A stretch of DNA of 64,000 nucleotides from Myxococcota bacterium. GTDB lineage: Bacteria; Myxococcota_A; Polyangia; Polyangiales; Houyiibacteriaceae. The translations under genes and the position numbers were made by a program. The DNA is taken from NCBI GenBank assembly GCA_039028875.1, contig JBCCHE010000002.1, positions 5,212 to 69,211 of the forward strand, read 5' to 3'. Of the stretch, positions 1 through 64,000 are shown in pieces (positions within the stretch are counted from its first letter, which is position 1; each line of letters opens with the position of its first letter). The notes beneath the pieces are model-generated. The model was not told where the DNA came from. It saw only the letters and a program-made list of their open reading frames with translations, and did no database searches.

Positions 1-589
1 TCACGAGATCGAGCTTGTTGAGCACGATGACGTCGGCAAACTCGATCTGGTCGATGAGAAGGTCGGTGACCGTCCGTTCGTCTTCTTCGCCAAGCGACTC
101 ACCGCGGTCCTGCAGTGCTTCCGCTGCATTGTAGTCCCGGAGGAAGCTGGCCGCGTCAACGACGGTAACCATGGTGTCGAGGCGAGAAACTTGGCTCAGG
201 CTCACGCCGTCTTCGTCTTCGAAGGTGAAGGTCTGCGCGACGGGGATCGGCTCCGAGATCCCAGTGGACTCAATGAGCAAGTAGTCGAAACGCCCCTCCT
301 GCGCGAGCCTGGAAACCTCGGCGAGCAAGTCGTCCCGTAGCGTGCAACAGATGCAGCCGTTCGACATCTCGACCAGTTTCTCCTCGGTCCGCGAGAGCTC
401 GGCACCCCCACGCTCGACCAGCGCCGCATCGATGTTGACGTCACTCATGTCGTTGACGATCACCGCGACACGTCGACCGTGCCGGTTGTTGAGCACCTGA
501 TTGAGGAGTGTGGTCTTTCCCGCCCCGAGGAAGCCGGACAGAACGGTGACGGGGAGACGCGGCGGGTTGGGATTCGCTTGTTGGTTCAT
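1..589 (-). CDS. COG0523-family (CobW/YjiA/ZigA-like) metallochaperone GTPase, N-terminal part only; the C-terminus lies beyond the window edge
   Basis: Absent from the ORF track because it runs off the edge. My reverse-strand translation from the ATG (complement of 589-587) reads [54 protein letters not shown]...[16 protein letters not shown]...[12 protein letters not shown]. The P-loop GxxGxGKT, the CxCC motif (GCICC) and the ESTG block are the COG0523 signature. The gene lies directly downstream of a Fur-family gene. Confidence 0.85.
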
Positions 590-613
590 CAGATCGGTCG
601 GTGTTGTGACCCA

Positions 614-632
614 ATCGCAAGTTACTTGCAAC
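614..632. promoter_or_regulatory. Candidate Zur/Fur-type operator palindrome upstream of the COG0523 gene
   Basis: The sequence atcGCAAGTtACTTGCaac has perfect 6-bp arms GCAAGT/ACTTGC around one central base (617-629). It lies in the 128-bp gap between the Fur-family stop (718) and the COG0523 start (589). A related GCAA-N5-TTGC element, GCAATTGGGTTGC, is at 1368-1380. Confidence 0.3.
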
Positions 633-717
633 TAGGTTTTGGCGTTCGATGGCCCTCGCCTCCAAGGCTCCCGCGAGTCTCACGCGGAAGGCGCGGGCCG
701 CCCCGCTTGCCTCGGAG

Positions 718-1152
718 TCAGTCGTGTGCGCAACTTGCGCAACGGCCGCGCAGCTGGATCTCCGCAACCTCGTTGCGGGCGGCAGCGGCTCGGAGCGCAA
801 CGGCACTTCGGGGTAGACACGCCACGTCGCCGCAATCGTTGCACACGAAGTGGGGGTGGGTGTTGTGCTCGGTGGACTCGGTGTTTGGCAGTTCGAATCG
901 CCACACATTGTCGCCCAGCCGTGTCTTCACGAGCAAACCAGCCTCGGTGAGTGCGAGCAAGTTGCGGTAGATGGTAGCGCGGTCGAGCCCCGGCCCCGCC
1001 AGCCGCTCGGTGAGCTCCGGGTGGCTCGTCGGGATGCGCAACCTGGCGAGCTCCCGCAGGATCGCCACGCGTTGCCCGGTGACCCGCATGCCCTTGTCGA
1101 CCAGGAGCTGGCGGAGGTCATCGTCGTGAAGGAGGCGGGGCTTGCGAGACAT
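718..1152 (-). CDS. zur: Fur-family metalloregulator, probably Zur
   Basis: 144-aa ORF with a winged-helix N-terminus (RVTGQRVAILRELARL...ATIYRNLLALTEAGLL). The sequences HPHFVCNDCG and GRCASC supply two CxxC pairs like the Fur structural Zn site. The Zur call rests on context: the gene is co-oriented with and directly upstream of a COG0523 gene. Confidence 0.7.
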   Translation of the reverse strand: MSRKPRLLHDDDLRQLLVDKGMRVTGQRVAILRELARLRIPTSHPELTERLAGPGLDRATIYRNLLALTEAGLLVKTRLGDNVWRFELPNTESTEHNTHPHFVCNDCGDVACLPRSAVALRAAAARNEVAEIQLRGRCASCAHD

Positions 1153-1489
1153 CTTGGCCCTAGTTTCACGCGTCTACACCGGCACCGCAAGCGGCAACGC
1201 AGATGCCCGGGGATGCGATGGACCCCGAACGCCAGGAAGAATCACCGTTGTTACCTAGCCCTATGCGTCAGGTTGACGCGGAATACATGGGCCACTCTCA
1301 AGGTTTCGTCGTTGCGCTCGTTTCTTGATCGAGCGCGGAAGTTCGCTAGCATTCGGCCATATTAGATGCAATTGGGTTGCTTTTAGCGCTCTGTTCGAAG
1401 ATCGAGGGAATGCTCATGTCGCAAAAACGGGTCGCGAAACGACAGCAATCAAACCACATGGTGGTACCGCGTTGGGCAGCCGGGCTCTC

Positions 1490-1933
1490 ATGGGCCTGAA
1501 GCTCCATGCCCACGGCCACGCGTGCGATTGCAAGGCCCACCGTGCTTCCGAGGCGGTACCGGCGAAGGCCGGCCTGTGGTCGGCGGTCCTACCGGTGCTC
1601 GCCTGCGCCGTCTGTCCGGCATGTCTGACGATGTACGCGAAGCTGTTCTCCGTGCTCGGTGTGGGCTTTGGCCTCAACGACTTCCATCATCTCATGCTTC
1701 TCGTCGTGGCGGTGGGTGCATCGAACGGCGTGAGCGCCTGGATCTCTTGGCGTACGCGGCGGGTGTGGCCCATTGTCGTCGCCCTCACGGGCTCGGCCCT
1801 CGTCATGATCGGACACCTTGTCGGCGACCTCCACGCGGTCGAGTGGGCGGGCTTTGCGGTCCTCCTCGGCGGGGGTCTCTCCGAGCATTTTCGACTCCGC
1901 CGGGCGGCACGGCTCGCGTCCTCGACGACGTAG
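1490..1933 (+). CDS. Small polytopic membrane protein with a His/Cys-rich N-terminus (MerC-like putative metal-handling protein)
   Basis: The ATG at 1490 lies inside the 1325..1933 ORF. The product starts MGLKLHAHGHACDCKAH, followed by about four hydrophobic helices. The first helix carries CAVCPAC. The start codon is uncertain because the upstream part of the ORF is low-GC and looks non-coding. Confidence 0.55.
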   Translation: MGLKLHAHGHACDCKAHRASEAVPAKAGLWSAVLPVLACAVCPACLTMYAKLFSVLGVGFGLNDFHHLMLLVVAVGASNGVSAWISWRTRRVWPIVVALTGSALVMIGHLVGDLHAVEWAGFAVLLGGGLSEHFRLRRAARLASSTT

Positions 1934-2059
1934 GTCACCCCTTGTCGACGCAACTGAGTTGCAGATCGGATTCAAACGGGGTACGGACGCCTCGATGTGG
2001 GTCCCGACCGTTCTTTGTCCGGTGTCAGCCGATGACTGCGTCACGCGAGTTGCCGTTCG

Positions 2060-2965
2060 ATGACGGACCGCGAACCCATGGCCAAGGACAGGCCGTTTTC
2101 GACCCCCCTCGACAAGGCCGAGCGCCTGGGGATCATCTCGTGCATCCACGGTAACCTCGAGGCGCTCGACGCGGTGATCGCCGATCTCCGGGCACGTGAG
2201 ATCGACGCCGTGCTGTGCCTAGGTGATCTCGTTGGCTACGGTCCGTTCCCTGACGAAACCGTGGCTCGGGTTCGAGCGCTCGGCATCCCTTCGGTGCTGG
2301 GTTGCTGGGACGAAGGGATCGCCCAGGAAAACGAGACCTGCGGCTGCACCTTCATCTCTGAAGAGGAGGGGCAGCTTGGCGCGATGGCGTTCTGGTGGAC
2401 GACCGTGAACGTGTCGGACGACACCAAGAAGTACCTCGGGACGCTTCCGATGGGGATCGGCCTCGATCTTCCGTGCGGTCGCGTGGTCGCCTTTCATGGA
2501 AGTCCCAACAGCACGTCCGAGTACCTGACGGAGTCGACGCACGAGCTGGTGCTCGTCGAGCGCGCGGCGAGCGCCGGCTGCGACATCCTCGTGTGCGGAC
2601 ACACGCACGTGCCCTTCGTCAAACAGGTTGCAGGTACGCTCGAAGTTCGCGCCGAGACAACCGTCAAGGAGCCGATCTATCAGGCCCGTTACGGCGAACT
2701 CGAAACCCCGAGCCTCGTGACGCTCGCCCCGAAGACGATCATCAATGCCGGGAGCGTCGGCGAGCCTCGTCATGGCGGTCTCGCAGCGACCTATGCCATC
2801 CTCGATACGCACTCTGGCGACGTGGAGCTGTGCGAGGTCGAGTACGATGTCGAAAAGACCGTGCACGCTATGCGGGCGCGTGAAGTGCCGGAGACTTTCG
2901 CGGAACGCTTGCTCCATGGGCACGAGCTGACCGGCAAGCACAAGGAAGTCTTCTGTGCCTGCTGA
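2060..2965 (+). CDS. Calcineurin-like metallophosphoesterase (YfcE/MJ0936-type)
   Basis: Motif blocks IISCIHGNLEAL, CLGDLVGYGP, VAFHGSPNS and LVCGHTHVPF are present. The first block has Cys where the canonical D-x-H motif has Asp. The 3' end overlaps the next gene by 11 nt. Confidence 0.8.
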   Translation: MTDREPMAKDRPFSTPLDKAERLGIISCIHGNLEALDAVIADLRAREIDAVLCLGDLVGYGPFPDETVARVRALGIPSVLGCWDEGIAQENETCGCTFISEEEGQLGAMAFWWTTVNVSDDTKKYLGTLPMGIGLDLPCGRVVAFHGSPNSTSEYLTESTHELVLVERAASAGCDILVCGHTHVPFVKQVAGTLEVRAETTVKEPIYQARYGELETPSLVTLAPKTIINAGSVGEPRHGGLAATYAILDTHSGDVELCEVEYDVEKTVHAMRAREVPETFAERLLHGHELTGKHKEVFCAC

Positions 2966-4595
2966 CGTGGCAGGCAGCGTCGTGCTTGTCGGCTTCGAGT
3001 CCGTTGGCAAATCGGCCCTTTTCCGCGGGCTCACCGGGCACGCGGCCGGCGACGAAGCCAACTTCCGGGGCTCGACGGTGGTGTGCCGTCGCTGCCACTT
3101 GAAGGCGTGCGAGTGCGAGCTGGTCGATACGCCCGGGATTCGACTCAACAGCGACAGCGCCGCGACGGCCCTCGCCCTCGAGACGCTTGACGACGCCGAT
3201 ACGGTGATGCTCGTCGTCCGGGCGCCCTACCTTGCCGACGAAGCACAAGCACTTCTTGCGGCACTGCGCCTCGGCCCGAGGCGACTTGCCGTAGCCGTCA
3301 CGTTTACTGACAAAGTCTCTGCAGGACTTTCGTCGGCCATCACGAAGCTCCGCGCGCACCTGGGTGTGCCCGTCGTGGCCCTCGACGCGCGTGAGATGGG
3401 CGCCAAGCGTACAGAGCTCCTCGATGCCATTCGAGGCGCGCGTCCGCCGGCCGACGCCCACGTTGAAGCACCACTCGTTCAGCTCCGCAGCCGTCGGCCG
3501 TCTCGAACGATTTTCGAGCAGCCGACGCTCGGGCCGTGCGTGGCCCTCTTGGCCCTCGTCGGCCTCCTCGCCGTGCCCTTGATGGGTGCGTTCTACCTCG
3601 CAGCTTGGCTTCAACCAGCCGTCGACGCCGTTGCGATTGTTCCCGTCACGCGAGCGCTCAGCGGTACGTGGCCGCCTCTGGCGGCCGTCTTGGTGGGCCC
3701 CTACGGCGTGCTAACGCTCGGGTCCTATTCGTTTCTGTGGGCGTTCCCTGTGGTTCTGCTGTTGGGCGTGACGAGCAGCGTCGCGGAAGAGACGGGCCTC
3801 CACGATCGCGTCACCACGGCGCTCGACCCTTGGCTCCGCCACGTCGGACTCTCCGGGCGCGATCTGGTGCCGGTGCTCACGGGCTTTGGGTGCAACGTCG
3901 TTGCAGTGCTCCAGTCGCGCGCATGCTCGTCCTGTTCGAGAAAGAACTGCGTCAGCCTCGTCGCCTTCGGCAGTGCGTGCAGCTACCAGATCGGCGCGAG
4001 TCTGTCGCTGTTTGGTTCGGCGGGGCGCTCGTGGATGTGCGCGCCCTATCTGTTTGCCGTTTTTGTCGTTGGCCTCGTTCACGTCCGGCTGTGGCACGGT
4101 TCCGTCGCGCACCAGCCCGCGCCTCGACCCGATGAGCGCGCGTACCTGCAGGCACCTTCGGCGAGAGGGGTGTTTTGGCGCGTCGGTGTCGTGCTCAAGC
4201 AGTTTCTCGTGCAAGCCATGCCGATATTCTTGGTTCTATGCGTCGTTTCTGCGCTCATCGACCAGACGAGCTTGATGGCGGGGTTGTCCCAACTGGTCGG
4301 ACCCTGGTTCGGCCTTTTTCACCTGCCCGATGACACCGCCCTTCCCGTGCTTTTCAGCCTTTTGCGCAAAGACGGAATGCTGCTCCTCAACGCCGATAAC
4401 GGGGCCCTGCTCGGCGCACTGTCGGCAGGGCAGCTCTTCGTCGTCGTATACCTCGCAAGCACCTTGGCGCCCTGCCTCGTCACGCTCGCCACCGTAGGAC
4501 GCGAGCTCGGGTGGCGGACCGCCGGTGGCGTTGCGGGACGACAAGCACTGACGAGCGTTGCCAGCGCTTTTCTTTTCAGCCAGTTGGCATGGTGA
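2955..4595 (+). CDS. feoB: FeoB-family GTPase-coupled divalent metal transporter (no feoA seen)
   Basis: N-terminal G domain has G1 LVGFESVGKSALF and G3 LVDTPGI. The polytopic C-terminal part carries the FeoB gate motif LTGFGCNVVAVLQSRAC. At 546 aa it is shorter than E. coli FeoB. Confidence 0.75.
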   Translation: MPADVAGSVVLVGFESVGKSALFRGLTGHAAGDEANFRGSTVVCRRCHLKACECELVDTPGIRLNSDSAATALALETLDDADTVMLVVRAPYLADEAQALLAALRLGPRRLAVAVTFTDKVSAGLSSAITKLRAHLGVPVVALDAREMGAKRTELLDAIRGARPPADAHVEAPLVQLRSRRPSRTIFEQPTLGPCVALLALVGLLAVPLMGAFYLAAWLQPAVDAVAIVPVTRALSGTWPPLAAVLVGPYGVLTLGSYSFLWAFPVVLLLGVTSSVAEETGLHDRVTTALDPWLRHVGLSGRDLVPVLTGFGCNVVAVLQSRACSSCSRKNCVSLVAFGSACSYQIGASLSLFGSAGRSWMCAPYLFAVFVVGLVHVRLWHGSVAHQPAPRPDERAYLQAPSARGVFWRVGVVLKQFLVQAMPIFLVLCVVSALIDQTSLMAGLSQLVGPWFGLFHLPDDTALPVLFSLLRKDGMLLLNADNGALLGALSAGQLFVVVYLASTLAPCLVTLATVGRELGWRTAGGVAGRQALTSVASAFLFSQLAW

Positions 4596-4645
4596 GATTT
4601 CAGGCCTCGAGCCGAGTAGTGTCAAAGAAGGACTAGGAGTGTTCC

Positions 4646-4888
4646 ATGTTTCGATGTGAGCTTTGCAACCGAGTGTCACAGCCAGGAGAGCGTCAGATCA
4701 AGGTCGTCGTCGAGCGGCGCCCCGCCGAGTACCCCAGCCGAAGCAAGGCGCAGCGTTCCAACGCCAGCGGCCGTGGGAAGTTTCGGGACGATCCAGGTGG
4801 CGCCGGTTACGAGATCGTCAGAGAGAAGATTGGCTGCGCAAGCTGCATCGACGATCACATCGACAAAGAACCCGACGAGACGCTCTAA
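4646..4888 (+). CDS. Small hypothetical protein with two CxxC pairs (zinc-ribbon-like)
   Basis: 80-aa ORF MFRCELCNRV...KIGCASCIDDH. An AGGAG sequence lies about 6 nt upstream of the ATG. The gene follows feoB on the same strand. Confidence 0.45.
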   Translation: MFRCELCNRVSQPGERQIKVVVERRPAEYPSRSKAQRSNASGRGKFRDDPGGAGYEIVREKIGCASCIDDHIDKEPDETL

Positions 4889-4915
4889 CGCCAGAGGACT
4901 CACGAAGAGACATCC

Positions 4916-5485
4916 ATGATTCTGTCAGACTCGGACATTGCGAAGCGTTTGGACCAGGGGGACCTCGTCATCGATCCCCTCGACGACCGAGAGCTTCAGA
5001 TCCAACCCGCGAGCGTAGACCTCCGGCTATCGTCCGAGTTCATCGTCTACCGAGCCGCGCAGGTCACGCTCCTCGATCCGCGTCGCCCTGAGACGCTCGC
5101 ATCGAACACGGACCGAATCGATCTCGTCGACGACGAGCCGTTCATTTTGCACCCGGGTCAGTTCGCCCTCGGTTCGACGCTGGAACGGGTGCAGATACCG
5201 GCCAACCTCGTCGCGCGAGTGGACGGCCGGAGTAGTCTTGGCAGGCTGGCCGTCGTGGTTCACGCCACGGCGGGTTTCATCGACCCTGGGTTCGCGGGGC
5301 AAATTACCCTCGAGCTGTCGAATATCGGCCCGATCCCTGTCCGATTGTATCCGGGGATGCGAGTCGCCCAGATCGTCCTCTACCAGATGACATCGCCTGC
5401 GGAACGTCCGTACGGAAGCGAGCGGGGAAGCAGATACCAGGGGCAGACGGGGCCCGTCACGAGCCGGATCGGCTTGGATCTGTGA
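4916..5485 (+). CDS. dcd: dCTP deaminase
   Basis: 189 aa: MILSDSDIAKRL...IQPASVDLRL...HPGQFALGSTLERVQIP...ARVDGRSSLGRLAVVVHATAGFIDPGFAGQITLELSN. This is a full-length match to the Dcd/dUTPase-fold family pattern. Confidence 0.93.
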   Translation: MILSDSDIAKRLDQGDLVIDPLDDRELQIQPASVDLRLSSEFIVYRAAQVTLLDPRRPETLASNTDRIDLVDDEPFILHPGQFALGSTLERVQIPANLVARVDGRSSLGRLAVVVHATAGFIDPGFAGQITLELSNIGPIPVRLYPGMRVAQIVLYQMTSPAERPYGSERGSRYQGQTGPVTSRIGLDL

Positions 5486-5580
5486 GCCCACGCCGCCTCA
5501 CGGCAGCCGCAAAGAGATCACCGGGAGCGGCAAGCGGCCCGTCGGTGCGGGCCACGTCGATGACGCAGGCCGAGCGACCT

Positions 5581-5925
5581 CTACACAGTCGCTAGAGGAC
5601 CGTGGTGGTCGCAATGGTCTCCATGCGGATGGTGGAGATGCCCATCGACGAGATAATCGAGATGGTCTCCGTGAGGAACCGCTTCGTGACCGCAGCCGGG
5701 GCCATGCACATGTGCCGCATCGTGCCCCCCGCAAGCGTGATCGGTGGTGCAATCAGCCGGGTTGGTTTCATCCACGTCGATCGTGTGCTCGTCGACATGG
5801 TCTTGGTGGGGGTGATGAAGGTGACCGTCGTGAAGGTAGTCCACGTGATCACCGTGCCGCACGGCGGTGTGTCCACAGTCGTCACCGTGTTGATGGGCAT
5901 GTTGGGGGTGTGTTTCGCAGGTCAT
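5581..5925 (-). CDS. Histidine-rich putative metal-binding protein with an internal tandem duplication
   Basis: ATG is the complement of 5925-5923 (MTCETHPQHAHQHGDD...). The protein has 114 aa, with 28 His and 6 Cys by my count. A 31-aa unit CGH.AV.HGDH.DYL.DGHLHHPH.DH.D.H occurs twice with 24/31 identity. The start is 22 nt downstream of the ArsR-family gene. Confidence 0.65.
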   Translation of the reverse strand: MTCETHPQHAHQHGDDCGHTAVRHGDHVDYLHDGHLHHPHQDHVDEHTIDVDETNPADCTTDHACGGHDAAHVHGPGCGHEAVPHGDHLDYLVDGHLHHPHGDHCDHHGPLATV

Positions 5926-5947
5926 GACAGGGTTCCTTCTTGTTGGA

Positions 5948-6304
5948 TCATCCGATCGCCGAGTGGCGTGCGTGCTCGAGCGCCAACTCGAGGAGTTCGA
6001 CCACGTGCTGATCGGCCAATCGGTAGTAGTGGTGCCGCTCTTCGCGGCGCCGGGTGACGAGGCCTTCTCGTGCAAGCAACTGGAGGCGGTTCGACGTCGT
6101 CGTGACGGCCTCGCCGAGATGCTCCGCCAGCCCGGTCACACACGCTTCGCCTTCGCGCAGGCACTCGAGTAACCGCAACCGCTCGGGTGACGCAGCGGCC
6201 TTGAGCATGGTTGCGGCGCGGTTCAGTACCGCATCCGACACGTGCTCTTCGTGCTCTGGCAGGGTGTGCTGGCTGGCCACATACCCCATATTCCATGGAT
6301 CCAT
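5948..6304 (-). CDS. ArsR/SmtB-family metal-sensing transcriptional repressor
   Basis: 118 aa with LKAAASPERLRLLECLREGEACVTGLAEHLGEAVTTTSNRLQLLAREGLVTRRREERHHYYRL, a winged HTH with the typical ELCV-like Cys position. His-rich tails are present at both ends. Confidence 0.85.
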   Translation of the reverse strand: MDPWNMGYVASQHTLPEHEEHVSDAVLNRAATMLKAAASPERLRLLECLREGEACVTGLAEHLGEAVTTTSNRLQLLAREGLVTRRREERHHYYRLADQHVVELLELALEHARHSAIG

Positions 6305-6376
6305 GGATCTTGCAAATAGGCTGCTCCGTAGGCTCGGACGCGGAGATCCTGGGCTCCCGGGTCCTCGCGCGAAACG

Positions 6377-6943
6377 CTACTCCCCAAGAAGCAGGCGGAA
6401 CTCGTTCATCAGCCGCCGAACCTCTGCGGGCGACGGATCCTCGCGCAACTGCTGGGTTCCCACCAACAGCGCCATGGCGCCGGCGGCAAGCAGCTCCGCT
6501 CGTCGCTTCGGCACCAACGCGCGATACACCTGAGCGAGGTAGCGTTCGCGGCGCCCATCTACCTGTGCGACCACGCGCCGAACCTGCGGCTCGCTTCGCC
6601 CCCACGCGCGGAGAGAGGCTTCGGCGCGGTGCGGTAACTTCGAAGCAAAGTCGACGAGTTGGTCGAGACGCGACGAGACGTCGTCCTCAGCCTCCGCAAG
6701 CCGGATCACCCGCTCGGTTTGCGCGTCCGCCCAGTGCGCAAGGAGTCGATCCACGAAGTCACTCCAACCCGAAAAGTGGTGATAGAACGAGCCTTTGGTG
6801 ACCTCGACTCGTTCGCAGACCGACGCGATGGTGAGGGCGCCGGCGCCACCTTCTTCAAGGATGCCCATCGCGACCTCGAAGTAGTCGCCAGGGGTCGCTC
6901 GGGTCGATCCGGTTTTCGGCGCTTGTCGCAGCGTCAAGCTCAT
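6377..6943 (-). CDS. TetR-family transcriptional regulator
   Basis: N-terminal HTH ALTIASVCERVEVTKGSFYHHFSGWSDF. The gene is divergent from the MpaB-like gene across a gap of only 51 bp. Confidence 0.85.
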   Translation of the reverse strand: MSLTLRQAPKTGSTRATPGDYFEVAMGILEEGGAGALTIASVCERVEVTKGSFYHHFSGWSDFVDRLLAHWADAQTERVIRLAEAEDDVSSRLDQLVDFASKLPHRAEASLRAWGRSEPQVRRVVAQVDGRRERYLAQVYRALVPKRRAELLAAGAMALLVGTQQLREDPSPAEVRRLMNEFRLLLGE

Positions 6944-6953
6944 TTGCGCCTAA

Positions 6954-6974
6954 CATACCATCTAGTATGGTATG
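6954..6974. promoter_or_regulatory. Candidate TetR operator (8-5-8 perfect inverted repeat)
   Basis: CATACCATctagtATGGTATG has perfect 8-bp arms. It lies in the 51-bp divergent gap between the TetR gene (start 6943) and the MpaB-like gene (start 6995). Confidence 0.45.
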
Positions 6975-6994
6975 GTCAACTCACGAGGTTGAAG

Positions 6995-7876
6995 ATGAGA
7001 AATCGCGATGCGCGCCTCGCGGAGATCGAGGCGCTCGACCCGGTCGTCGACCATCAACGCATCGTCCACTTGGACGCGTGTTACGAGTTTCCTTGGGACC
7101 TTACGCGCTCGCTCGAGCTTGCACTGTTCCGCACCTACGCCGTTCCGTCGGTCTCCAAGCTCTTGGCGCGTACGGGGGAGTTCACCCGACGCGCGCAGAG
7201 GCGCTACGACGACACGGAGCTGCTGATTCGCAACTTCGTCGATTGGGGTTACGACAGCAACCGAGGGCGTCGCGCGATCGCACGCATGAACGCCATCCAT
7301 GGACGATTCCGCATCTCGAACGACGACTTCCGGTACGTGCTGTCGACTTTTGTGTGCGAACCGATCCGCTGGAACGCGCGGTTCGGGTGGCGCCGCATGG
7401 TGGAGAAGGAGCGGCACGCCCTCTACTACTTCTGGTACGAAGTCGGACAACGGATGGGCATCCACGACATCCCAGCCACTTACGACGCGCTGTTCTCGTT
7501 TAGCGAAGAGTACGAGCGCAAGCATTTTCGCTTTCACGAGGACAACCGTGCTGTCGGGATGGCGACCCGAGATCTCTTCGTCAGTTGGTTTCCGAAGCCG
7601 CTCGCGCCCCTTACCCGGCGCGCCGTGTACTCCATCATGGATGCGCCCGTGCTCGATGCCTTCGGATTTCCCCATCCGACTCGGTTCGAGCGAGCACTCG
7701 TCGAGCGGTCACTTCGGGCGCGCGCCGTCGTCCTGAACCGCCTGTGGCCCACCAGGCAGGAACCTCAAGTTCAATCGGACGCACCCCACGCGTCGTACGC
7801 GACCCTGCCCCCGATCGAAGAGCTTGGTCCCCAGGAACCTCGCTCGAAAGAGATTGCAATAAACCTCGACCACTAG
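6995..7876 (+). CDS. DUF2236 / MpaB-family (rubber-oxygenase-like) putative oxygenase
   Basis: Internal ATG at 6995 of the 6659..7876 ORF; the upstream part overlaps the TetR gene. Motifs include HLDACYEFPWDLTRSLELALFRTYAVPS and RRAIARMNAIHGRFRISNDDFRYVLSTF. Confidence 0.7.
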   Translation: MRNRDARLAEIEALDPVVDHQRIVHLDACYEFPWDLTRSLELALFRTYAVPSVSKLLARTGEFTRRAQRRYDDTELLIRNFVDWGYDSNRGRRAIARMNAIHGRFRISNDDFRYVLSTFVCEPIRWNARFGWRRMVEKERHALYYFWYEVGQRMGIHDIPATYDALFSFSEEYERKHFRFHEDNRAVGMATRDLFVSWFPKPLAPLTRRAVYSIMDAPVLDAFGFPHPTRFERALVERSLRARAVVLNRLWPTRQEPQVQSDAPHASYATLPPIEELGPQEPRSKEIAINLDH

Positions 7877-7894
7877 AGGTTCTGGGGGAAAGCC

Positions 7895-8599
7895 ATGTCT
7901 CATACCGAACCCAACGGTCATCAAATCTTCTCGGAGTGGAGCCTCTACCGGAAGGTGGTCGAAAACGACTACATGGCGCACACCGCCATCGCGCAGGCGG
8001 TAGAACGCGCCCTCGGCGGCGCCCCCGATGCGCCGTCCGTTCTCGATCTTGGCTGTGGAGATGCCGAGGTCGTTTATCGGCTGGCTGAATCGCTTCCGAT
8101 CGGGAGCTACTGCGGCGTGGACCAGTCGGAAGCCGCGCTAGACTCGGCGCGCGCACGGCTCGAGCGAATGCTCCCGGCTCTCGACTTCGAGCAGGCCAAC
8201 CTTCTCGAGTTCGTCAAGACGACCCCCCGCCGTTTCGATGTCATTCTCTGCGGGTACACCCTTCATCACTTGTCCACGGAGGAGAAGCGCGACTTCTTCC
8301 GATTCGTACATCGGGTGCTCAACCGTCGCGGCGTGTTGATGGCCTACGATGCGTTTCACTCGCCATCGGAGTCGCGAAGGGACTACCTCGAGGCCTACAT
8401 CGGTTGGATCGCGGAGGACTGGGGCGCGATGCACCCCGAAGAACGCGAAGCGATCGCTTCTCACATGCGCGCGGAGGACAAGCCCGAGACGTTGGACGTG
8501 TTCTGCCAGCTCGCCCACGACGCCGGGCTGCGGCCGACCCGAACACCACTGTGGTCGTGTGATCGGAACTACCACCACTTGGTCCGCATCACCCACTGA
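7895..8599 (+). CDS. Class I SAM-dependent methyltransferase
   Basis: Motif I is VLDLGCGDAEVVYRL. Post-I and motif II regions are DVILCGYTLHHL and LNRRGVLMAYD. Confidence 0.8.
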   Translation: MSHTEPNGHQIFSEWSLYRKVVENDYMAHTAIAQAVERALGGAPDAPSVLDLGCGDAEVVYRLAESLPIGSYCGVDQSEAALDSARARLERMLPALDFEQANLLEFVKTTPRRFDVILCGYTLHHLSTEEKRDFFRFVHRVLNRRGVLMAYDAFHSPSESRRDYLEAYIGWIAEDWGAMHPEEREAIASHMRAEDKPETLDVFCQLAHDAGLRPTRTPLWSCDRNYHHLVRITH

Positions 8600-8646
8600 G
8601 ACGCGAGTCGGTTCAGCACTCGACGGCGGATACGCTACACTTCGAC

Positions 8647-9450
8647 ATGGCCCACTCGCCCTTGGCGCCGGTTACCGCGCTCGAAGACAACTTGTGGTCA
8701 CTCGGACGCGCCCTCGGGTCTGGGCGCGACGGCCGCGTTATCGACACGGAGACACGGCTCGTCATCCACACGCCAGTTCGGAGCCCACCCTACAACGGCG
8801 TCTGGCGCTTCTTCGACGAAGGCGACGCTTCGTTGTTGGAGCAAGCGAATCAAGTCTTGGCTGGGTTTCGCGAGCGGGGAGTTCCCGCGATTTGGTTCGT
8901 CCATCCGACCGCCCCCGACGAACTCGACAAAGCGCTCGAGGATGCCGGACTCACACTCGCGGACGAGCTGTCGGGGATGGTGCGCGCGCTCGATGACCTG
9001 CCGCCATTGCCGCCGCCCCCAGAGGGAATCGAGCTGCGCGAAGCCACGACCGCCGACACCGCCACTTGGCTCGAGCTGATCTCTTGGCGCTACGGACTCG
9101 AGCGAGAGTCAAGCTCGCCGTACCTCACCTCGATCTTCGGACGCGCGATCGGGAGCGGGATCATTCGACTCTGGATCGCGCTTCTCAATGGAGAGCCCGT
9201 GTCGAAGGCCGCCATTCACTGTCATCGAGGCGTGGCGGGGGTGTACGGCGTCGCGACGACCGAAGCCGGACGCGGGCGCGGGCTTGCGAGCCTGCTCACG
9301 CTTCACGGACTCCATGCCGCGCGGAACGACGGCATGCACTCGAGCGTGCTCCATGCGACGCCGATGGCGCGCGCCCTCTACGAACGACTGGACTACCGGT
9401 GCGTGGCGCCGTTCAGGGTGTGGGCTTCGCCCGGAACACCACACCTTTAG
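8647..9450 (+). CDS. GNAT-family N-acetyltransferase
   Basis: C-terminal half has IHCHRGVAGVYGVATTEAGRGRGLASLLTLHGL, with the acetyl-CoA pyrophosphate-binding R-x-x-G-x-G/A loop. It ends with ARALYERLDY. Confidence 0.7.
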   Translation: MAHSPLAPVTALEDNLWSLGRALGSGRDGRVIDTETRLVIHTPVRSPPYNGVWRFFDEGDASLLEQANQVLAGFRERGVPAIWFVHPTAPDELDKALEDAGLTLADELSGMVRALDDLPPLPPPPEGIELREATTADTATWLELISWRYGLERESSSPYLTSIFGRAIGSGIIRLWIALLNGEPVSKAAIHCHRGVAGVYGVATTEAGRGRGLASLLTLHGLHAARNDGMHSSVLHATPMARALYERLDYRCVAPFRVWASPGTPHL

Positions 9451-9486
9451 AACGAGGTCCTCGTTGGTACCCAAGGCAAGACCGAG

Positions 9487-9828
9487 TCAACCGTCTTGGC
9501 GAAGAAACACAGCGAGCCAAACGGTGGGCTCGTCGGGGCTCGTCCATTCAACGCGATGACGTGTGTGAGCCGGAATGAACACGGCGTCGCCAGGGCCCAG
9601 CTCCGTGAGGTCTGCCTCGCTTGGGTACCGCAGTGCCGCCGTTCCCCGCAAAATCAACACCCACTCGTGCTCGTCCTGGTCGTACCAAAACCCATCCGGC
9701 GACCGATGACCCGTCGACACGATTCGTTCGATCCGCACCCCAGGTAGGCGAAGTATCTCGTCGACCCCCTCCGCATCGAGCCTCGTCGGAACGTGGTGAA
9801 GAAGGTGATCGACCTTACGCTGCGTCAT
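9487..9828 (-). CDS. Cupin-domain protein
   Basis: 113 aa with WYDQDEHEWVLILRGTAAL...GDAVFIPAHTRHRVEW, the two-motif cupin barrel pattern. Confidence 0.75.
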   Translation of the reverse strand: MTQRKVDHLLHHVPTRLDAEGVDEILRLPGVRIERIVSTGHRSPDGFWYDQDEHEWVLILRGTAALRYPSEADLTELGPGDAVFIPAHTRHRVEWTSPDEPTVWLAVFLRQDG

Positions 9829-9909
9829 TCTCGATCTCCTAGTCTGCGATGCTCAACGGATCGAAAGCCCCGACACACTCGAACCTCACGCCGCTCGGGA
9901 CCTGAGCCC

Positions 9910-11124
9910 TCAGCGGATGCGCCCGACGGTGATGATATCGCCGGTGGCGCGGACGCTTTGCGTAACGGATGTCCCGTCGACGGCGAACAGAACGGATGTC
10001 TGCGTTTCTTCGTCGATTTGGGGGACGTAGTACACCCCGTCGACGACCGACGGATTGAAACTGATTCCCGTGAGGTCGAGTTCGCCCAGCCGACTCACCT
10101 CTTGGGTGCGAAAGTCGATCTGCGCCCAACGCCAAAGCTCGAGATTGAAGTACTCGTCGGGATCGATGGTCTCTTGAATCGTGTCGACGTCTACCTCGGT
10201 GTCATACACGCGAGCGACAATCGAGTCGCCCGCGCCCCCGAAAACCCCGGCAAGCTGCGGCGAGCCCGTGAACGCCGCCATGTCGAGCACGTAGTCGGGA
10301 TCGAAGTTCAGGTCGCCGGCGTTCCACCGCACCAAGCATGGCGACGGAGTCGGTCCAGGGTTGTAAACACTGTAAACGCCGGCGTCCCAGTCGCCGAGCG
10401 CATAGTAGGCGCCCTCGAACACGAATCCGGACGCGCTCACACCGCACCGCATGTCTTCAGCGATCGTCGTAAACTCATCCGTGACCGCCGAGACGACCAA
10501 GAGGCCGGTCGCCGGAATGACGTTGGACTGGTCGTCGAGGCGCCAAGAGACTGGCGTCGCGACGTAGTCGCCAACCACAAGCGGAACACCGATCGTAATG
10601 AAGGGAAAGCCATCCCGTTCGAGTTCTGGAATGGGAAACGTCGTGGTGATCTCCATCGTTGCGGGGTTCCACACGACGACCTGAAATCCGACTGGATCGA
10701 TGTAATAGGCTCGTTCCGGTGAGATGAATACGATGCTGGTTCGGAATCCCTGAACGCCAAGGTTGACCATGCTGAACCGGCCCTCTTCGCGAAGCGTCAG
10801 GTCGTCCGTCACGGCGTACCGGGTAACCTGCTGGGACTCTCCATTGAACGTGAAGACACTCTCGTCGTAGGTACGGAACCTCGAGAACCCGGGCACCTCG
10901 AGCGCATTCGTGAGCTCGATCTCCTGGGCGGCGAGCGAAGACAGGACCGACACGAAGTTCGTCCTGCTCGAAGGATCGCGCACCCGATTGACGAACATGA
11001 ACGCATCGGCGCTCGACACGCTCCCCCCCGACCCGCCCGTCCCGTCGTCAACACTCGAATCCCCGCATCCCGCCAACAGGGCGAAGAGGATTCCGCAAGC
11101 CACCCATCTGAGGTTGCACCTCAT
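9910..11124 (-). CDS. Uncharacterised lipoprotein, paralog family member P1
   Basis: Signal peptide and lipobox MRCNLRWVACGILFALLAGCGD. Shared family blocks are QVTRYAV, RAYYIDPVGFQVVVWNP, MRCGVSASGF and PCLVRWNAGDLNFD. See P2, P3 and P4. Confidence 0.8.
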   Translation of the reverse strand: MRCNLRWVACGILFALLAGCGDSSVDDGTGGSGGSVSSADAFMFVNRVRDPSSRTNFVSVLSSLAAQEIELTNALEVPGFSRFRTYDESVFTFNGESQQVTRYAVTDDLTLREEGRFSMVNLGVQGFRTSIVFISPERAYYIDPVGFQVVVWNPATMEITTTFPIPELERDGFPFITIGVPLVVGDYVATPVSWRLDDQSNVIPATGLLVVSAVTDEFTTIAEDMRCGVSASGFVFEGAYYALGDWDAGVYSVYNPGPTPSPCLVRWNAGDLNFDPDYVLDMAAFTGSPQLAGVFGGAGDSIVARVYDTEVDVDTIQETIDPDEYFNLELWRWAQIDFRTQEVSRLGELDLTGISFNPSVVDGVYYVPQIDEETQTSVLFAVDGTSVTQSVRATGDIITVGRIR

Positions 11125-11204
11125 GGTCTAGGTCCTTTCGTCTGGTGGAGGTAGCAGCAATGGTCCAAAGAAAACGATGCGTGAAGCCACGGGCGTGCAG
11201 CAGC

Positions 11205-12410
11205 CTAGCGAACGCGAAATACCCCCGTAATCACTCCCGGGCTCGTCACACCGGGCATGGGGCCGTCCGCACGGGAAAGGTCGACAAGGGTCGAGCTCGC
11301 CAAGTTCGCCTCGGTCTGCACCCCAAAGCTTCGCCCATCGATCACGTGCGGATCGCCGCCAGACGCCGCAGGGTCGAGGTCGTCGAAGACGGTGACGAGA
11401 CTCGAAGTCTCAAGGTCGATCAGTGCCCACCGCCACGCGTCCGCGCCACTGAAGTCGGGAAGACTGACCGCGTCTGACGGCAGCAGCGACTCATCGAGTA
11501 CGCGAACGTAGGCGTTCGAGGCGCCCTGAAAGAACACCGATCCACCTTGCAAGCCTCCCGTCGCAGTTTCGATCAAGACTTGCCGGTCGACACGGGTCGC
11601 ACCCGCTGGGACCCGGGCGAGGCACTCCGGCCCACCGCCTCGGTTGGCCAACCGGTTGGCCACACTGGCGACGTCCGATGCCGCCCACAGATCCCCTTGT
11701 CCGTCGACGAACAGGTACTGAATCCCAGCGCAGTCGTCGAGGGTGATCACCTCCGTCAGGCGTTCGGTCTCGAGGTTGAAGAACGCGATCTTCGAACGAG
11801 GCGAGATGCCGAAGTTCTCGTTGAGAAACGTGAGGGAGAAGACGATCTCATCGTCTCGCTCGATGATCCGGTGGCTGATGAAACCCGGCCCATCCCCACT
11901 GAGTTCCGAGATGTCGATGGTGTCGACGAGTCTCATCTCGAGCGGGTCCCAGATGACGATCTGGTAGGTGAATGTGTCGATCGCGTACGCCCTGCGTTCG
12001 GAAACGAAGTAGAAGTTGGAGGGCCTCACGCGCAACGTCGTGTCGATGATCGCTTCGGCAGAGAGGGTTGCGCCTTGCACGAACCTGTTGTCCTGGGTCA
12101 CCTCGTACCGGGTGATGCGAGGGACCATGCCATCCACGGCGAACAGCACGTCTCCCGCGTCAGGTCCAAAGGCAACGCCGTTGTTTGGGATCTCTAGTGA
12201 CTGTGACACGTCGACGCGGGCCGTTGGCCCGAGCGAACCTACGAGGCCGACAAAAGCGGCGTCCTCCGTACCCGGGATGAATAGCGACACGGCAAAGAGG
12301 GGCCCGCCTTCGTTGTCGTTCGGGGGGACCGGTACCGAATCGTTGCTATCCCCGCAGCCCGACCCTGTGATCAGCAGTAAGAGCCCGAGGCAAGCCTTCG
12401 AGTAAGACAC
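11205..12410 (-). CDS. Uncharacterised lipoprotein, paralog family member P2
   Basis: This is the C-terminal 401 codons of the spurious 860-aa ORF. I place the start at GTG (complement of 12410-12408), giving VSYSKACLGLLLLITGSGCGD. Family blocks are RITRYEV, RAYAIDTFTYQIVIWDP, DDCAGIQYLF and ECLARVPAGATRVD. Confidence 0.75.
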   Translation of the reverse strand: MSYSKACLGLLLLITGSGCGDSNDSVPVPPNDNEGGPLFAVSLFIPGTEDAAFVGLVGSLGPTARVDVSQSLEIPNNGVAFGPDAGDVLFAVDGMVPRITRYEVTQDNRFVQGATLSAEAIIDTTLRVRPSNFYFVSERRAYAIDTFTYQIVIWDPLEMRLVDTIDISELSGDGPGFISHRIIERDDEIVFSLTFLNENFGISPRSKIAFFNLETERLTEVITLDDCAGIQYLFVDGQGDLWAASDVASVANRLANRGGGPECLARVPAGATRVDRQVLIETATGGLQGGSVFFQGASNAYVRVLDESLLPSDAVSLPDFSGADAWRWALIDLETSSLVTVFDDLDPAASGGDPHVIDGRSFGVQTEANLASSTLVDLSRADGPMPGVTSPGVITGVFRVR

Positions 12411-12493
12411 AATGGCACCACCCTGGGCCGACGCCCTGGGAAGGTCAACATGAGGATCGATCCGCTCCGGTCCGTCGCCGGAGGACAATGGGG

Positions 12494-14017
12494 CTATCGG
12501 GTCGACCCGAGCGAACCGGCCGTCTCGTTGTGCACCGACTCCCCGGTAGAACCTGCCGCGTGTTGAGGTCGTCTGAGGGCGAGCGCATCGCTGGCGACGG
12601 TCGTTCCTTCGAAGAAATCGGGGTTGGCGTCCGTGTAGAAGCGAGCCACGTTGGTGAAGACAAAGTCCCGGAAAGCCGAAGAGGTAAGCCAACCGTGCTC
12701 GACCGCTTCGTACGCTTCGGCAAGCACCTGCCTCATGTCGGGGACGTCCCAGTGGCCGATGTCCGAACTGAAGATGGCATTGAGCTGCACGCCGTACGGA
12801 TTGACCTTGGTGTTGAAGGCCGTGCCGGTCATGGGATCGTCCGCCTCGCATCCAAAGTAGAAGTTCGGGACGAAGAGGTCGCGGATATCCTCGGGACGCT
12901 CGACACCGACGTGCGCGAAGTCGTCCATTGGATCCTGCGTTCCGGACAGGACGCTTCTTAGCTCGTCGAACTCCTGTTGGAGACGCGACGTATCCGCGAT
13001 CCGCGAGAGCAATTCCCCGCCGTGAGTCATGATCAGCGAGAGAACTGCAGGCCCGTCCAAGCGTTCGGGGTTGTAGGCCTGGACGGCTTCGATGTTGCGC
13101 TTCTCCCAATGCCCAATGAGGTCCGCAAAGAGACTCACCGCCCATTGAACCCCGCCCTCGAGGAAGCCGATGCGAAGGTCGGGGAATCGTCGCGTGACAC
13201 CCCCCAAGAACAGCGACTTTGCGCTTGCTTCCATCGCGGCAGCGAAGTGACCAATGTGATTGTACACGTAGTTCGAGATCGACCGGCGGCTCCCCCACCC
13301 CATCCCTACCGAATGGATGGAGAGCGGAACACCGAGCTCGACGGCTTTCGCCCACACCGGATCGTAGTCGTACACCGAGTCGATGCCGTAGAAGTCGTGC
13401 CATGTCGCGAAGTCGGCGGCCTCCGGGATCGACTGGGCGGCCTCGACTCGGCGTTCGGTCCAGCCTGAGATCAGCGCAGCCTTGGCGCCGAGTTGCTTGA
13501 CGCTGTACTCGAGCTCGGCGACGGCTTCCTCCGGCGTGTGCATCGGTATGGTCGCGACCGGGCAGAGGCGATCCGAGAAGTCGGCGTACATGTCCGTTGC
13601 GTACCTGTTGAGGGCACGACAGGCAGCCCTTCGCGTGTCGTCGTCCTGAATCGTCAGGAACGTGAGCCCCCCACTCGGGTAGAGAATCGCGAAGTCGATG
13701 CCGAGCTCTGGAAGGCGCTTGTGGGTGAGTTTGGGAAGCAGACCCGTGCACAGATCGACTGCGTTTTCGATGGGCGTGAGCCCCCACGGCTTGATCGTCG
13801 ATCGCCGGGACACGCGCTCTTCGGGCGAAAGAAGGTCCCAGTTCCGACTACCGATGCCGCCGGCCCTGACGGCCTCCGCCATGCCCCCGGGGACGCCCTC
13901 CTCGCGGAGGTACTGGTTCAGTACGGGAACAAACTCGAGAAAGTGACCGTCCGCGTCGACCACTGGGTGCCCTAGTCGTTCGCGAATCGCCTGGGGAGAG
14001 TATTGGGTGTCGTTCAT
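12494..14017 (-). CDS. Amidohydrolase_2-family (ACMSD/LigW-like) metal-dependent hydrolase or decarboxylase
   Basis: 507 aa. The N-terminus has HPVVDADGHFLEF, an H-x-H-like metal motif. Other motifs are GIDFAILYPS, IPMHTPEEAVAELEY, VPLSIHS and SDIGHWD. Confidence 0.8.
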   Translation of the reverse strand: MNDTQYSPQAIRERLGHPVVDADGHFLEFVPVLNQYLREEGVPGGMAEAVRAGGIGSRNWDLLSPEERVSRRSTIKPWGLTPIENAVDLCTGLLPKLTHKRLPELGIDFAILYPSGGLTFLTIQDDDTRRAACRALNRYATDMYADFSDRLCPVATIPMHTPEEAVAELEYSVKQLGAKAALISGWTERRVEAAQSIPEAADFATWHDFYGIDSVYDYDPVWAKAVELGVPLSIHSVGMGWGSRRSISNYVYNHIGHFAAAMEASAKSLFLGGVTRRFPDLRIGFLEGGVQWAVSLFADLIGHWEKRNIEAVQAYNPERLDGPAVLSLIMTHGGELLSRIADTSRLQQEFDELRSVLSGTQDPMDDFAHVGVERPEDIRDLFVPNFYFGCEADDPMTGTAFNTKVNPYGVQLNAIFSSDIGHWDVPDMRQVLAEAYEAVEHGWLTSSAFRDFVFTNVARFYTDANPDFFEGTTVASDALALRRPQHAAGSTGESVHNETAGSLGSTR

Positions 14018-14042
14018 GGTGAAGCTCGCTCGTCAGGGGTGG

Positions 14043-14972
14043 TCAGGTGGACGTCGCCACCACCGAAAGGTTGCGCAGGAAATCCGATGCATGCTGCCAG
14101 GTCAGGTCTGGCGCCTCGAGTTGCGGGTAGTGCCCGACGCGATCGAGGAAGACCACATCTGGGTTGGGTATCAACTGTAGGTAACGCTCCCCCATGGCCC
14201 TGCCAGAGACCGGGTCGGCGATGCCGTTGATGAAACGAAGCGGGATCCGAGCTTCTTGCATCGCACCCACCCACCTCTGTCGATAGCGCGTCCGCTCGGG
14301 AACGTACCGGAGGATCTTTGGATGGACGCGGGTTCCTTCGTTGTACGACGCCAGTCGCCATAGGTCGTGCATCTCATCACGAGTGGGCCTTGTCGCCGGG
14401 GCGAACACCTCCCCGAGACTCTTTGCGAAGAAGCTCTCGTTCATGAGCTTCGCGAGGAAGGGCGCGGCTTTGGAGAGGCCAACTTTCTGAGCGAGCGTCG
14501 ACTGGTGCGCTTCGGGGAAGAGGCCGCCATTGAGCATGCAGATGCCGTCGATGGTGAGCCCGTCGCGCCCGTCTTTGCTTCGTTCGATGAAACGCGCGAG
14601 GAGCTCTTGCGTCACCGAGCAACCGTAGTCGTGGCAAAGAATGGAAACGCGCGAGATGCCGAGCGAATCGCAGAGCCTCTCTTGGAGGGTCGCTTGGTCG
14701 AGGATTGAATACGAGTAGTCGACGGGCTTGGCCGAGAAGCCGAAGCCCAACATGTCGCACGCCACAGCCTCGAACCGGGCGGTGATGCCGGGCCAAAGCC
14801 GATGCCAATCCCACGATGCGGTCGGAAAACCGTGAATCACGAGAAGCGCCGGCCCCGCCCCATCGTGACGAAAGAACACCGGGCGACCATCGAAGTCGAA
14901 TTCGCGCCCACCGCTTTTCCAGGCGTCCAGGTTCACCAACCTACTTATAAGTAGGTTTTTATCAATACGCAA
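14043..14972 (-). CDS. Alpha/beta hydrolase with an Asp nucleophile (epoxide hydrolase / dehalogenase-like)
   Basis: Motifs ALLVIHGFPTASWDWHRLW and nucleophile elbow ILCHDYGC. The track start at 14972 is a TTG. An alternative GTG at 14936 would place the 20-bp palindrome just upstream of the gene. Confidence 0.8.
   Translation of the reverse strand: MRIDKNLLISRLVNLDAWKSGGREFDFDGRPVFFRHDGAGPALLVIHGFPTASWDWHRLWPGITARFEAVACDMLGFGFSAKPVDYSYSILDQATLQERLCDSLGISRVSILCHDYGCSVTQELLARFIERSKDGRDGLTIDGICMLNGGLFPEAHQSTLAQKVGLSKAAPFLAKLMNESFFAKSLGEVFAPATRPTRDEMHDLWRLASYNEGTRVHPKILRYVPERTRYRQRWVGAMQEARIPLRFINGIADPVSGRAMGERYLQLIPNPDVVFLDRVGHYPQLEAPDLTWQHASDFLRNLSVVATST
14938..14957. promoter_or_regulatory. 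Perfect 20-bp palindrome, candidate operator and/or -10 element
   Basis: AACCTACTTATAAGTAGGTT is identical to its reverse complement. It forms an AT-rich island between the TetR stop (15023) and the hydrolase body, and it contains TATAAG. Confidence 0.4.
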
Positions 14973-15022
14973 TGCGAACGTACGAGCGCAACGGCTTCCG
15001 GCGCTTTCGAGCGATCAGACGG

Positions 15023-15628
15023 CTAGCGATTTCGCGCGCCGGGAAGGCCGAAACGGATCAGCTGGGATAGCTGATCGACCGCCTGCTCCAAGGGCATCTT
15101 GCGGCCACTGGCGAGCCAGCTCTCGCCAACGAATGTCAACGAGCCGACGATGTGAAAGGTGACCAGCGTCGGATCGGAGGGATCGTCGAAATGGTCCAGG
15201 ATCGCTGCGATGTCCTTGATGCGTGCTTGATAGAGCTCGCGTCGGTGTTCGCTTCTCCGGTCGTCTCCCGACCAAGAGATCGGAGAATGGCTCGTCATCG
15301 CGCGAAAACCGTCAGGCCGGTCTTGCAGGTATCCGAAGAACGCGGCCACGGCCTGCTCGACGACCGGTCGATCACGCGCGGGGTCGACTGCGCCCATGAT
15401 TCGCCCGTACACCTCTTCCATCTCGCGATCCATGATGGCATCGAAGAACGCCTGTTTGTTCTTGAAGTAGTCGTAGATCACGGGTTTCGTGATCCCTGCC
15501 TCGGCGGCCACTTCATCGAGGTTCGTTCCCTCGTATCCGTGCTGCGCGAAGACCTGAAGCCCGACATCGAGGATCTGCGCCTTCCGCTCCTCGCCGGTAA
15601 GTCGCTTACGCTTGGCTGCCTTGCTCAT
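15023..15628 (-). CDS. TetR-family transcriptional regulator
   Basis: ILDVGLQVFAQHGYEGTNLDEVAAEAGITKPVIYDYFKNKQAFF is a canonical TetR_N HTH. Confidence 0.88.
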   Translation of the reverse strand: MSKAAKRKRLTGEERKAQILDVGLQVFAQHGYEGTNLDEVAAEAGITKPVIYDYFKNKQAFFDAIMDREMEEVYGRIMGAVDPARDRPVVEQAVAAFFGYLQDRPDGFRAMTSHSPISWSGDDRRSEHRRELYQARIKDIAAILDHFDDPSDPTLVTFHIVGSLTFVGESWLASGRKMPLEQAVDQLSQLIRFGLPGARNR

Positions 15629-15870
15629 CCCGTGCCTTATACGACTTCAGACCCGCCGGACATGGATTTTCCGCACGCCGCGATTCGGCGAGATGAAGAC
15701 GAGGGCTCGCGATCGAACGGGCCGAAGGTGCCGCCGTGTTGCTCTCGGGTACGGCAGCGCCAGATCGGGGCTCGGGCACGGGAGCCGACGTGGCCAGATC
15801 CCCGCCAAGGCGGGCACCCTCACGGTCTCCTCGGCAGCCGTCCTGCGCTTGACGATCTAGTGTCTCGATG

Positions 15871-15891
15871 TTATTGAGTTGCACTCAGTAA
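15871..15891. promoter_or_regulatory. Imperfect inverted repeat, candidate TetR auto-operator
   Basis: TTATTGAGTtgcACTCAGTAA has 9-bp arms with one mismatch. It ends 4 nt before the ATG of the TetR gene at 15896. Confidence 0.35.
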
Positions 15892-15895
15892 TAAA

Positions 15896-16555
15896 ATGAC
15901 CCCGAAAAAACAGAGAAAAAGGCGCTCTCCCGCCGAGGCGAGGCGGCTCCTGATCGAGGCCGCGCGCGATGCCTTGGTGGAAGGAGGCGGCGATTTCGAG
16001 ATGATCGAAGTGGCGGGGCGTGCGGACGTCTCCGAAGGGTTGGCGTACTACCACTTTGGAAGCAAGCCCGGGTTGCTCGACGCAGTCGTTCGGGATTTCT
16101 ACGAGCAGCTCGACGAGAGCGTCATGGCGGTGCCCTTCCCTGGCGACACCTGGGTCGAGCGCGAACGCGCGCGGATCGCCGAGTTCGTCCGGCTCATGTA
16201 CGAGGACCCGATCGCGCCCTTGGTGCTCAACGTGTTGCGGGTCAATCCCGCCCTGCACGCCGAGGAACAAGATCGACGCCGTCGTCTCAACGCGCTCGGC
16301 GCGCGCAATATCGCCGAGGCGCAGCGTGACGGAGAGATCTCCGAAGACCACGATCCCCAGATACTCGTTGCGATGATCCTCGGCGGCGTGATGGCAGGCG
16401 TAACGGAAGCGCTGTCCGACCGTCGGCGAAGGTCATTGAAGGAAGTCCAGGCAACGACGTTTGCCTTTGTCATGCGCGCAGCAGGTGTCCGGCAAGAGGC
16501 TGCCGCGGGGCACCCCACGACGGAGAAAGAAGCCGATGGAATACTCCCGAATTGA
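15896..16555 (+). CDS. TetR-family transcriptional regulator
   Basis: LLIEAARDALVEGGGDFEMIEVAGRADVSEGLAYYHFGSKPGLLDAVV. The 3' end overlaps the crotonase start by 20 nt. Confidence 0.85.
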   Translation: MTPKKQRKRRSPAEARRLLIEAARDALVEGGGDFEMIEVAGRADVSEGLAYYHFGSKPGLLDAVVRDFYEQLDESVMAVPFPGDTWVERERARIAEFVRLMYEDPIAPLVLNVLRVNPALHAEEQDRRRRLNALGARNIAEAQRDGEISEDHDPQILVAMILGGVMAGVTEALSDRRRRSLKEVQATTFAFVMRAAGVRQEAAAGHPTTEKEADGILPN

Positions 16556-17366
16556 ATACGAAGCGATCGATCACATCCGCGTGATTCGGTTCAATCGACC
16601 CGAAGTCCGCAACTGCATCGATTTGGTCACCCACCACGAGCTGGTCGATGCGTGGACGCGTTTTCGAGACGACGACGACGCCTACGTCGCGGTTCTCACC
16701 GGAGCTGGCGACAAGTCGTTTTGTGCAGGCGGTGATCTCAAGAGCACCGAACTACACGCCGACATGCGGGCCAACGTCGACAGGCACGATGCCGGCGAGA
16801 TGCCCGGTTGCCTCGGCCCGAGCCGATGGACCAACATCTACAAGCCCATCATCGCCGCGGTCAACGGTACCGCGTACGCGGGCGGGCTCGAGTGGGCATG
16901 CTTCGCCGACCTCCGAATCGCCGATGCGCACGCCTCGTTTGGTGTGACGTGTAGGCGCTGGAACATCGGGCTCGCCGACGGCGGTACACAGCGGCTTCCG
17001 CGTATCGTTGGCATGGGGCGCGCGATGGAACTCATCATCACGGGGCGCGTGGTCGACGCCGACGAGGCGCTCAGGATCGGCCTGGTCAACGAGGTCGTCC
17101 CGTCAGGCACCTGCGTCGACCGGGCGATCGAGATGGCGCGGTTCATCTGCGCACTGCCCCAGCCCGCGATTCGCTCCGACAAAGAAGCCACCGTGCGTGG
17201 GTTTGGACGAGACCTCGATGAAGGCCTCCTGATTGAGGCCCGTGTGTTCAACCGATCGTTCGACAACGCCGCCACCGTGGAGGGGCTTCGACAGTTCACC
17301 GAACGGGACCACCCGGACCGGCGCCGCGAACAACGCGCCCGTACACCGGGGCTCGTGCGCGATTGA
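16536..17366 (+). CDS. Enoyl-CoA hydratase/isomerase (crotonase) family protein
   Basis: Internal ATG at 16536 (MEYSRIEYEAIDHIRVIRFNRPEVRNCI...). Oxyanion-hole region is VLTGAGDKSFCAGGDLK. Also has AAVNGTAYAGGLEWA. Confidence 0.85.
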   Translation: MEYSRIEYEAIDHIRVIRFNRPEVRNCIDLVTHHELVDAWTRFRDDDDAYVAVLTGAGDKSFCAGGDLKSTELHADMRANVDRHDAGEMPGCLGPSRWTNIYKPIIAAVNGTAYAGGLEWACFADLRIADAHASFGVTCRRWNIGLADGGTQRLPRIVGMGRAMELIITGRVVDADEALRIGLVNEVVPSGTCVDRAIEMARFICALPQPAIRSDKEATVRGFGRDLDEGLLIEARVFNRSFDNAATVEGLRQFTERDHPDRRREQRARTPGLVRD

Positions 17367-17469
17367 TCGTGCGCGATCGATCAGGGAGACCGGGCTCGGC
17401 CGGCGCGCGAGGCAGCGCCTCCATCGGGGGCTACTGGAACCGTGTCGCCTTTCGCTGTATCAGGACGGC

Positions 17470-17895
17470 ATGGGCGCGCGACCTTTCGATGTTCGCGGAA
17501 TCGATCACGTGGTGATTCGCGCGGTCGATCCAAAGCGCGTGATCGCCTTCTACCGCGACGTGCTCGGCTGCGAGGTCGAGCGCGCGGTCGCCGAAGTGGG
17601 GATCACGCAGCTCCGCGCAGGCTCGTCATTGATCGATGTCATCGATGTGGCGGGCGAGCTCGGAAAGCAAGGCGGCGGCGCGGCGCGGCGCGACGGGCCA
17701 AACATGGACCACTTCTGCGTGCAGATCCTGCCATGGGATTCGAAGGCCATCATGGCTCACCTCGCGAGCCACGGAATCCAAGCGCCCGAAGTCCATCGAC
17801 GCTATGGCGCGCTCGGCCACGGGCCTTCGATGTATGTCCAAGACCCCGAAGGCAACACAGTCGAGCTCAAGGGCCCACCAGTCGCGGATTCCTGA
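17470..17895 (+). CDS. VOC/glyoxalase-family protein
   Basis: Internal ATG at 17470. Motifs are IDHVVIRAVDPKRVIAFYRDVLGCEV, DHFCVQI and MYVQDPEGNTVEL. Confidence 0.8.
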   Translation: MGARPFDVRGIDHVVIRAVDPKRVIAFYRDVLGCEVERAVAEVGITQLRAGSSLIDVIDVAGELGKQGGGAARRDGPNMDHFCVQILPWDSKAIMAHLASHGIQAPEVHRRYGALGHGPSMYVQDPEGNTVELKGPPVADS

Positions 17896-18021
17896 GTCAG
17901 CACGTGGGGCCGAGTGATTCTCTGGGACTCGGTTCACCGAACGGACGCAGGCCGGCGCTCGGTGGCTCGGAAGATTTACGTATTGACCGACAGCTCCGGG
18001 CAGCGATAGCTTGAGCCGTCG

Positions 18022-19848
18022 ATGTCGCCTCACCGACTGCTTTCGCCCCTCGTGGCGCTTACCCTCCTCATGACTTGTGGGTGTTCTACCGTCGCACCCG
18101 CGGATTGTCCCGAGGGCCAAGTCCCCAACGAACAAGACTTGTGTGTGCCCGTGGGCCTTTGCGACCCACCCGATTGCAATGACGGCAACAGTTGCACCGA
18201 CGATAACTGCAACGACGGAACCTGCGTCAACACCGAGCTCGACGACGGTGCAGCATGCGTCTCCGACGGTGTCGCTGGCACATGTTCCTCGGGCGTTTGC
18301 GAGCCTGACCCATGTGGGACGCTCGATTGCGACGATGGGAACGAGTGCACGCTCGACTCTTGCGAAGAGGGCGTTTGCCTGACGGAACCCGAGGTCGGAA
18401 CCGCCTGCACGGTGGAAGGCGAGGCGGGTGTTTGCGATGGGGGAACGTGCGTCGGTTGTGACGGGGACGGCTGCGTCGACTGCGAAGACGACGACGACTG
18501 CCCGGGCTTTTGCGATCCAACCACCAACACGTGCTTCGCGTGCGTCGACAACAACGACTGCAACGACCTCGACGCGTGCTCCATCGGCGTGTGCGACGAC
18601 GGGTCGTGCGAACAGCGGACCGAGCCCCAAGACGGCGAGAGCTGCCAAACCAGCTTGTCCCTGCCGGGCACATGCTCCGCGGGGTCCTGTTGGGGCTGGG
18701 GGGTGGCCGAGAGGATCGACGGCGACGCCGAGGAAAAGCGAGCCGCACGGGTTGCAATGGGCGACGACGGCGTCGCGATCGCCGTCTGGATACGGGGGCT
18801 GGTCTCGGGGCCGATCCTCTTCAACACCTACGACGATGGTTGGGGGAGCGCGGCCGTCTTCGCCTCGGACGCCAGCCCAACGACCGTCCAACTCGAGGCG
18901 TACGGCGACGGCCTCGCCATTGCGGCCTGGAGCGATGGCGACGGCTACGCGTCGCGACGCTATGCTCCGGTCTCCGGCTGGTCGGCAGAAACCAGCATCG
19001 CGTCGCCCACTGGCTCGCGGCTCAACTACGACCTCACCGCCGACCCGACCGGAACCGCGACCCTGGTGTGGGACCGCTTCGACGGCACTGACTTTCGGAT
19101 CTACGCGGGGCGCCAAGCGCCTGGCGCGGCCTGGTCGAGCGCCCAACTGATCGATACGCCTGCGACCAGCGGCAGCAACCCGTCGGCGGTCGCCGACCCC
19201 GACGGAAACGTCACAGCGGCTTGGACGGGCAACTCGAACCGCTTCACCAGCGGTGCGGGCTGGGCGCAAACGCCCCTTCAGATCACGTCGAGCCCTGGTG
19301 GGATTGAAGACATCGGCGTCGACGCCGGAGGAAACGTATACGTCGTCTGGAGCGTGGGCCTCGGCTTCTTGAAAGCCGCGCGGCTCACACCCGGAGGTTC
19401 GTGGAGCGCAGCGTTCGACGTGGGCTTCGGCGACGATGCCAGGCTGGCCGTTGATGCGGACGGCAACGCACTCGTGGTTTGGGAAGCGTCGGGGAGCATT
19501 CGCGCGCGGTACTTCGATGAGGCGTTGGGCTGGCCCGACGGTTGGAATGACGAGGAGATCGTGCAAGACACGGACGATGACCTCGACTCCGCGCGGCCGG
19601 TGGTCGCGCTCGACAACAACGGCGGCGGGGTGGCCGTGTGGCGGCGTGACCAGGAGGATACTTTCGCATCACCCCAAGACATCTGGGCGGCTCGCTTCCT
19701 CCGGACCACGGGCTGGAGCGATCCGGCCGCCATCGAGACGGGCGCAGGGACCTCGACGCTTCCGTCGTTGGCGATGGACCCGTCAGGCAACGCCGTCGCG
19801 GTGTGGATCCAAGCCGGCACCGTCTCCGCGAACCGTTTCGCTCAGTAG
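18022..19848 (+). CDS. Secreted or lipoprotein with three Cys-rich modules and a repeat-rich (propeller-like) C-terminal region
   Basis: Signal LVALTLLMTCGCS. There are three modules of the pattern DC.DGN.C..D.C..G.C...G..C...G.C..G.C. They are followed by about 9 repeats ending in G.A.AVW-type strands (GVAIAVW, GLAIAAW, GTATLVW, GNVTAAW, GNVYVVW, GNALVVW, GVAVWRR, GNAVAVW). Confidence 0.8.
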   Translation: MSPHRLLSPLVALTLLMTCGCSTVAPADCPEGQVPNEQDLCVPVGLCDPPDCNDGNSCTDDNCNDGTCVNTELDDGAACVSDGVAGTCSSGVCEPDPCGTLDCDDGNECTLDSCEEGVCLTEPEVGTACTVEGEAGVCDGGTCVGCDGDGCVDCEDDDDCPGFCDPTTNTCFACVDNNDCNDLDACSIGVCDDGSCEQRTEPQDGESCQTSLSLPGTCSAGSCWGWGVAERIDGDAEEKRAARVAMGDDGVAIAVWIRGLVSGPILFNTYDDGWGSAAVFASDASPTTVQLEAYGDGLAIAAWSDGDGYASRRYAPVSGWSAETSIASPTGSRLNYDLTADPTGTATLVWDRFDGTDFRIYAGRQAPGAAWSSAQLIDTPATSGSNPSAVADPDGNVTAAWTGNSNRFTSGAGWAQTPLQITSSPGGIEDIGVDAGGNVYVVWSVGLGFLKAARLTPGGSWSAAFDVGFGDDARLAVDADGNALVVWEASGSIRARYFDEALGWPDGWNDEEIVQDTDDDLDSARPVVALDNNGGGVAVWRRDQEDTFASPQDIWAARFLRTTGWSDPAAIETGAGTSTLPSLAMDPSGNAVAVWIQAGTVSANRFAQ

Positions 19849-19940
19849 CGGCCGGCTCCCGATCGATGATCGCCATGATCCCCGGCTGACACCGCAACCT
19901 GGTCCAGGATCGCTGGGGCACCAAGGCGCCCATCCCTCGG

Positions 19941-21554
19941 TCAGGTGGTCGCCGGCTCATCGAGGAGTTCGGGTTCCCCGGGCGCCAGCGTGGTCTGCTC
20001 GAGGCTCTCTTCGAACCCCGGAAGTCGAGCCGCGGCGAGCCCGAGCAAAAGGGCCGACAGCAGAAAGCCGAGGTCGACGTAAGCGGTGTGACTTGCTTCG
20101 GGGAGCTTGAGCGCCGCAAACGGTCCGATGCCAGTCACCATGAAGCCTATGAGGGGTGCGATGGCGAGCCCGGCCGCCCCCAACCCGAAGAGCAGGCGCA
20201 AACATCGACCGAGGGGCAGGAGCGCGCCGCCGATCATGGTCGCGACCAGCGACCCGAAAAACGCAAGGGTCATCGCCGTCCAAACGCGAGGCCCCTGCGC
20301 GAAACCCCAGGCAGCAATCGTCGCCCCAGCGGCGACTGGCAGCCCTGCGCAGCCTCCTAGGAGCGCACGGGCCACGCGCGCACCCTTCGGCGACCGCTCG
20401 GTGTTTCGTATCGCCCAGAGCCCAAAGCCCAGTCCAGCAAGTACGCAGGTCAGCAGCCCGAGCAGCATCCAAACGAGCTGCGTCGCGAAGCCAAAGAGGT
20501 TTCCGAAGTGAAGTGGCCCAATCCAGCGCAGCACTTCGCCGCCGACGGAGGGCTTGGCGCCGAGGACGGCCTTTTCGGCCAAGAAGCTTCCGTTGTGTCC
20601 GTCGTAGACGAGACCACGATTGCTGAGCGCATAGCCCGGAACGAAGACGCTCACCACCACGTGCGCTTCCTTGCCTCCCCACTCGTTCAACTGAAGTCGC
20701 CCGATCGACGTTCCGGGCGCACGTTGGCGTGCATCATCGATCATGGGCTGCACCACCGCCACCGCCTCTGACTCGGAGACCCCATAGTCGCCCTTGACGA
20801 TTGCCATCATCTGTTCCTGGTCACCCCCGAAGGCGACGACGATCATTACGGGAATCAGGATGGCGCCCGCAAAGCTGAAGAACGCGCCGGTCACCGACAG
20901 AATGAACGTGAAGGGCATGCTCCACGCCCCAATCAGTGTGTGCATATCGCCGAGCCACTGCCGCATGCTCTTGCGCGGCGGCCGAACCAGATTGCCTCGG
21001 CGCGGCCAATGGACGTAAAGCCCGGTCCCGACGAGGAGCAGAAGCAAGATGGCGATGACCCCCGTTAGAAGGAGGCCGAGCTTGCCGTCGACCAGCAGCC
21101 TCACGTGAAGCTGCACGAAGAATCGCTCTAGGCTGCTCCGAGGCTCAGACTTGACGCGGTCGCTAAATGTGAAGCGCTCTGCGCGCAGAATCGCCCCCGT
21201 GGCTGGGTCGATATCTACATAGTCGGCTCGCTTGTCGTCGTCCGGAATCGAGAAAGAGAGCGTGAGCGCCCCGGGCGCGGAGCCAACCCTGATGTCCCGG
21301 GTACCGAAGTCACCTTCGTACTTGGCGGCGAGCGCATCCTGCGCCGTCACGACCGCGCGATCGATGAAGCCCGGGGGTAGATCGGCAATTGAGGGCGCCG
21401 GTCGGTCACGGGACGCCCACCCGTCGAGATCGTGTCCAAAGACGACGAGCGCGCCGGTAAAAAAGACAATCACGCCAAGGAAGGCCGAGGCGATGCCAGC
21501 GGAACGATGGAAAAGGTAGAACACCTTGCGCCTGCCGCTCTGGCGCCGACTCAC
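19941..21554 (-). CDS. PepSY-associated TM-helix protein (PiuB/FoxB-like membrane protein)
   Basis: I place the start at GTG (complement of 21554-21552), overlapping the upstream stop as GTGA. Motifs include FYLFHRSAGIASAFLGVIVFFTGALVVF, MRQWLGDMHTLIGAWSMPFTFILSVTGAFFSF and LRWIGPLHFGNLFG. Confidence 0.75.
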   Translation of the reverse strand: MSRRQSGRRKVFYLFHRSAGIASAFLGVIVFFTGALVVFGHDLDGWASRDRPAPSIADLPPGFIDRAVVTAQDALAAKYEGDFGTRDIRVGSAPGALTLSFSIPDDDKRADYVDIDPATGAILRAERFTFSDRVKSEPRSSLERFFVQLHVRLLVDGKLGLLLTGVIAILLLLLVGTGLYVHWPRRGNLVRPPRKSMRQWLGDMHTLIGAWSMPFTFILSVTGAFFSFAGAILIPVMIVVAFGGDQEQMMAIVKGDYGVSESEAVAVVQPMIDDARQRAPGTSIGRLQLNEWGGKEAHVVVSVFVPGYALSNRGLVYDGHNGSFLAEKAVLGAKPSVGGEVLRWIGPLHFGNLFGFATQLVWMLLGLLTCVLAGLGFGLWAIRNTERSPKGARVARALLGGCAGLPVAAGATIAAWGFAQGPRVWTAMTLAFFGSLVATMIGGALLPLGRCLRLLFGLGAAGLAIAPLIGFMVTGIGPFAALKLPEASHTAYVDLGFLLSALLLGLAAARLPGFEESLEQTTLAPGEPELLDEPATT

Positions 21555-21832
21555 GAAACGAACCTTCCGATCACGGGGACCAGCGCGGCCACGGTGATGG
21601 CGCCCGTCATGATCCACGCGCGACGCCGCCGTTGAGCACCGAGGAGCAGCATAAAGGCCAACGCCCATACGAGCGGAAACGCCACGACCGCGAAGATCAC
21701 GTGATCGATTCGAGCGGGCCCTTCGGGCAGAAACGTCGTCATGCTCGCCGAGACGATGAGCGCGACGACGAACGTCGCCAGGAGGATCAGCACCTCCCGG
21801 AGCCATCGCCGACGTGGGGCTTTGGAGTTCAT
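21551..21832 (-). CDS. Small 3-TM membrane protein translationally coupled to the PepSY gene
   Basis: MNSKAPRRRWLREVLILLATFVVALIV... has three hydrophobic helices. The stop overlaps the next gene's start codon. An alternative start lies at 21871. Confidence 0.5.
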   Translation of the reverse strand: MNSKAPRRRWLREVLILLATFVVALIVSASMTTFLPEGPARIDHVIFAVVAFPLVWALAFMLLLGAQRRRRAWIMTGAITVAALVPVIGRFVS

Positions 21833-21919
21833 CGCGTTTGCACCTTCGGCATCACGATCGCATCTGATCATAGCGGGTTACCGAACGCGCCTGGCAAAGT
21901 CAACGCCATTGGACCGGGT

Positions 21920-21953
21920 TTCGGCGAGCGGTCGCCTTGGTTCGGTGAGCGGT
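21920..21953. promoter_or_regulatory. Two 13-bp direct repeats 21 bp apart; candidate LytTR-regulator binding site
   Basis: TTCGGCGAGCGGT (21920-21932), an 8-nt spacer, then TTCGGTGAGCGGT (21941-21953); 12/13 identical. The reverse complement is ACCGCTCGCCGAA. The site lies between the PepSY operon start and the kinase start. Confidence 0.45.
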
Positions 21954-22039
21954 ATCGGCTCCGTGCCTGACCCATGCCGATAGAGAGTGAGCCATCCTAC
22001 CCGTAGCCGACTTCCCGCGTTCATGGGACCCTACGGTCG

Positions 22040-23200
22040 ATGCCGCAACCGTTCTTGTCGAGCGAAACCTCGCTGCTACGCCAGCCACGGTTCTGGCTCG
22101 TCCAACTCGCCGGATGGCTGCTCATCCAACCGCTCTACTTCCGACATCAGATCGAGACGGCGTTCCGAGAAGGACTCGGGAGCCTGGCCGTCCTCCTGAC
22201 GGCATCGAGCTGCGTGTTGGCCATCGCGTGTTCGTCAGGTCTGGCCGCCGTCTATCTAAGGATACCACCGAGCTGGCTGACGGGTGTGAGAGCCATCCCC
22301 GTCGCGCTTGGGCTTTCGCTTCTGGCGTGCGTGCCGTGGGCCGTCGGCATCGAGCTCGTGGCGCGCGCGACCGCGTTTTCTGAAGACGGGGCTGAAGGCT
22401 TTGCCTATCGGTTCTTCTTCATCGGCTCGATCCTCATGGTCTGGTGGAGCGGAGCCTTTCTTTGGCTCACGCTCAGCGCCCGAGTGACGAAAACGCAGGC
22501 GCGCGCCTTGCGCGCCGAGGCGCTCGCTCACGAGGCCAAATTGATGGCGCTCCGCGCCCAGCTCAACCCCCACTTCCTGTTCAACTCTCTCAACTCGGTG
22601 GTCGGTCTCATCGGAACCGATCCGGGGCGCGCGCGCCAAATGGTGCGGGACCTCGCGGGGCTGTTGCGACGTGCCCTCGATTCGACCAAGGCGGAGCTGA
22701 CCACGATCGGCGACGAGCTCGATTTGCTCGCGCAGTACCTTCGATGCGAGTCCGTCCGGTTCCGCGAACGCCTCGAAGTGCGGGTCGACGTCCCCGATCA
22801 CGTTCGGCAGCATGCGATTCCGAGCATGCTGCTGCAGCCCCTCGTGGAGAACGCGATCAAGCACGGAATCAAGGGGACGCGCGCACTAACACTGGTCATC
22901 GTGGGTCGGTTCACGACCGATCGCACCGTGGTCATCGAAGTGCGAAATACCGGCCGTCTCGCGGGTCCGACTGCGCCCCTGCGCACCCCCTCCGCCAGGC
23001 CAGAAGAGGATGACCCGCCCGGGACTGGCTCGGGGCTCCGCATCGTTCGCGAACGGCTCGCGGCGACCTACCCCGAAAGCGGAAAGCTCGACCTGTTTGA
23101 GGACGACGGCTGGGTGGTGGCGCGCGTCAACTACGAACCCGAAGAAGCCGACCCAGCGCTTCCGAGGCTTCAGGCTACGAACGCGCGAGGCGCCGCGTGA
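22040..23200 (+). CDS. LytS/YehU-type sensor histidine kinase (His_kinase PF06580-like + HATPase)
   Basis: N-terminal ~150-aa multi-TM region. The phospho-acceptor region is LRAQLNPHFLFNSLNSVVGLI. ATPase motifs are LLQPLVENAIKHGI and GTGSGLRIVRERL. Confidence 0.88.
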   Translation: MPQPFLSSETSLLRQPRFWLVQLAGWLLIQPLYFRHQIETAFREGLGSLAVLLTASSCVLAIACSSGLAAVYLRIPPSWLTGVRAIPVALGLSLLACVPWAVGIELVARATAFSEDGAEGFAYRFFFIGSILMVWWSGAFLWLTLSARVTKTQARALRAEALAHEAKLMALRAQLNPHFLFNSLNSVVGLIGTDPGRARQMVRDLAGLLRRALDSTKAELTTIGDELDLLAQYLRCESVRFRERLEVRVDVPDHVRQHAIPSMLLQPLVENAIKHGIKGTRALTLVIVGRFTTDRTVVIEVRNTGRLAGPTAPLRTPSARPEEDDPPGTGSGLRIVRERLAATYPESGKLDLFEDDGWVVARVNYEPEEADPALPRLQATNARGAA

Positions 23201-23940
23201 CGCTGAAGGTTCTGGTGGTCGACGACGAGTACTTGGCGCGAGTCGCGCTGATCGATCTGCTTCGTCCCTACGAAAACGTCGACGTCGTTGCCGAGGCCGA
23301 CTCCGTGCAGAGCGCTGCGACGCACATCCTCGAACACGACCCCGACGTCATCTTTCTCGACATCGAGCTTCCCGACGGCAACGGTTTTGACTTGTTCGAC
23401 AGGGTGGACGTCCGGGGACACGTGGTGTTTCAGACCGCTTACGGTGAGCACGCGCTCAGAGCCTTCGAAGTCAACGCACTCGACTACTTGGTGAAGCCCG
23501 CGGAGCCGAGTCAGATCGATCGGGCGCTCGCCCGAGCTCGCAGCGCTTCTGCCGCTAGTGCGGCCAGCGTCGCAGCTACCGCCCTCGGTCCTGAAGATCG
23601 AGTTCGACTGCAAGAGCGCAGGCGCGTTCGGTTCTGTCGTGTTCGCGATATCGCCTACATTCGGAGTGCCGACGACTATGCGGAGGTCCACCTCGCCAAC
23701 GGGGAAGTGGCCCTGGTACCGGAACGACTCCAACACTGGGAATCGCGACTGCCCGACTCCTTCGTGCGCATTCACCGATCGACCCTGATCAACGCAGACC
23801 TGAGCGAGGAGATGCTGCACGAGAATGGGGCGTGGCAGGTCCGGCTTCACGGATGTTCCGATCGACTGACGGTGAGTCGACGTCTCGCACAGCAGGTGAA
23901 GGCCAAGATCCTGGGACGTCGGGGCGAAGGGCTTCGATAG
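23197..23940 (+). CDS. LytR/AlgR-family response regulator (receiver + LytTR DNA-binding domain)
   Basis: GTG start overlaps the kinase stop. Receiver motifs are VLVVDDE, IFLDIELPDGNGF and ALDYLVKP. The LytTR domain is IAYIRSADDYAEVHLANGEVALVPERLQHWESRLPDSFVRIHRSTLIN. Confidence 0.9.
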   Translation: MTLKVLVVDDEYLARVALIDLLRPYENVDVVAEADSVQSAATHILEHDPDVIFLDIELPDGNGFDLFDRVDVRGHVVFQTAYGEHALRAFEVNALDYLVKPAEPSQIDRALARARSASAASAASVAATALGPEDRVRLQERRRVRFCRVRDIAYIRSADDYAEVHLANGEVALVPERLQHWESRLPDSFVRIHRSTLINADLSEEMLHENGAWQVRLHGCSDRLTVSRRLAQQVKAKILGRRGEGLR

Positions 23941-24094
23941 CAGGCTCGCACCGCGTGGCTACGCCATCGTAGGCGAGCGAGCTTGGCAATCCGCGCGAAG
24001 CGATGAACTTCGCAAGGACCCACGAATGGCTCGCGACCGGTCTCGGTTGTCGTGGCAAGGAAACCCACAACACGGTCCGACAGACGATCCATCG

Positions 24095-24149
24095 ACCGCT
24101 CGCCGAGTGAGGGCGACCGTCTGGCGAAACGACGAGTCGCTTGTCGTCC
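24095..24149 (+). promoter_or_regulatory. Phased direct repeats upstream of the RND operon; candidate LytTR binding sites
   Basis: ACCGCTCGCCGAG (24095-24107) matches the reverse complement of the 21920 repeat at 12/13 positions. ACCGTCTGGCGAA (24116-24128) lies exactly 21 bp downstream and matches 9/13. A third core, CGCTTGTCG, lies at 24138-24146, 20 bp further on. Confidence 0.4.
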
Positions 24150-24213
24150 CCGCGTGGTAGTCGAAGAGGACCGGGTCCTGACCCGCGCTCCTGGTTGAAC
24201 GAATGACGGGACC

Positions 24214-25443
24214 ATGCTGAGACGAGCGAGCCAAGGAAGAACCGGCGCCTCTCACCACAGCCGGAGACCGCGCTCAGGCACAAACGCCTATTCGACGGGT
24301 CGAATCGACGTGAGGTGCCGCGGTTGGCAAGTCGTGCTCTGCGTGGTCGCAGTCGGGTGCGCGGAGCGCGCGCCCGCATCGTCCGAGCCCTCGGCACCCC
24401 CGGTGCATGCGGAACGAGCGGCCATCACCACCGTGGTTCCGGAGTCGATCGCAACGGCCGAGATCCTCGCTTTGCGTGAATCCCTATTACGCGCGGAGGT
24501 GCCGGGACGAGTCGTGGCCGTTCGGGTTGAAGCGGGTGATTCGGTCGAAAAAGGGGACGTTTTGGTGCGCTTGGACGTCGTGCGAACCGAATCGGCGGTC
24601 GCAGCCGCTGGAGCCTCGGTGGCCCAAAGCAAGGCCCGCTTCGAGCAAGCCCAACGTGAGTTCGCGCGAACGGAAGTGCTCGTGAAGGCCGGGGGACTCG
24701 CCGACCAAGCCCTCGACGATGCGAGAAACGAGCTTCGGGTCACCTCCGCCGTGCTCGACGCATCGCGTGCTGATGCCCGCCTTGCAAGACGAGGCCTTAC
24801 CGAGGCCGTGATTCGCGCCCCCTTCAGCGGCACGATCGTCGAGCGACACGTCGAGCTCGGCGAGTACCTAGCGCCAGGCAACGACTTGGTCCGCATTGCC
24901 GACACGAGCGTGCTCAAGGCGCGGGTCCTTCTCGACCCACGTGAGGCCCTCGGGCTTTCGGTTGGCGCGAAAGCCATCGTGGAGGCCTTCGCGCGGCCTG
25001 GCGAGCGCTTCGCGGGTCGGGTCGTCCGGGTGGGCAAAGTCATTGATCCAGACACCCGAAGGCTTCCCGCGGATGTGGAGCTCGACGACACGGAGGGCCG
25101 ACTGCTTCCTGGACTCGTCGGTCGCTTTTGGATCGCCACCGGTCCGCCGCAACCGTGGGTGACTTTGCCGAGGAGGGCCATCTTCGAGCGTTTCGGCCGA
25201 CGACACGTCTACGTCATCGAAGATGGGATAGCACGGCGGCGCGAGGTCTCGCTCGGCGCTCAACGAGACGGGCGCGCACAAATTCGGGACGGGGTTCGCG
25301 CGGGGGAGTGGGTGGTCACCGACGGGATGATGCGCGTCGTCGATGGTGCGCCCATCCGACGGGTACCTGCGACGCACCCGCAGTCACCGCGACCAAGAGA
25401 TGATTCTCTCTCTGGTTCGAGCCGGCGCGCGGACTCGCCATGA
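24214..25443 (+). CDS. RND efflux periplasmic adaptor (membrane fusion protein)
   Basis: Lipoyl-like hairpin LRAEVPGRVVAVRVEAGDSVEKGDVLVRLD, coiled-coil region, then beta-barrel and MP domains. A lipoprotein-like VVLCVVAVGCAE suggests the true start may be the GTG at 24310. The stop overlaps the RND start (ATGA). Confidence 0.85.
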   Translation: MLRRASQGRTGASHHSRRPRSGTNAYSTGRIDVRCRGWQVVLCVVAVGCAERAPASSEPSAPPVHAERAAITTVVPESIATAEILALRESLLRAEVPGRVVAVRVEAGDSVEKGDVLVRLDVVRTESAVAAAGASVAQSKARFEQAQREFARTEVLVKAGGLADQALDDARNELRVTSAVLDASRADARLARRGLTEAVIRAPFSGTIVERHVELGEYLAPGNDLVRIADTSVLKARVLLDPREALGLSVGAKAIVEAFARPGERFAGRVVRVGKVIDPDTRRLPADVELDDTEGRLLPGLVGRFWIATGPPQPWVTLPRRAIFERFGRRHVYVIEDGIARRREVSLGAQRDGRAQIRDGVRAGEWVVTDGMMRVVDGAPIRRVPATHPQSPRPRDDSLSGSSRRADSP

Positions 25444-28400
25444 GTCCGGCCGGGTTCGCGGTCAGACAACCGGTCTTCGTCAACCTCGTCGCCATCTCGA
25501 TGGCGGTGGTCGGAGGCCTGATCTTCTATACGATGGACCGCGAGTCGCTTCCGACCGTACCGACCGGCTGGGGCGGGGTCGAAACGGTCTACGCTGGAGC
25601 ATCGCCAGAAGAGATCGAACGCCTCATCACGATGCCAGTCGAAAACGCCGTCGCCCAACTCGACGACATCGAGGAGATCTGGAGCGAATCCCGGGAAGGC
25701 ATCTCGTGGGTCTACTTCAAGCTCAACCCGGGCGTGACCAACGTACCGCAGGCCATCATCGAAGTCGCCAACGAGGTCAATCGCGTCGATGACCTCCCCC
25801 TCGATGCCGAAAGACCCCACGTCCACGAGTTCAAAGTCGACCGCCCGACGCTATGGGTCGCAGTACGCGGGGATGTCAGCGAGTCGATCGTCAGGCGAAT
25901 CGGAAGAGACCTAGCGGACAAAATCGAACGTCTGCCTGACGTCGCCGGCACCTGGAGACAGGGTGTCCGCGACAGAGAGCTCCGGGTGGATGTCGATCCC
26001 GATCGGCTTGCTGCCTACCGGCTTCCGCTCACCGCTGTCACGGAGGCGCTTCGGCAGCGAGGTGCCAACGTTCCGGCTGGAACCACGGACAACGCGCGAG
26101 GCGATGTCCACTTGATTCGAGGCATGACCCGAGTCGATACAGTCGATGAGATCGAGCGCGTCGTCGTTCGACCGAGCCCGCGGGGTGGTTCGGTCCGCGT
26201 CCGCGACGTCGCAGACGTGCAGGACACCTTCGCCCCGGGCGCGCTCAGCAGCCGGATGAACGGCGAGCCCGCAATCGTGATCACCGTCAAGAAGGATGAG
26301 CAGGGCGACAGCCTCCGAATCAGCGAAAGCGTCCACAGAGTCATCGACGAGTTGGCGCCATCCCTTCCGAAAGGCGTGACGGTTGAAGTCTTTGGCGACG
26401 TCGCGCATTCCGTGAACCGGTCGCTCACCCTCCTCTACGCGAACGCGGCAGCTGGGCTGATCCTCGTCCTCGCCCTGCTCTGGTTCTTCATCGGTGCGCG
26501 AAACGCGACGATGGCGGCGCTCGGGCTGCCTGTATCCCTGGCCGGCGCCATCGCCGCCATGGACGCGATGGGGATCACGATCAACATGGTCTCCTTGCTG
26601 GCGCTGATTCTCTGTCTCGGGATCATCGTCGACGACGCGATCATCATCATCGAGAACATCTACCGACACATGGAGGAGGGGCTCTCGCGCCGAAAGGCCG
26701 CGATCGTCGGCACCCGAGAAGTGTTCTGGCCTGTCGTCTCTTCGACGCTCACCACGTGGGCGGCCTTTTTGCCGATGCTCCTGATGACCGGGACGCTCGG
26801 AAAGTTCTTTGCCATCATCCCGAAGGTCGTTGTGGCCTCGCTGGCCGCTTCGTTGATCGAGGCGATGTTCGTGCTGCCGAGCCACATGGCGGACTTCGGC
26901 AAGCTCGAGCGCCGCCGACAGGATGGCGTTCCTGAGACGCGCGCGCAGCGAATCGGTCGCCGCGTGTTGCTCGCCTACGAACGAACGCTACGCGGTGCCA
27001 TCCAGCACCGGCGGGTGGTGGTCGGCGTCGCGTACGCCCTGTGCATCGGACTTGTCACCGGGATTTACACGACGAAAGACACCGTACTCTTCAATGAGGG
27101 CGACGTCGACATGTTCGACGTCCGCGTCCGGCTACCGACCGAGACCTCCAAAGAAGACACCGAGGCCTTCCTCTCACAAATGGAGGCCCAGATCCTCGTG
27201 CTCGAAAATCCCATCATCGACGATACGTTGGCCGTTCGAGGAATGGTACGAACGCCCAAGGGGACCGAGCGCGGTGACCACACAGGGACGATCTCCGTGT
27301 TCCTCGCTCCGGTGCAGTACCGGGACAGTGGCCGCGCGGGCGAAGATGCCCTCTCGCAGGTCGACGCCCTTTTCAAGGACCTCGTCGGACCCACGAGCCT
27401 CGACGTCGTGGCGATTCGTCAGGGCCCGTCGGGCGACCCCCCGATCACGGTCCGAGTCGTCGGCGACGACTACGACCGCCTGATCGGGCTCGCCGAACAA
27501 GTCCTCGTCGAAATACGAAACCTCCCAGGCACCCGGAACGAACGGCACGACTTCCAGCTCGGCAAAGAGGAACTCAAGGTGACCGTAGACGAGCAGCGCG
27601 CCGCTCTGCATGACCTGACCGCCACCGAGGTGACCGCATGGCTTCGAAGCGCCTTCGGAGCCACCGCCGCGGCCACCCTTCAAATGAACCAAGAAGAGAT
27701 CGACATCGTAGTGCAACTCGATGAGAAGGCGCAGCGCGACGCGGCGACGATCGCGACCCTTCGAATGATCACGGACTCCGGGGCGGACCTCCAATTGCAA
27801 GAAGTGGCGGAGGTGATCCCTGGGCGTGGACCCGGGGTGATCCGCCGCTTCGAACGGAAGCAGGTCGTGACGGTCCGCGCGAACATCGACTCGAACGTGA
27901 CCAACATGGGCGAAGCCAACCGGCGCTTGCAGCGTCGGCTGGCTCCCCTCTTGGCCGCCAATCCAGACGTCGAATTCAAGCTTGCGGGGCAGTTCGAGGA
28001 AGCTCAGGAGTCACTCGACTCGCTGTTCCAAGCGTTCGTCGTGGCGATCTTGCTGATCTACACCATCTTGGCGACTCAGTTTCAGAGCTTCTCACAGCCG
28101 CTTGTCGTCATTACGGCCGTCCCGCTTTCCCTGATCGGCGTCTCAATCGGGTTTTTCCTGGACGGTCGACCGATTAGCTTGATCGCGCTGGTCGGCGTGG
28201 TGGGCCTTGCCGGAATTGTCGTCAACGACTCTCTGGTCCTCGTCGAGTTCATCAACACGAGGCGACGAGGCGGTCTGTCGTTGGATGAGGCCATCGTCGA
28301 GGCCGGGAAACTGCGGGTGCGCCCGATCCTCCTGACCAGCGTCACCACGATTGCGGGCCTCATTCCCGTCGCGCTGGCCATGAGTAGCCTTCCGTTTCTC

Positions 28401-28634
28401 GCGCCGATGGCGCAGGTGGTGGTGTGGGGGCTCGCGTTCTCGACGGCGCTGACGCTCTTCATTGTGCCTTGTCTCTACCGGGTCGACGTCGATGTGTCGG
28501 CGCGGTTGTCATCCACTTTGGCACCTGTGACGCAATGGCTGACCGATCCGGGCGTCGCGGTCGTGGATGACGGTCCCGACGAACACGAATCGCAGGCAGC
28601 GCCGCGGTTCCCGGACCCCGCGAAGGAGGGATGA
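25440..28634 (+). CDS. RND-family efflux transporter permease (AcrB/HAE-type)
   Basis: 1064 aa. It begins FAVRQPVFVNLVAISMAVVGGLIFYTM. It shows a duplicated 6-TM plus large-loop architecture. Other motifs are LLALILCLGIIVDDAIIIIENI and GLAGIVVNDSLVLVEFI. Confidence 0.93.
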   Translation: MSPAGFAVRQPVFVNLVAISMAVVGGLIFYTMDRESLPTVPTGWGGVETVYAGASPEEIERLITMPVENAVAQLDDIEEIWSESREGISWVYFKLNPGVTNVPQAIIEVANEVNRVDDLPLDAERPHVHEFKVDRPTLWVAVRGDVSESIVRRIGRDLADKIERLPDVAGTWRQGVRDRELRVDVDPDRLAAYRLPLTAVTEALRQRGANVPAGTTDNARGDVHLIRGMTRVDTVDEIERVVVRPSPRGGSVRVRDVADVQDTFAPGALSSRMNGEPAIVITVKKDEQGDSLRISESVHRVIDELAPSLPKGVTVEVFGDVAHSVNRSLTLLYANAAAGLILVLALLWFFIGARNATMAALGLPVSLAGAIAAMDAMGITINMVSLLALILCLGIIVDDAIIIIENIYRHMEEGLSRRKAAIVGTREVFWPVVSSTLTTWAAFLPMLLMTGTLGKFFAIIPKVVVASLAASLIEAMFVLPSHMADFGKLERRRQDGVPETRAQRIGRRVLLAYERTLRGAIQHRRVVVGVAYALCIGLVTGIYTTKDTVLFNEGDVDMFDVRVRLPTETSKEDTEAFLSQMEAQILVLENPIIDDTLAVRGMVRTPKGTERGDHTGTISVFLAPVQYRDSGRAGEDALSQVDALFKDLVGPTSLDVVAIRQGPSGDPPITVRVVGDDYDRLIGLAEQVLVEIRNLPGTRNERHDFQLGKEELKVTVDEQRAALHDLTATEVTAWLRSAFGATAAATLQMNQEEIDIVVQLDEKAQRDAATIATLRMITDSGADLQLQEVAEVIPGRGPGVIRRFERKQVVTVRANIDSNVTNMGEANRRLQRRLAPLLAANPDVEFKLAGQFEEAQESLDSLFQAFVVAILLIYTILATQFQSFSQPLVVITAVPLSLIGVSIGFFLDGRPISLIALVGVVGLAGIVVNDSLVLVEFINTRRRGGLSLDEAIVEAGKLRVRPILLTSVTTIAGLIPVALAMSSLPFLAPMAQVVVWGLAFSTALTLFIVPCLYRVDVDVSARLSSTLAPVTQWLTDPGVAVVDDGPDEHESQAAPRFPDPAKEG

Positions 28635-28637
28635 GTC

Positions 28638-30044
28638 GTGCGAAGCTTCCTGACAGTTCAACGATGGCTGCTATGGGCCTGCCTCGCATGCATGCTGTGC
28701 ATAATGACGCCTGTCGCCGCCCAAGACCAGCCCGTGAGACCGGAAGTGTCGCGCGAAAGCCCCCCCTTCCCTTCGGGAGATGACGCAGCGACCCGCGGCC
28801 TGAGATCCCTCTACGTTCCCGGTGGACTGACCTCCGACGAAACGGTCAGACGAACCCTCGCGACGTCACCCGACCTCGAACGCACCCGTGCGCTCGTCGC
28901 GGAAGCCAAGGGCGCTTCTCTTCGGGCGATCGGAAGCTTGATTCCCCGGCTCGATCTCAACGCGTCGTACACACGGTTCAGCCGCGTGTTCCGTCCCCCG
29001 CAGTTCCCGCTCTTCTTGGACAACTTCTCGACCGACGCCACGCTGGGCTACTCGTTGACTGGCTCTCTCGCGGAGGCACTTCCAAGCTACCGCGCCGCCA
29101 AGAAAGACAAAGTCGCCTCGCGACACCAAATCGAGGCCGAAACCAACAACGTCGCATTCTCGGCACGCGAAGCCTACTACGAGTTCGCACGCTCGAAGGC
29201 AGCCCTTGGCGTCGCGCTGAAGACGTTGGAAGAAGCGACTTCGCAACGACAAGAGACCGAATCCTTGGTGGCCGCTGGAGCCGCCCCGCGTGTCGATGCG
29301 ATGAGGACGCAGGCGCAGGTTTCCGCGGCACAGGTATCCGTTTCGCAAGCAGAACTCGCGCTCGCCGTTGCGCGGCGAACCTTGCAAACCCTGATGCATG
29401 TGGACTCGGTGCCAACGCTCGGCGAGGACCTCTCCCGGCCCGTCGTTGGAGTCCCGACCGAGTCACAGGAGGCGCTCGAACAACGCGCGCTCGCCGAGCG
29501 ACCGGATTTGAAGGCCTTGCGGACCGCTGTGCAGGCAACCGAGCATCAAATCAGGGCTGCCCGTGGAGGCGCCGCACCCGACTTGCTGATCACCGGCACC
29601 GCCCAATACATCAACCCGAACCCGCGCGTCTTCCCGAACGAGGCGCGCTTCCAGGCGACCTGGGACGCGGGGGCGTTGGTCACCTGGTCCCCGAGCGACA
29701 CCTTCATCGCCGCCGGCCAGGCGAAGCAGCGAAAAGCCGAGCTCCGTCGTGCGGTCGCCGACATCATCGCGCTCGAGGACGCCATCAAAGTCGAAGTCGC
29801 CGAGGGGTACCATGGCATCTTTCAAGCCGAGGCCGCCTGGCAATCCGCACGAATCGGCCTCCAAGCCGCCGCCGAAACCTACCGAATCCGACGCGCACAG
29901 CTGCGCGCCGGCGCCGTCAACACCACCGACCTCCTCCAAGCCGAGGCCGAACTCACCCGCGCCCGCCTCGACGTCGTCGATTCCGCTATCGGGCTGCGGA
30001 CCGCCAAGGCGACGCTGCTGCGAGCGATCGGGGTGCAGCCTTGA
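28638..30044 (+). CDS. TolC-family outer membrane efflux protein
   Basis: Signal peptide ends at ...TPVAAQD. The sequence has two OEP repeats with long coiled segments (AEAKGASLRAIGSLIPRLDLNASY..., AARGGAAPDLLITGTAQY...). Confidence 0.85.
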   Translation: MRSFLTVQRWLLWACLACMLCIMTPVAAQDQPVRPEVSRESPPFPSGDDAATRGLRSLYVPGGLTSDETVRRTLATSPDLERTRALVAEAKGASLRAIGSLIPRLDLNASYTRFSRVFRPPQFPLFLDNFSTDATLGYSLTGSLAEALPSYRAAKKDKVASRHQIEAETNNVAFSAREAYYEFARSKAALGVALKTLEEATSQRQETESLVAAGAAPRVDAMRTQAQVSAAQVSVSQAELALAVARRTLQTLMHVDSVPTLGEDLSRPVVGVPTESQEALEQRALAERPDLKALRTAVQATEHQIRAARGGAAPDLLITGTAQYINPNPRVFPNEARFQATWDAGALVTWSPSDTFIAAGQAKQRKAELRRAVADIIALEDAIKVEVAEGYHGIFQAEAAWQSARIGLQAAAETYRIRRAQLRAGAVNTTDLLQAEAELTRARLDVVDSAIGLRTAKATLLRAIGVQP

Positions 30045-30070
30045 CCCTGGGAGCCAGCCGTCGACCGCTG

Positions 30071-30099
30071 CCCGCAACTAGCGATTCCCGCAACAGCGA
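30071..30099 (+). repeat. Short tandem direct repeat upstream of the membrane LytTR gene
   Basis: CCCGCAACtAGCGA (30071-30084), tt, then CCCGCAACAGCGA (30087-30099). It ends 37 nt before the ATG at 30137. Confidence 0.3.
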
Positions 30100-30136
30100 C
30101 TGGCCGCGCGGTTGAGGTCGTGGGACGCTCCGCGCG

Positions 30137-31036
30137 ATGACTTCTTTCACCGCGTCGATTCTCTCCCAGCACGAGCCGAGGTCGCTTCTACACCAATCGC
30201 GTTTCTGGGCGGCGCAGCTCGGCGGCTGGCTGCTTGTCGTTCCCTTTTACTTTCGGGATCTGATCCAGGAAGGGCTTCGCAACGGGCTCGTCTTGCTGAG
30301 CGTCACCATGGTGACGACCAGTTGGATCGCGGTCGTGGCCCTCTCGACGGTGCTGGCCGCGGCATACCTCCGAATGTATCCTCACTGGCTCCGTGGCATC
30401 CGAGCGATTCCGGCGGTGCTCGCGTTGTCCTGTGCGGGCGCCCTGCCCTGGACGGCGATGCTCATCTTTCTCCTTCGGAGCGGTCAGTCGAACCCCTCGG
30501 CGTGGGGGGACTACGCCCCGTGGTTGCTGTTCCAGACAACCGTCCTCCTATCGGCATGGAGCGGAACGTTCCTCTGGTTCCTGAGACGCAGCCGCCAGGA
30601 GCCCGGGCCCGCCAGACGTCCGGACGTGGAGGACTCCGCGTCTCGCTGGAGGTCCGACAGCGACGCCACCCAGGGCCGCTGGAGACCAAACGATCGCGTT
30701 TGCCTCAAAGAGGGAAAGCGCATGAAGTTTTGCGTTGTTGGGGAGATCGTGTTCATCCAGGCGGCTGGGGACTACACGGAGATCCACCTGGCTGATGATC
30801 ACGTGGCGATCGTTCGACAGCGGCTCGTGTACTGGGAGTCCCGCCTGCCGGAATCGTTCGTACGAATTCATCGCTCGACGCTCGTCAACCTCGAGCGCAG
30901 CGACGAGCTGGTCTACCTGGACGGCGCGTGGCGTTTCCGTCTCCGTGGGCTTTCGGAACCCGTCGCGGTGAGCAAGCGTTTCGAGCAATCCGTCATCGCC
31001 AAGGTGACCGGTCAAGGGGGCAAGGTCTCGGTTTAG
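30137..31036 (+). CDS. Membrane-tethered LytTR-domain protein (multi-TM sensor-like N-terminus, no receiver domain)
   Basis: The N-terminal ~150 aa are clearly homologous to the N-terminus of the kinase at 22040 (RFW..QL.GWLL..P.YFR, YLR..P.WL.G.RAIP, W.SG.FLW). The C-terminal LytTR domain is IVFIQAAGDYTEIHLADDHVAIVRQRLVYWESRLPESFVRIHRSTLVN. Confidence 0.8.
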   Translation: MTSFTASILSQHEPRSLLHQSRFWAAQLGGWLLVVPFYFRDLIQEGLRNGLVLLSVTMVTTSWIAVVALSTVLAAAYLRMYPHWLRGIRAIPAVLALSCAGALPWTAMLIFLLRSGQSNPSAWGDYAPWLLFQTTVLLSAWSGTFLWFLRRSRQEPGPARRPDVEDSASRWRSDSDATQGRWRPNDRVCLKEGKRMKFCVVGEIVFIQAAGDYTEIHLADDHVAIVRQRLVYWESRLPESFVRIHRSTLVNLERSDELVYLDGAWRFRLRGLSEPVAVSKRFEQSVIAKVTGQGGKVSV

Positions 31037-31044
31037 GTCGAAAA

Positions 31045-31094
31045 CTCGTCGCGGGAAGCCGAACGCTCGTCGCAAGAGGGCTCACGCTCGTCGC
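31045..31094 (+). promoter_or_regulatory. Three direct repeats with exact 21-bp periodicity; candidate LytTR binding sites upstream of lipoprotein pair P3-P4
   Basis: CTCGTCGC occurs at 31045, 31066 and 31087. The extended units are aaaaCTCGTCGCgg, aACGCTCGTCGCAAg and cACGCTCGTCGCAAt. The array begins 9 nt after the LytTR gene stop and ends 147 nt before the P3 ATG. Confidence 0.5.
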
Positions 31095-31240
31095 AATCGA
31101 GTCTCGTGGATGGACCCGCGTGCTAGCGTCCGGCCGCCTGAATGCGTTTCAGGTCATGCGAAAGCAGCGAATCGCCGTAGCGACCAATCGCTCTATCACA
31201 AACGGCACTCTCACGTGCGGCGAAGACAAGGAGTTTCCGA

Positions 31241-32581
31241 ATGCTTGCGAGCGCAGAACGAACAACGCACGGGGGATGGCGACTCATCGCAGCCCTCGGC
31301 TTCGGCCTGGCCATGTTGGGGTGCGGAGACAGCACACCGTCAGGCACGGGCGGCTCCGGAGGCGGCGCAACCGGCGGTTCAGGAGGAGTGGGGGCCTCTG
31401 GCGGAACGGGAGCCTCCGACGGCGGTGGGGGCGCGGGTGGCACGCTCAGCCAAAGCGGCGGAGCTGCACTCTGCAGTCTCACGGGATTCGGGCTTCCGGG
31501 AGGGCCGACGGGGTTCGTCCGCGTCTTGTCCGAGGCCGAGATCGAAGCCGGCGGTGACATCGACGCCACGGACAACGGCATCGAAGTCGGTGGTGGGGTG
31601 TCGTGTGCGGTCTGGAGGAACTCGGTGTATGCCGCGAGCTTTCAAAGCCCGACGATCACGCGCTACGATCTCATCGAAGGGGAGCTCGTCGAGGGTGACA
31701 CCGTGAGCTTCATGAACTTTGGGGTCGTGAGCCTCGCCGGGTTGTCGTCGCAAATTCAGGTCTTCTCCGACACGAAGGCCTACTTTTTCGACCCGCAGTT
31801 CGCACAGATCGTCGTGTGGAATCCCACGACGATGACCACGGTCGAAGCGATCCAGCTGACTGGATTCGACGCGCCGCCAGGGACCGTGCTTTCGCGGGTA
31901 CGGGCCGGACGGATCGACGATCGACTCGTCCTCTGGTCCACGTACGTCGATGACCAAGGGTTTAGTGCCCCAACGAGTGTATTTGCGTTCGTCGATCCGG
32001 AGACCGACGAGTTCGTCACCGACACGGTGGACACCTGCGGAGGTCTGATCAGTGAGTTTGTGACGACCACCAACGGAGACACCTACATTGGATCGAGCGC
32101 CGCCGATGCGATCAATCATGCGCTCGGGTTCGAAGGAACCTTCCCGCCGTGCATCGTTCGGCTGCGGGCCGGGGCGACCGAGGTCGACGCCACGTTTCTC
32201 GGCGACCCGAACGCGCTCACCGGCATCGGCCCCACGGGTGGCCCCCTCGCGGGCTCGGGAGACGCGGGCTTCTTGGTCGCCTACGACGAGAGCACGATGC
32301 CGCTCGACCCACTCCGTACCGGAACCGAACATACGGCGCTCGAGAACTGGCTCGTTTATCAGGTCGAACTCGGGTCGACCACCCCTGGAACACGGGTCGA
32401 GGCGCTTCCCGCCGGCCAGGGCGTCGGCGGAACGACGTCCTTCGACGGCCGCGGCTTCCTCACTCGAACCGCACGTGATTTCAGCGGCACGACCTTCTTC
32501 GACCTCTCGCAGACACCGGTCGAGGAAACCTACCGATTCAACGCCGCCGTCGCACTCTTTGCGAGGCTCGGCGCCGAGTAG
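31241..32581 (+). CDS. Uncharacterised lipoprotein, paralog family member P3
   Basis: Lipobox GFGLAMLGCGD followed by a Gly/Ser-rich linker. Family blocks are TITRYDL, KAYFFDPQFAQIVVWNP, DTCGGLISEF and PCIVRLRAGATEVD. Confidence 0.8.
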   Translation: MLASAERTTHGGWRLIAALGFGLAMLGCGDSTPSGTGGSGGGATGGSGGVGASGGTGASDGGGGAGGTLSQSGGAALCSLTGFGLPGGPTGFVRVLSEAEIEAGGDIDATDNGIEVGGGVSCAVWRNSVYAASFQSPTITRYDLIEGELVEGDTVSFMNFGVVSLAGLSSQIQVFSDTKAYFFDPQFAQIVVWNPTTMTTVEAIQLTGFDAPPGTVLSRVRAGRIDDRLVLWSTYVDDQGFSAPTSVFAFVDPETDEFVTDTVDTCGGLISEFVTTTNGDTYIGSSAADAINHALGFEGTFPPCIVRLRAGATEVDATFLGDPNALTGIGPTGGPLAGSGDAGFLVAYDESTMPLDPLRTGTEHTALENWLVYQVELGSTTPGTRVEALPAGQGVGGTTSFDGRGFLTRTARDFSGTTFFDLSQTPVEETYRFNAAVALFARLGAE

Positions 32582-32700
32582 CGTCGTTGGCAGGACGCGG
32601 TCACTTGCAGACCGGCAACAACGGACGGTTCGGTCGATGACACCGACCGAAAGACCTACGAGCAATTGCAAGTCATTTTCATTAGGCTAGCCTGCTCGAG

Positions 32701-33930
32701 GTGAAATTCGTTTGTATCCTCCTGCTTCTCGGGTTGGCGGCCTGCGGGGATGGCACCGACGCGACCACGGACACCGACCCCGCACCGGATCCCGAGTCCG
32801 ATGCGCAGGCCCAGTATCTCGTCGGGGGTGTCGTTTACGCGCCCGAGGGTCCGTTCGCCTACGGCGTCATCGTGGACGAGCTGACGCTCGACGTCGAAGT
32901 GGACCTCGAAACGTCGGGGATCTTCCCCGGCCTGCCGACCATCGGCTTTCCCGACGAGCCGAATGGCACGTTCTACGTCGGCCTCGTAGAAAGCCCGCGG
33001 ATCATCCGCTACCACGTCGACGAAGAAGGAACACTCACCGAAACGGGCGAGCTCAGCGTACTTCCTTTTGGACAAATCTCTGCCGGCGGATCCATCGTGA
33101 TCATAAACGAGTCGCGAGCCTACTTCTTCAGCGGCCTCAACCTCGACCTCGTCGTGTTCGACCCCACGGAGATGGTGCTGCTCGAGCTCATCGAGCTCGA
33201 CATCAAGACGCCCGAGGGCGGACAGAGCTACTTCAGCTACACGCCCGCGAGGGACGGAGATCGCATCGTCATCACTGCGAGCCACGTCCGCGCCGACGTC
33301 ACGACGAGCCCAAACTCGCAAGCCATCTTCATCGATGCGTTGACTGGCGAGGTCGAGTACGACGACCTCGAAGGATGCGGCGGCTTCGTCGAGCATGCGA
33401 AGGACGCCGAGGGCAACCTCTTCTTCTCCACCTTCCCGCGACAGTCGGCGATGAGGATTGCGGGGTTAGCGGGCGATCCTGCGTGCCCAGGGTGTATCGC
33501 GCGCATTGCGAAGGATGCGTCTCGTTTCGACACACAGTGGATCGACCTGGTGGGCCTTGCCGGTTCGCCCGCCGGATCGCTCGCTCAGGGACCGGGGAAC
33601 ACTTCGTACATCATGGTGTACGACGACGAAGAGACTCCCGTCACCCAAGACAGCGCCCTCATCCTTCCGACGATTCCGAGCTGGTCGTACGCGGCAATCG
33701 ACCTGACCAACCCGACGACGCTCACCCCGGTGCCGGGCCTGCCGACGAGCGCGGGCGTGGTAATCAGCTTCTCGGTCGTCGAGGGTGATGCGCAGACGGC
33801 AACGCCGTTCATCGGAATCTCGCAGGGCGATTTCGCAGGCACTGACCTTTACGACATGAGCGATCCCTCGGCGCCGGAGTTGCGAATGAGGCTGCCGGGC
33901 CTCGCGTCGGGCGCGCTTCGGCTTAGGTAA
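32701..33930 (+). CDS. Uncharacterised lipoprotein, paralog family member P4
   Basis: GTG start; MKFVCILLLLGLAACGD. Family blocks are RIIRYHV, RAYFFSGLNLDLVVFDP, EGCGGFVEHA and CPGCIARIAKDASRFD. Confidence 0.8.
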   Translation: MKFVCILLLLGLAACGDGTDATTDTDPAPDPESDAQAQYLVGGVVYAPEGPFAYGVIVDELTLDVEVDLETSGIFPGLPTIGFPDEPNGTFYVGLVESPRIIRYHVDEEGTLTETGELSVLPFGQISAGGSIVIINESRAYFFSGLNLDLVVFDPTEMVLLELIELDIKTPEGGQSYFSYTPARDGDRIVITASHVRADVTTSPNSQAIFIDALTGEVEYDDLEGCGGFVEHAKDAEGNLFFSTFPRQSAMRIAGLAGDPACPGCIARIAKDASRFDTQWIDLVGLAGSPAGSLAQGPGNTSYIMVYDDEETPVTQDSALILPTIPSWSYAAIDLTNPTTLTPVPGLPTSAGVVISFSVVEGDAQTATPFIGISQGDFAGTDLYDMSDPSAPELRMRLPGLASGALRLR

Positions 33931-34011
33931 CGACCGCGCCTCGACGGCCAGAACTGCACGAGTGGCGAGCGAACACACGGATGGAAGGCGGACTATCCTT
34001 GTTCGGCCAGT

Positions 34012-42538: not shown

Positions 42539-43717
42539 ATGGCGCGCTCGGCTTGGCTTTCCCTAGTAATTCCAATCTCTTTCCTCGTCACCGTGATCGG
42601 GTGCGGCGACTCCGGGGGCGGCGCTCCCGCGCCTGGCGGCCCCTCCCCGACCGATCCGCCGGCGCCCACGACGGCCGGGGTCGGGTCGACCGGCGAGCAG
42701 CTGTATCTCCTGCCGCACGACGACGGCAACACGTTCGCCTGCGCCACTTGCCACGCGCTCGAGGAACCTCCGGCGAACGGGATCCGGCGGGCCGCGAACC
42801 AGATCGGCAACGCGGCACTTCGAGCGACCTACAAGAACGGACAGACCACAGAGTTCCGCGAAGCCGTGAATACGTGCCGCGTCGAGTGGATGCGATCCAC
42901 GCCCTTCGAGGCGGACGACGTCAGGTGGGCAGCCCTTTCTGGGTTTCTCACGGAAGAGGCCGGCGCGCAGGAAGCGCCTGACCTGAGCTTCGAGATCGTC
43001 GTGCCCCCGACCGAACTCGACGGCGGCGATCCGCTCGCGGGACAGGAACTCTTCAACAGCTCTTGCGTGGGGTGCCATGGAGTCGATGCTGTGGGTACCG
43101 TCAGGGCGCCCTCATTGACAGGCGCGTTCCTCGACGCCGAAACTATCGCGCGACGCATCCGAACGAGTGGAAGCGTCAACAGCAGTGTCTACGTGGGGCT
43201 GACTGGCGGCACGATGCCGTTTTGGGCCGCGGAGCGGCTCACCGATGATGAGGTCGTCGACTTGGTCGCCTTCGTCCTCCAAAACGACCCACAAGCCGGA
43301 GGCGCTGGGAACGATGTGCCCGCGGACCTCCGTCAGTGCGACGCGACCCATCCCAATGTCGGTCAGATCGCCGAGCTCGATGGCATCGGCGGTCGACCTG
43401 GGACGTTTCATCAGATCTCCGGGATCGCAACCATCGTGGACGATTGCACGATTCGGGTCGATGAGTTCTTCTTTGATGGCGCTGGGATCGACGTACGCTT
43501 CTACAGCGGCCTCGGCGGTGACTACCTAGGGGGCTTCTCGATGAGCGAGAACGACCTTCGACGCCCTCCCCCGGGGGATGGAACCCTCGCCTACAACGGC
43601 GAGACTGTCTACGCACAGCTGCCCGAGGGGCAAACCCTCGACGACCTCGACGGGATCAGTGTCTGGTGTGTGCCGGTCGACCAGAGCTTCGCAGACGGGC
43701 TCTTCCGCAACCCCTAG
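42539..43717 (+). CDS. Lipoprotein with two c-type heme motifs fused to a C-terminal DM13 domain
   Basis: Lipobox FLVTVIGCGD. Heme motifs are CATCH and CVGCH, the latter followed by GGTMPFW as a probable Met ligand region. The DM13-like C-terminus is GTFHQISGIATIVDDCTIRVDEFFFDGAGIDVRFY...LDGISVWCVPVDQSFADGLF. Confidence 0.75.
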   Translation: MARSAWLSLVIPISFLVTVIGCGDSGGGAPAPGGPSPTDPPAPTTAGVGSTGEQLYLLPHDDGNTFACATCHALEEPPANGIRRAANQIGNAALRATYKNGQTTEFREAVNTCRVEWMRSTPFEADDVRWAALSGFLTEEAGAQEAPDLSFEIVVPPTELDGGDPLAGQELFNSSCVGCHGVDAVGTVRAPSLTGAFLDAETIARRIRTSGSVNSSVYVGLTGGTMPFWAAERLTDDEVVDLVAFVLQNDPQAGGAGNDVPADLRQCDATHPNVGQIAELDGIGGRPGTFHQISGIATIVDDCTIRVDEFFFDGAGIDVRFYSGLGGDYLGGFSMSENDLRRPPPGDGTLAYNGETVYAQLPEGQTLDDLDGISVWCVPVDQSFADGLFRNP

Positions 43718-43800
43718 AGGCCTTGCGACGGGGCAGAATCGCCTGGAATTGACGAATCAGCTGAAACCACGAGCCATAGTGAACGTACGCTCCCCGACGA

Positions 43801-44355
43801 ATGACACATCCGACTGCCGATAGCGACGGCCTGCGCTGGCAGCAGTCGATGACGCGTTCGCTTCTGGGCGACTCGATGGCGTACCACGCGCTGCTCGATG
43901 AGCTCTACGGGGTGGTGGGCGCGTATCTTCGAAGGATGCTCGGCGACTCCCCGTTTCTCGAAGACTGTACTCAAGAGTGCCTAGAGACATTGCACCGCAA
44001 CCGACATACCTACGATGTGCGACGTCCGTTTCGGCCTTGGTTCCTCACTCTCGTCCGACACAAGGCGATCGACTTCATGCGTCGAGACCGCAGTCGAACG
44101 ACATCACCCTTGGAAGAGTCACCAGCGATGAGTGCGCATCCAACACCCACGCCCGAGCACGGACTCGATGCGGCGACACTGTTGGCCCAGCTCGATCCGA
44201 TGTACCGGGAGGCCATCGTCCTCACCAAACTCAACGGGTACACGACCGCGGAGGCGGCCGCCTTGGTCGGAGTGACTGGAACCGCGCTCCGGACCAGGGT
44301 GCACCGCGGACTCCGCGAACTTTCGCACCTTCTAGAGCAGGAGGCGGCGTTGTGA
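43801..44355 (+). CDS. ECF-type RNA polymerase sigma factor
   Basis: Region 2 is CTQECLETLHRNRHTYDVRRPFRPWFLTLVRHKAIDFMRR. Region 4 is REAIVLTKLNGYTTAEAAALVGVTGTALRTRVHRGLREL. Confidence 0.88.
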   Translation: MTHPTADSDGLRWQQSMTRSLLGDSMAYHALLDELYGVVGAYLRRMLGDSPFLEDCTQECLETLHRNRHTYDVRRPFRPWFLTLVRHKAIDFMRRDRSRTTSPLEESPAMSAHPTPTPEHGLDAATLLAQLDPMYREAIVLTKLNGYTTAEAAALVGVTGTALRTRVHRGLRELSHLLEQEAAL

Positions 44356-44412
44356 AATCGCATCACCCTTGCAACGGTTCGCCGCCTGCGTTCGTATGGG
44401 AAGAACAAGGCC

Positions 44413-45048
44413 ATGGATAGGAAGCAGTTCATCGACCAGCTCGCCGCCGAGCCGCGCCCCGCCAAGCGTCTTTCCACGGGCGTCGCGATCGCTCTTTGGC
44501 TCGCGGCCTCGTGCACTTTCGTCGTCGGCGCGACGTTGGCGACCGGTGACCTCAGGCCCGGCGTCGGCGAACAGCTTCGAGACTTCCCTCGCTTCGCGGC
44601 GGAATGCGCGTTGGGACTAGTCGCGGGGATCTTCGTGTTTCGGACGGGCCTGCTTCTGTCGGTCCCCGGAAGACTCCATTGGCGCCGCGCGGTTCCGCTG
44701 GCGTTGGCGCTGATCGCACTCTGGATCGGCGCCTATGTGTACGGACTGTGGAGCCCGGCGCTCGAGCCCTCGATGGTCGGGAAGCGGCCCAACTGCTTTG
44801 GCGAGACGTTTCTGTTCTCGAGCTTTCCTTTGGCTCTCGGACTGCTCCTCGTAGCACGCCGCGCGCCGCTGCAACGCGCTTGGGTCGGCGCACTGGTTGG
44901 GGCGGCTTCAACGTCGTTGCCAGCGCTGATGATGCAGGTCGCGTGCATGTACGACCCCCGACACATTCTTCAGTTTCACTTGCTGCCGATCCTGATCGTC
45001 GGACTCGTCGGCGGTGCGATCGGCTCCCTGGTGCTTCGTCGCGTCTAG
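44413..45048 (+). CDS. NrsF-family (DUF1109) membrane anti-sigma factor
   Basis: N-terminus MDRKQFIDQLAAEPRPAKRL is followed by six hydrophobic helices. It lies immediately downstream of the ECF sigma gene. Confidence 0.7.
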   Translation: MDRKQFIDQLAAEPRPAKRLSTGVAIALWLAASCTFVVGATLATGDLRPGVGEQLRDFPRFAAECALGLVAGIFVFRTGLLLSVPGRLHWRRAVPLALALIALWIGAYVYGLWSPALEPSMVGKRPNCFGETFLFSSFPLALGLLLVARRAPLQRAWVGALVGAASTSLPALMMQVACMYDPRHILQFHLLPILIVGLVGGAIGSLVLRRV

Positions 45049-45151
45049 CGGCGGATTTCGTTCCGACTCGTTGCCACAAGTCGCCGCCCGGGACCGTAGG
45101 GGTGGATCGACGGGGATTGGCCCCGTTTGGAAGAGACAGGAGATCCCACTC

Positions 45152-46357
45152 ATGCCCCCACGCACGTTCCCCGGCGTCGCACTTGGCGCCGTCTTTCTTT
45201 CGATACTTGCGTTCGCTCCGCGCCCCGTCGCCGCAGACGCGACCCGCGTCGTCGTGACGATCGAGAACCTCGCCCCGGAGTTCGGTACGTCTCAGACCCC
45301 ATTCTGGGTTGGCTTCCACGAGGGTGTTTTCGACACCTATGATGGCAATACCCCCGCAAGCTCCAACCCGAGACCCGGATCCGTCGCCATGGAGCGCCTA
45401 TGCGAAGACGGAAACAACGGACCGATCAGCGAAGACTTCGCGGCACTGTCCACCGGCGTCGACGCGACGATTCCCGGTCCAAACGGGCCGATTGCGCCCG
45501 GCGACGTGGCCACCCAAACGTTCCTGCTCGAGAGCACCAGCGAGGACAACCGCTACTTCAGCTACGCCTCGATGATACTGCCGAGCAACGATTTTTGCAT
45601 CTCGAACGGGAACCCTCTCGCACACCCGTTGTTCGACGACGAGGGCAACTTCATCGCGTCGGACTTCTTCGTCACGGGTGCGGAGACCCTCGATGCGGGA
45701 ACCGAAATTGGCGACGAAATCCCGGAGAACACGGCGTTCTTCGGTCAGTCTTCGCCTGATACCGGTGTCGACGAGAACGGGCTCATCGGGACCCTCGGGA
45801 GCGACAGGCCCGCCGTTGGGTTCTTGCCAAAAGGCAGCGGTGGCATTCTCGACGATCCAAGATTTCGGATGGGCGACTTCCTCGTTCCTGGCTACCCGTT
45901 CGTGAAGATCAGTTTCACCGCGGCGCCGGCCGTCGTCGAAGACCTGGAGTTCAAGTCGCGCCTCGACGGACGTGGCGTCGTTCCCTCGGTGCGAACCAGC
46001 GGTCGGGCGATCGCCATCTACACACTCCGCGAACAGGGAAGCCTCCTTCGTTTCAAACACTTCTGGCTCGGCCTTCGCGACGTCATCGCGGTCGAGCTAC
46101 GACTCGGTGCCGAGGGCGAGAACGGCCCCGTCATCGCTTCGCTCTTCGCCGAGGACGAAGGCTCTGACGCGACAACGCGTTCAAGGCGCCGCTTTGGCGT
46201 CGCGGGGAGCCTCACGTCGTCGGGACTCGAGGGTCCACTCACGGGTCAACCTCTCGATGCGTTGATCGGAGAGATCCAAAAAGGGAACGTCCACGTGGTC
46301 ATCCGGACCCGACGAGCCCCTGAAGGCGAAGTCCGGGGTCAGCTCGACGAACTCTAA
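45152..46357 (+). CDS. Secreted Spondin_N + CHRD two-domain protein
   Basis: Internal ATG at 45152 with AGGAGA 9 nt upstream, plus a signal peptide. The Spondin_N-like region is VVVTIENLAPEFGTSQTPFWVGFHEGVFDTYDGNTPAS...MERLCEDGNNGPISEDF. The CHRD-like C-terminus is LDGRGVVPSVRTSGRAIAIYTL...KGNVHVVIRTRRAPEGEVRGQL. Confidence 0.7.
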   Translation: MPPRTFPGVALGAVFLSILAFAPRPVAADATRVVVTIENLAPEFGTSQTPFWVGFHEGVFDTYDGNTPASSNPRPGSVAMERLCEDGNNGPISEDFAALSTGVDATIPGPNGPIAPGDVATQTFLLESTSEDNRYFSYASMILPSNDFCISNGNPLAHPLFDDEGNFIASDFFVTGAETLDAGTEIGDEIPENTAFFGQSSPDTGVDENGLIGTLGSDRPAVGFLPKGSGGILDDPRFRMGDFLVPGYPFVKISFTAAPAVVEDLEFKSRLDGRGVVPSVRTSGRAIAIYTLREQGSLLRFKHFWLGLRDVIAVELRLGAEGENGPVIASLFAEDEGSDATTRSRRRFGVAGSLTSSGLEGPLTGQPLDALIGEIQKGNVHVVIRTRRAPEGEVRGQLDEL

Positions 46358-46379
46358 TGATCACCCGCACGCACGCGGT

Positions 46380-46435
46380 GCCCCACGCCCCCTTCTCCCT
46401 CCCGACACACCCCTCTCCATCCCGGGGCGTGGGGC
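46380..46435. terminator. Long inverted repeat in a convergent intergenic region (possible bidirectional terminator)
   Basis: GCCCCACGCCCC (46380-46391) and GGGGCGTGGGGC (46424-46435) are perfect 12-bp arms. The loop is long (32 nt, C/T-rich) and there is no clear U-tract. Confidence 0.3.
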
Positions 46436-46548
46436 GCCGCTCGCTGCGATGATGGGCTGTGGACGAAGGGCGGACTCGAACGCCTTGGGGTTACGCGAGT
46501 CAGGATCTGTCCGAAGGCACCTTGCGCATGCGGCCAAGGCTCCCACGT

Positions 46549-47601
46549 TCAAGACGAGGATGCCGTTTCGTCCTCCTGCAAGAAGTCCAGGATTGCAGCG
46601 TTCGTCGCTTCAGGCCGTTCGAGGTGAAAGAAGTGGCCCGCATCGATGAACTGGACGCGGCCGGTGGGGACGGTGTCGCTGACTCGCTCATACTCCGACG
46701 GACGCTGGCCCGGGTCGTCTGTCCCTTGCAGGAAGAGAACGGGCATCGTCATGTACTTGAAGAGGCGCTTGTGTCGATCATGCAACTCGACCTCGAAACT
46801 CGTGGTTTCGAAGTACTTGCTGACAGCCTCTGCGGTTCCTTCGAATTTGAACTCGTACTCGAGCCGCTGAAGAACATCTTCATCGATGGGGTGTTTGACG
46901 TAGTCCCCGGTAAACACCAAACGCGGGACCAAGTTGCTTCGGAACGCCATCCGACCAAACCGCGTTGCGAACAAGTGATGGGGCGGGACGGGAGGGCTGT
47001 GGGGCTCGACCGCCGTCTGCTGCATGCGCACATAACGCAGCACGCGGCCCTTCATGCTCTGCACCGCAAGAAGGTGGTCCGCAAGTACGGCGCCTCGATC
47101 GTGACCCGCAAGGTTAAACCGCTCGATGCCCAGTTTGTCGATCAGATCGGCGAGCTCCTGCGCCATCGTTTCGTGGCGGTAGTCGAGCTCCAAGCGTTTA
47201 TCGGTTTGCCCATAGCCCTTGGTGTCCGGCGCCACCACGTAGAAGTGCTTCGACAGTGCCGCGATCTGCCGATGCCAGGCGTACCAAGACTCGGGCAAAC
47301 CATGCAGGAGCACGACGCACGCGCGCGTTGGATCACCCGCTGTCACGAAGTGCCAGTTGACACCGGAAGCCTCGACAAACCAGTGAATCGCTTCGACCCC
47401 TCCGGGAAGGACCTCGACCTCTCCGTGTTGGTTGGCCGCGACCGATGGACGGGGCCCGGGTGGATATCGGTGTTCCGGGGTCACGACGGGATTCGGGGTC
47501 GGGATGCCGCGATGAATCGCCGATTTGGCGAATGCAGAGCCTACGACGGCTTCGACCATCTTCTTCACGAGGTAGAGCGGAGGTGTTGCATGTTCAGACA
47601 T
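46549..47601 (-). CDS. Alpha/beta hydrolase with an Asp nucleophile (epoxide hydrolase-like)
   Basis: VVLLHGLPESWYAWHRQIAAL...VVAPDTKGYGQTDK, with nucleophile elbow LAGHDRGA. Confidence 0.85.
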   Translation of the reverse strand: MSEHATPPLYLVKKMVEAVVGSAFAKSAIHRGIPTPNPVVTPEHRYPPGPRPSVAANQHGEVEVLPGGVEAIHWFVEASGVNWHFVTAGDPTRACVVLLHGLPESWYAWHRQIAALSKHFYVVAPDTKGYGQTDKRLELDYRHETMAQELADLIDKLGIERFNLAGHDRGAVLADHLLAVQSMKGRVLRYVRMQQTAVEPHSPPVPPHHLFATRFGRMAFRSNLVPRLVFTGDYVKHPIDEDVLQRLEYEFKFEGTAEAVSKYFETTSFEVELHDRHKRLFKYMTMPVLFLQGTDDPGQRPSEYERVSDTVPTGRVQFIDAGHFFHLERPEATNAAILDFLQEDETASSS

Positions 47602-47609
47602 ATCGCGTT

Positions 47610-47627
47610 ACTTATATACTCATAAGT
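47610..47627. promoter_or_regulatory. ACTTAT-N6-ATAAGT inverted repeat (site A), operator and/or -10 element
   Basis: ACTTATatactcATAAGT lies 9 nt upstream of the hydrolase ATG (47601) and 138 nt upstream of the TetR ATG (47765). It is an AT-rich island in GC-rich DNA. Confidence 0.45.
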
Positions 47628-47764
47628 TCATGGATGCAAGCCAAAGCCGTCACGCCGCGATCCAGGATGGCACCGGCCGAGCATGCGGACGGCCGTGCGA
47701 TGACCGAGATCGCGCGTGCTACGATGGCGAGCGATTTTTGGAACGCAGTGGGAGAACGCAACGA

Positions 47765-48397
47765 ATGGCCAAGGCAGCGAAGACCCAACGACCGGATCGA
47801 GGGGCGGGACGCGAGGCGCTTCTTGAGGCCGCAGCCCGTGAATTCGCCGAGAACGGGTTTCGGGGCGCATCCGTGTCTCGAATCGCCAAGCGGACCGGTG
47901 TCACCCAGCCCCTGATTAACCATCATTTCGGATCCAAAGAGGGCCTTTGGCGCGAGGTGCTTGATTGGACGTTCGCCGACATGCAAGAGGCCTTCGGCGA
48001 TGCGCTGGATCCAGCGCTCTCGACTCGGGAGCAACTCTTCGAGATCGTTCGCCAGACCGTCTACTTCTTCGCGCGCAAGCCAGAGCTGGCACGCATCGTC
48101 AAGACGGAGACCAACCATCCGAGTGAGGCCTTCGATCACCTTTTCGGCAACTATCTCAAGCCGATGGTGATGATGACGCAAGGCCTCATCAAGAAGTTGA
48201 AGAAAGAAGGACACGACCCGGAGATCGACCCACGGCTCCTCCACTTCATCGTCGTGGGCGCGGCCATGCAACCCTTCACAGAGCCAGAAATCGCGCGGCG
48301 CGCGTTTCGCATGGAACCGTTCTCCGACAAGTACGTCGAGGCGTACGCAGACGCGCTGTGCGAGGTGCTCGAGCGGGGGATCAACCCTCGAGGCTAG
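47765..48397 (+). CDS. TetR-family transcriptional regulator
   Basis: Internal ATG at 47765. LLEAAAREFAENGFRGASVSRIAKRTGVTQPLINHHFGSKEGLW. Confidence 0.85.
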   Translation: MAKAAKTQRPDRGAGREALLEAAAREFAENGFRGASVSRIAKRTGVTQPLINHHFGSKEGLWREVLDWTFADMQEAFGDALDPALSTREQLFEIVRQTVYFFARKPELARIVKTETNHPSEAFDHLFGNYLKPMVMMTQGLIKKLKKEGHDPEIDPRLLHFIVVGAAMQPFTEPEIARRAFRMEPFSDKYVEAYADALCEVLERGINPRG

Positions 48398-48425
48398 GGC
48401 GCGCTCACCCGCGAGCGAACACAAC

Positions 48426-49562
48426 TTACACGGACGCAGCCGCCCGACGCCCGACGGCGCGCGCGAGCCTCTCGGTCGGAAAGTACCTCGACACCAAAAG
48501 GCGCCCTATCCGCTCGGACCCGTCGAGCAGGTCGCGATCCACGTCTGCGAGGTGCACGAGCTGTTTGCCGTGATTGCGACCCTCGAGCATTCGAAAGAAC
48601 GCGGCGGGAACCTGATCGATGCCTTCGAGAATGTCCTCCTGGAGCTTGATCTTGCCTTGCCGGACCCATTTCGCGAGCTGCAGCGTGGCTTCCGGCATGC
48701 GGCTCTTGTAGTCGAGCAGGACGAAGCCTTGCTTGCGGATGCGTTTGGTCAGCACGGCGTTTTGGTCGCGCCGCCCCCGGTCGAGTTTCGTGTCGGCAAG
48801 GTGTGACGTGGCCACCCGCCCACACACGATGATGCGAGCGAAATCGTTGTAGAGGTCGAGGAGCGCCTCTGAGATGTCGCCACCGGTGTTGTCGAAGTAT
48901 ACGTCCACACCGTCTGGACATGCGGCGCGCAGGGCCGCCGTGAGCACGTCGACGCCCTTGTCTCGATAGCTCACCACGGCGTCGTACCCGAACTCGCGTT
49001 GCGTGCGGGCTGCCTTCTCGTCGGTGCTGACGATGGCCACGATGCGACACCCCTCGCGTTTCGCGAGCTGAGCCGCAGTGGCACCCACCGAACTGGCCCC
49101 CGACGAGACCACCACCGTTTCACCTCGTTTGGGTCGCCCGATGTCCAACAGACCGAAATAGGCTGTGGCCCCAGTCACGCCCACCGTCCCGAGATACCAG
49201 CTCGGCTTCGCAAGACCGACGTTGACCTTGGTCCGGACGGTGGTTTCGTCGCAAATCGCGTACTCCTGCATGTCGAGCCGCCCCAACAAGACATCGCCGC
49301 GTGAAACACCGTCGAGCTTCGACTCGATCACTTGGCCGATGCCATAAGCGTGCATCACGTCGCCGACCGCCACCGACTCGGTATAGTTGTCTTCGTCTCG
49401 CATGCGCGCCACCAAAGCGGGATCCATCGAAAGGTAGAGGTTGCGAACCAGGAACTGCCCCTCACTCACCCCCGGCACTTCACGTTCACGCGGTGTGAAG
49501 ACATCAGGGGTGGGTGTCCCCTCGGGCCGCTTGGCAAACAGGAACTGCCGGTTGCGTGTCAT
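48426..49562 (-). CDS. NADP-dependent medium-chain reductase (alkenal/enone reductase, YncB/CurA/PTGR-like)
   Basis: Internal ATG (complement of 49562-49560). MTRNRQFLFAKRPEGTPTPDVF...LSMDPALVARM...GATAYFGLLDIGRPKRGETVVVSSGASSVGATAAQLAK. Confidence 0.85.
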   Translation of the reverse strand: MTRNRQFLFAKRPEGTPTPDVFTPREREVPGVSEGQFLVRNLYLSMDPALVARMRDEDNYTESVAVGDVMHAYGIGQVIESKLDGVSRGDVLLGRLDMQEYAICDETTVRTKVNVGLAKPSWYLGTVGVTGATAYFGLLDIGRPKRGETVVVSSGASSVGATAAQLAKREGCRIVAIVSTDEKAARTQREFGYDAVVSYRDKGVDVLTAALRAACPDGVDVYFDNTGGDISEALLDLYNDFARIIVCGRVATSHLADTKLDRGRRDQNAVLTKRIRKQGFVLLDYKSRMPEATLQLAKWVRQGKIKLQEDILEGIDQVPAAFFRMLEGRNHGKQLVHLADVDRDLLDGSERIGRLLVSRYFPTERLARAVGRRAAASV

Positions 49563-50527
49563 GGAAGCGGCTCCGAAGACGCGATACGGTTTTGAAGCGT
49601 GCCGAGATCGACCGAGCCATCTTCGGCGACGATCGAGCATTCGACGGTGTCTCCGTTCTCGAGGAAGCGACCGGATCTCTTCTGCCCCTTGACGAAAAGC
49701 TTCCATTTCGTGGCCTCGGGCAAGAGCTGGAGGACTTTCACGAGAACGGGCGAGGGGATCTGCATGGCAACGCCGGCGGGCGTCCCCGTGGCGATCAGGT
49801 CGCCCGCACGGATCGATTGGAGTTGCGTCATCTCGGTCAACGTCTCGGCGGGCTGGAACACCATGTTCTTGGCGAAGTCGTCTTGACGCGTCTGACCGTT
49901 GACCGTGAGGCGCAATCGAAGGTCGCCCCAACTTCGACGCAAGGAATCGTCGATGAAGGTCAGGTAAGGCCCCGTCGGACCGAAGGTGCGGTAGCTCTTA
50001 CCCTTGTAGAACTGCATCTGTGGCACTTGGACGTCGCGGGCACTGATGTCGTTGTGGACCGACAGTGCCACCACGGCTTCGGGCAGTCCGCCGCCGTTGA
50101 AGTGGGTCGGTTCGGTGATGTCGTGCCCCACGACGAGCCCAAGCTCCACCTCGTAGTCGAGCAACTTCACGTGATACGGCTTCATGACAGTATCGTGCGC
50201 GCCGCACAGACATGAGGAAGCCTTACGGAAGAACATATTGAAGTGCTTGGCATCGGGGTTCATGCCTGCCTCAATCATGTGTTGACGGTAGTTCGCGCCC
50301 TGACAGAGCACCTGCTGGTTCTCCGTGATCGGGGACAGGAGTTCGACGGTCTTCAGCGGCACGCGGTCGGTGGCGCCCTCGAGTTCTGTTGCGTGGATCT
50401 CATCGAGCCCCGACGTGACCAATTGACCGGTCGTCTCGTAGTCCCCTTTGAGCGGAACGCAGTCCTCGCCGTCGACCAACCCCCAATGGGTCAGTCCGTG
50501 GTTCTGGAATCGAGCTACCTGCCGCAT
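49559..50527 (-). CDS. Fumarylacetoacetate hydrolase (FAH) family protein
   Basis: LDYEVELGLVVGHDI...HNDISARDVQ...KGKSYRTFGPTGPYL...GDLIATGTPAGV. The stop overlaps the next gene's start by 4 nt. Confidence 0.88.
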   Translation of the reverse strand: MRQVARFQNHGLTHWGLVDGEDCVPLKGDYETTGQLVTSGLDEIHATELEGATDRVPLKTVELLSPITENQQVLCQGANYRQHMIEAGMNPDAKHFNMFFRKASSCLCGAHDTVMKPYHVKLLDYEVELGLVVGHDITEPTHFNGGGLPEAVVALSVHNDISARDVQVPQMQFYKGKSYRTFGPTGPYLTFIDDSLRRSWGDLRLRLTVNGQTRQDDFAKNMVFQPAETLTEMTQLQSIRAGDLIATGTPAGVAMQIPSPVLVKVLQLLPEATKWKLFVKGQKRSGRFLENGDTVECSIVAEDGSVDLGTLQNRIASSEPLP

Positions 50528-50540
50528 GAATGCATCCTTT

Positions 50541-51407
50541 CTACGCGAGACCCAGGCGGGCTTTCGCGAAATCTCGGAGGGCGGTTCCGCGAGCGCGCCG
50601 ATACGCTCCGTACACCCCGATGACCAGGGCCATCGGTTGCCCCGGGTTCACCTCTGCCGTGAACGACTCTCGGCGCAAGAGCTCGGTGTAGTGTCTGGCC
50701 AGGTTCGGATGAACCTCGATCGGGTACCCGGCGATGGTAAGTCGGTGCACGGAGATAAACCATGCCACCTCGAGGACCGAGATCCGATTACCGATGAGCC
50801 AAGGCCGCGTCTGCAGTCGGTGATCGAGGTCTTCGAACGCATCGTGAAACCGCTGGACGGACCGTTCGAGCGCGGCATCGGTAACTCCTCCGTCGCGCGC
50901 GAAGGCTCGCCACCACGCGACCTCTTTTTGTCGTGCCTCATTGAGTGCGCCGCCGTTCTCGTACGCATCGAGGGTCTTTCGTGACTTCTTGGCAGCGGAA
51001 CCTGGGAACAGAAACCCCATCGTGATGTTGCGAAGGTCGATATGGAGATCGTTCTCGAGCGATAGAGAGGAGTCGACGAATGCTCGTTCGTCGGTATCCT
51101 GCGGAAAGAACGAAGGCACGCTCGATGGGAGGCCGTCAACGTAGCTCATGATGTCGTTGCTCTCGACGTGAACGACGCCATCGTGCACGAGCACCGGCAC
51201 GACGCCTCTCGGGTTGATGCCGAGAAACCACGGGGTCACGTGTTCGTCCCGCGGGAGGTTCACGTGGTGCGGAACGTACGATACGCCCTTCTCCGCGAGA
51301 AAGGTCCGCACCTTCTGGGAGCACGACGAGCTTCGAAAGTGAAGCAGGTGTACACCTCGCCAAGCTTTGACCTCCTTCGTCGTCACTTCGTCGTCAGCGA
51401 GTCGCAT
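50541..51407 (-). CDS. Glutathione S-transferase family protein (GDAP1-like N-terminal motif)
   Basis: Thioredoxin-fold N-domain HLLHFRSSSCSQKVRTFLAEKGVSY...INPRGVVPVLVHDGVVHVESNDIMSYV, followed by a helical C-domain. Confidence 0.75.
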   Translation of the reverse strand: MRLADDEVTTKEVKAWRGVHLLHFRSSSCSQKVRTFLAEKGVSYVPHHVNLPRDEHVTPWFLGINPRGVVPVLVHDGVVHVESNDIMSYVDGLPSSVPSFFPQDTDERAFVDSSLSLENDLHIDLRNITMGFLFPGSAAKKSRKTLDAYENGGALNEARQKEVAWWRAFARDGGVTDAALERSVQRFHDAFEDLDHRLQTRPWLIGNRISVLEVAWFISVHRLTIAGYPIEVHPNLARHYTELLRRESFTAEVNPGQPMALVIGVYGAYRRARGTALRDFAKARLGLA

Positions 51408-52521
51408 GCCTTCGTTCCCCTTCGACGGTGCCTTCGAGACGTCGCTCCGAGAACTTCGCCGCCTTGATGAGGCTTACCAAGCGCCCCAACGGGTACCTTC
51501 CAGACGCGGCGAAGCGAACCAAGTCGAGGAGGATCTTCGGAGACGGCGGTCCGCCGACGAAGCTCGCCGGCATCGGTGGTCCCCATTGCGCCAAGTGCGA
51601 TGGGCCGAATGGCGAAGATCCGGTCGGATACGACGCAGTGACGACGTCCCCGTCGGCGTAGTGCTCGTGCTTCGCACCGTACGGGTCGTACCAATAGTCG
51701 AACACCTGAGAGCCCATGATGTGTCGCCCGACACCCCAACTGTGTTTCCACCCCGCTTCACGCAGGCGATGCTGCCCTCGGGTCACGGCTTCGATGTTGT
51801 CGACCTCGAACGCCGCGTGTTCGAACCCAGGACGAAAGCCCTGGCCGAGCGCGACGGTGTGGTGGTCGGTCGGTTGGTCCCCGAGGTCACAGCGGCAGAA
51901 CGCGACGACCGGCGTTCCGTCAGGCAGGACCTGGACGTCGCTGACCAAGAGTCCGAACACTCGCTGATACCAACGGATCGACTCAAGAAGATCGAGCGTT
52001 TCCATGACGACGTGCCCAAGGCGCACGACCCGAGGAACTCCCTGTGGTGGGGCAAAGGGCATGTCGACCCGAGGGCTGCGGTGAGGGGAGTTGACGACCG
52101 TGGCTGGTGCGGACGAGGGCGAGCGGACCTTGGCCTTTGGGTCGCCGCGGACGACCGCGTGGACTTCGAAGCCACTTGGATCGCGCATCCGCACGTAAGG
52201 GTGTCCGTTGGGTGCGGCGTTCGCTTCAATCTCGCTCGCGAAACCTTCGCGGATCAGAGCCCTGAGGTCGGCTTCGCTCTCGACATACATGGCGAGACCG
52301 ACGAACCGTGCTTTGTTCTCTCGACGGACGACGTAGAACGTCTCCTCGCGGGACGCCGAGCCATAGTGTGCTTGGCCCTCCTGTTGTAACAGCAGGTCGA
52401 TCCCGAAATCGCGCAAGAAGGCGGTGGCCCTGTCGATGGAGGGGCGCGCAAACACCACGTAGGCGATCCCGATGGATCGTGTGGCCGGTGCGTCGCAAGC
52501 TTTGGGAGGGGTTGATGTCAT
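51394..52521 (-). CDS. VOC-superfamily ring-cleavage (type I extradiol-like) dioxygenase
   Basis: Two double-module halves. LGHVVMETLDLLESIRWYQRVFGL, DHHTVALGQG...FEHAAFEV and DYWYDPYGAKHEHY supply the H/H/E metal-triad pattern. Confidence 0.75.
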   Translation of the reverse strand: MTSTPPKACDAPATRSIGIAYVVFARPSIDRATAFLRDFGIDLLLQQEGQAHYGSASREETFYVVRRENKARFVGLAMYVESEADLRALIREGFASEIEANAAPNGHPYVRMRDPSGFEVHAVVRGDPKAKVRSPSSAPATVVNSPHRSPRVDMPFAPPQGVPRVVRLGHVVMETLDLLESIRWYQRVFGLLVSDVQVLPDGTPVVAFCRCDLGDQPTDHHTVALGQGFRPGFEHAAFEVDNIEAVTRGQHRLREAGWKHSWGVGRHIMGSQVFDYWYDPYGAKHEHYADGDVVTASYPTGSSPFGPSHLAQWGPPMPASFVGGPPSPKILLDLVRFAASGRYPLGRLVSLIKAAKFSERRLEGTVEGERRHATR

Positions 52522-54137
52522 GGCGCTACTCTCGCAAGCATGGGTTCTGGCAGATGCGGTCGATCGGTGAGGGCCAGCAACGTCGCGATTTCGCGGGCGG
52601 CGGCGCCACGAGTATGTTCGTTCTCTGCAGCCATCACGAACCGGTCGGGTCGAACCAGCAAGTCTGAGTTCGCTTGAAAGCAGGATTGTCGGAACACCCC
52701 CGTGTCGTCGTACACATCGATGGTCGCCCCAGTGTCCGTGGAAGACGGGCTCGCGTTCGTGTGGATAGACACCGACCGGGCACCGAGCCGTTCGGCCGTC
52801 CGAGCCCAGTCGTCGTCGACGCGAAGGGGATCCGCATCGACTCCGACCGCGGCGAATCCATCCCCCAGAATCTCATCGAGAGGCTTCCGCGTCCCATCGA
52901 CAAGCCGCACCGAGGTCTGCGGAAGCATCCGACCAGCGGTCTTGCATGTCGAGCGGCGGAAGGTCCCACGACGACCGAGAGCCGGCGCCGGCCTTATCTG
53001 GCCACTGTTCAGAACGCGTCGAGTTGGCGGGAAGGCGTTGAGCAACCAGAACAAGGCGTCCCGACTCGTGGTTGCGAGCGCCCCGGTGGGCATGACGACC
53101 CAGCCGAGGGAAACCGCGAGTTGAGTCATGCGGCGAACGTGCCACCGTCGCTCGCGTTCGTATGAATCGATAAGCTTTTCGTTGGCCACTCCGGAAGTGA
53201 CGAGCCAGAGCTTCCACCCGAGGTTGAACGCGTCGCGAATCCCGCTGTTCATCCCTTGGCCAGCGAACGGCGGCATCACGTGCGCGGCATCACCGGCGAG
53301 CAACACGCGCCCCACCCGGAACTGTTCCGCCGCTCGGGCGTGAAACGTGTACACCGTGCGACGCTCGACCTCGGCGAGCATCGGGTCGTGGTACGGCGAT
53401 AGGAGCTCCGCGACGGAGCGGTCACGGCTGATCTCCTCTTCAGACTCGCCGTCAAACAGAAGAAACTCCCATCGACGACGACCCTCGGGCACCGGCATGG
53501 TCACGGTGGGCCTTCCCGTGTCGCACAAGAAACCCGCCTCTTGTCGACCGAACGCGTCATTCGCGCAGTCCACGACCAGCCAACGCTGGGTATAGGTAGA
53601 CCCCTTGAACCCTACCTTGAGCGCCTGCCGCAAGGTGCTTCTGCCGCCGTCGCAGCCCACCAACCAACGTGCCCGAACCTGCGTGCGGTTGCCATCGACG
53701 TCACTCAGCGAGGCATCCACGTGCGAGCCCTGGTCACGAAAGGAGACGAGCTCCGTTCGAAACGCGAGCTCGACCGACTCGTAGCGACTCGTCCCTTCTG
53801 CGAGGATGCGCTCGAGAGTGGGCTGGTAGAACGTACCGAACCAAGGATGACCGTACGTTCGATCGGTCACCCGAACTCGTATGAGGGGCTCATTCCTCCG
53901 GTTGCGCACCGAGACTGGGATGTCGGCCACCACGTGGTCGGCGAACGGTCGGTCGAGATCCACGCTCTGGAGCGCACGACAAGTCTCATCATCGAAACCG
54001 ACGGCGCGAGGCTCGTGAACGGTGCTGGCGTTTTTCTCGACGATGAGGGTGCGGACACCTCGAAGCCCAAGTTGGTTGGCCAGCATGAGCCCGACAGGCC
54101 CGGCCCCCACGATCAAAACATCGAACTGCGTGTCCAT
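52518..54137 (-). CDS. FAD-dependent aromatic-ring hydroxylase (MhpA/PheA/TfdB-like monooxygenase)
   Basis: DVLIVGAGPVGLMLANQLGLRGVRTLIVEK (GxGxxG), VGCDGGRST (DG motif), LAGDAAHVMPPFAGQGMNSGIRDAFNLGWKL (GD motif). At 539 aa it includes a C-terminal thioredoxin-like extension. Confidence 0.9.
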   Translation of the reverse strand: MDTQFDVLIVGAGPVGLMLANQLGLRGVRTLIVEKNASTVHEPRAVGFDDETCRALQSVDLDRPFADHVVADIPVSVRNRRNEPLIRVRVTDRTYGHPWFGTFYQPTLERILAEGTSRYESVELAFRTELVSFRDQGSHVDASLSDVDGNRTQVRARWLVGCDGGRSTLRQALKVGFKGSTYTQRWLVVDCANDAFGRQEAGFLCDTGRPTVTMPVPEGRRRWEFLLFDGESEEEISRDRSVAELLSPYHDPMLAEVERRTVYTFHARAAEQFRVGRVLLAGDAAHVMPPFAGQGMNSGIRDAFNLGWKLWLVTSGVANEKLIDSYERERRWHVRRMTQLAVSLGWVVMPTGALATTSRDALFWLLNAFPPTRRVLNSGQIRPAPALGRRGTFRRSTCKTAGRMLPQTSVRLVDGTRKPLDEILGDGFAAVGVDADPLRVDDDWARTAERLGARSVSIHTNASPSSTDTGATIDVYDDTGVFRQSCFQANSDLLVRPDRFVMAAENEHTRGAAAREIATLLALTDRPHLPEPMLARVAP

Positions 54138-54183
54138 GGTCGCTCCGATTGCTCGACGGTCTCGAAATAAGCGCTTGCGCTCA

Positions 54184-54203
54184 AACTTATGTAGTTATAA
54201 GTT
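54184..54203. promoter_or_regulatory. AACTTAT-N6-ATAAGTT inverted repeat (site B), operator and/or -10 element
   Basis: AACTTATgtagttATAAGTT lies in the 85-bp divergent gap between the monooxygenase (start 54137) and the FadL-like gene (GTG 54223; AGGAGA at 54212-54217). Confidence 0.45.
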
Positions 54204-54222
54204 CGCGTCCTAGGAGAGTCAA

Positions 54223-55467
54223 GTGCGAAAATTTCGAGCCCAAATCGCCGGTTTTCTCTTGTCGGCCGCGTGCCTCACCCTCGGCCCGCAGGCCGCCAAG
54301 GCTGGGGGCTACGACGTCCCGATCCTGTACACGGCGCGGTACGCGGGAATGGCCGGTACCGGGATCTCGTTCGTCGACGGGGGCGCCGGGCTCTATCTCA
54401 ACCCAGCCGGCCTCGGGCAAATCGGCAAGGGCAACATCGACCTTTCGGTTTCGATCGTGGACGGGCAGCTCCGGGGAACGCCAACTTTTCTTCAGCCGGA
54501 CGTCAACGTGAAATCGGAGCGAACGCAACTCCCGTTTCCATTCATTGCCGGTGGTGGGCGTCTGACCAAGTTCATGACGGTCGGCGCAGGCGCTTTCGTC
54601 GTGGGCGGTGCCGGGGGCGAATACGAGATTCCGCTCAACAACGGTGAGATCATCATCGACAAGACCGACGTCGCCTTCTTCGAGACCGCGGCTGGAGTCG
54701 CGTTCAACGTCGACAAGATCGGCCTTCGACTTGGCGCCAGCTACCGCATCACCATCGGACGGCTGCGCCGGGATCGGCCAGACCCGATCACCAACCTCGG
54801 TCTCAGCCTCAACGGCGTGAACTTTACCGGTTTTCGGGTCGGGCTACAGTGGCAGCCGAACGACGTCTTCTCGCTCGGTGTGACTTACCGAAACAAACTG
54901 AGGATCGACATGTCGGGCGCGAGCGGCACTGCACTCGCGTTCGAGTTCGACGAAGTGTTCACCGAGCTCGTCTTTCCAGCGCGGCTAGGCGGAGGCATGA
55001 GATTCGACATCAAGGACTTCGCCGTGGCCACGGACGTCGAGTGGATCTTCAACTCGCAAAACCAGGCCGCGGAGTTCACGGCAGTCCCCGAGATTCCTTT
55101 CGACATCAGCAATACGTTCGACTGGTCCGACCAGCTTCTGGTGCGTGTTGGGTTCGAGTACCGATTCCTGGACGAGGTCCTTCCCGTTCGAGCGGGATTC
55201 ATCTTCGAGTCGACGACGACGAGTGCGGAGTTCCCGAACGCGTTTCAACCGCCCCCGGCGCCTGCGTATCTCTTCACCCTGGGCCTCGGCTACAATCACG
55301 GCCCTTGGCGAGTCGATGCCGCTTACGGCCGCGGGTTCTCGAAAGCGTTCGTCGAAGTCGATACGAGCGGCTTCCTAGCCGACTGTCCGAACTGCGGAGG
55401 TCCGGGCCCCTACAAGTTCATCACCGCCAACCACTTCGTATTCGACTTCTCCTACAACTGGAGGTGA
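54223..55467 (+). CDS. FadL/TodX-family outer-membrane channel for hydrophobic compounds
   Basis: GTG start, signal peptide ...GPQAAKAGG, then YDVPILYTARYAGMAGTGISFVDGGAGLYLNPAGLGQI and a C-terminal FVFDFSYNWR. Confidence 0.8.
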   Translation: MRKFRAQIAGFLLSAACLTLGPQAAKAGGYDVPILYTARYAGMAGTGISFVDGGAGLYLNPAGLGQIGKGNIDLSVSIVDGQLRGTPTFLQPDVNVKSERTQLPFPFIAGGGRLTKFMTVGAGAFVVGGAGGEYEIPLNNGEIIIDKTDVAFFETAAGVAFNVDKIGLRLGASYRITIGRLRRDRPDPITNLGLSLNGVNFTGFRVGLQWQPNDVFSLGVTYRNKLRIDMSGASGTALAFEFDEVFTELVFPARLGGGMRFDIKDFAVATDVEWIFNSQNQAAEFTAVPEIPFDISNTFDWSDQLLVRVGFEYRFLDEVLPVRAGFIFESTTTSAEFPNAFQPPPAPAYLFTLGLGYNHGPWRVDAAYGRGFSKAFVEVDTSGFLADCPNCGGPGPYKFITANHFVFDFSYNWR

Positions 55468-55498
55468 CGCATGTCGTCCCAGGCCGGCGCCAACATCG

Positions 55499-56275
55499 TT
55501 AGAACGTGATCGAGAACTTCACGCCCGTCGGCGACACCGCCAGGTCGATGTCTACGGATTCCGCGCCGCGATCGTAGTATTTCTCGCTGCAGGCCATGCC
55601 TCGATAACCCTCCCAATCTTCGTGGAGGTTCTTGGGGGCACTGAGCATCGCCCCGGTGCCAATGATCGGCGGCAAGATGAAGAGCAACGCGGTGTTGGCT
55701 GGTGTCTTGCCAGTCCACTTGACCGCCTTGGCAGTGCCTCCTGCAACACCGAACAGCACGGCTGCGCCGATGAGCGCTTCACTTCCAAGGACGCCTTGCA
55801 AGTTGGCTCCGCGCTCGAACAAGCGGGTGGCGTAGCGAAGCTTCTCTCGGCGTTGCTCAGGGGTCGAATCGGGCTTTTGTCGAATCCGTTTGTGGCCCCA
55901 CACGTCCGGCATCGGTACCACGGCGAGCCCTACCGCGAGCGCCGCAGACCCCGCGGCCTGATACGCGAATGCGAACCGATCCCACGGTTCGTCGTCGCGG
56001 TTGGCATCGAACGCCAGCACCGTCTGCACGCCAGCCATGGCCAAGAAACCGCTCACCCACCCTACCCGCCACCCGAGCGCCTTGTGTTTGCCGCGAGAGA
56101 AACTCGCTTCAATGCGCTCGAGCCGCTGGCTCACAGCGTCGTCTGAGAGAGAGTCGATGCAGTGATAGGGATCCTGAGCCCCGGCCGAGGCAGGCAGAGC
56201 CCAAGTTGCGTACGCGATCAAGGCCCCAAGCGCGGCACACCAAAACGCAGACGACTGGGTAGATTCGCCGATCAT
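55499..56275 (-). CDS. Hypothetical membrane protein (signal peptide plus about 4 TM helices)
   Basis: 258-aa ORF with coding-like composition. I recognised no family. The start lies 6 nt from site C. Confidence 0.55.
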   Translation of the reverse strand: MIGESTQSSAFWCAALGALIAYATWALPASAGAQDPYHCIDSLSDDAVSQRLERIEASFSRGKHKALGWRVGWVSGFLAMAGVQTVLAFDANRDDEPWDRFAFAYQAAGSAALAVGLAVVPMPDVWGHKRIRQKPDSTPEQRREKLRYATRLFERGANLQGVLGSEALIGAAVLFGVAGGTAKAVKWTGKTPANTALLFILPPIIGTGAMLSAPKNLHEDWEGYRGMACSEKYYDRGAESVDIDLAVSPTGVKFSITF

Positions 56276-56280
56276 GCGGT

Positions 56281-56298
56281 ACTTATATACTTATAAGC
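56281..56298. promoter_or_regulatory. ACTTAT-N6-ATAAGC inverted repeat (site C), operator and/or -10 element
   Basis: ACTTATatacttATAAGC is 16/18 identical to site A (ACTTATatactcATAAGT). It lies 6 nt upstream of the ATG at 56275 (minus strand). Confidence 0.4.
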
Positions 56299-56611
56299 AT
56301 GAAGATCAAGCCCCTTGTGTCCCCAGGGCTACATACGTCGCTTCGCACGAGGCAGTCGTGGGAAAGCTCCGTGGCACCGGCGGTATGGCTCATCACGAGC
56401 GCGGCGCCGCCGGCCCTTTGATCTCCCCAACGCAACGCATCCTTGGGAACCACGACTGCTCGGTTGCCGGTCGTTCGCAACGGATCGTGAAGTGCCGTTG
56501 GTACGATTCACGTCGTGATCCGGGAAGCCAGCGGTTGCGCGAAGGTGGCGACCCAGGAGGCGAGGCAACCCTTGTGTCAAAGTCGCGGCAGGTTGATACG
56601 AGCTCGCCGCA

Positions 56612-58516
56612 ATGGCTTTGCTGTTCACGATCCGCAGATCGGACGCCACCCGCAATATGCTACGGTCGAACCGCTCGATGAGACCCTCAGTTACGAAGAC
56701 CTGCTGGGCGCTGGTCGCCGGTGCGCTCGCTGTTCTTGTGTTCACCTCGCTCGCACCCACGTCACTCGCGTCGAGCGGCGGGCACGAGACGGTTTCCTTG
56801 GTCGAGTTCCCGCGCGACCTTCAGAGCTACGATGACCACGAGCTTCCGGTCTGGGATCGACTCGCTCACCGGGTAGAGGCATTCCCGTTCAACCTGGTGG
56901 GGACTTTGCTGTTCTTGTTGGCGATCGTTCACACGTTCTTGACGCCGCGGTTTCGAGTGCTGTCGCACCGGATGGAGCATGCGCACGAAGAGCGAGTGGC
57001 GTCCGGCGAGGCGCCTCGCAACGCGGTGTCGCATGCCGCTCGATTCTTTCACTTCCTCGGCGAGGTGGAGGTGGTGTTTGGGCTTTGGTGCGTACCGTTA
57101 CTGTGGGCGATCGTCTTCTCGTTCGATTGGGCTACCGCGATCGGATACGTCTCCCACGAGGTGAACTACACCGAAGCGATGTTCGTCGTGGTGATCATGA
57201 CGCTGGCGTCGACGCGGCCGATCCTGCGGCTTTCCGAGGCGGTGATGGCACGCATCGCGCGCCTGTTCGGTGGCACGATCACGGCGTGGTGGCTCACGAT
57301 TCTGACCCTCGGGCCACTCCTTGGCTCCCTCATCACGGAGCCCGCAACCATGACGATCTGCGCATTGTTGCTCGCGAACAAGTTCTACGAGCTCGACCCA
57401 AGCCGTCGACTCAAGTACGCGACGCTCGGTCTGCTCTTCGTGAACATCTCGGTCGGAGGGACGCTGACCCACTTCGCGGCCCCGCCCGTCCTGATGGTCG
57501 CTGAACCCTGGGGTTGGGGCTTGTCCCATCTGTTCATTCATTTCGGTTGGAAGGCGGCGCTCGGCATCACGATCTCCAACGGAATCTATTGGTTCGTCTT
57601 CCGCAAAGAGCTCGCCGAGCTCCAGAAGTCCTTCCTGGTACGTTCGGTCGAAGAAAACGTCCTCGCCGAGCATTTTCCGAGGGAGCACGCGGAACGCGCG
57701 CTCGAGGCGAGAGCACTGACGGCGGAAACCGGCGGTGGCGCACTTCAAGCAGAGATCAACGCTCGAATCGAAGCATTCACGCTGGAGTTGAAAGAACAAC
57801 TCTGGGAGGACGTGAAGGGCGACTTGAGCGAACTAAACGTCGATCCTGAGGTCGTGCGCCGGGCGTTCGAGCGTCGCTTCGAGCAGATCAAGCTCGCCCG
57901 CCTGCGGGAGGAGTACCCGCACATGCTTCCGAAGAACGAGCGCGCCCCGTTTCTCGACCCTGCTTGGGATGAACGTGAGGACCCCGTTCCGGCGTGGGTC
58001 GTTCTATCGCACGTGGTGTTCATGGTGTGGACCATCGTCAACTCCCACAATCCCGCACTCTTCATCGCCGGGCTGCTGTTCTTCCTCGGCTTCGCGAGCG
58101 TGACCGCGGACTACCAGAACCGCATCGACCTCAAGGCGCCCCTGTTGGTGGGATTCTTCCTGGGCGGCCTCGTCACACTCGGAGGCCTGCAAGGCTGGTG
58201 GATCGCGCCCGTGCTCGGCAGCTTGAATCCCGTGCCGCTCGCAGTGGTATCGACGGTGCTTACGGCATTCAATGACAACGCGGCGATCACGTATTTGAGC
58301 ACGCTCGTCCCGAACTTCAACGACGCGCTGAAGTACGCGGTCGTTGCGGGAGCGGTCACTGGAGGCGGGCTCACCGTCATCGCCAATGCCCCAAACCCCG
58401 CGGGCCAGTCGATCCTCAACAGGCACTTCGACAACGGAATCGCACCCCTTGGTTTGCTGAAGGCTGCCTTGTTGCCGACGGTCGTCATGTTCGCCGCCTT
58501 CATGCTCTTCGCGTAG
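56612..58516 (+). CDS. Polytopic membrane transporter-like protein with a ~130-aa charged cytoplasmic insert (possibly a DUF1504/putative Na+/H+ antiporter-type family)
   Basis: About 12 hydrophobic segments. Motifs include GPLLGSLITEPATMTICALLL and GGTLTHFAAPPVLMV. The central region is helical and charged (ELAELQKSF...REEYPHML). The start may be at 56657 or 56678. The family assignment comes from memory only. Confidence 0.6.
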   Translation: MALLFTIRRSDATRNMLRSNRSMRPSVTKTCWALVAGALAVLVFTSLAPTSLASSGGHETVSLVEFPRDLQSYDDHELPVWDRLAHRVEAFPFNLVGTLLFLLAIVHTFLTPRFRVLSHRMEHAHEERVASGEAPRNAVSHAARFFHFLGEVEVVFGLWCVPLLWAIVFSFDWATAIGYVSHEVNYTEAMFVVVIMTLASTRPILRLSEAVMARIARLFGGTITAWWLTILTLGPLLGSLITEPATMTICALLLANKFYELDPSRRLKYATLGLLFVNISVGGTLTHFAAPPVLMVAEPWGWGLSHLFIHFGWKAALGITISNGIYWFVFRKELAELQKSFLVRSVEENVLAEHFPREHAERALEARALTAETGGGALQAEINARIEAFTLELKEQLWEDVKGDLSELNVDPEVVRRAFERRFEQIKLARLREEYPHMLPKNERAPFLDPAWDEREDPVPAWVVLSHVVFMVWTIVNSHNPALFIAGLLFFLGFASVTADYQNRIDLKAPLLVGFFLGGLVTLGGLQGWWIAPVLGSLNPVPLAVVSTVLTAFNDNAAITYLSTLVPNFNDALKYAVVAGAVTGGGLTVIANAPNPAGQSILNRHFDNGIAPLGLLKAALLPTVVMFAAFMLFA

Positions 58517-58549
58517 TCGTGACCATGATGGTCCTGGTCGCCACCGACC

Positions 58550-59311
58550 TCAACCCTTGCGAATCGTGCGGGCGAGGTACTTTTGGGCAACCTCGAGGGC
58601 TTCCGGGTCGTCCAGCGTCTCGAGAAGGGCGTCAGCATCTCGGCGCGCATCGAACGAGCCCTCCCGAACGGCCCGCAGTTGCTGTTTCGTGAACCGAAGG
58701 ACTCCTCGAGGCTTTCGGGCAAGCGCGTCGACAAGTGCGTCGACTTCACGTCGCCAGTCGGTGGGCGGCACCACCCGGCTCACGAACCCGGCGCGCAGCG
58801 CTTCGTCAGGGGTGATCGGTCGGCAGCTCAGGATCCAATCTGCGGCTATCGTTTCGCCCACGATCCTCACCAAGTCTTCGGTCCCTCCCCACGCGAGCGG
58901 GATTCCGGCGTCGAGCTCCGGAACGACGAAGCGAGCGCCCTCCTGCGCAACCCGAAGATCGCACGCCCCGGCAATCACCACCCCGCCTCCCACACAATGG
59001 CCATCGATCGCGGCCACGGTGACCTGGGGAAGCTCGGCCAGCGCCAACTTGCTTCGTCGACCGAGGTCGGCCGTTTCGGCGCGATCGGAACCGGTGAGCT
59101 TCCCAAAGAACGCGGGTAGGTCAGCCCCCGCCGAAAACGAACCGTTCGCCCCCTCGACCACGACAACCCCCACCGATGGCTTGTCGGAGAGCTCTTGACA
59201 GCGAGCGATGAGCTCGTTGAGGAGCGCAGGAGACAACGCGTTCAGGACGGCTGGACGGTTGAACAGAAGCCGGGCGACGGGCCCTTCGATCGTCAGCTCG
59301 AGGTCAGCCAT
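58550..59311 (-). CDS. Enoyl-CoA hydratase/isomerase (crotonase) family protein
   Basis: LLFNRPAVLNALS...VVVEGANGSFSAGADL...AAIDGHCVGGGVVIAGACDLRV. Confidence 0.85.
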   Translation of the reverse strand: MADLELTIEGPVARLLFNRPAVLNALSPALLNELIARCQELSDKPSVGVVVVEGANGSFSAGADLPAFFGKLTGSDRAETADLGRRSKLALAELPQVTVAAIDGHCVGGGVVIAGACDLRVAQEGARFVVPELDAGIPLAWGGTEDLVRIVGETIAADWILSCRPITPDEALRAGFVSRVVPPTDWRREVDALVDALARKPRGVLRFTKQQLRAVREGSFDARRDADALLETLDDPEALEVAQKYLARTIRKG

Positions 59312-59563
59312 GCCGGGGACTCTACGCGCGATCGCAGGACGGTTCCATCAAACAGCCTGCGCTTGGGGCGAAGCGAGTTGCACGTTTCGTCCCGCCAGGC
59401 TTCTTCACCGAGGAACGTCAACTGTCGTTCACGGTCGAGGGGTGTCGGTTCTTCCTGCAGGCACCGCGAGCGCTTTCTGGCCGACCTTCGCGGATCGCGC
59501 GGGGGTGACGAACGACTATTGGCAGGTCGGCCTTGCATTCGCATAGAATGCACGAGACCAGGC

Positions 59564-64000: not shown

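Follow-up and report, generated by a model that had tools for sequence, protein, structure and literature searches.

Organisation of the locus

Within the window analysed here, a 64-kb stretch of a Myxococcota bacterium contig, an RND efflux operon is flanked by two LytTR-type regulators (Table 1). On one side lies a two-component pair. Its histidine kinase (HK) comprises, in order, a module of four transmembrane helices (4-TM), a DHp with the H-box NPHF at residue 176, and an ATPase. The start of its response regulator (RR) overlaps the hk stop by 4 nt, and the nearest NCBIfam models of the RR, BtsR and LytR, both score below cut-off. On the other side, the gene at 30137 encodes a membrane-tethered one-component protein, as the preliminary description had proposed: AlphaFold2 predicts four transmembrane helices, PF04397 is matched, and REC is absent. 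We refer to this protein as the fused regulator.

Table 1. Genes, protein segments and predicted regulatory elements of the locus.
Feature	Position	Strand	Basis or remark
PepSY_TM protein	19941-21554	-	Gene call in matching Logan contig L002; Pfam PF03929, E=3e-51
Small membrane ORF, 106 aa	21551-21871	-	Gene call
Two 21-bp-phased predicted sites, TACCGCTCACCGAACC and GACCGCTCGCCGAAAC	21918-21954	-	Repeat finder, PWM
HK, 386 aa	22040-23200	+	ORF; PF06580, weak HATPase_c match
RR, 247 aa	23197-23940	+	REC + LytTR (Pfam)
Two 21-bp-phased predicted sites, GACCGCTCGCCGAGTG and GACCGTCTGGCGAAAC	24094-24130	+	Upstream of RND operon
-10-like element TGGTAGTCG	24155-24163	+	Follows the 24094-24130 array
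MFP-RND-OEP efflux operon	24214-30044	+	Pfam; synteny HK-RR-MFP-RND-OEP kept in L089
MFP	24214 (or 24403)-25443	+	ORF, Pfam
RND	25440-28634	+	ORF, Pfam
OEP	28638-30044	+	ORF, Pfam
Fused membrane LytTR regulator, 299 aa	30137-31036	+	ORF; PF04397 at 53 bits
4-TM sensor module, of apparent histidine-kinase descent	residues 1-154 of fused regulator
Shortened disordered linker, apparent remnant of DHp helix start and REC α5	residues 155-185 of fused regulator
LytTR domain	residues 186-299 of fused regulator
Three 21-bp-phased predicted LytTR operator sites	31040, 31061, 31082 (31040-31097)	+	Repeat finder, PWM
Extended -10-like element TGCTAGCGT	31121-31129	+	39 bp after start of nearest operator site
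XusB/BtuG-like seven-bladed β-propeller lipoprotein, 446 aa, lipobox LGC	31241-32581	+	Profile, Foldseek
Second XusB-like lipoprotein paralogue, 409 aa, lipobox LAAC	32701-33930	+	tblastn

A membrane module and a LytTR domain in common

The N-terminal modules of HK and the fused regulator align without gaps over 145 aa (40% identity, E=5e-31 with compositional adjustment), bearing out the paralogy suggested from the sequence at first reading. Their Smith-Waterman score of 280 compares with 35 ± 6 for global shuffles (z = 40) and 47 ± 11 for shuffles within 10-aa blocks that keep the hydropathy profile (z = 20). The similarity is therefore not compositional. The kinase module matches no Pfam family, and a two-sequence module profile, run exhaustively with HMMER against 1.84 billion representative proteins, matched only 23 clusters: 15 of PF06580 kinases, 4 of LytTR proteins and the remainder fragments. 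Many invariant polar and aromatic residues of the module are common to fused proteins and active kinases.

AlphaFold2 places the helices of the fused regulator at residues 21-48, 52-79, 87-116 and 120-154, followed by a disordered linker (155-178) and a C-terminal LytTR β fold that Foldseek matches to the AgrA LytTR domain and 3d6w (TM-score about 0.8). Both termini are cytoplasmic by the positive-inside rule and the periplasmic loops span only 10-15 aa, a predicted topology that suggests a sensor working within the membrane or coupled to a partner and binding no periplasmic ligand. The LytTR domains of RR and the fused regulator are likewise close paralogues, as had been proposed, with 46% identity over 144 aa (E=6e-41) and 52% over a 113-aa core, and the two proteins have almost the same DNA-contacting stretch, LPxSFVRIHRSTL[IV]N.

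Origin of the fused regulator

The family of the fused regulator is small, with about 22 proteins, every one metagenomic. They come from a few metagenomes; most are Tara ocean assemblies (ENA), and a few are Logan assemblies of sequencing runs, the window's own contig among them. The named closest kinase relatives are Myxococcota MAGs. A natural truncated form of 205 aa, holding TM4 and LytTR only, occurs in L092, and a 75-aa fragment copy in L089.

Virtual chimeras of 314-325 aa, made by joining HK(1-167/178) to RR(100/101-end), can be aligned over their full length with 22 family members (50-64% identity). P0040, P0005, P0015 and P0101 show 0-1 internal gap columns in these alignments; the window protein shows 22. 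P0005 matches HK at residues 3-153 (59% identity, E=7e-56) and RR at residues 88-244 (57%, gapless, E=2e-49). The linkers of fused proteins retain ...RVxKTQARxLRAEALAxEA(K)P..P...DRAL..., remnants of the kinase dimerisation helix and receiver helix α5, while the phospho-His, ATPase and receiver Asp are absent from the family. The window protein is without about 20 linker residues, including most diagnostic remnants; on these alignments its linker was shortened later, and we infer its fusion origin via its relatives. The 5′ region of fused genes is hk-type (CTAGC ... TCATGGGACGCT-N8-ATG), the -10-like CTAGC reading CTGGC before 30137, and the fusion breakpoints show microhomology.

The trees of the two halves are congruent. 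For the sensor half, fused proteins form a clade with the kinases P0062-68 (bootstrap 72.5%), and for the LytTR half with the cognate RRs (75%); both clades fall within a broader PF06580 kinase radiation, in which the members with names are Myxococcota MAGs. Sequence comparison thus strongly supports the view that the window protein is HK(1-167) joined through a deletion to RR(101-247), an origin that the preliminary description did not raise. Its ancestor would have been a duplicated hk-rr operon of the 22040-23940 kind, in which a single deletion, in frame and about 0.95 kb long, fused HK after residue 167, 9 residues ahead of the H-box, to RR residue 101, the Pro following the conserved β5 Lys. 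Such a deletion would have taken out the phospho-His, the ATPase domain and the receiver Asp, and left the 4-TM sensor module, a dimerisation-helix stub, receiver helix α5, the linker and the LytTR domain. Because neither NJ tree recovers the fused proteins as monophyletic (bootstrap 0-4%), fusion in one event is unproven, and repeated fusions or gene conversion between paralogues are possible.

Against the orthologue in L003, dN/dS is 0.17 overall, 0.20 in the TM module and 0.11 in LytTR, and the reading frame is intact in about 22 members at 40-80% identity. By these measures the gene is functional, not decaying.

Operator arrays and candidate targets

A PWM trained solely on loci other than the window detects precisely three arrays of 21-bp-phased LytTR repeats in the 64 kb. 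The 4 phased pairs found compare with a simulated mean of 0.22 and maximum of 2 (100 simulations); all are intergenic and lie in the three arrays, and the modal spacing is 21 bp. The arrays match the format of characterised LytTR operators, a 9-bp repeat with a 12-bp spacer and an ACCGCTT-like core (PMC6193735, PMC11347149), and were assigned to regulators by adjacency alone.

The 31040-31097 array is directly 3′ of the fused regulator gene. Its sites share the core [AG]CTCGTCGC and score 8.6, 17.5 and 13.0 in order, and the three phased copies are kept in L003 and L005. The PWM also predicts arrays just 3′ of fused regulators in L093, L094 and L095, loci outside its training. In 12 of 14 related promoters, 39-40 bp separate the start of the nearest site from a TGNTAN3T extended -10-like element. 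No -35 is recognised at the 31121-31129 promoter, and the nearest operator site, starting 39 bp before the extended -10-like element, would replace one. Neither the region upstream of the fused regulator gene nor, in the PWM scan, that in front of the 32701 lipoprotein gene yielded an array.

The 24094-24130 sites score 16.3 and 10.4, and nearly identical arrays come after the RR gene in L089 and L091. The 21918-21954 sites score 17.2 and 20.1; this array is directed toward the small-ORF/PepSY_TM operon and is without canonical promoter geometry. The preliminary description held that both regulators probably read the same operator. An ACCGCT[CT][GA]-type core and 21-bp phasing are indeed common to the operators near both, and across loci the RR-associated and fusion-associated sets overlap in sequence. 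In this lineage, 3 of the 12 core positions distinguish the two sets (GACCGCTCGCCGA vs GAACGCTCGTCGC), each variant being kept in its own orthologue.

The idea of a functional trio, with both regulators grouped around the RND pump, is not supported. In the orthologous locus L089 (77-87% identical) the HK-RR-MFP-RND-OEP genes are followed by an unrelated gene, and in L003 the orthologous fused regulator and lipoprotein gene are on another scaffold, without OEP upstream. Across 8 loci, the fused regulator is immediately followed by an operator array, and its conserved neighbours are genes for an XusB-like lipoprotein, a TBDT or a PepSY_TM protein. An XusB-like homologue recurs in L003, L005, L006 and L093, and in L095 the regulator and array are followed by a PepSY_TM operon. 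Only in this lineage has a rearrangement brought 30137 next to the RND operon.

The 31241 lipoprotein gene, not the efflux pump, is most likely the direct target of the fused regulator. Its family profile matches PDB XusB 9hqe (E=2e-7), and B. fragilis XusB 9hqk is the top Foldseek match of its product (E=4e-13); BtuG-type cobalamin binders match almost as well. The 32701 gene, whose product is 27% identical (tblastn), may be co-transcribed with it. The MFP-RND-OEP operon would be the target of the HK-RR pair, and the small-ORF/PepSY_TM genes are a possible regulon member, by analogy with XusC.

A model of membrane-anchored activation

We consider it probable that the fused regulator is a membrane-anchored, phosphorelay-free LytTR activator, derived from a duplicated hk-rr operon and acting on the 31241 promoter. 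The LytTR domain, on a flexible tether, would bind the three phased repeats at 31040-31097 and activate the XusB-like gene 31241, perhaps also 32701, a step that we infer from comparative operator and promoter geometry. Dimerisation of the membrane module would substitute for phosphorylation-driven receiver dimerisation. The HK-RR pair would act through near-identical repeats at the RND promoter and probably also those at the PepSY_TM promoter. A terminator was not seen in the interval from the OEP gene to 30137, and the -10-like element before 30137 reads CTGGC; in this genome 30137 may be transcribed from the RND promoter, a functional link between both systems.

Alternatively, as first suggested, the fused regulator could bypass or compete with the adjacent two-component system in a hard-wired manner. 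It would then sense the same signal through the paralogous module and act on the same RND, PepSY_TM and lipoprotein operators within one circuit; we regard this as unlikely. The overlapping operator sets, with their common core, and the nearly identical DNA-contacting stretches would allow it, and the homologous TM modules could heterodimerise. With no terminator after the OEP gene, RR-driven read-through into 30137 is also possible. However, the adjacency is not kept in the closest orthologous loci (L089, L003), fused regulators mostly have a target and array to themselves and no two-component system close by (L003, L005, L006, L094, L095), and the TM modules are just 40% identical. The separately conserved operator variants favour insulation at least as much as competition.

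Less likely still is a LytTR domain that becomes active only after regulated proteolysis of the linker, the module being an anchor or anti-activator (LRS-type sequestration, RIP-type release). LRS systems do keep LytTR regulators inactive at the membrane (PMC6193735; discussed in PMC13384398), but operator binding by CoxC is seen with membrane fractions (PMC11347149) and HigX requires its TM domain for activity (PMC13384398), so that both act while tethered and the need for proteolytic release raised in the preliminary description falls away. The linker is disordered, 10-60 aa long and fast-evolving (dN 0.31 vs 0.08-0.12 in the flanking domains), and a natural form cut down to TM4 and LytTR exists in L092. 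Yet purifying selection and the invariant kinase-shared residues in the TM module exceed an anchor's needs, and no protease gene is among the conserved neighbours of fused regulators.

One-component systems are said to have preceded two-component systems, a widely held view associated with Ulrich, Koonin and Zhulin (2005), and fused proteins and the P0062-68 kinases are interleaved in the trees. An ancestral membrane one-component protein that gave rise to the pair by insertion of transmitter and receiver modules is nevertheless most improbable: the clade falls within a far broader PF06580 kinase and REC-LytTR radiation, chimera length and register match gap-free, and the linker fragments, DHp first turns to just before the H-box and α5 from the β5 K-P, make sense only as leftovers. 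We give equally little credence to the idea that the gene is a functionless relic of a broken two-component operon; all catalytic parts are absent, the linker is further deleted and truncated or fragmentary copies exist (L092, L089), but dN/dS is 0.17 with the frame intact in about 22 members, and conserved operator arrays and target genes adjoin the gene.

Comparison with known systems

The HK-RR pair has the architecture of LytS/LytR, BtsS/BtsR and YpdA/YpdB (PF06580 kinase with REC-LytTR), although the sensor of LytS proper (5TMR-LYT and GAF) is missing from its kinase. Both halves of the fused regulator would derive from such a pair, and the operators share the 9+12 bp format; the H-box, ATPase and receiver are gone from the fused regulator. 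The LRS of Streptococcus mutans (HdrRM, BrsRM; PMC6193735) likewise place a LytTR activator under membrane control without phosphorylation, and their promoters are immediately preceded by direct repeats separated by 12 bp, the BrsR core being similar (ACCGCTTAT). Their membrane protein, however, is a separate, downstream-encoded inhibitor and they autoregulate their own operon (PMC6193735), whereas the protein described here is one polypeptide with an array 3′ of its gene, before the lipoprotein gene.

The candidate target recalls XusABC, the xenosiderophore utilisation system of Bacteroides. Its gene set (surface β-propeller lipoprotein, TonB-dependent transporter, PepSY_TM inner-membrane protein; PMC13142918) is that found across the loci here, unlike the 64-kb window itself, which holds no TBDT; the XusB likeness of 31241 is marginal in sequence, with Pfam DUF4374 below its gathering cut-off. 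The passages on Xus considered here (PMC13142918) do not mention LytTR control.

The closest parallels are membrane-bound. CoxC of Afipia carboxidovorans is an MHYT-LytTR single-component regulator (PMC11347149) that, like the fused regulator, has an N-terminal polytopic sensor, disordered linker, C-terminal LytTR, no receiver and a three-direct-repeat operator. Its sensor is a 7-TM copper-dependent MHYT domain, a type also found in histidine kinases (PMC11347149); the fused regulator has no Pfam match to MHYT. CoxC is a repressor whose operator overlaps the -35 (PMC11347149), while the predicted geometry here is an activator's, and derivation from a two-component pair is not described for it. 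HigX of Caulobacter crescentus, a four-helix membrane bundle (PMC13384398), is similar by description: a compact bundle, no periplasmic domain, a low-complexity linker and LytTR. Alphaproteobacterial TM-LytTR proteins were noted by Nikolskaya and Galperin in 2002 (PMC13384398). HigX is proposed to be a 'fused LRS' of regulator and membrane inhibitor and targets higBA and cell-envelope genes; the present family appears instead to be a fused kinase-regulator pair with different targets. Membrane-tethered LytTR regulators such as CoxC and HigX are thus already known, and what is new here is a traceable two-component origin.

Domain architecture of the fused regulator

The open reading frames of the kinase (HK), the response regulator (RR), the MFP-RND-OEP operon (RND pump) and the 299-aa membrane LytTR protein (the 30137 product) lie where the preliminary description had placed them (Table). 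Its central claim, that one membrane module and one LytTR domain are each used twice here, is borne out by alignment: HK and the 30137 product share an N-terminal module of four transmembrane (TM) helices at 40% identity over 145 residues with no gap (E=5e-31), and the LytTR domains of RR and the 30137 product are paralogous (46% identity over 144 residues, E=6e-41). The module score lies 40 SD above global shuffles and 20 SD above hydropathy-keeping shuffles, which disposes of compositional bias, the reservation attached to that claim. In Pfam searches, HK matches PF06580 at 79 bits and carries an NPHF H-box at residue 176, and RR has a REC domain (70 bits), in which D55 and K100 are present on inspection of the sequence, followed by its LytTR domain. 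The two constitute a PF06580 kinase and REC-LytTR pair in which the HATPase_c match of the kinase is weak and below the cut-off (22.9 versus 26.4 bits). The 5TMR-LYT sensor of LytS proper (PF07694) has no Pfam match in HK, and the four-TM module is matched by no Pfam or NCBIfam model. Three related proteins, P0048 (632 aa), P0050 (758 aa) and P0071 (619 aa), combine two tandem four-TM modules and a PF06580 kinase core in one polypeptide; the first H-box of P0048 reads NPHS and the second of P0071 reads NPGF, with its His lost, and this kinase family seems prone to fusions.

The only Pfam domain of the 30137 product is LytTR at residues 196-284 (PF04397, 53.2 bits against a gathering cut-off of 22.6; 62.4 bits for RR), and PF06580, HATPase_c and REC gave no Pfam match in it. 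AlphaFold2 modelling from 17 family members (pLDDT 75.6) predicts four long helices followed by disorder at 155-178 and then the LytTR beta domain; the LytTR span (residues 186-299) lies C-terminal to both. A phmmer comparison of this domain with PDB sequences returned only a marginal match and a fold search was used instead, in which the LytTR part of the model fits the AgrA LytTR domain and 3d6w at target TM-scores of 0.79-0.84 and rmsd of 2.1-2.4 Å (Foldseek); the predicted domain has the ten-stranded beta fold of AgrA. Judging by where Arg and Lys fall, the N-terminus, the TM2-TM3 loop and the C-terminal part are cytoplasmic and only 10-15 residues remain in each periplasmic loop; the TM2-TM3 loop is strongly conserved (YLRMPPRWLTGxRAIP). 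Pfam, positive charges and model are all consistent with the proposal that the protein is membrane-tethered and has no receiver. Judged from sequence, the family formed by the 30137 product and its relatives fits the general kind of a membrane-bound single-component LytTR regulator, with insertion and DNA binding both predicted.

Table. Coordinates of genes, repeat arrays, promoter elements and breakpoints (in the window unless a locus is named)
Feature	Position	Strand	Detail
Kinase gene (hk)	22040-23200	+	
Response regulator gene (rr)	23197-23940	+	
MFP-RND-OEP operon	24214-30044	+	
Fused regulator gene	30137-31036	+	299 aa
PepSY_TM gene	19941-21554	-	
XusB/BtuG-like beta-propeller lipoprotein gene	9910-11124	-	lipobox
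XusB/BtuG-like beta-propeller lipoprotein gene	~11205-12410	-	lipobox
XusB/BtuG-like beta-propeller lipoprotein gene	31241-32581	+	lipobox
XusB/BtuG-like beta-propeller lipoprotein gene	32701-33930	+	lipobox
Phased pair	21954/21933	-	PWM
Phased pair	24094/24115	+	PWM
Phased triple (two pairs)	31040/31061/31082	+	PWM
TGNTAN3T element	31121		TGCTAGCGT
TGNTAN3T element	24155		TGGTAGTCG
hk breakpoint	22514-22540		GCCGAGGCGCTCGCTCACGAGGCCAAA (AEALAHEAK)
rr breakpoint	23470-23496		GTCAACGCACTCGACTACTTGGTGAAG (VNALDYLVK)
Shared 5' element	22000-22039		
Shared 5' element	30100-30136		
Shared 5' element	L091:8565-8612		
Shared 5' element	L006:2520-2568		
Shared 5' element	L095:3200-3249		
LytTR fragment	L089:9172-9399	-	75 aa
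PepSY_TM-C-terminus-like fragment	L089:9503-9880	+	
Predicted membrane-spanning ORF	21551-21871	-	106 aa
Secreted Cys-rich protein	18022-19848	+	608 aa
VWD and Laminin_G_3 protein	38459-42295	-	1277 aa
Two-site array, two copies	L091:3352-3388, L091:4879-4915		CACCGTTCGTCGCATA / TACCGTTGGTCGCATA
Truncated fused-regulator derivative	L092:1278-1895		205 aa

Deletion-fusion origin

In an alignment with the pair, the 30137 product lacks HK from residue 168 onward and RR up to and including residue 100; the protein descends from a two-component system without itself being a member of one. The relationship is clearest in the relative P0005, which aligns at 59% identity with HK residues 3-153 (E=7e-56) and, without a gap, at 57% identity with RR residues 88-244 (E=2e-49), a stretch that covers receiver helix alpha5 and the REC-LytTR linker. 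Many relatives carry ...RVRKTQARVLRAEALAPEAKP..P...DRAL... in their linker. Virtual chimeras of four hk-rr pairs, in which HK runs through the Lys/Arg of ...ALAHEAK, nine residues ahead of the H-box, and RR starts from the Pro of ...DYLVKP, are 314-325 aa long and align end to end with 22/22 fused proteins at 50-64% identity. These end-to-end alignments identify the family, at the level of sequence, as HK(1-167)::RR(101-247), a form that has lost by deletion the phospho-His, the ATPase domain and, together with the receiver Asp, four-fifths of the receiver. P0040, P0005, P0015 and P0101 need only 0-1 internal gap columns against the chimeras; the window protein needs 22, all of them in the linker, which indicates that its linker was shortened later. 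The DNA at the two breakpoints has a common 'xxALxxxxK' register and a GC[GA]CTCG microhomology, with an inferred deletion of ~950-962 bp; this arrangement could favour deletion, perhaps repeatedly.

The fused genes and the hk genes of their clade also have a 5' region in common, CGTCC[TG][GA]CTAGC[AC]G, 13-15 nt, TCATGGGACGCT, 8 nt and ATG. In the window's fused gene the CTAGC of this element reads CTGGC, and its own promoter may be weaker. In neighbour-joining (NJ) trees of the sensor half, the fused proteins and the window-type kinases (P0062-68) form one clade (72.5% bootstrap), and in trees of the regulator half, the fused proteins and the regulators cognate to those kinases do likewise (75%); both clades are nested within wider kinase or regulator radiations, and the two half-trees agree. 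Monophyly of the fused proteins alone found no support in the NJ trees, and they may go back to one fusion event or to several. The 30137 gene is under purifying selection: relative to its orthologue at locus L003, it has a dN/dS of 0.17 overall, 0.20 in the TM module and 0.11 in LytTR; the kinase has 0.16 and the regulator 0.10. At locus L092, a truncated derivative has lost all but TM4, the linker (…RAETLAHEAGSSSPERVDRAPARA…) and LytTR and still precedes a two-site array and then a XusB-family gene. This derivative represents a single-pass variant or else a copy in decay.

Distribution of the module and of related architectures

When 1.84 billion representative proteins were searched exhaustively by HMMER with a profile of the two modules, 23 clusters only were recovered, 15 of them PF06580 kinases and 4 LytTR proteins. 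With the full-length 30137 product as query, 17 full-length relatives were found (41-80% identity), all from metagenome assemblies, and further relatives (P0040, P0042, P0044, P0046, P0101) came from other searches; the named kinases nearest to the family are annotated as Myxococcota MAGs. The exhaustive search superseded a word-indexed one for which the query was the N-terminal 166 aa alone, and which returned zero matches and missed even the window's own protein. Since scans of the GTDB genomes and JGI metagenomes gave generic LytTR matches only and the family is in neither collection, genomic context was taken from exact-protein look-ups. Among 78 LytTR ORFs sampled from metagenomes, 73 have a receiver and three are TM-LytTR proteins with membrane parts unrelated to the module. 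These three (L018, L028, L084; 262-269 aa, 2-4 predicted TM segments) are without a receiver, and their dissimilarity to the four-TM module implies that the membrane-tethered LytTR architecture arose more than once.

Operators and promoters

Intergenic regions beside these regulators contain direct repeats spaced exactly 21 bp. A 16-nt operator matrix (PWM) trained on 17 sites, all outside the window (consensus GACCGCTCGTCGAAAC; the L092 pair, with its 19-bp spacing, excluded), detects 4 phased pairs in the 64-kb window, against a mean of 0.22 and a maximum of 2 in 100 first-order Markov simulations, and 21 bp is the modal spacing among its sites there. Such arrays are conserved in silico in 9 other loci. 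Applied to loci fetched afterwards, the matrix finds arrays in L093 (twice), in L094 (before a TonB-dependent transporter (TBDT) gene) and in L095 (before a PepSY_TM operon), in each case right after the fused regulator gene, on its strand. These scans establish that the arrays exist, how they are phased and where they lie. At 12 of 14 promoters, a TGNTAN3T element lies 39-40 bp after the start of the nearest site, a distance that would put the site where an extended -10 promoter has its -35 region, as in activator geometry. Because a scan of 21500-34200 for consensus sigma-70 promoters found none, promoters are assigned from this conserved element. The array at 21918-21954 departs from the canonical geometry, and whether it acts on the PepSY_TM operon or on hk is less certain.

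The matrix detects no phased array upstream of the 30137 gene; a repeat pair there (30066/30082) was considered as an autoregulatory site and rejected on account of its 16-bp spacing and a score below the PWM threshold. The expectation that both regulators read the same operator holds in part: the cores of the two are very similar, but the variants differ at three core positions in this lineage, and each is kept in its own orthologue. At locus L091, the same two-site array occurs twice, once before a XusB-like gene and once before a 79-aa ORF that has an AhpC/Redoxin gene next downstream; this hints at a wider regulon.

XusB-like lipoprotein genes and genomic context

Of the four lipoprotein paralogues in the window, which are 25-27% identical to one another, the 31241 copy alone is preceded by a LytTR operator array. 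A profile of this lipoprotein family matches PDB XusB (E=2e-7) and DUF4374 proteins (~4e-5), while Pfam DUF4374 itself reaches 16-21 bits, below its cut-off of 25, and in some members only. A model built on the four-paralogue alignment (AlphaFold2, pLDDT 68) has B. fragilis XusB (9hqk) as its best Foldseek match (E=4e-13), with BtuG cobalamin-binding lipoproteins next and close behind. XusABC, as outlined in PMC13142918, consists of a TBDT, a DUF4374 surface lipoprotein and a PepSY inner-membrane reductase. The window by comparison has the four lipoprotein paralogues and one PepSY_TM gene, and a Pfam scan of its ~35 larger ORFs found no TonB-dependent transporter. A 106-aa ORF with no family assignment shares 4 nt with the start of the PepSY_TM gene, and its product could assist PepSY_TM or the sensors as an accessory partner. 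The window also encodes a 608-aa secreted protein with weak Dictyostelium-type repeat matches and the 1277-aa VWD protein; such large secreted proteins might be in keeping with a Myxococcota-like genome.

The two regulators do bracket the RND pump in the window, as had been described, but the bracket is not conserved elsewhere. At L089, the orthologous locus with proteins 77-87% identical, the gene that comes after HK-RR-MFP-RND-OEP encodes an unrelated hydrolase, and the 30137 orthologue P0002 (80% identical) lies together with the 31241 orthologue on another scaffold of the same assembly, where no OEP gene is found upstream. Immediately upstream of the L089 kinase gene are a LytTR fragment and a PepSY_TM-like fragment, which look like the remains of a decayed regulator/PepSY cassette. 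The recurrent neighbour of fused regulators is a 425-460-aa lipoprotein gene homologous to 31241 (L003, L005, L006 and, twice, L093); in L094 the downstream neighbour is a TonB-dependent receptor gene and in L095 a PepSY_TM operon. Intact HK-RR pairs with the same module also adjoin such lipoprotein genes (L091, L092).

Proposed mode of action

In the scheme that we propose, the fused protein would remain in the membrane, dimerisation through the kinase-derived module would replace the phosphorylation-driven dimerisation of the receiver, and the three repeats would serve the fused protein in activating the XusB-like gene 31241, while the HK-RR pair would control the RND promoter and probably also that of PepSY_TM. 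The conserved TM2-TM3 loop and minimal periplasmic loops suggest, as speculation, a signal that is a membrane state or partner protein rather than a periplasmic ligand. Cross-talk is conceivable, given that the operator cores are similar and that the OEP gene and 30137 have no terminator between them; the distinct operator variants, and the fact that most fused regulators have no neighbouring two-component system, argue for insulation.

A tentative reading, which we consider rather improbable when taken as a whole, is that a histidine-kinase membrane sensor gates a DNA-binding domain directly and without phosphotransfer. The family would then be a two-component system short-circuited in nature and still responsive to a signal, which has multiplied within genomes so that each of several paralogues serves a nutrient-capture locus of its own (XusB-like, TBDT or PepSY_TM). 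It would also exemplify a general route to HigX and other membrane-tethered LytTR regulators, one that would compete with the 'fused LRS' proposal. Within this short-circuit reading, a further possibility is that fused proteins pair with parental kinases through the shared membrane module, coupling both pathways.

The parental two-component operon and its collapsed derivative lie 7 kb apart with the same promoter architecture, nearly the same operators and breakpoints readable to the residue. Evolution here ran from a two-component to a one-component system, the reverse of the direction usually assumed, in which one-component systems came first, as Ulrich et al. 2005 reportedly held. XusB-like nutrient-capture genes of uncultured marine bacteria, probably Myxococcota, are predicted to make up a LytTR regulon.

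Comparison with known systems

Membrane-tethered LytTR regulators are established as a class, of which CoxC and HigX were characterised only recently. TM-LytTR proteins had already been recognised in alphaproteobacteria in 2002 (cited in PMC13384398 and PMC10269533). CoxC, an MHYT-LytTR protein characterised in 2024, binds three repeats from membrane fractions, and three repeats are used by both CoxC and RcoM (PMC11347149); HigX, characterised in 2026, has four TM helices, a low-complexity linker and LytTR, and requires its TM domain for activity (PMC13384398). The operator format found here (9-bp repeats, 12-bp spacers, ACCGCT[CT][GA] core) matches that of characterised LytTR operators, for example ACCGCTTAT-12 bp of BrsR (PMC6193735). 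Whereas the MHYT domain of CoxC has seven helices, the 30137 product has four and no Pfam match to PF03707. An LRS has a separate downstream membrane-inhibitor gene and autoregulatory repeats upstream; the 30137 product, in contrast, is a single polypeptide whose gene has a lipoprotein gene downstream and no array upstream, and the family thus belongs with neither the MHYT proteins nor the LRS. What is new is a demonstrable descent from a kinase-regulator pair together with a link to XusB-like, TBDT and PepSY_TM loci.

Follow-up and report, generated by a model that had tools for sequence, protein, structure and literature searches.

In a stretch of 64,000 nucleotides from a Myxococcota bacterium (GCA_039028875.1, JBCCHE010000002.1:5212-69211; hereafter the window, numbered from its first letter), three short direct repeats lie between a gene for a membrane-anchored LytTR regulator and the genes of two lipoproteins, P3 and P4. 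The locus raises the question of whether these repeats form an operator and, if so, which gene they serve and which protein reads them. Our preferred reading, to which we give a probability of roughly 0.7, is that the array would be a LytTR-type upstream activating operator of the promoter of P3 (probably of P4 as well), with the fused membrane regulator as its most likely binder.

30137..31036, + strand: membrane-anchored LytTR regulator, 299 aa (Pfam LytTR, E = 3.7e-14)
31041..31053, + strand: unit 1 (distal), AAAACTCGTCGCG; the weakest match to the family 13-mer (matrix score 4.5), core TCGTCGC kept in the related locus L001
31062..31074, + strand: unit 2, AACGCTCGTCGCA; matrix score 13.8, 21 bp from units 1 and 3
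31083..31095, + strand: unit 3 (promoter-proximal), CACGCTCGTCGCA; starts 38 nt 5' of TGCTAG, as in related promoters
31241..32581, + strand: P3, DUF4374/XusB-like beta-propeller lipoprotein by family profile, lipobox AMLGC
32701..33930, + strand: P4, lipoprotein paralog of P3 (27% identical, E = 2e-23), lipobox LAAC

Three phased repeats between a LytTR gene and a lipoprotein gene

The 8-mer CTCGTCGC occurs on the + strand at 31045-31052, 31066-31073 and 31087-31094, that is, with a period of exactly 21 bp, twice. The LytTR ORF ends in TAG at 31036 with the first CTCGTCGC 9 nt farther on, and the ATG of P3 (31241) lies 147 nt past the end of the array at 31094. Units 2 and 3 share the 13 nt ACGCTCGTCGCAA, which the window contains just twice, at 31063 and 31084, and AACGCTCGTCG is identical at 9 of 11 positions to ACCGCTCGCCG, the unit of two further sites at 21920 and 24095. 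The coordinates, counts and distances given in a preliminary description made from the DNA alone were all reproduced. At full length, the three units are diverged copies of the 13-mer ACCGCTC(A/G)(C/T)CGAA.

By itself, the 8-mer CTCGTCGC is not enriched in the 64-kb window (13 observed vs 12.5 expected). In simulated sequences (200 of 64 kb each, first-order Markov), exact 8-mer triples at a fixed period between 10 and 44 were expected about 0.005 times per 64 kb, and a triple with a period of 21 never appeared; the phased repeats are real and non-random. The only other 8-mer triples in the window were coding tandem repeats at 39957-40156 and one triple at 60756. The former have an 18/15-bp period and lie inside an ORF (38459..42295, - strand) whose product of 1278 aa carries VWD and LamG domains. 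A terminator, an RNA structure and a slippage repeat were each rejected as explanations of the array: the search between the LytTR gene and P3 gave no terminator, folding supported no structure (z-score +0.95), and Tandem Repeats Finder did not call the array as a slippage-type tandem repeat. The window sequence was present in one of the three DNA metagenome runs listed.

Conservation of the array in related loci

The membrane-LytTR family is small: it comprises 17 clusters, most of which come from Tara Oceans assemblies, and one GTDB Myxococcota MAG in addition. A scan of the genome collection gave L005 as the only further full-length relative among 61 loci. The 80%-identical ortholog (L001/L002) is followed by three units with 21-bp spacing, GTCATCGCA, CTCATCGCA and CTCGTCGCA. 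When the window was compared with L001, 25 of 27 positions were identical in the repeat cores (93%) and 9 of 16 in the spacers between the units (56%), along with 139 of 205 over the whole intergenic region and 39 of 47 from the proximal unit through the -10-like motif. Judged by this alignment, the array is conserved in such a manner that the repeat cores are kept while the spacers drift.

At 41-51% protein identity, arrays still persist between the regulator stop codon and the following gene. They were found in L003, L004, L005, L066, L067, L068 (two), L069, L121 (three) and L122, and such arrays are kept in L123, too. Three units at 21 bp occur in L003, where the central unit is CCGTTCGTC; units at 21 bp also occur in L005, L067 and one of the L068 arrays (L068b), and in L066 the array precedes a P3-like gene. 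The three units of L122 follow a 20-bp period, and in L068a, L069, L004 and L121 steps of 20-21 bp are mixed with gaps of 30-41 bp, approximately whole helical turns. Whether orthologous loci keep a 21-bp phased array had been put forward in the preliminary description as a check of the array, and a phased array between the LytTR gene and the gene of the lipoprotein is indeed kept at orthologous and paralogous loci, with 21 bp in most of them, 20 bp in L122 and 30-41-bp gaps in a few. L069 also contains, at 3150-3200 on the - strand, two CTCGTTCGC units just 15 bp apart, adjoining a TGCTAGCAC motif and placed 5' of an operon for a MacB-type pump that diverges from the LytTR gene; the arrangement is of another kind and possibly a repressive one.

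Further arrays in the window and a shared operator pattern

A 13-mer matrix was built from 20 sites located on other contigs only, the window and L001/L002 being excluded (consensus ACCGCTCA(C/T)CGAA), and all 21-bp-spaced pairs of the window were scored with it on both strands. The four best pairs were as follows.

21941/21920, - strand: best pair, summed score 38.3
31062/31083, + strand: second pair, summed score 24.0
24095/24116, + strand: third pair, summed score 18.8
31041/31062, + strand: fourth pair, summed score 18.3

The maxima of 200 null simulations had a mean of 12.9, a 95th percentile of 17.5 and a maximum of 20.5. The top four pairs make up exactly the three site groups (21920, 24095 and 31045) that the preliminary description had linked into one regulon comprising P3-P4, the pump and the PepSY operon; a matrix independent of the window thus lends sequence-level support to that proposal. 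At 21920 and 24095, too, the sites come in pairs with 21-bp spacing, and they are embedded among the following genes.

19941..21806, - strand: PepSY_TM inner-membrane protein (Pfam PF03929, E = 3e-51)
21920..21953, - strand: third array, ACCGCTCACCGAA then ACCGCTCGCCGAA starting 21 bp later (8-nt spacer); score 38.3 vs a null maximum of 20.5
22040..23200, + strand: LytS-type histidine kinase (Pfam)
23197..23940, + strand: REC-LytTR response regulator (Pfam)
24095..24128, + strand: second array, ACCGCTCGCCGAG then ACCGTCTGGCGAA starting 21 bp later (8-nt spacer); score 18.8, above the null 95th percentile
24214..25443, + strand: efflux membrane-fusion protein (Pfam)
25440..28634, + strand: efflux RND transporter (Pfam)
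28638..30044, + strand: efflux outer-membrane factor (Pfam)

The 24095 array follows the stop of the response-regulator gene (23940) and precedes the efflux pump operon (24214..30044, + strand), with its proximal unit starting 39 nt before TGGTAGTCG at 24155. The 21920 array agrees with the family consensus better than any other site of the window and points toward the PepSY_TM gene; the 38-nt geometry to a TGnTAG motif was sought at this array and was absent.

Units and promoter motif were also combined into a composite pattern, CGCTCRYCG-N12-CRYTCRYCG-N27/28-TGNTAG, which matched once in the window and in none of 100 shuffles. It matched in five loci of the family and in none of 60 unrelated loci with LytTR response regulators. 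A scan of JGI metagenomes with the pattern gave 50 matches, mostly coding or chance, none of which had a fused regulator or a P3 homolog. In seven JGI contigs (L075, L097, L098, L111, L114, L117 and L118) the pattern lies upstream of type IV minor-pilin genes, whose products have FimT/FimU-like and PilV-like N-termini. The minor-pilin operon is a target of AlgR, and the occurrence of the pattern at its promoters indicates that this operator/-10 geometry is general for AlgR-like LytTR regulators.

Candidate regulators of the array

In an AlphaFold2 model (pLDDT 75), the membrane LytTR protein begins with four TM helices (residues 21-154); residues 155-185 form a disordered linker and residues 187-298 a beta-rich LytTR domain, and by Foldseek its C-terminal domain superposes on 3d6w and on AgrA (3bs1/4xqn) with target-normalised TM-scores of 0.72-0.82. 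In Pfam searches the protein had neither a receiver (REC) nor a kinase domain, and its TM domain, with four helices in the model, matched no family, MHYT included; a PDB sequence search with the regulator returned nothing, and NCBIfam offered nothing specific for the regulator, the kinase or P3. The TM domain is 41% identical to the N-terminal TM domain of the neighbouring kinase (E = 6e-33), and between the LytTR domains of the fused protein and the response regulator identity is 52% and similarity 77% (E = 3e-35), with the common motif RIHRST..N. Other members of the family keep a KTQARVLRAEAL-like stretch, which matches the kinase segment ahead of the His_kinase domain. From these alignments, the membrane LytTR protein looks like the neighbouring two-component system fused into one chain that has lost the kinase and receiver domains. 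Its sensor domain is rare, with 16 clusters among 1.84 billion representatives, and the proteins that carry it measure about 290-320 aa in the fused form and about 390-417 aa in the kinase form.

A conserved leader, (A)TCGTCC..CTAGCAG/TAGAGAGTGAGC..CATGGGACGCTSCCGC..ATG, lies ahead of the regulator genes. It is present at 30078-30139 of the window and again at the kinase gene (21965-22042) and at LytTR genes in L004, L066, L067, L068 and L069, and probably represents their own promoter and ribosome-binding region. A 21-bp-spaced pair was not found upstream of the LytTR gene (30045-30136).

With two LytTR proteins encoded near the array, the binder has to be chosen between them. In the family, the recurring order is regulator stop, then array, then target gene, and by this rule the array at 31045 goes with the fused protein and the one at 24095 with the response regulator. 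Moreover, at least 10 loci have an array right after the stop of a fused regulator, mostly with no two-component system in view. Both observations speak against the alternative that the phosphorylated response regulator (23197..23940) is the main binder at 31045 and that the membrane LytTR protein acts as a competitor, decoy or modulator. We regard that alternative as unlikely, yet it has some evidence on its side. Since the two DNA-binding domains are 52% identical, both regulators could bind the 31045 array. In L123, a P3-like gene adjoins a kinase/regulator pair, without a fused regulator, and carries ACCGTTCGTCGCA followed by ACCGTTGGTCGCA starting 21 bp later together with a Fur-like box; L123 also contains a second two-component system with an array right after its regulator stop. 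Because the site variants are not sorted by regulator type, as exemplified by ACCGTTCGTCGCA at the two-component-system-adjacent promoter of L123, cross-binding is plausible. The idea that a CGCA site variant had co-evolved with the DNA-binding domains of P0001/P0002 was rejected, as TCGTCGCA is found in the two-component-system-adjacent L123 promoter and in an L121 promoter as well. By gene order, the fused membrane regulator is the binder that we favour.

A predicted activator-dependent promoter of P3

A generic sigma-70 scan gave no canonical promoter ahead of P3, and a promoter of that type was rejected. When ten regions were aligned on a common TG(N)TAG motif, the distance from the start of the proximal 13-mer to TG was 38 nt, or 39 nt in some loci, and the same 38-39-nt rule holds in L121 (three promoters), L122 and one promoter of L123. 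In the window, this alignment defined the following elements.

31102..31107, + strand: -35 slot, TCTCGT; a poor match to TTGACA, positioned from the geometry
31121..31129, + strand: extended -10-like motif TGCTAGCGT (TGnTAGnnT); at a fixed distance in the 10 aligned promoters and in L121, L122 and L123, and identical in L001
31229..31234, + strand: ribosome-binding site of P3, AAGGAG, within the stretch TCCGAATGCTTGC conserved in L001

The layout in the window is thus a 9-bp repeat, 10 bp, a 6-bp -35 slot, 13 bp and then TGnTAGnnT, and the same geometry (9-mer, 10 bp, -35 slot, 13 bp, TGnTAnnnT) was found again in about 15 promoters of related contigs. A poor -35 element is what is expected of an activator-dependent promoter, and the empty sigma-70 scan fits a weak -35. 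We therefore predict, solely from conservation, an activator-dependent P3 promoter with a transcription start near 31136. The preliminary description had left it between an own promoter of P3-P4 and read-through from the LytTR gene at 30137; the fixed 38-39-nt spacing between the array and the conserved -10-like motif indicates that P3 is most likely transcribed from an activator-dependent promoter of its own and not by read-through alone. As there is no terminator between the LytTR gene and P3, read-through could contribute.

The missing terminator would also suit a second alternative, in which the array is a repressor operator or roadblock that blocks read-through from the LytTR gene, or represses P3 in the way that CoxC acts at PcoxB. 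CoxC is likewise a membrane-bound LytTR protein and represses via three direct repeats (PMC11347149). The operator of CoxC, however, overlaps the -35 element, whereas about 10 bp separate the array in the window from the predicted -35 slot, as is typical for the sites of LytTR activators and for the promoters of the LytTR Regulatory System (LRS), and the combination of a weak -35 with an extended -10 fits dependence on an activator. Since the array precedes the -35 slot and does not cover it, a repressive role is disfavoured, and we consider it improbable. That the repeats are a chance occurrence or the non-functional remnant of a local 21-bp duplication is hardly credible, for although there are just three copies, the first of them degenerate, and Tandem Repeats Finder is silent on them, such a triple is scarcely expected in a window of this size, the cores are conserved across orthologs with diverged spacers, and motif and geometry are found again at many unlinked promoters.

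Putative target genes and the iron theme

As single sequences, neither P3 nor P4 was assigned to a family by Pfam. A profile built from 11 members of the P3 family matched DUF4374 proteins (E = 4e-8) and XusB (9hqe, 1e-4) in the PDB, and also chains of the YncE family or named 'surface layer protein', which we take to be BtuG-like beta-propellers; many P3 homologs have precomputed PF14298 matches. The two lipoproteins, which the preliminary description called uncharacterised, are instead DUF4374/XusB-like by the family profile and are probably siderophore-binding lipoproteins. The PepSY_TM protein is a putative ferric-siderophore reductase. In Bacteroides, XusA (TonB-dependent transporter), XusB (DUF4374 lipoprotein) and XusC (PepSY protein) import xenosiderophores (PMC13142918).

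The genes that recur beside regulators of the family encode DUF4374/XusB-like lipoproteins, PepSY_TM proteins, a TonB-dependent receptor (L069) and efflux pumps. L066, L067 and L120 likewise contain PepSY_TM genes. The pumps are of the RND type in the window and of the MacB type in L069, and the pump of L005 is probably of the RND type, as judged from ORF size only. No TonB-dependent transporter was found among the window genes examined, and one is present in L069. L120 has at least four XusB-like genes and a PepSY_TM gene; at about 2960-3080, a run of N (assembly gap) with duplicated flanks breaks an apparent XusB-like coding region upstream of two more XusB-like genes.

Fur-box-like elements lie just 3' of the -10 motif in several related promoters and match the Fur consensus at 13-17 of 19 positions (17/19 in L005 and in an L067 XusB promoter, 14/19 in L003 and L066), each being the top match in its own locus. 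Their positions are 10961 in L005, 3057 in L067, 10995 in L003, 1741 in L066 and about 3395 in L123. Near-consensus Fur boxes right after the predicted -10 suggest that these promoters are under dual control, by a LytTR activator and Fur as a repressor. In the window, the corresponding position is occupied as follows.

31139..31156, + strand: degenerate palindrome TGAATGCGTTTCAGGTCA, at the Fur-box-like position of related promoters; a Fur function is doubtful

Between the -10 motif and the ATG of P3, the best match to the Fur consensus was 11/19 (31225), with none on the palindrome; a Fur box in the P3 promoter of the window, at 11/19 or less vs 13-17/19 in the orthologs, was rejected.

The P3-P4 intergenic region contains, at 32662-32693, a Fur-box-like element GCAATTGCAAGTCATTTTC (12/19) that resembles those of L069 and L066 and overlaps a possible TTGCAA-16-TAGCCT promoter just before the GTG of P4, suggesting that P4 may have its own iron-regulated start. 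Just upstream of it is a perfect 8-bp hairpin formed by TTCGGTCG (32629-32636) and CGACCGAA (32644-32651).

Taken over the regulator family, an iron/siderophore theme is well supported; at the window locus itself, it is plausible.

Proposed mechanism

The mechanism that we infer is one of activation; it builds on the repeats with their conservation and constant spacing, on the neighbouring genes and on the homologies of the protein domains. Each check proposed in the preliminary description that could be made by computation spoke for its interpretation, which the comparative evidence thus supports. Each unit would consist of a 9-bp core plus flank, repeating every two helical turns, and the array would end 10 bp before the -35 position of a promoter with a weak -35 and an extended -10, TGCTAGCGT, which would drive P3 and probably P4 too, two surface lipoproteins of DUF4374/XusB-like type. 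The most likely binder would be the protein encoded directly upstream, a four-TM protein with its DNA-binding domain on a linker of about 30 residues. A membrane or periplasmic cue, plausibly tied to siderophore/iron uptake, would trigger this regulator, whereupon its LytTR domains would fill the in-phase sites and bring in RNA polymerase. From the like array after its own stop codon, the paralogous two-component system would drive the efflux pump, and the PepSY_TM gene would be served by the third array.

A broader evolutionary proposal is more speculative, and we offer it as a possibility that we would not yet call probable. A small clade of marine Myxococcota may have collapsed a LytS/LytTR two-component system into a one-component, membrane-tethered activator beside an intact system of the parental type, by joining the four-TM sensor and the start of the signalling helix of the kinase directly to the LytTR domain of the response regulator. 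Both forms would read the same 21-bp operators after their own stop codons and, together with Fur, would constitute a dual-input circuit for a regulon of Xus-like siderophore piracy and efflux outside Bacteroidota. Control of Xus by a LytTR regulator is, to our knowledge and in our literature search, not described.

Significance and comparison with known systems

The array is most likely a phased operator of the LytTR type, the general kind of which is known, and it goes with an uncharacterised variant of the membrane-tethered LytTR regulators. Regulators of this type have so far had a single characterised prototype, CoxC, and the present locus would add a second type of sensor, an activator-like operator layout and a defined set of targets. 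It also provides a natural side-by-side pair of a two-component system and its fused one-component derivative, with a common sensor, DNA-binding domain and operator type, which could help to find out what signalling gains from phosphotransfer. Siderophore-type uptake modules of DUF4374/XusB and PepSY_TM are extended to marine Myxococcota, and the operator consensus together with the fixed distance to the -10 could be used for regulon prediction in uncultured marine Myxococcota genomes.

Among known systems, the LRS promoters have 9-bp repeats, ACCACTTAC or ACCGCTTAG, separated by 12 bp; the -35 follows after about 10 bp, and TGnTAnnnT often after 13-14 bp more (PMC6193735, Tables 2 and 3). The array in the window resembles those of HdrRM and BrsRM in its 9-bp repeats (ACCGCTCAC or ACGCTCGTC), its 12-bp spacer and its distances to the predicted -35 slot and extended -10-like motif. 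It differs in having three repeats and in its place, since the LRS autoregulate from repeats 5' of their own operon, whereas the array lies 3' of the regulator gene and before another target. Furthermore, LRS consist of a small soluble LytTR protein and a separate membrane inhibitor, whereas in the window one polypeptide of 299 aa carries both the TM domain and the LytTR domain.

Canonical LytTR sites are 9-bp repeats 10-13 bp apart, and operators with three of them are on record for RcoM and for CoxC, the prototype of membrane-bound one-component LytTR regulators (PMC11347149). Like CoxC, the regulator in the window has an N-terminal TM sensor fused to a C-terminal LytTR domain, and like those of CoxC and RcoM, its presumed operator has three direct repeats with 12-13-bp spacers. 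The sensor of CoxC, however, is a 7-TM MHYT domain for copper/CO, to which the 4-TM domain in the window is unrelated, and CoxC represses by overlapping the -35, whereas the array is placed like an activator site.

AlgR-type sites have a CCGT(T/G)CGTC-like 9-mer as their core. That of the AlgR site is CCGTTCGTC (PMC4064291), which agrees with the window unit ACGCTCGTC at 7 of 9 positions and with the central unit of L003 at 9 of 9. The two-component system in the window, with a LytS-type kinase and a REC-LytTR regulator, resembles AlgZ(FimS)/AlgR of Pseudomonas aeruginosa, and the composite pattern retrieves minor-pilin promoters as well. In contrast to AlgR, the regulator adjoining the 31045 array has no receiver domain and a rare sensor domain, the REC domain being found in the response regulator at 23197..23940, and the targets in the window are XusB-like lipoproteins, PepSY_TM and pumps, not alginate or pili.

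Compared with XusABC of Bacteroides (PMC13142918), the window belongs to a member of Myxococcota rather than Bacteroidota, has no adjacent TonB-dependent receptor, and matches XusB remotely, at the profile level only. What the two have in common is the combination of DUF4374/XusB-type beta-propeller lipoproteins with a PepSY_TM protein, and the likeness extends, in related loci, to a TonB-dependent receptor in L069 and Fur-like boxes in several promoters.
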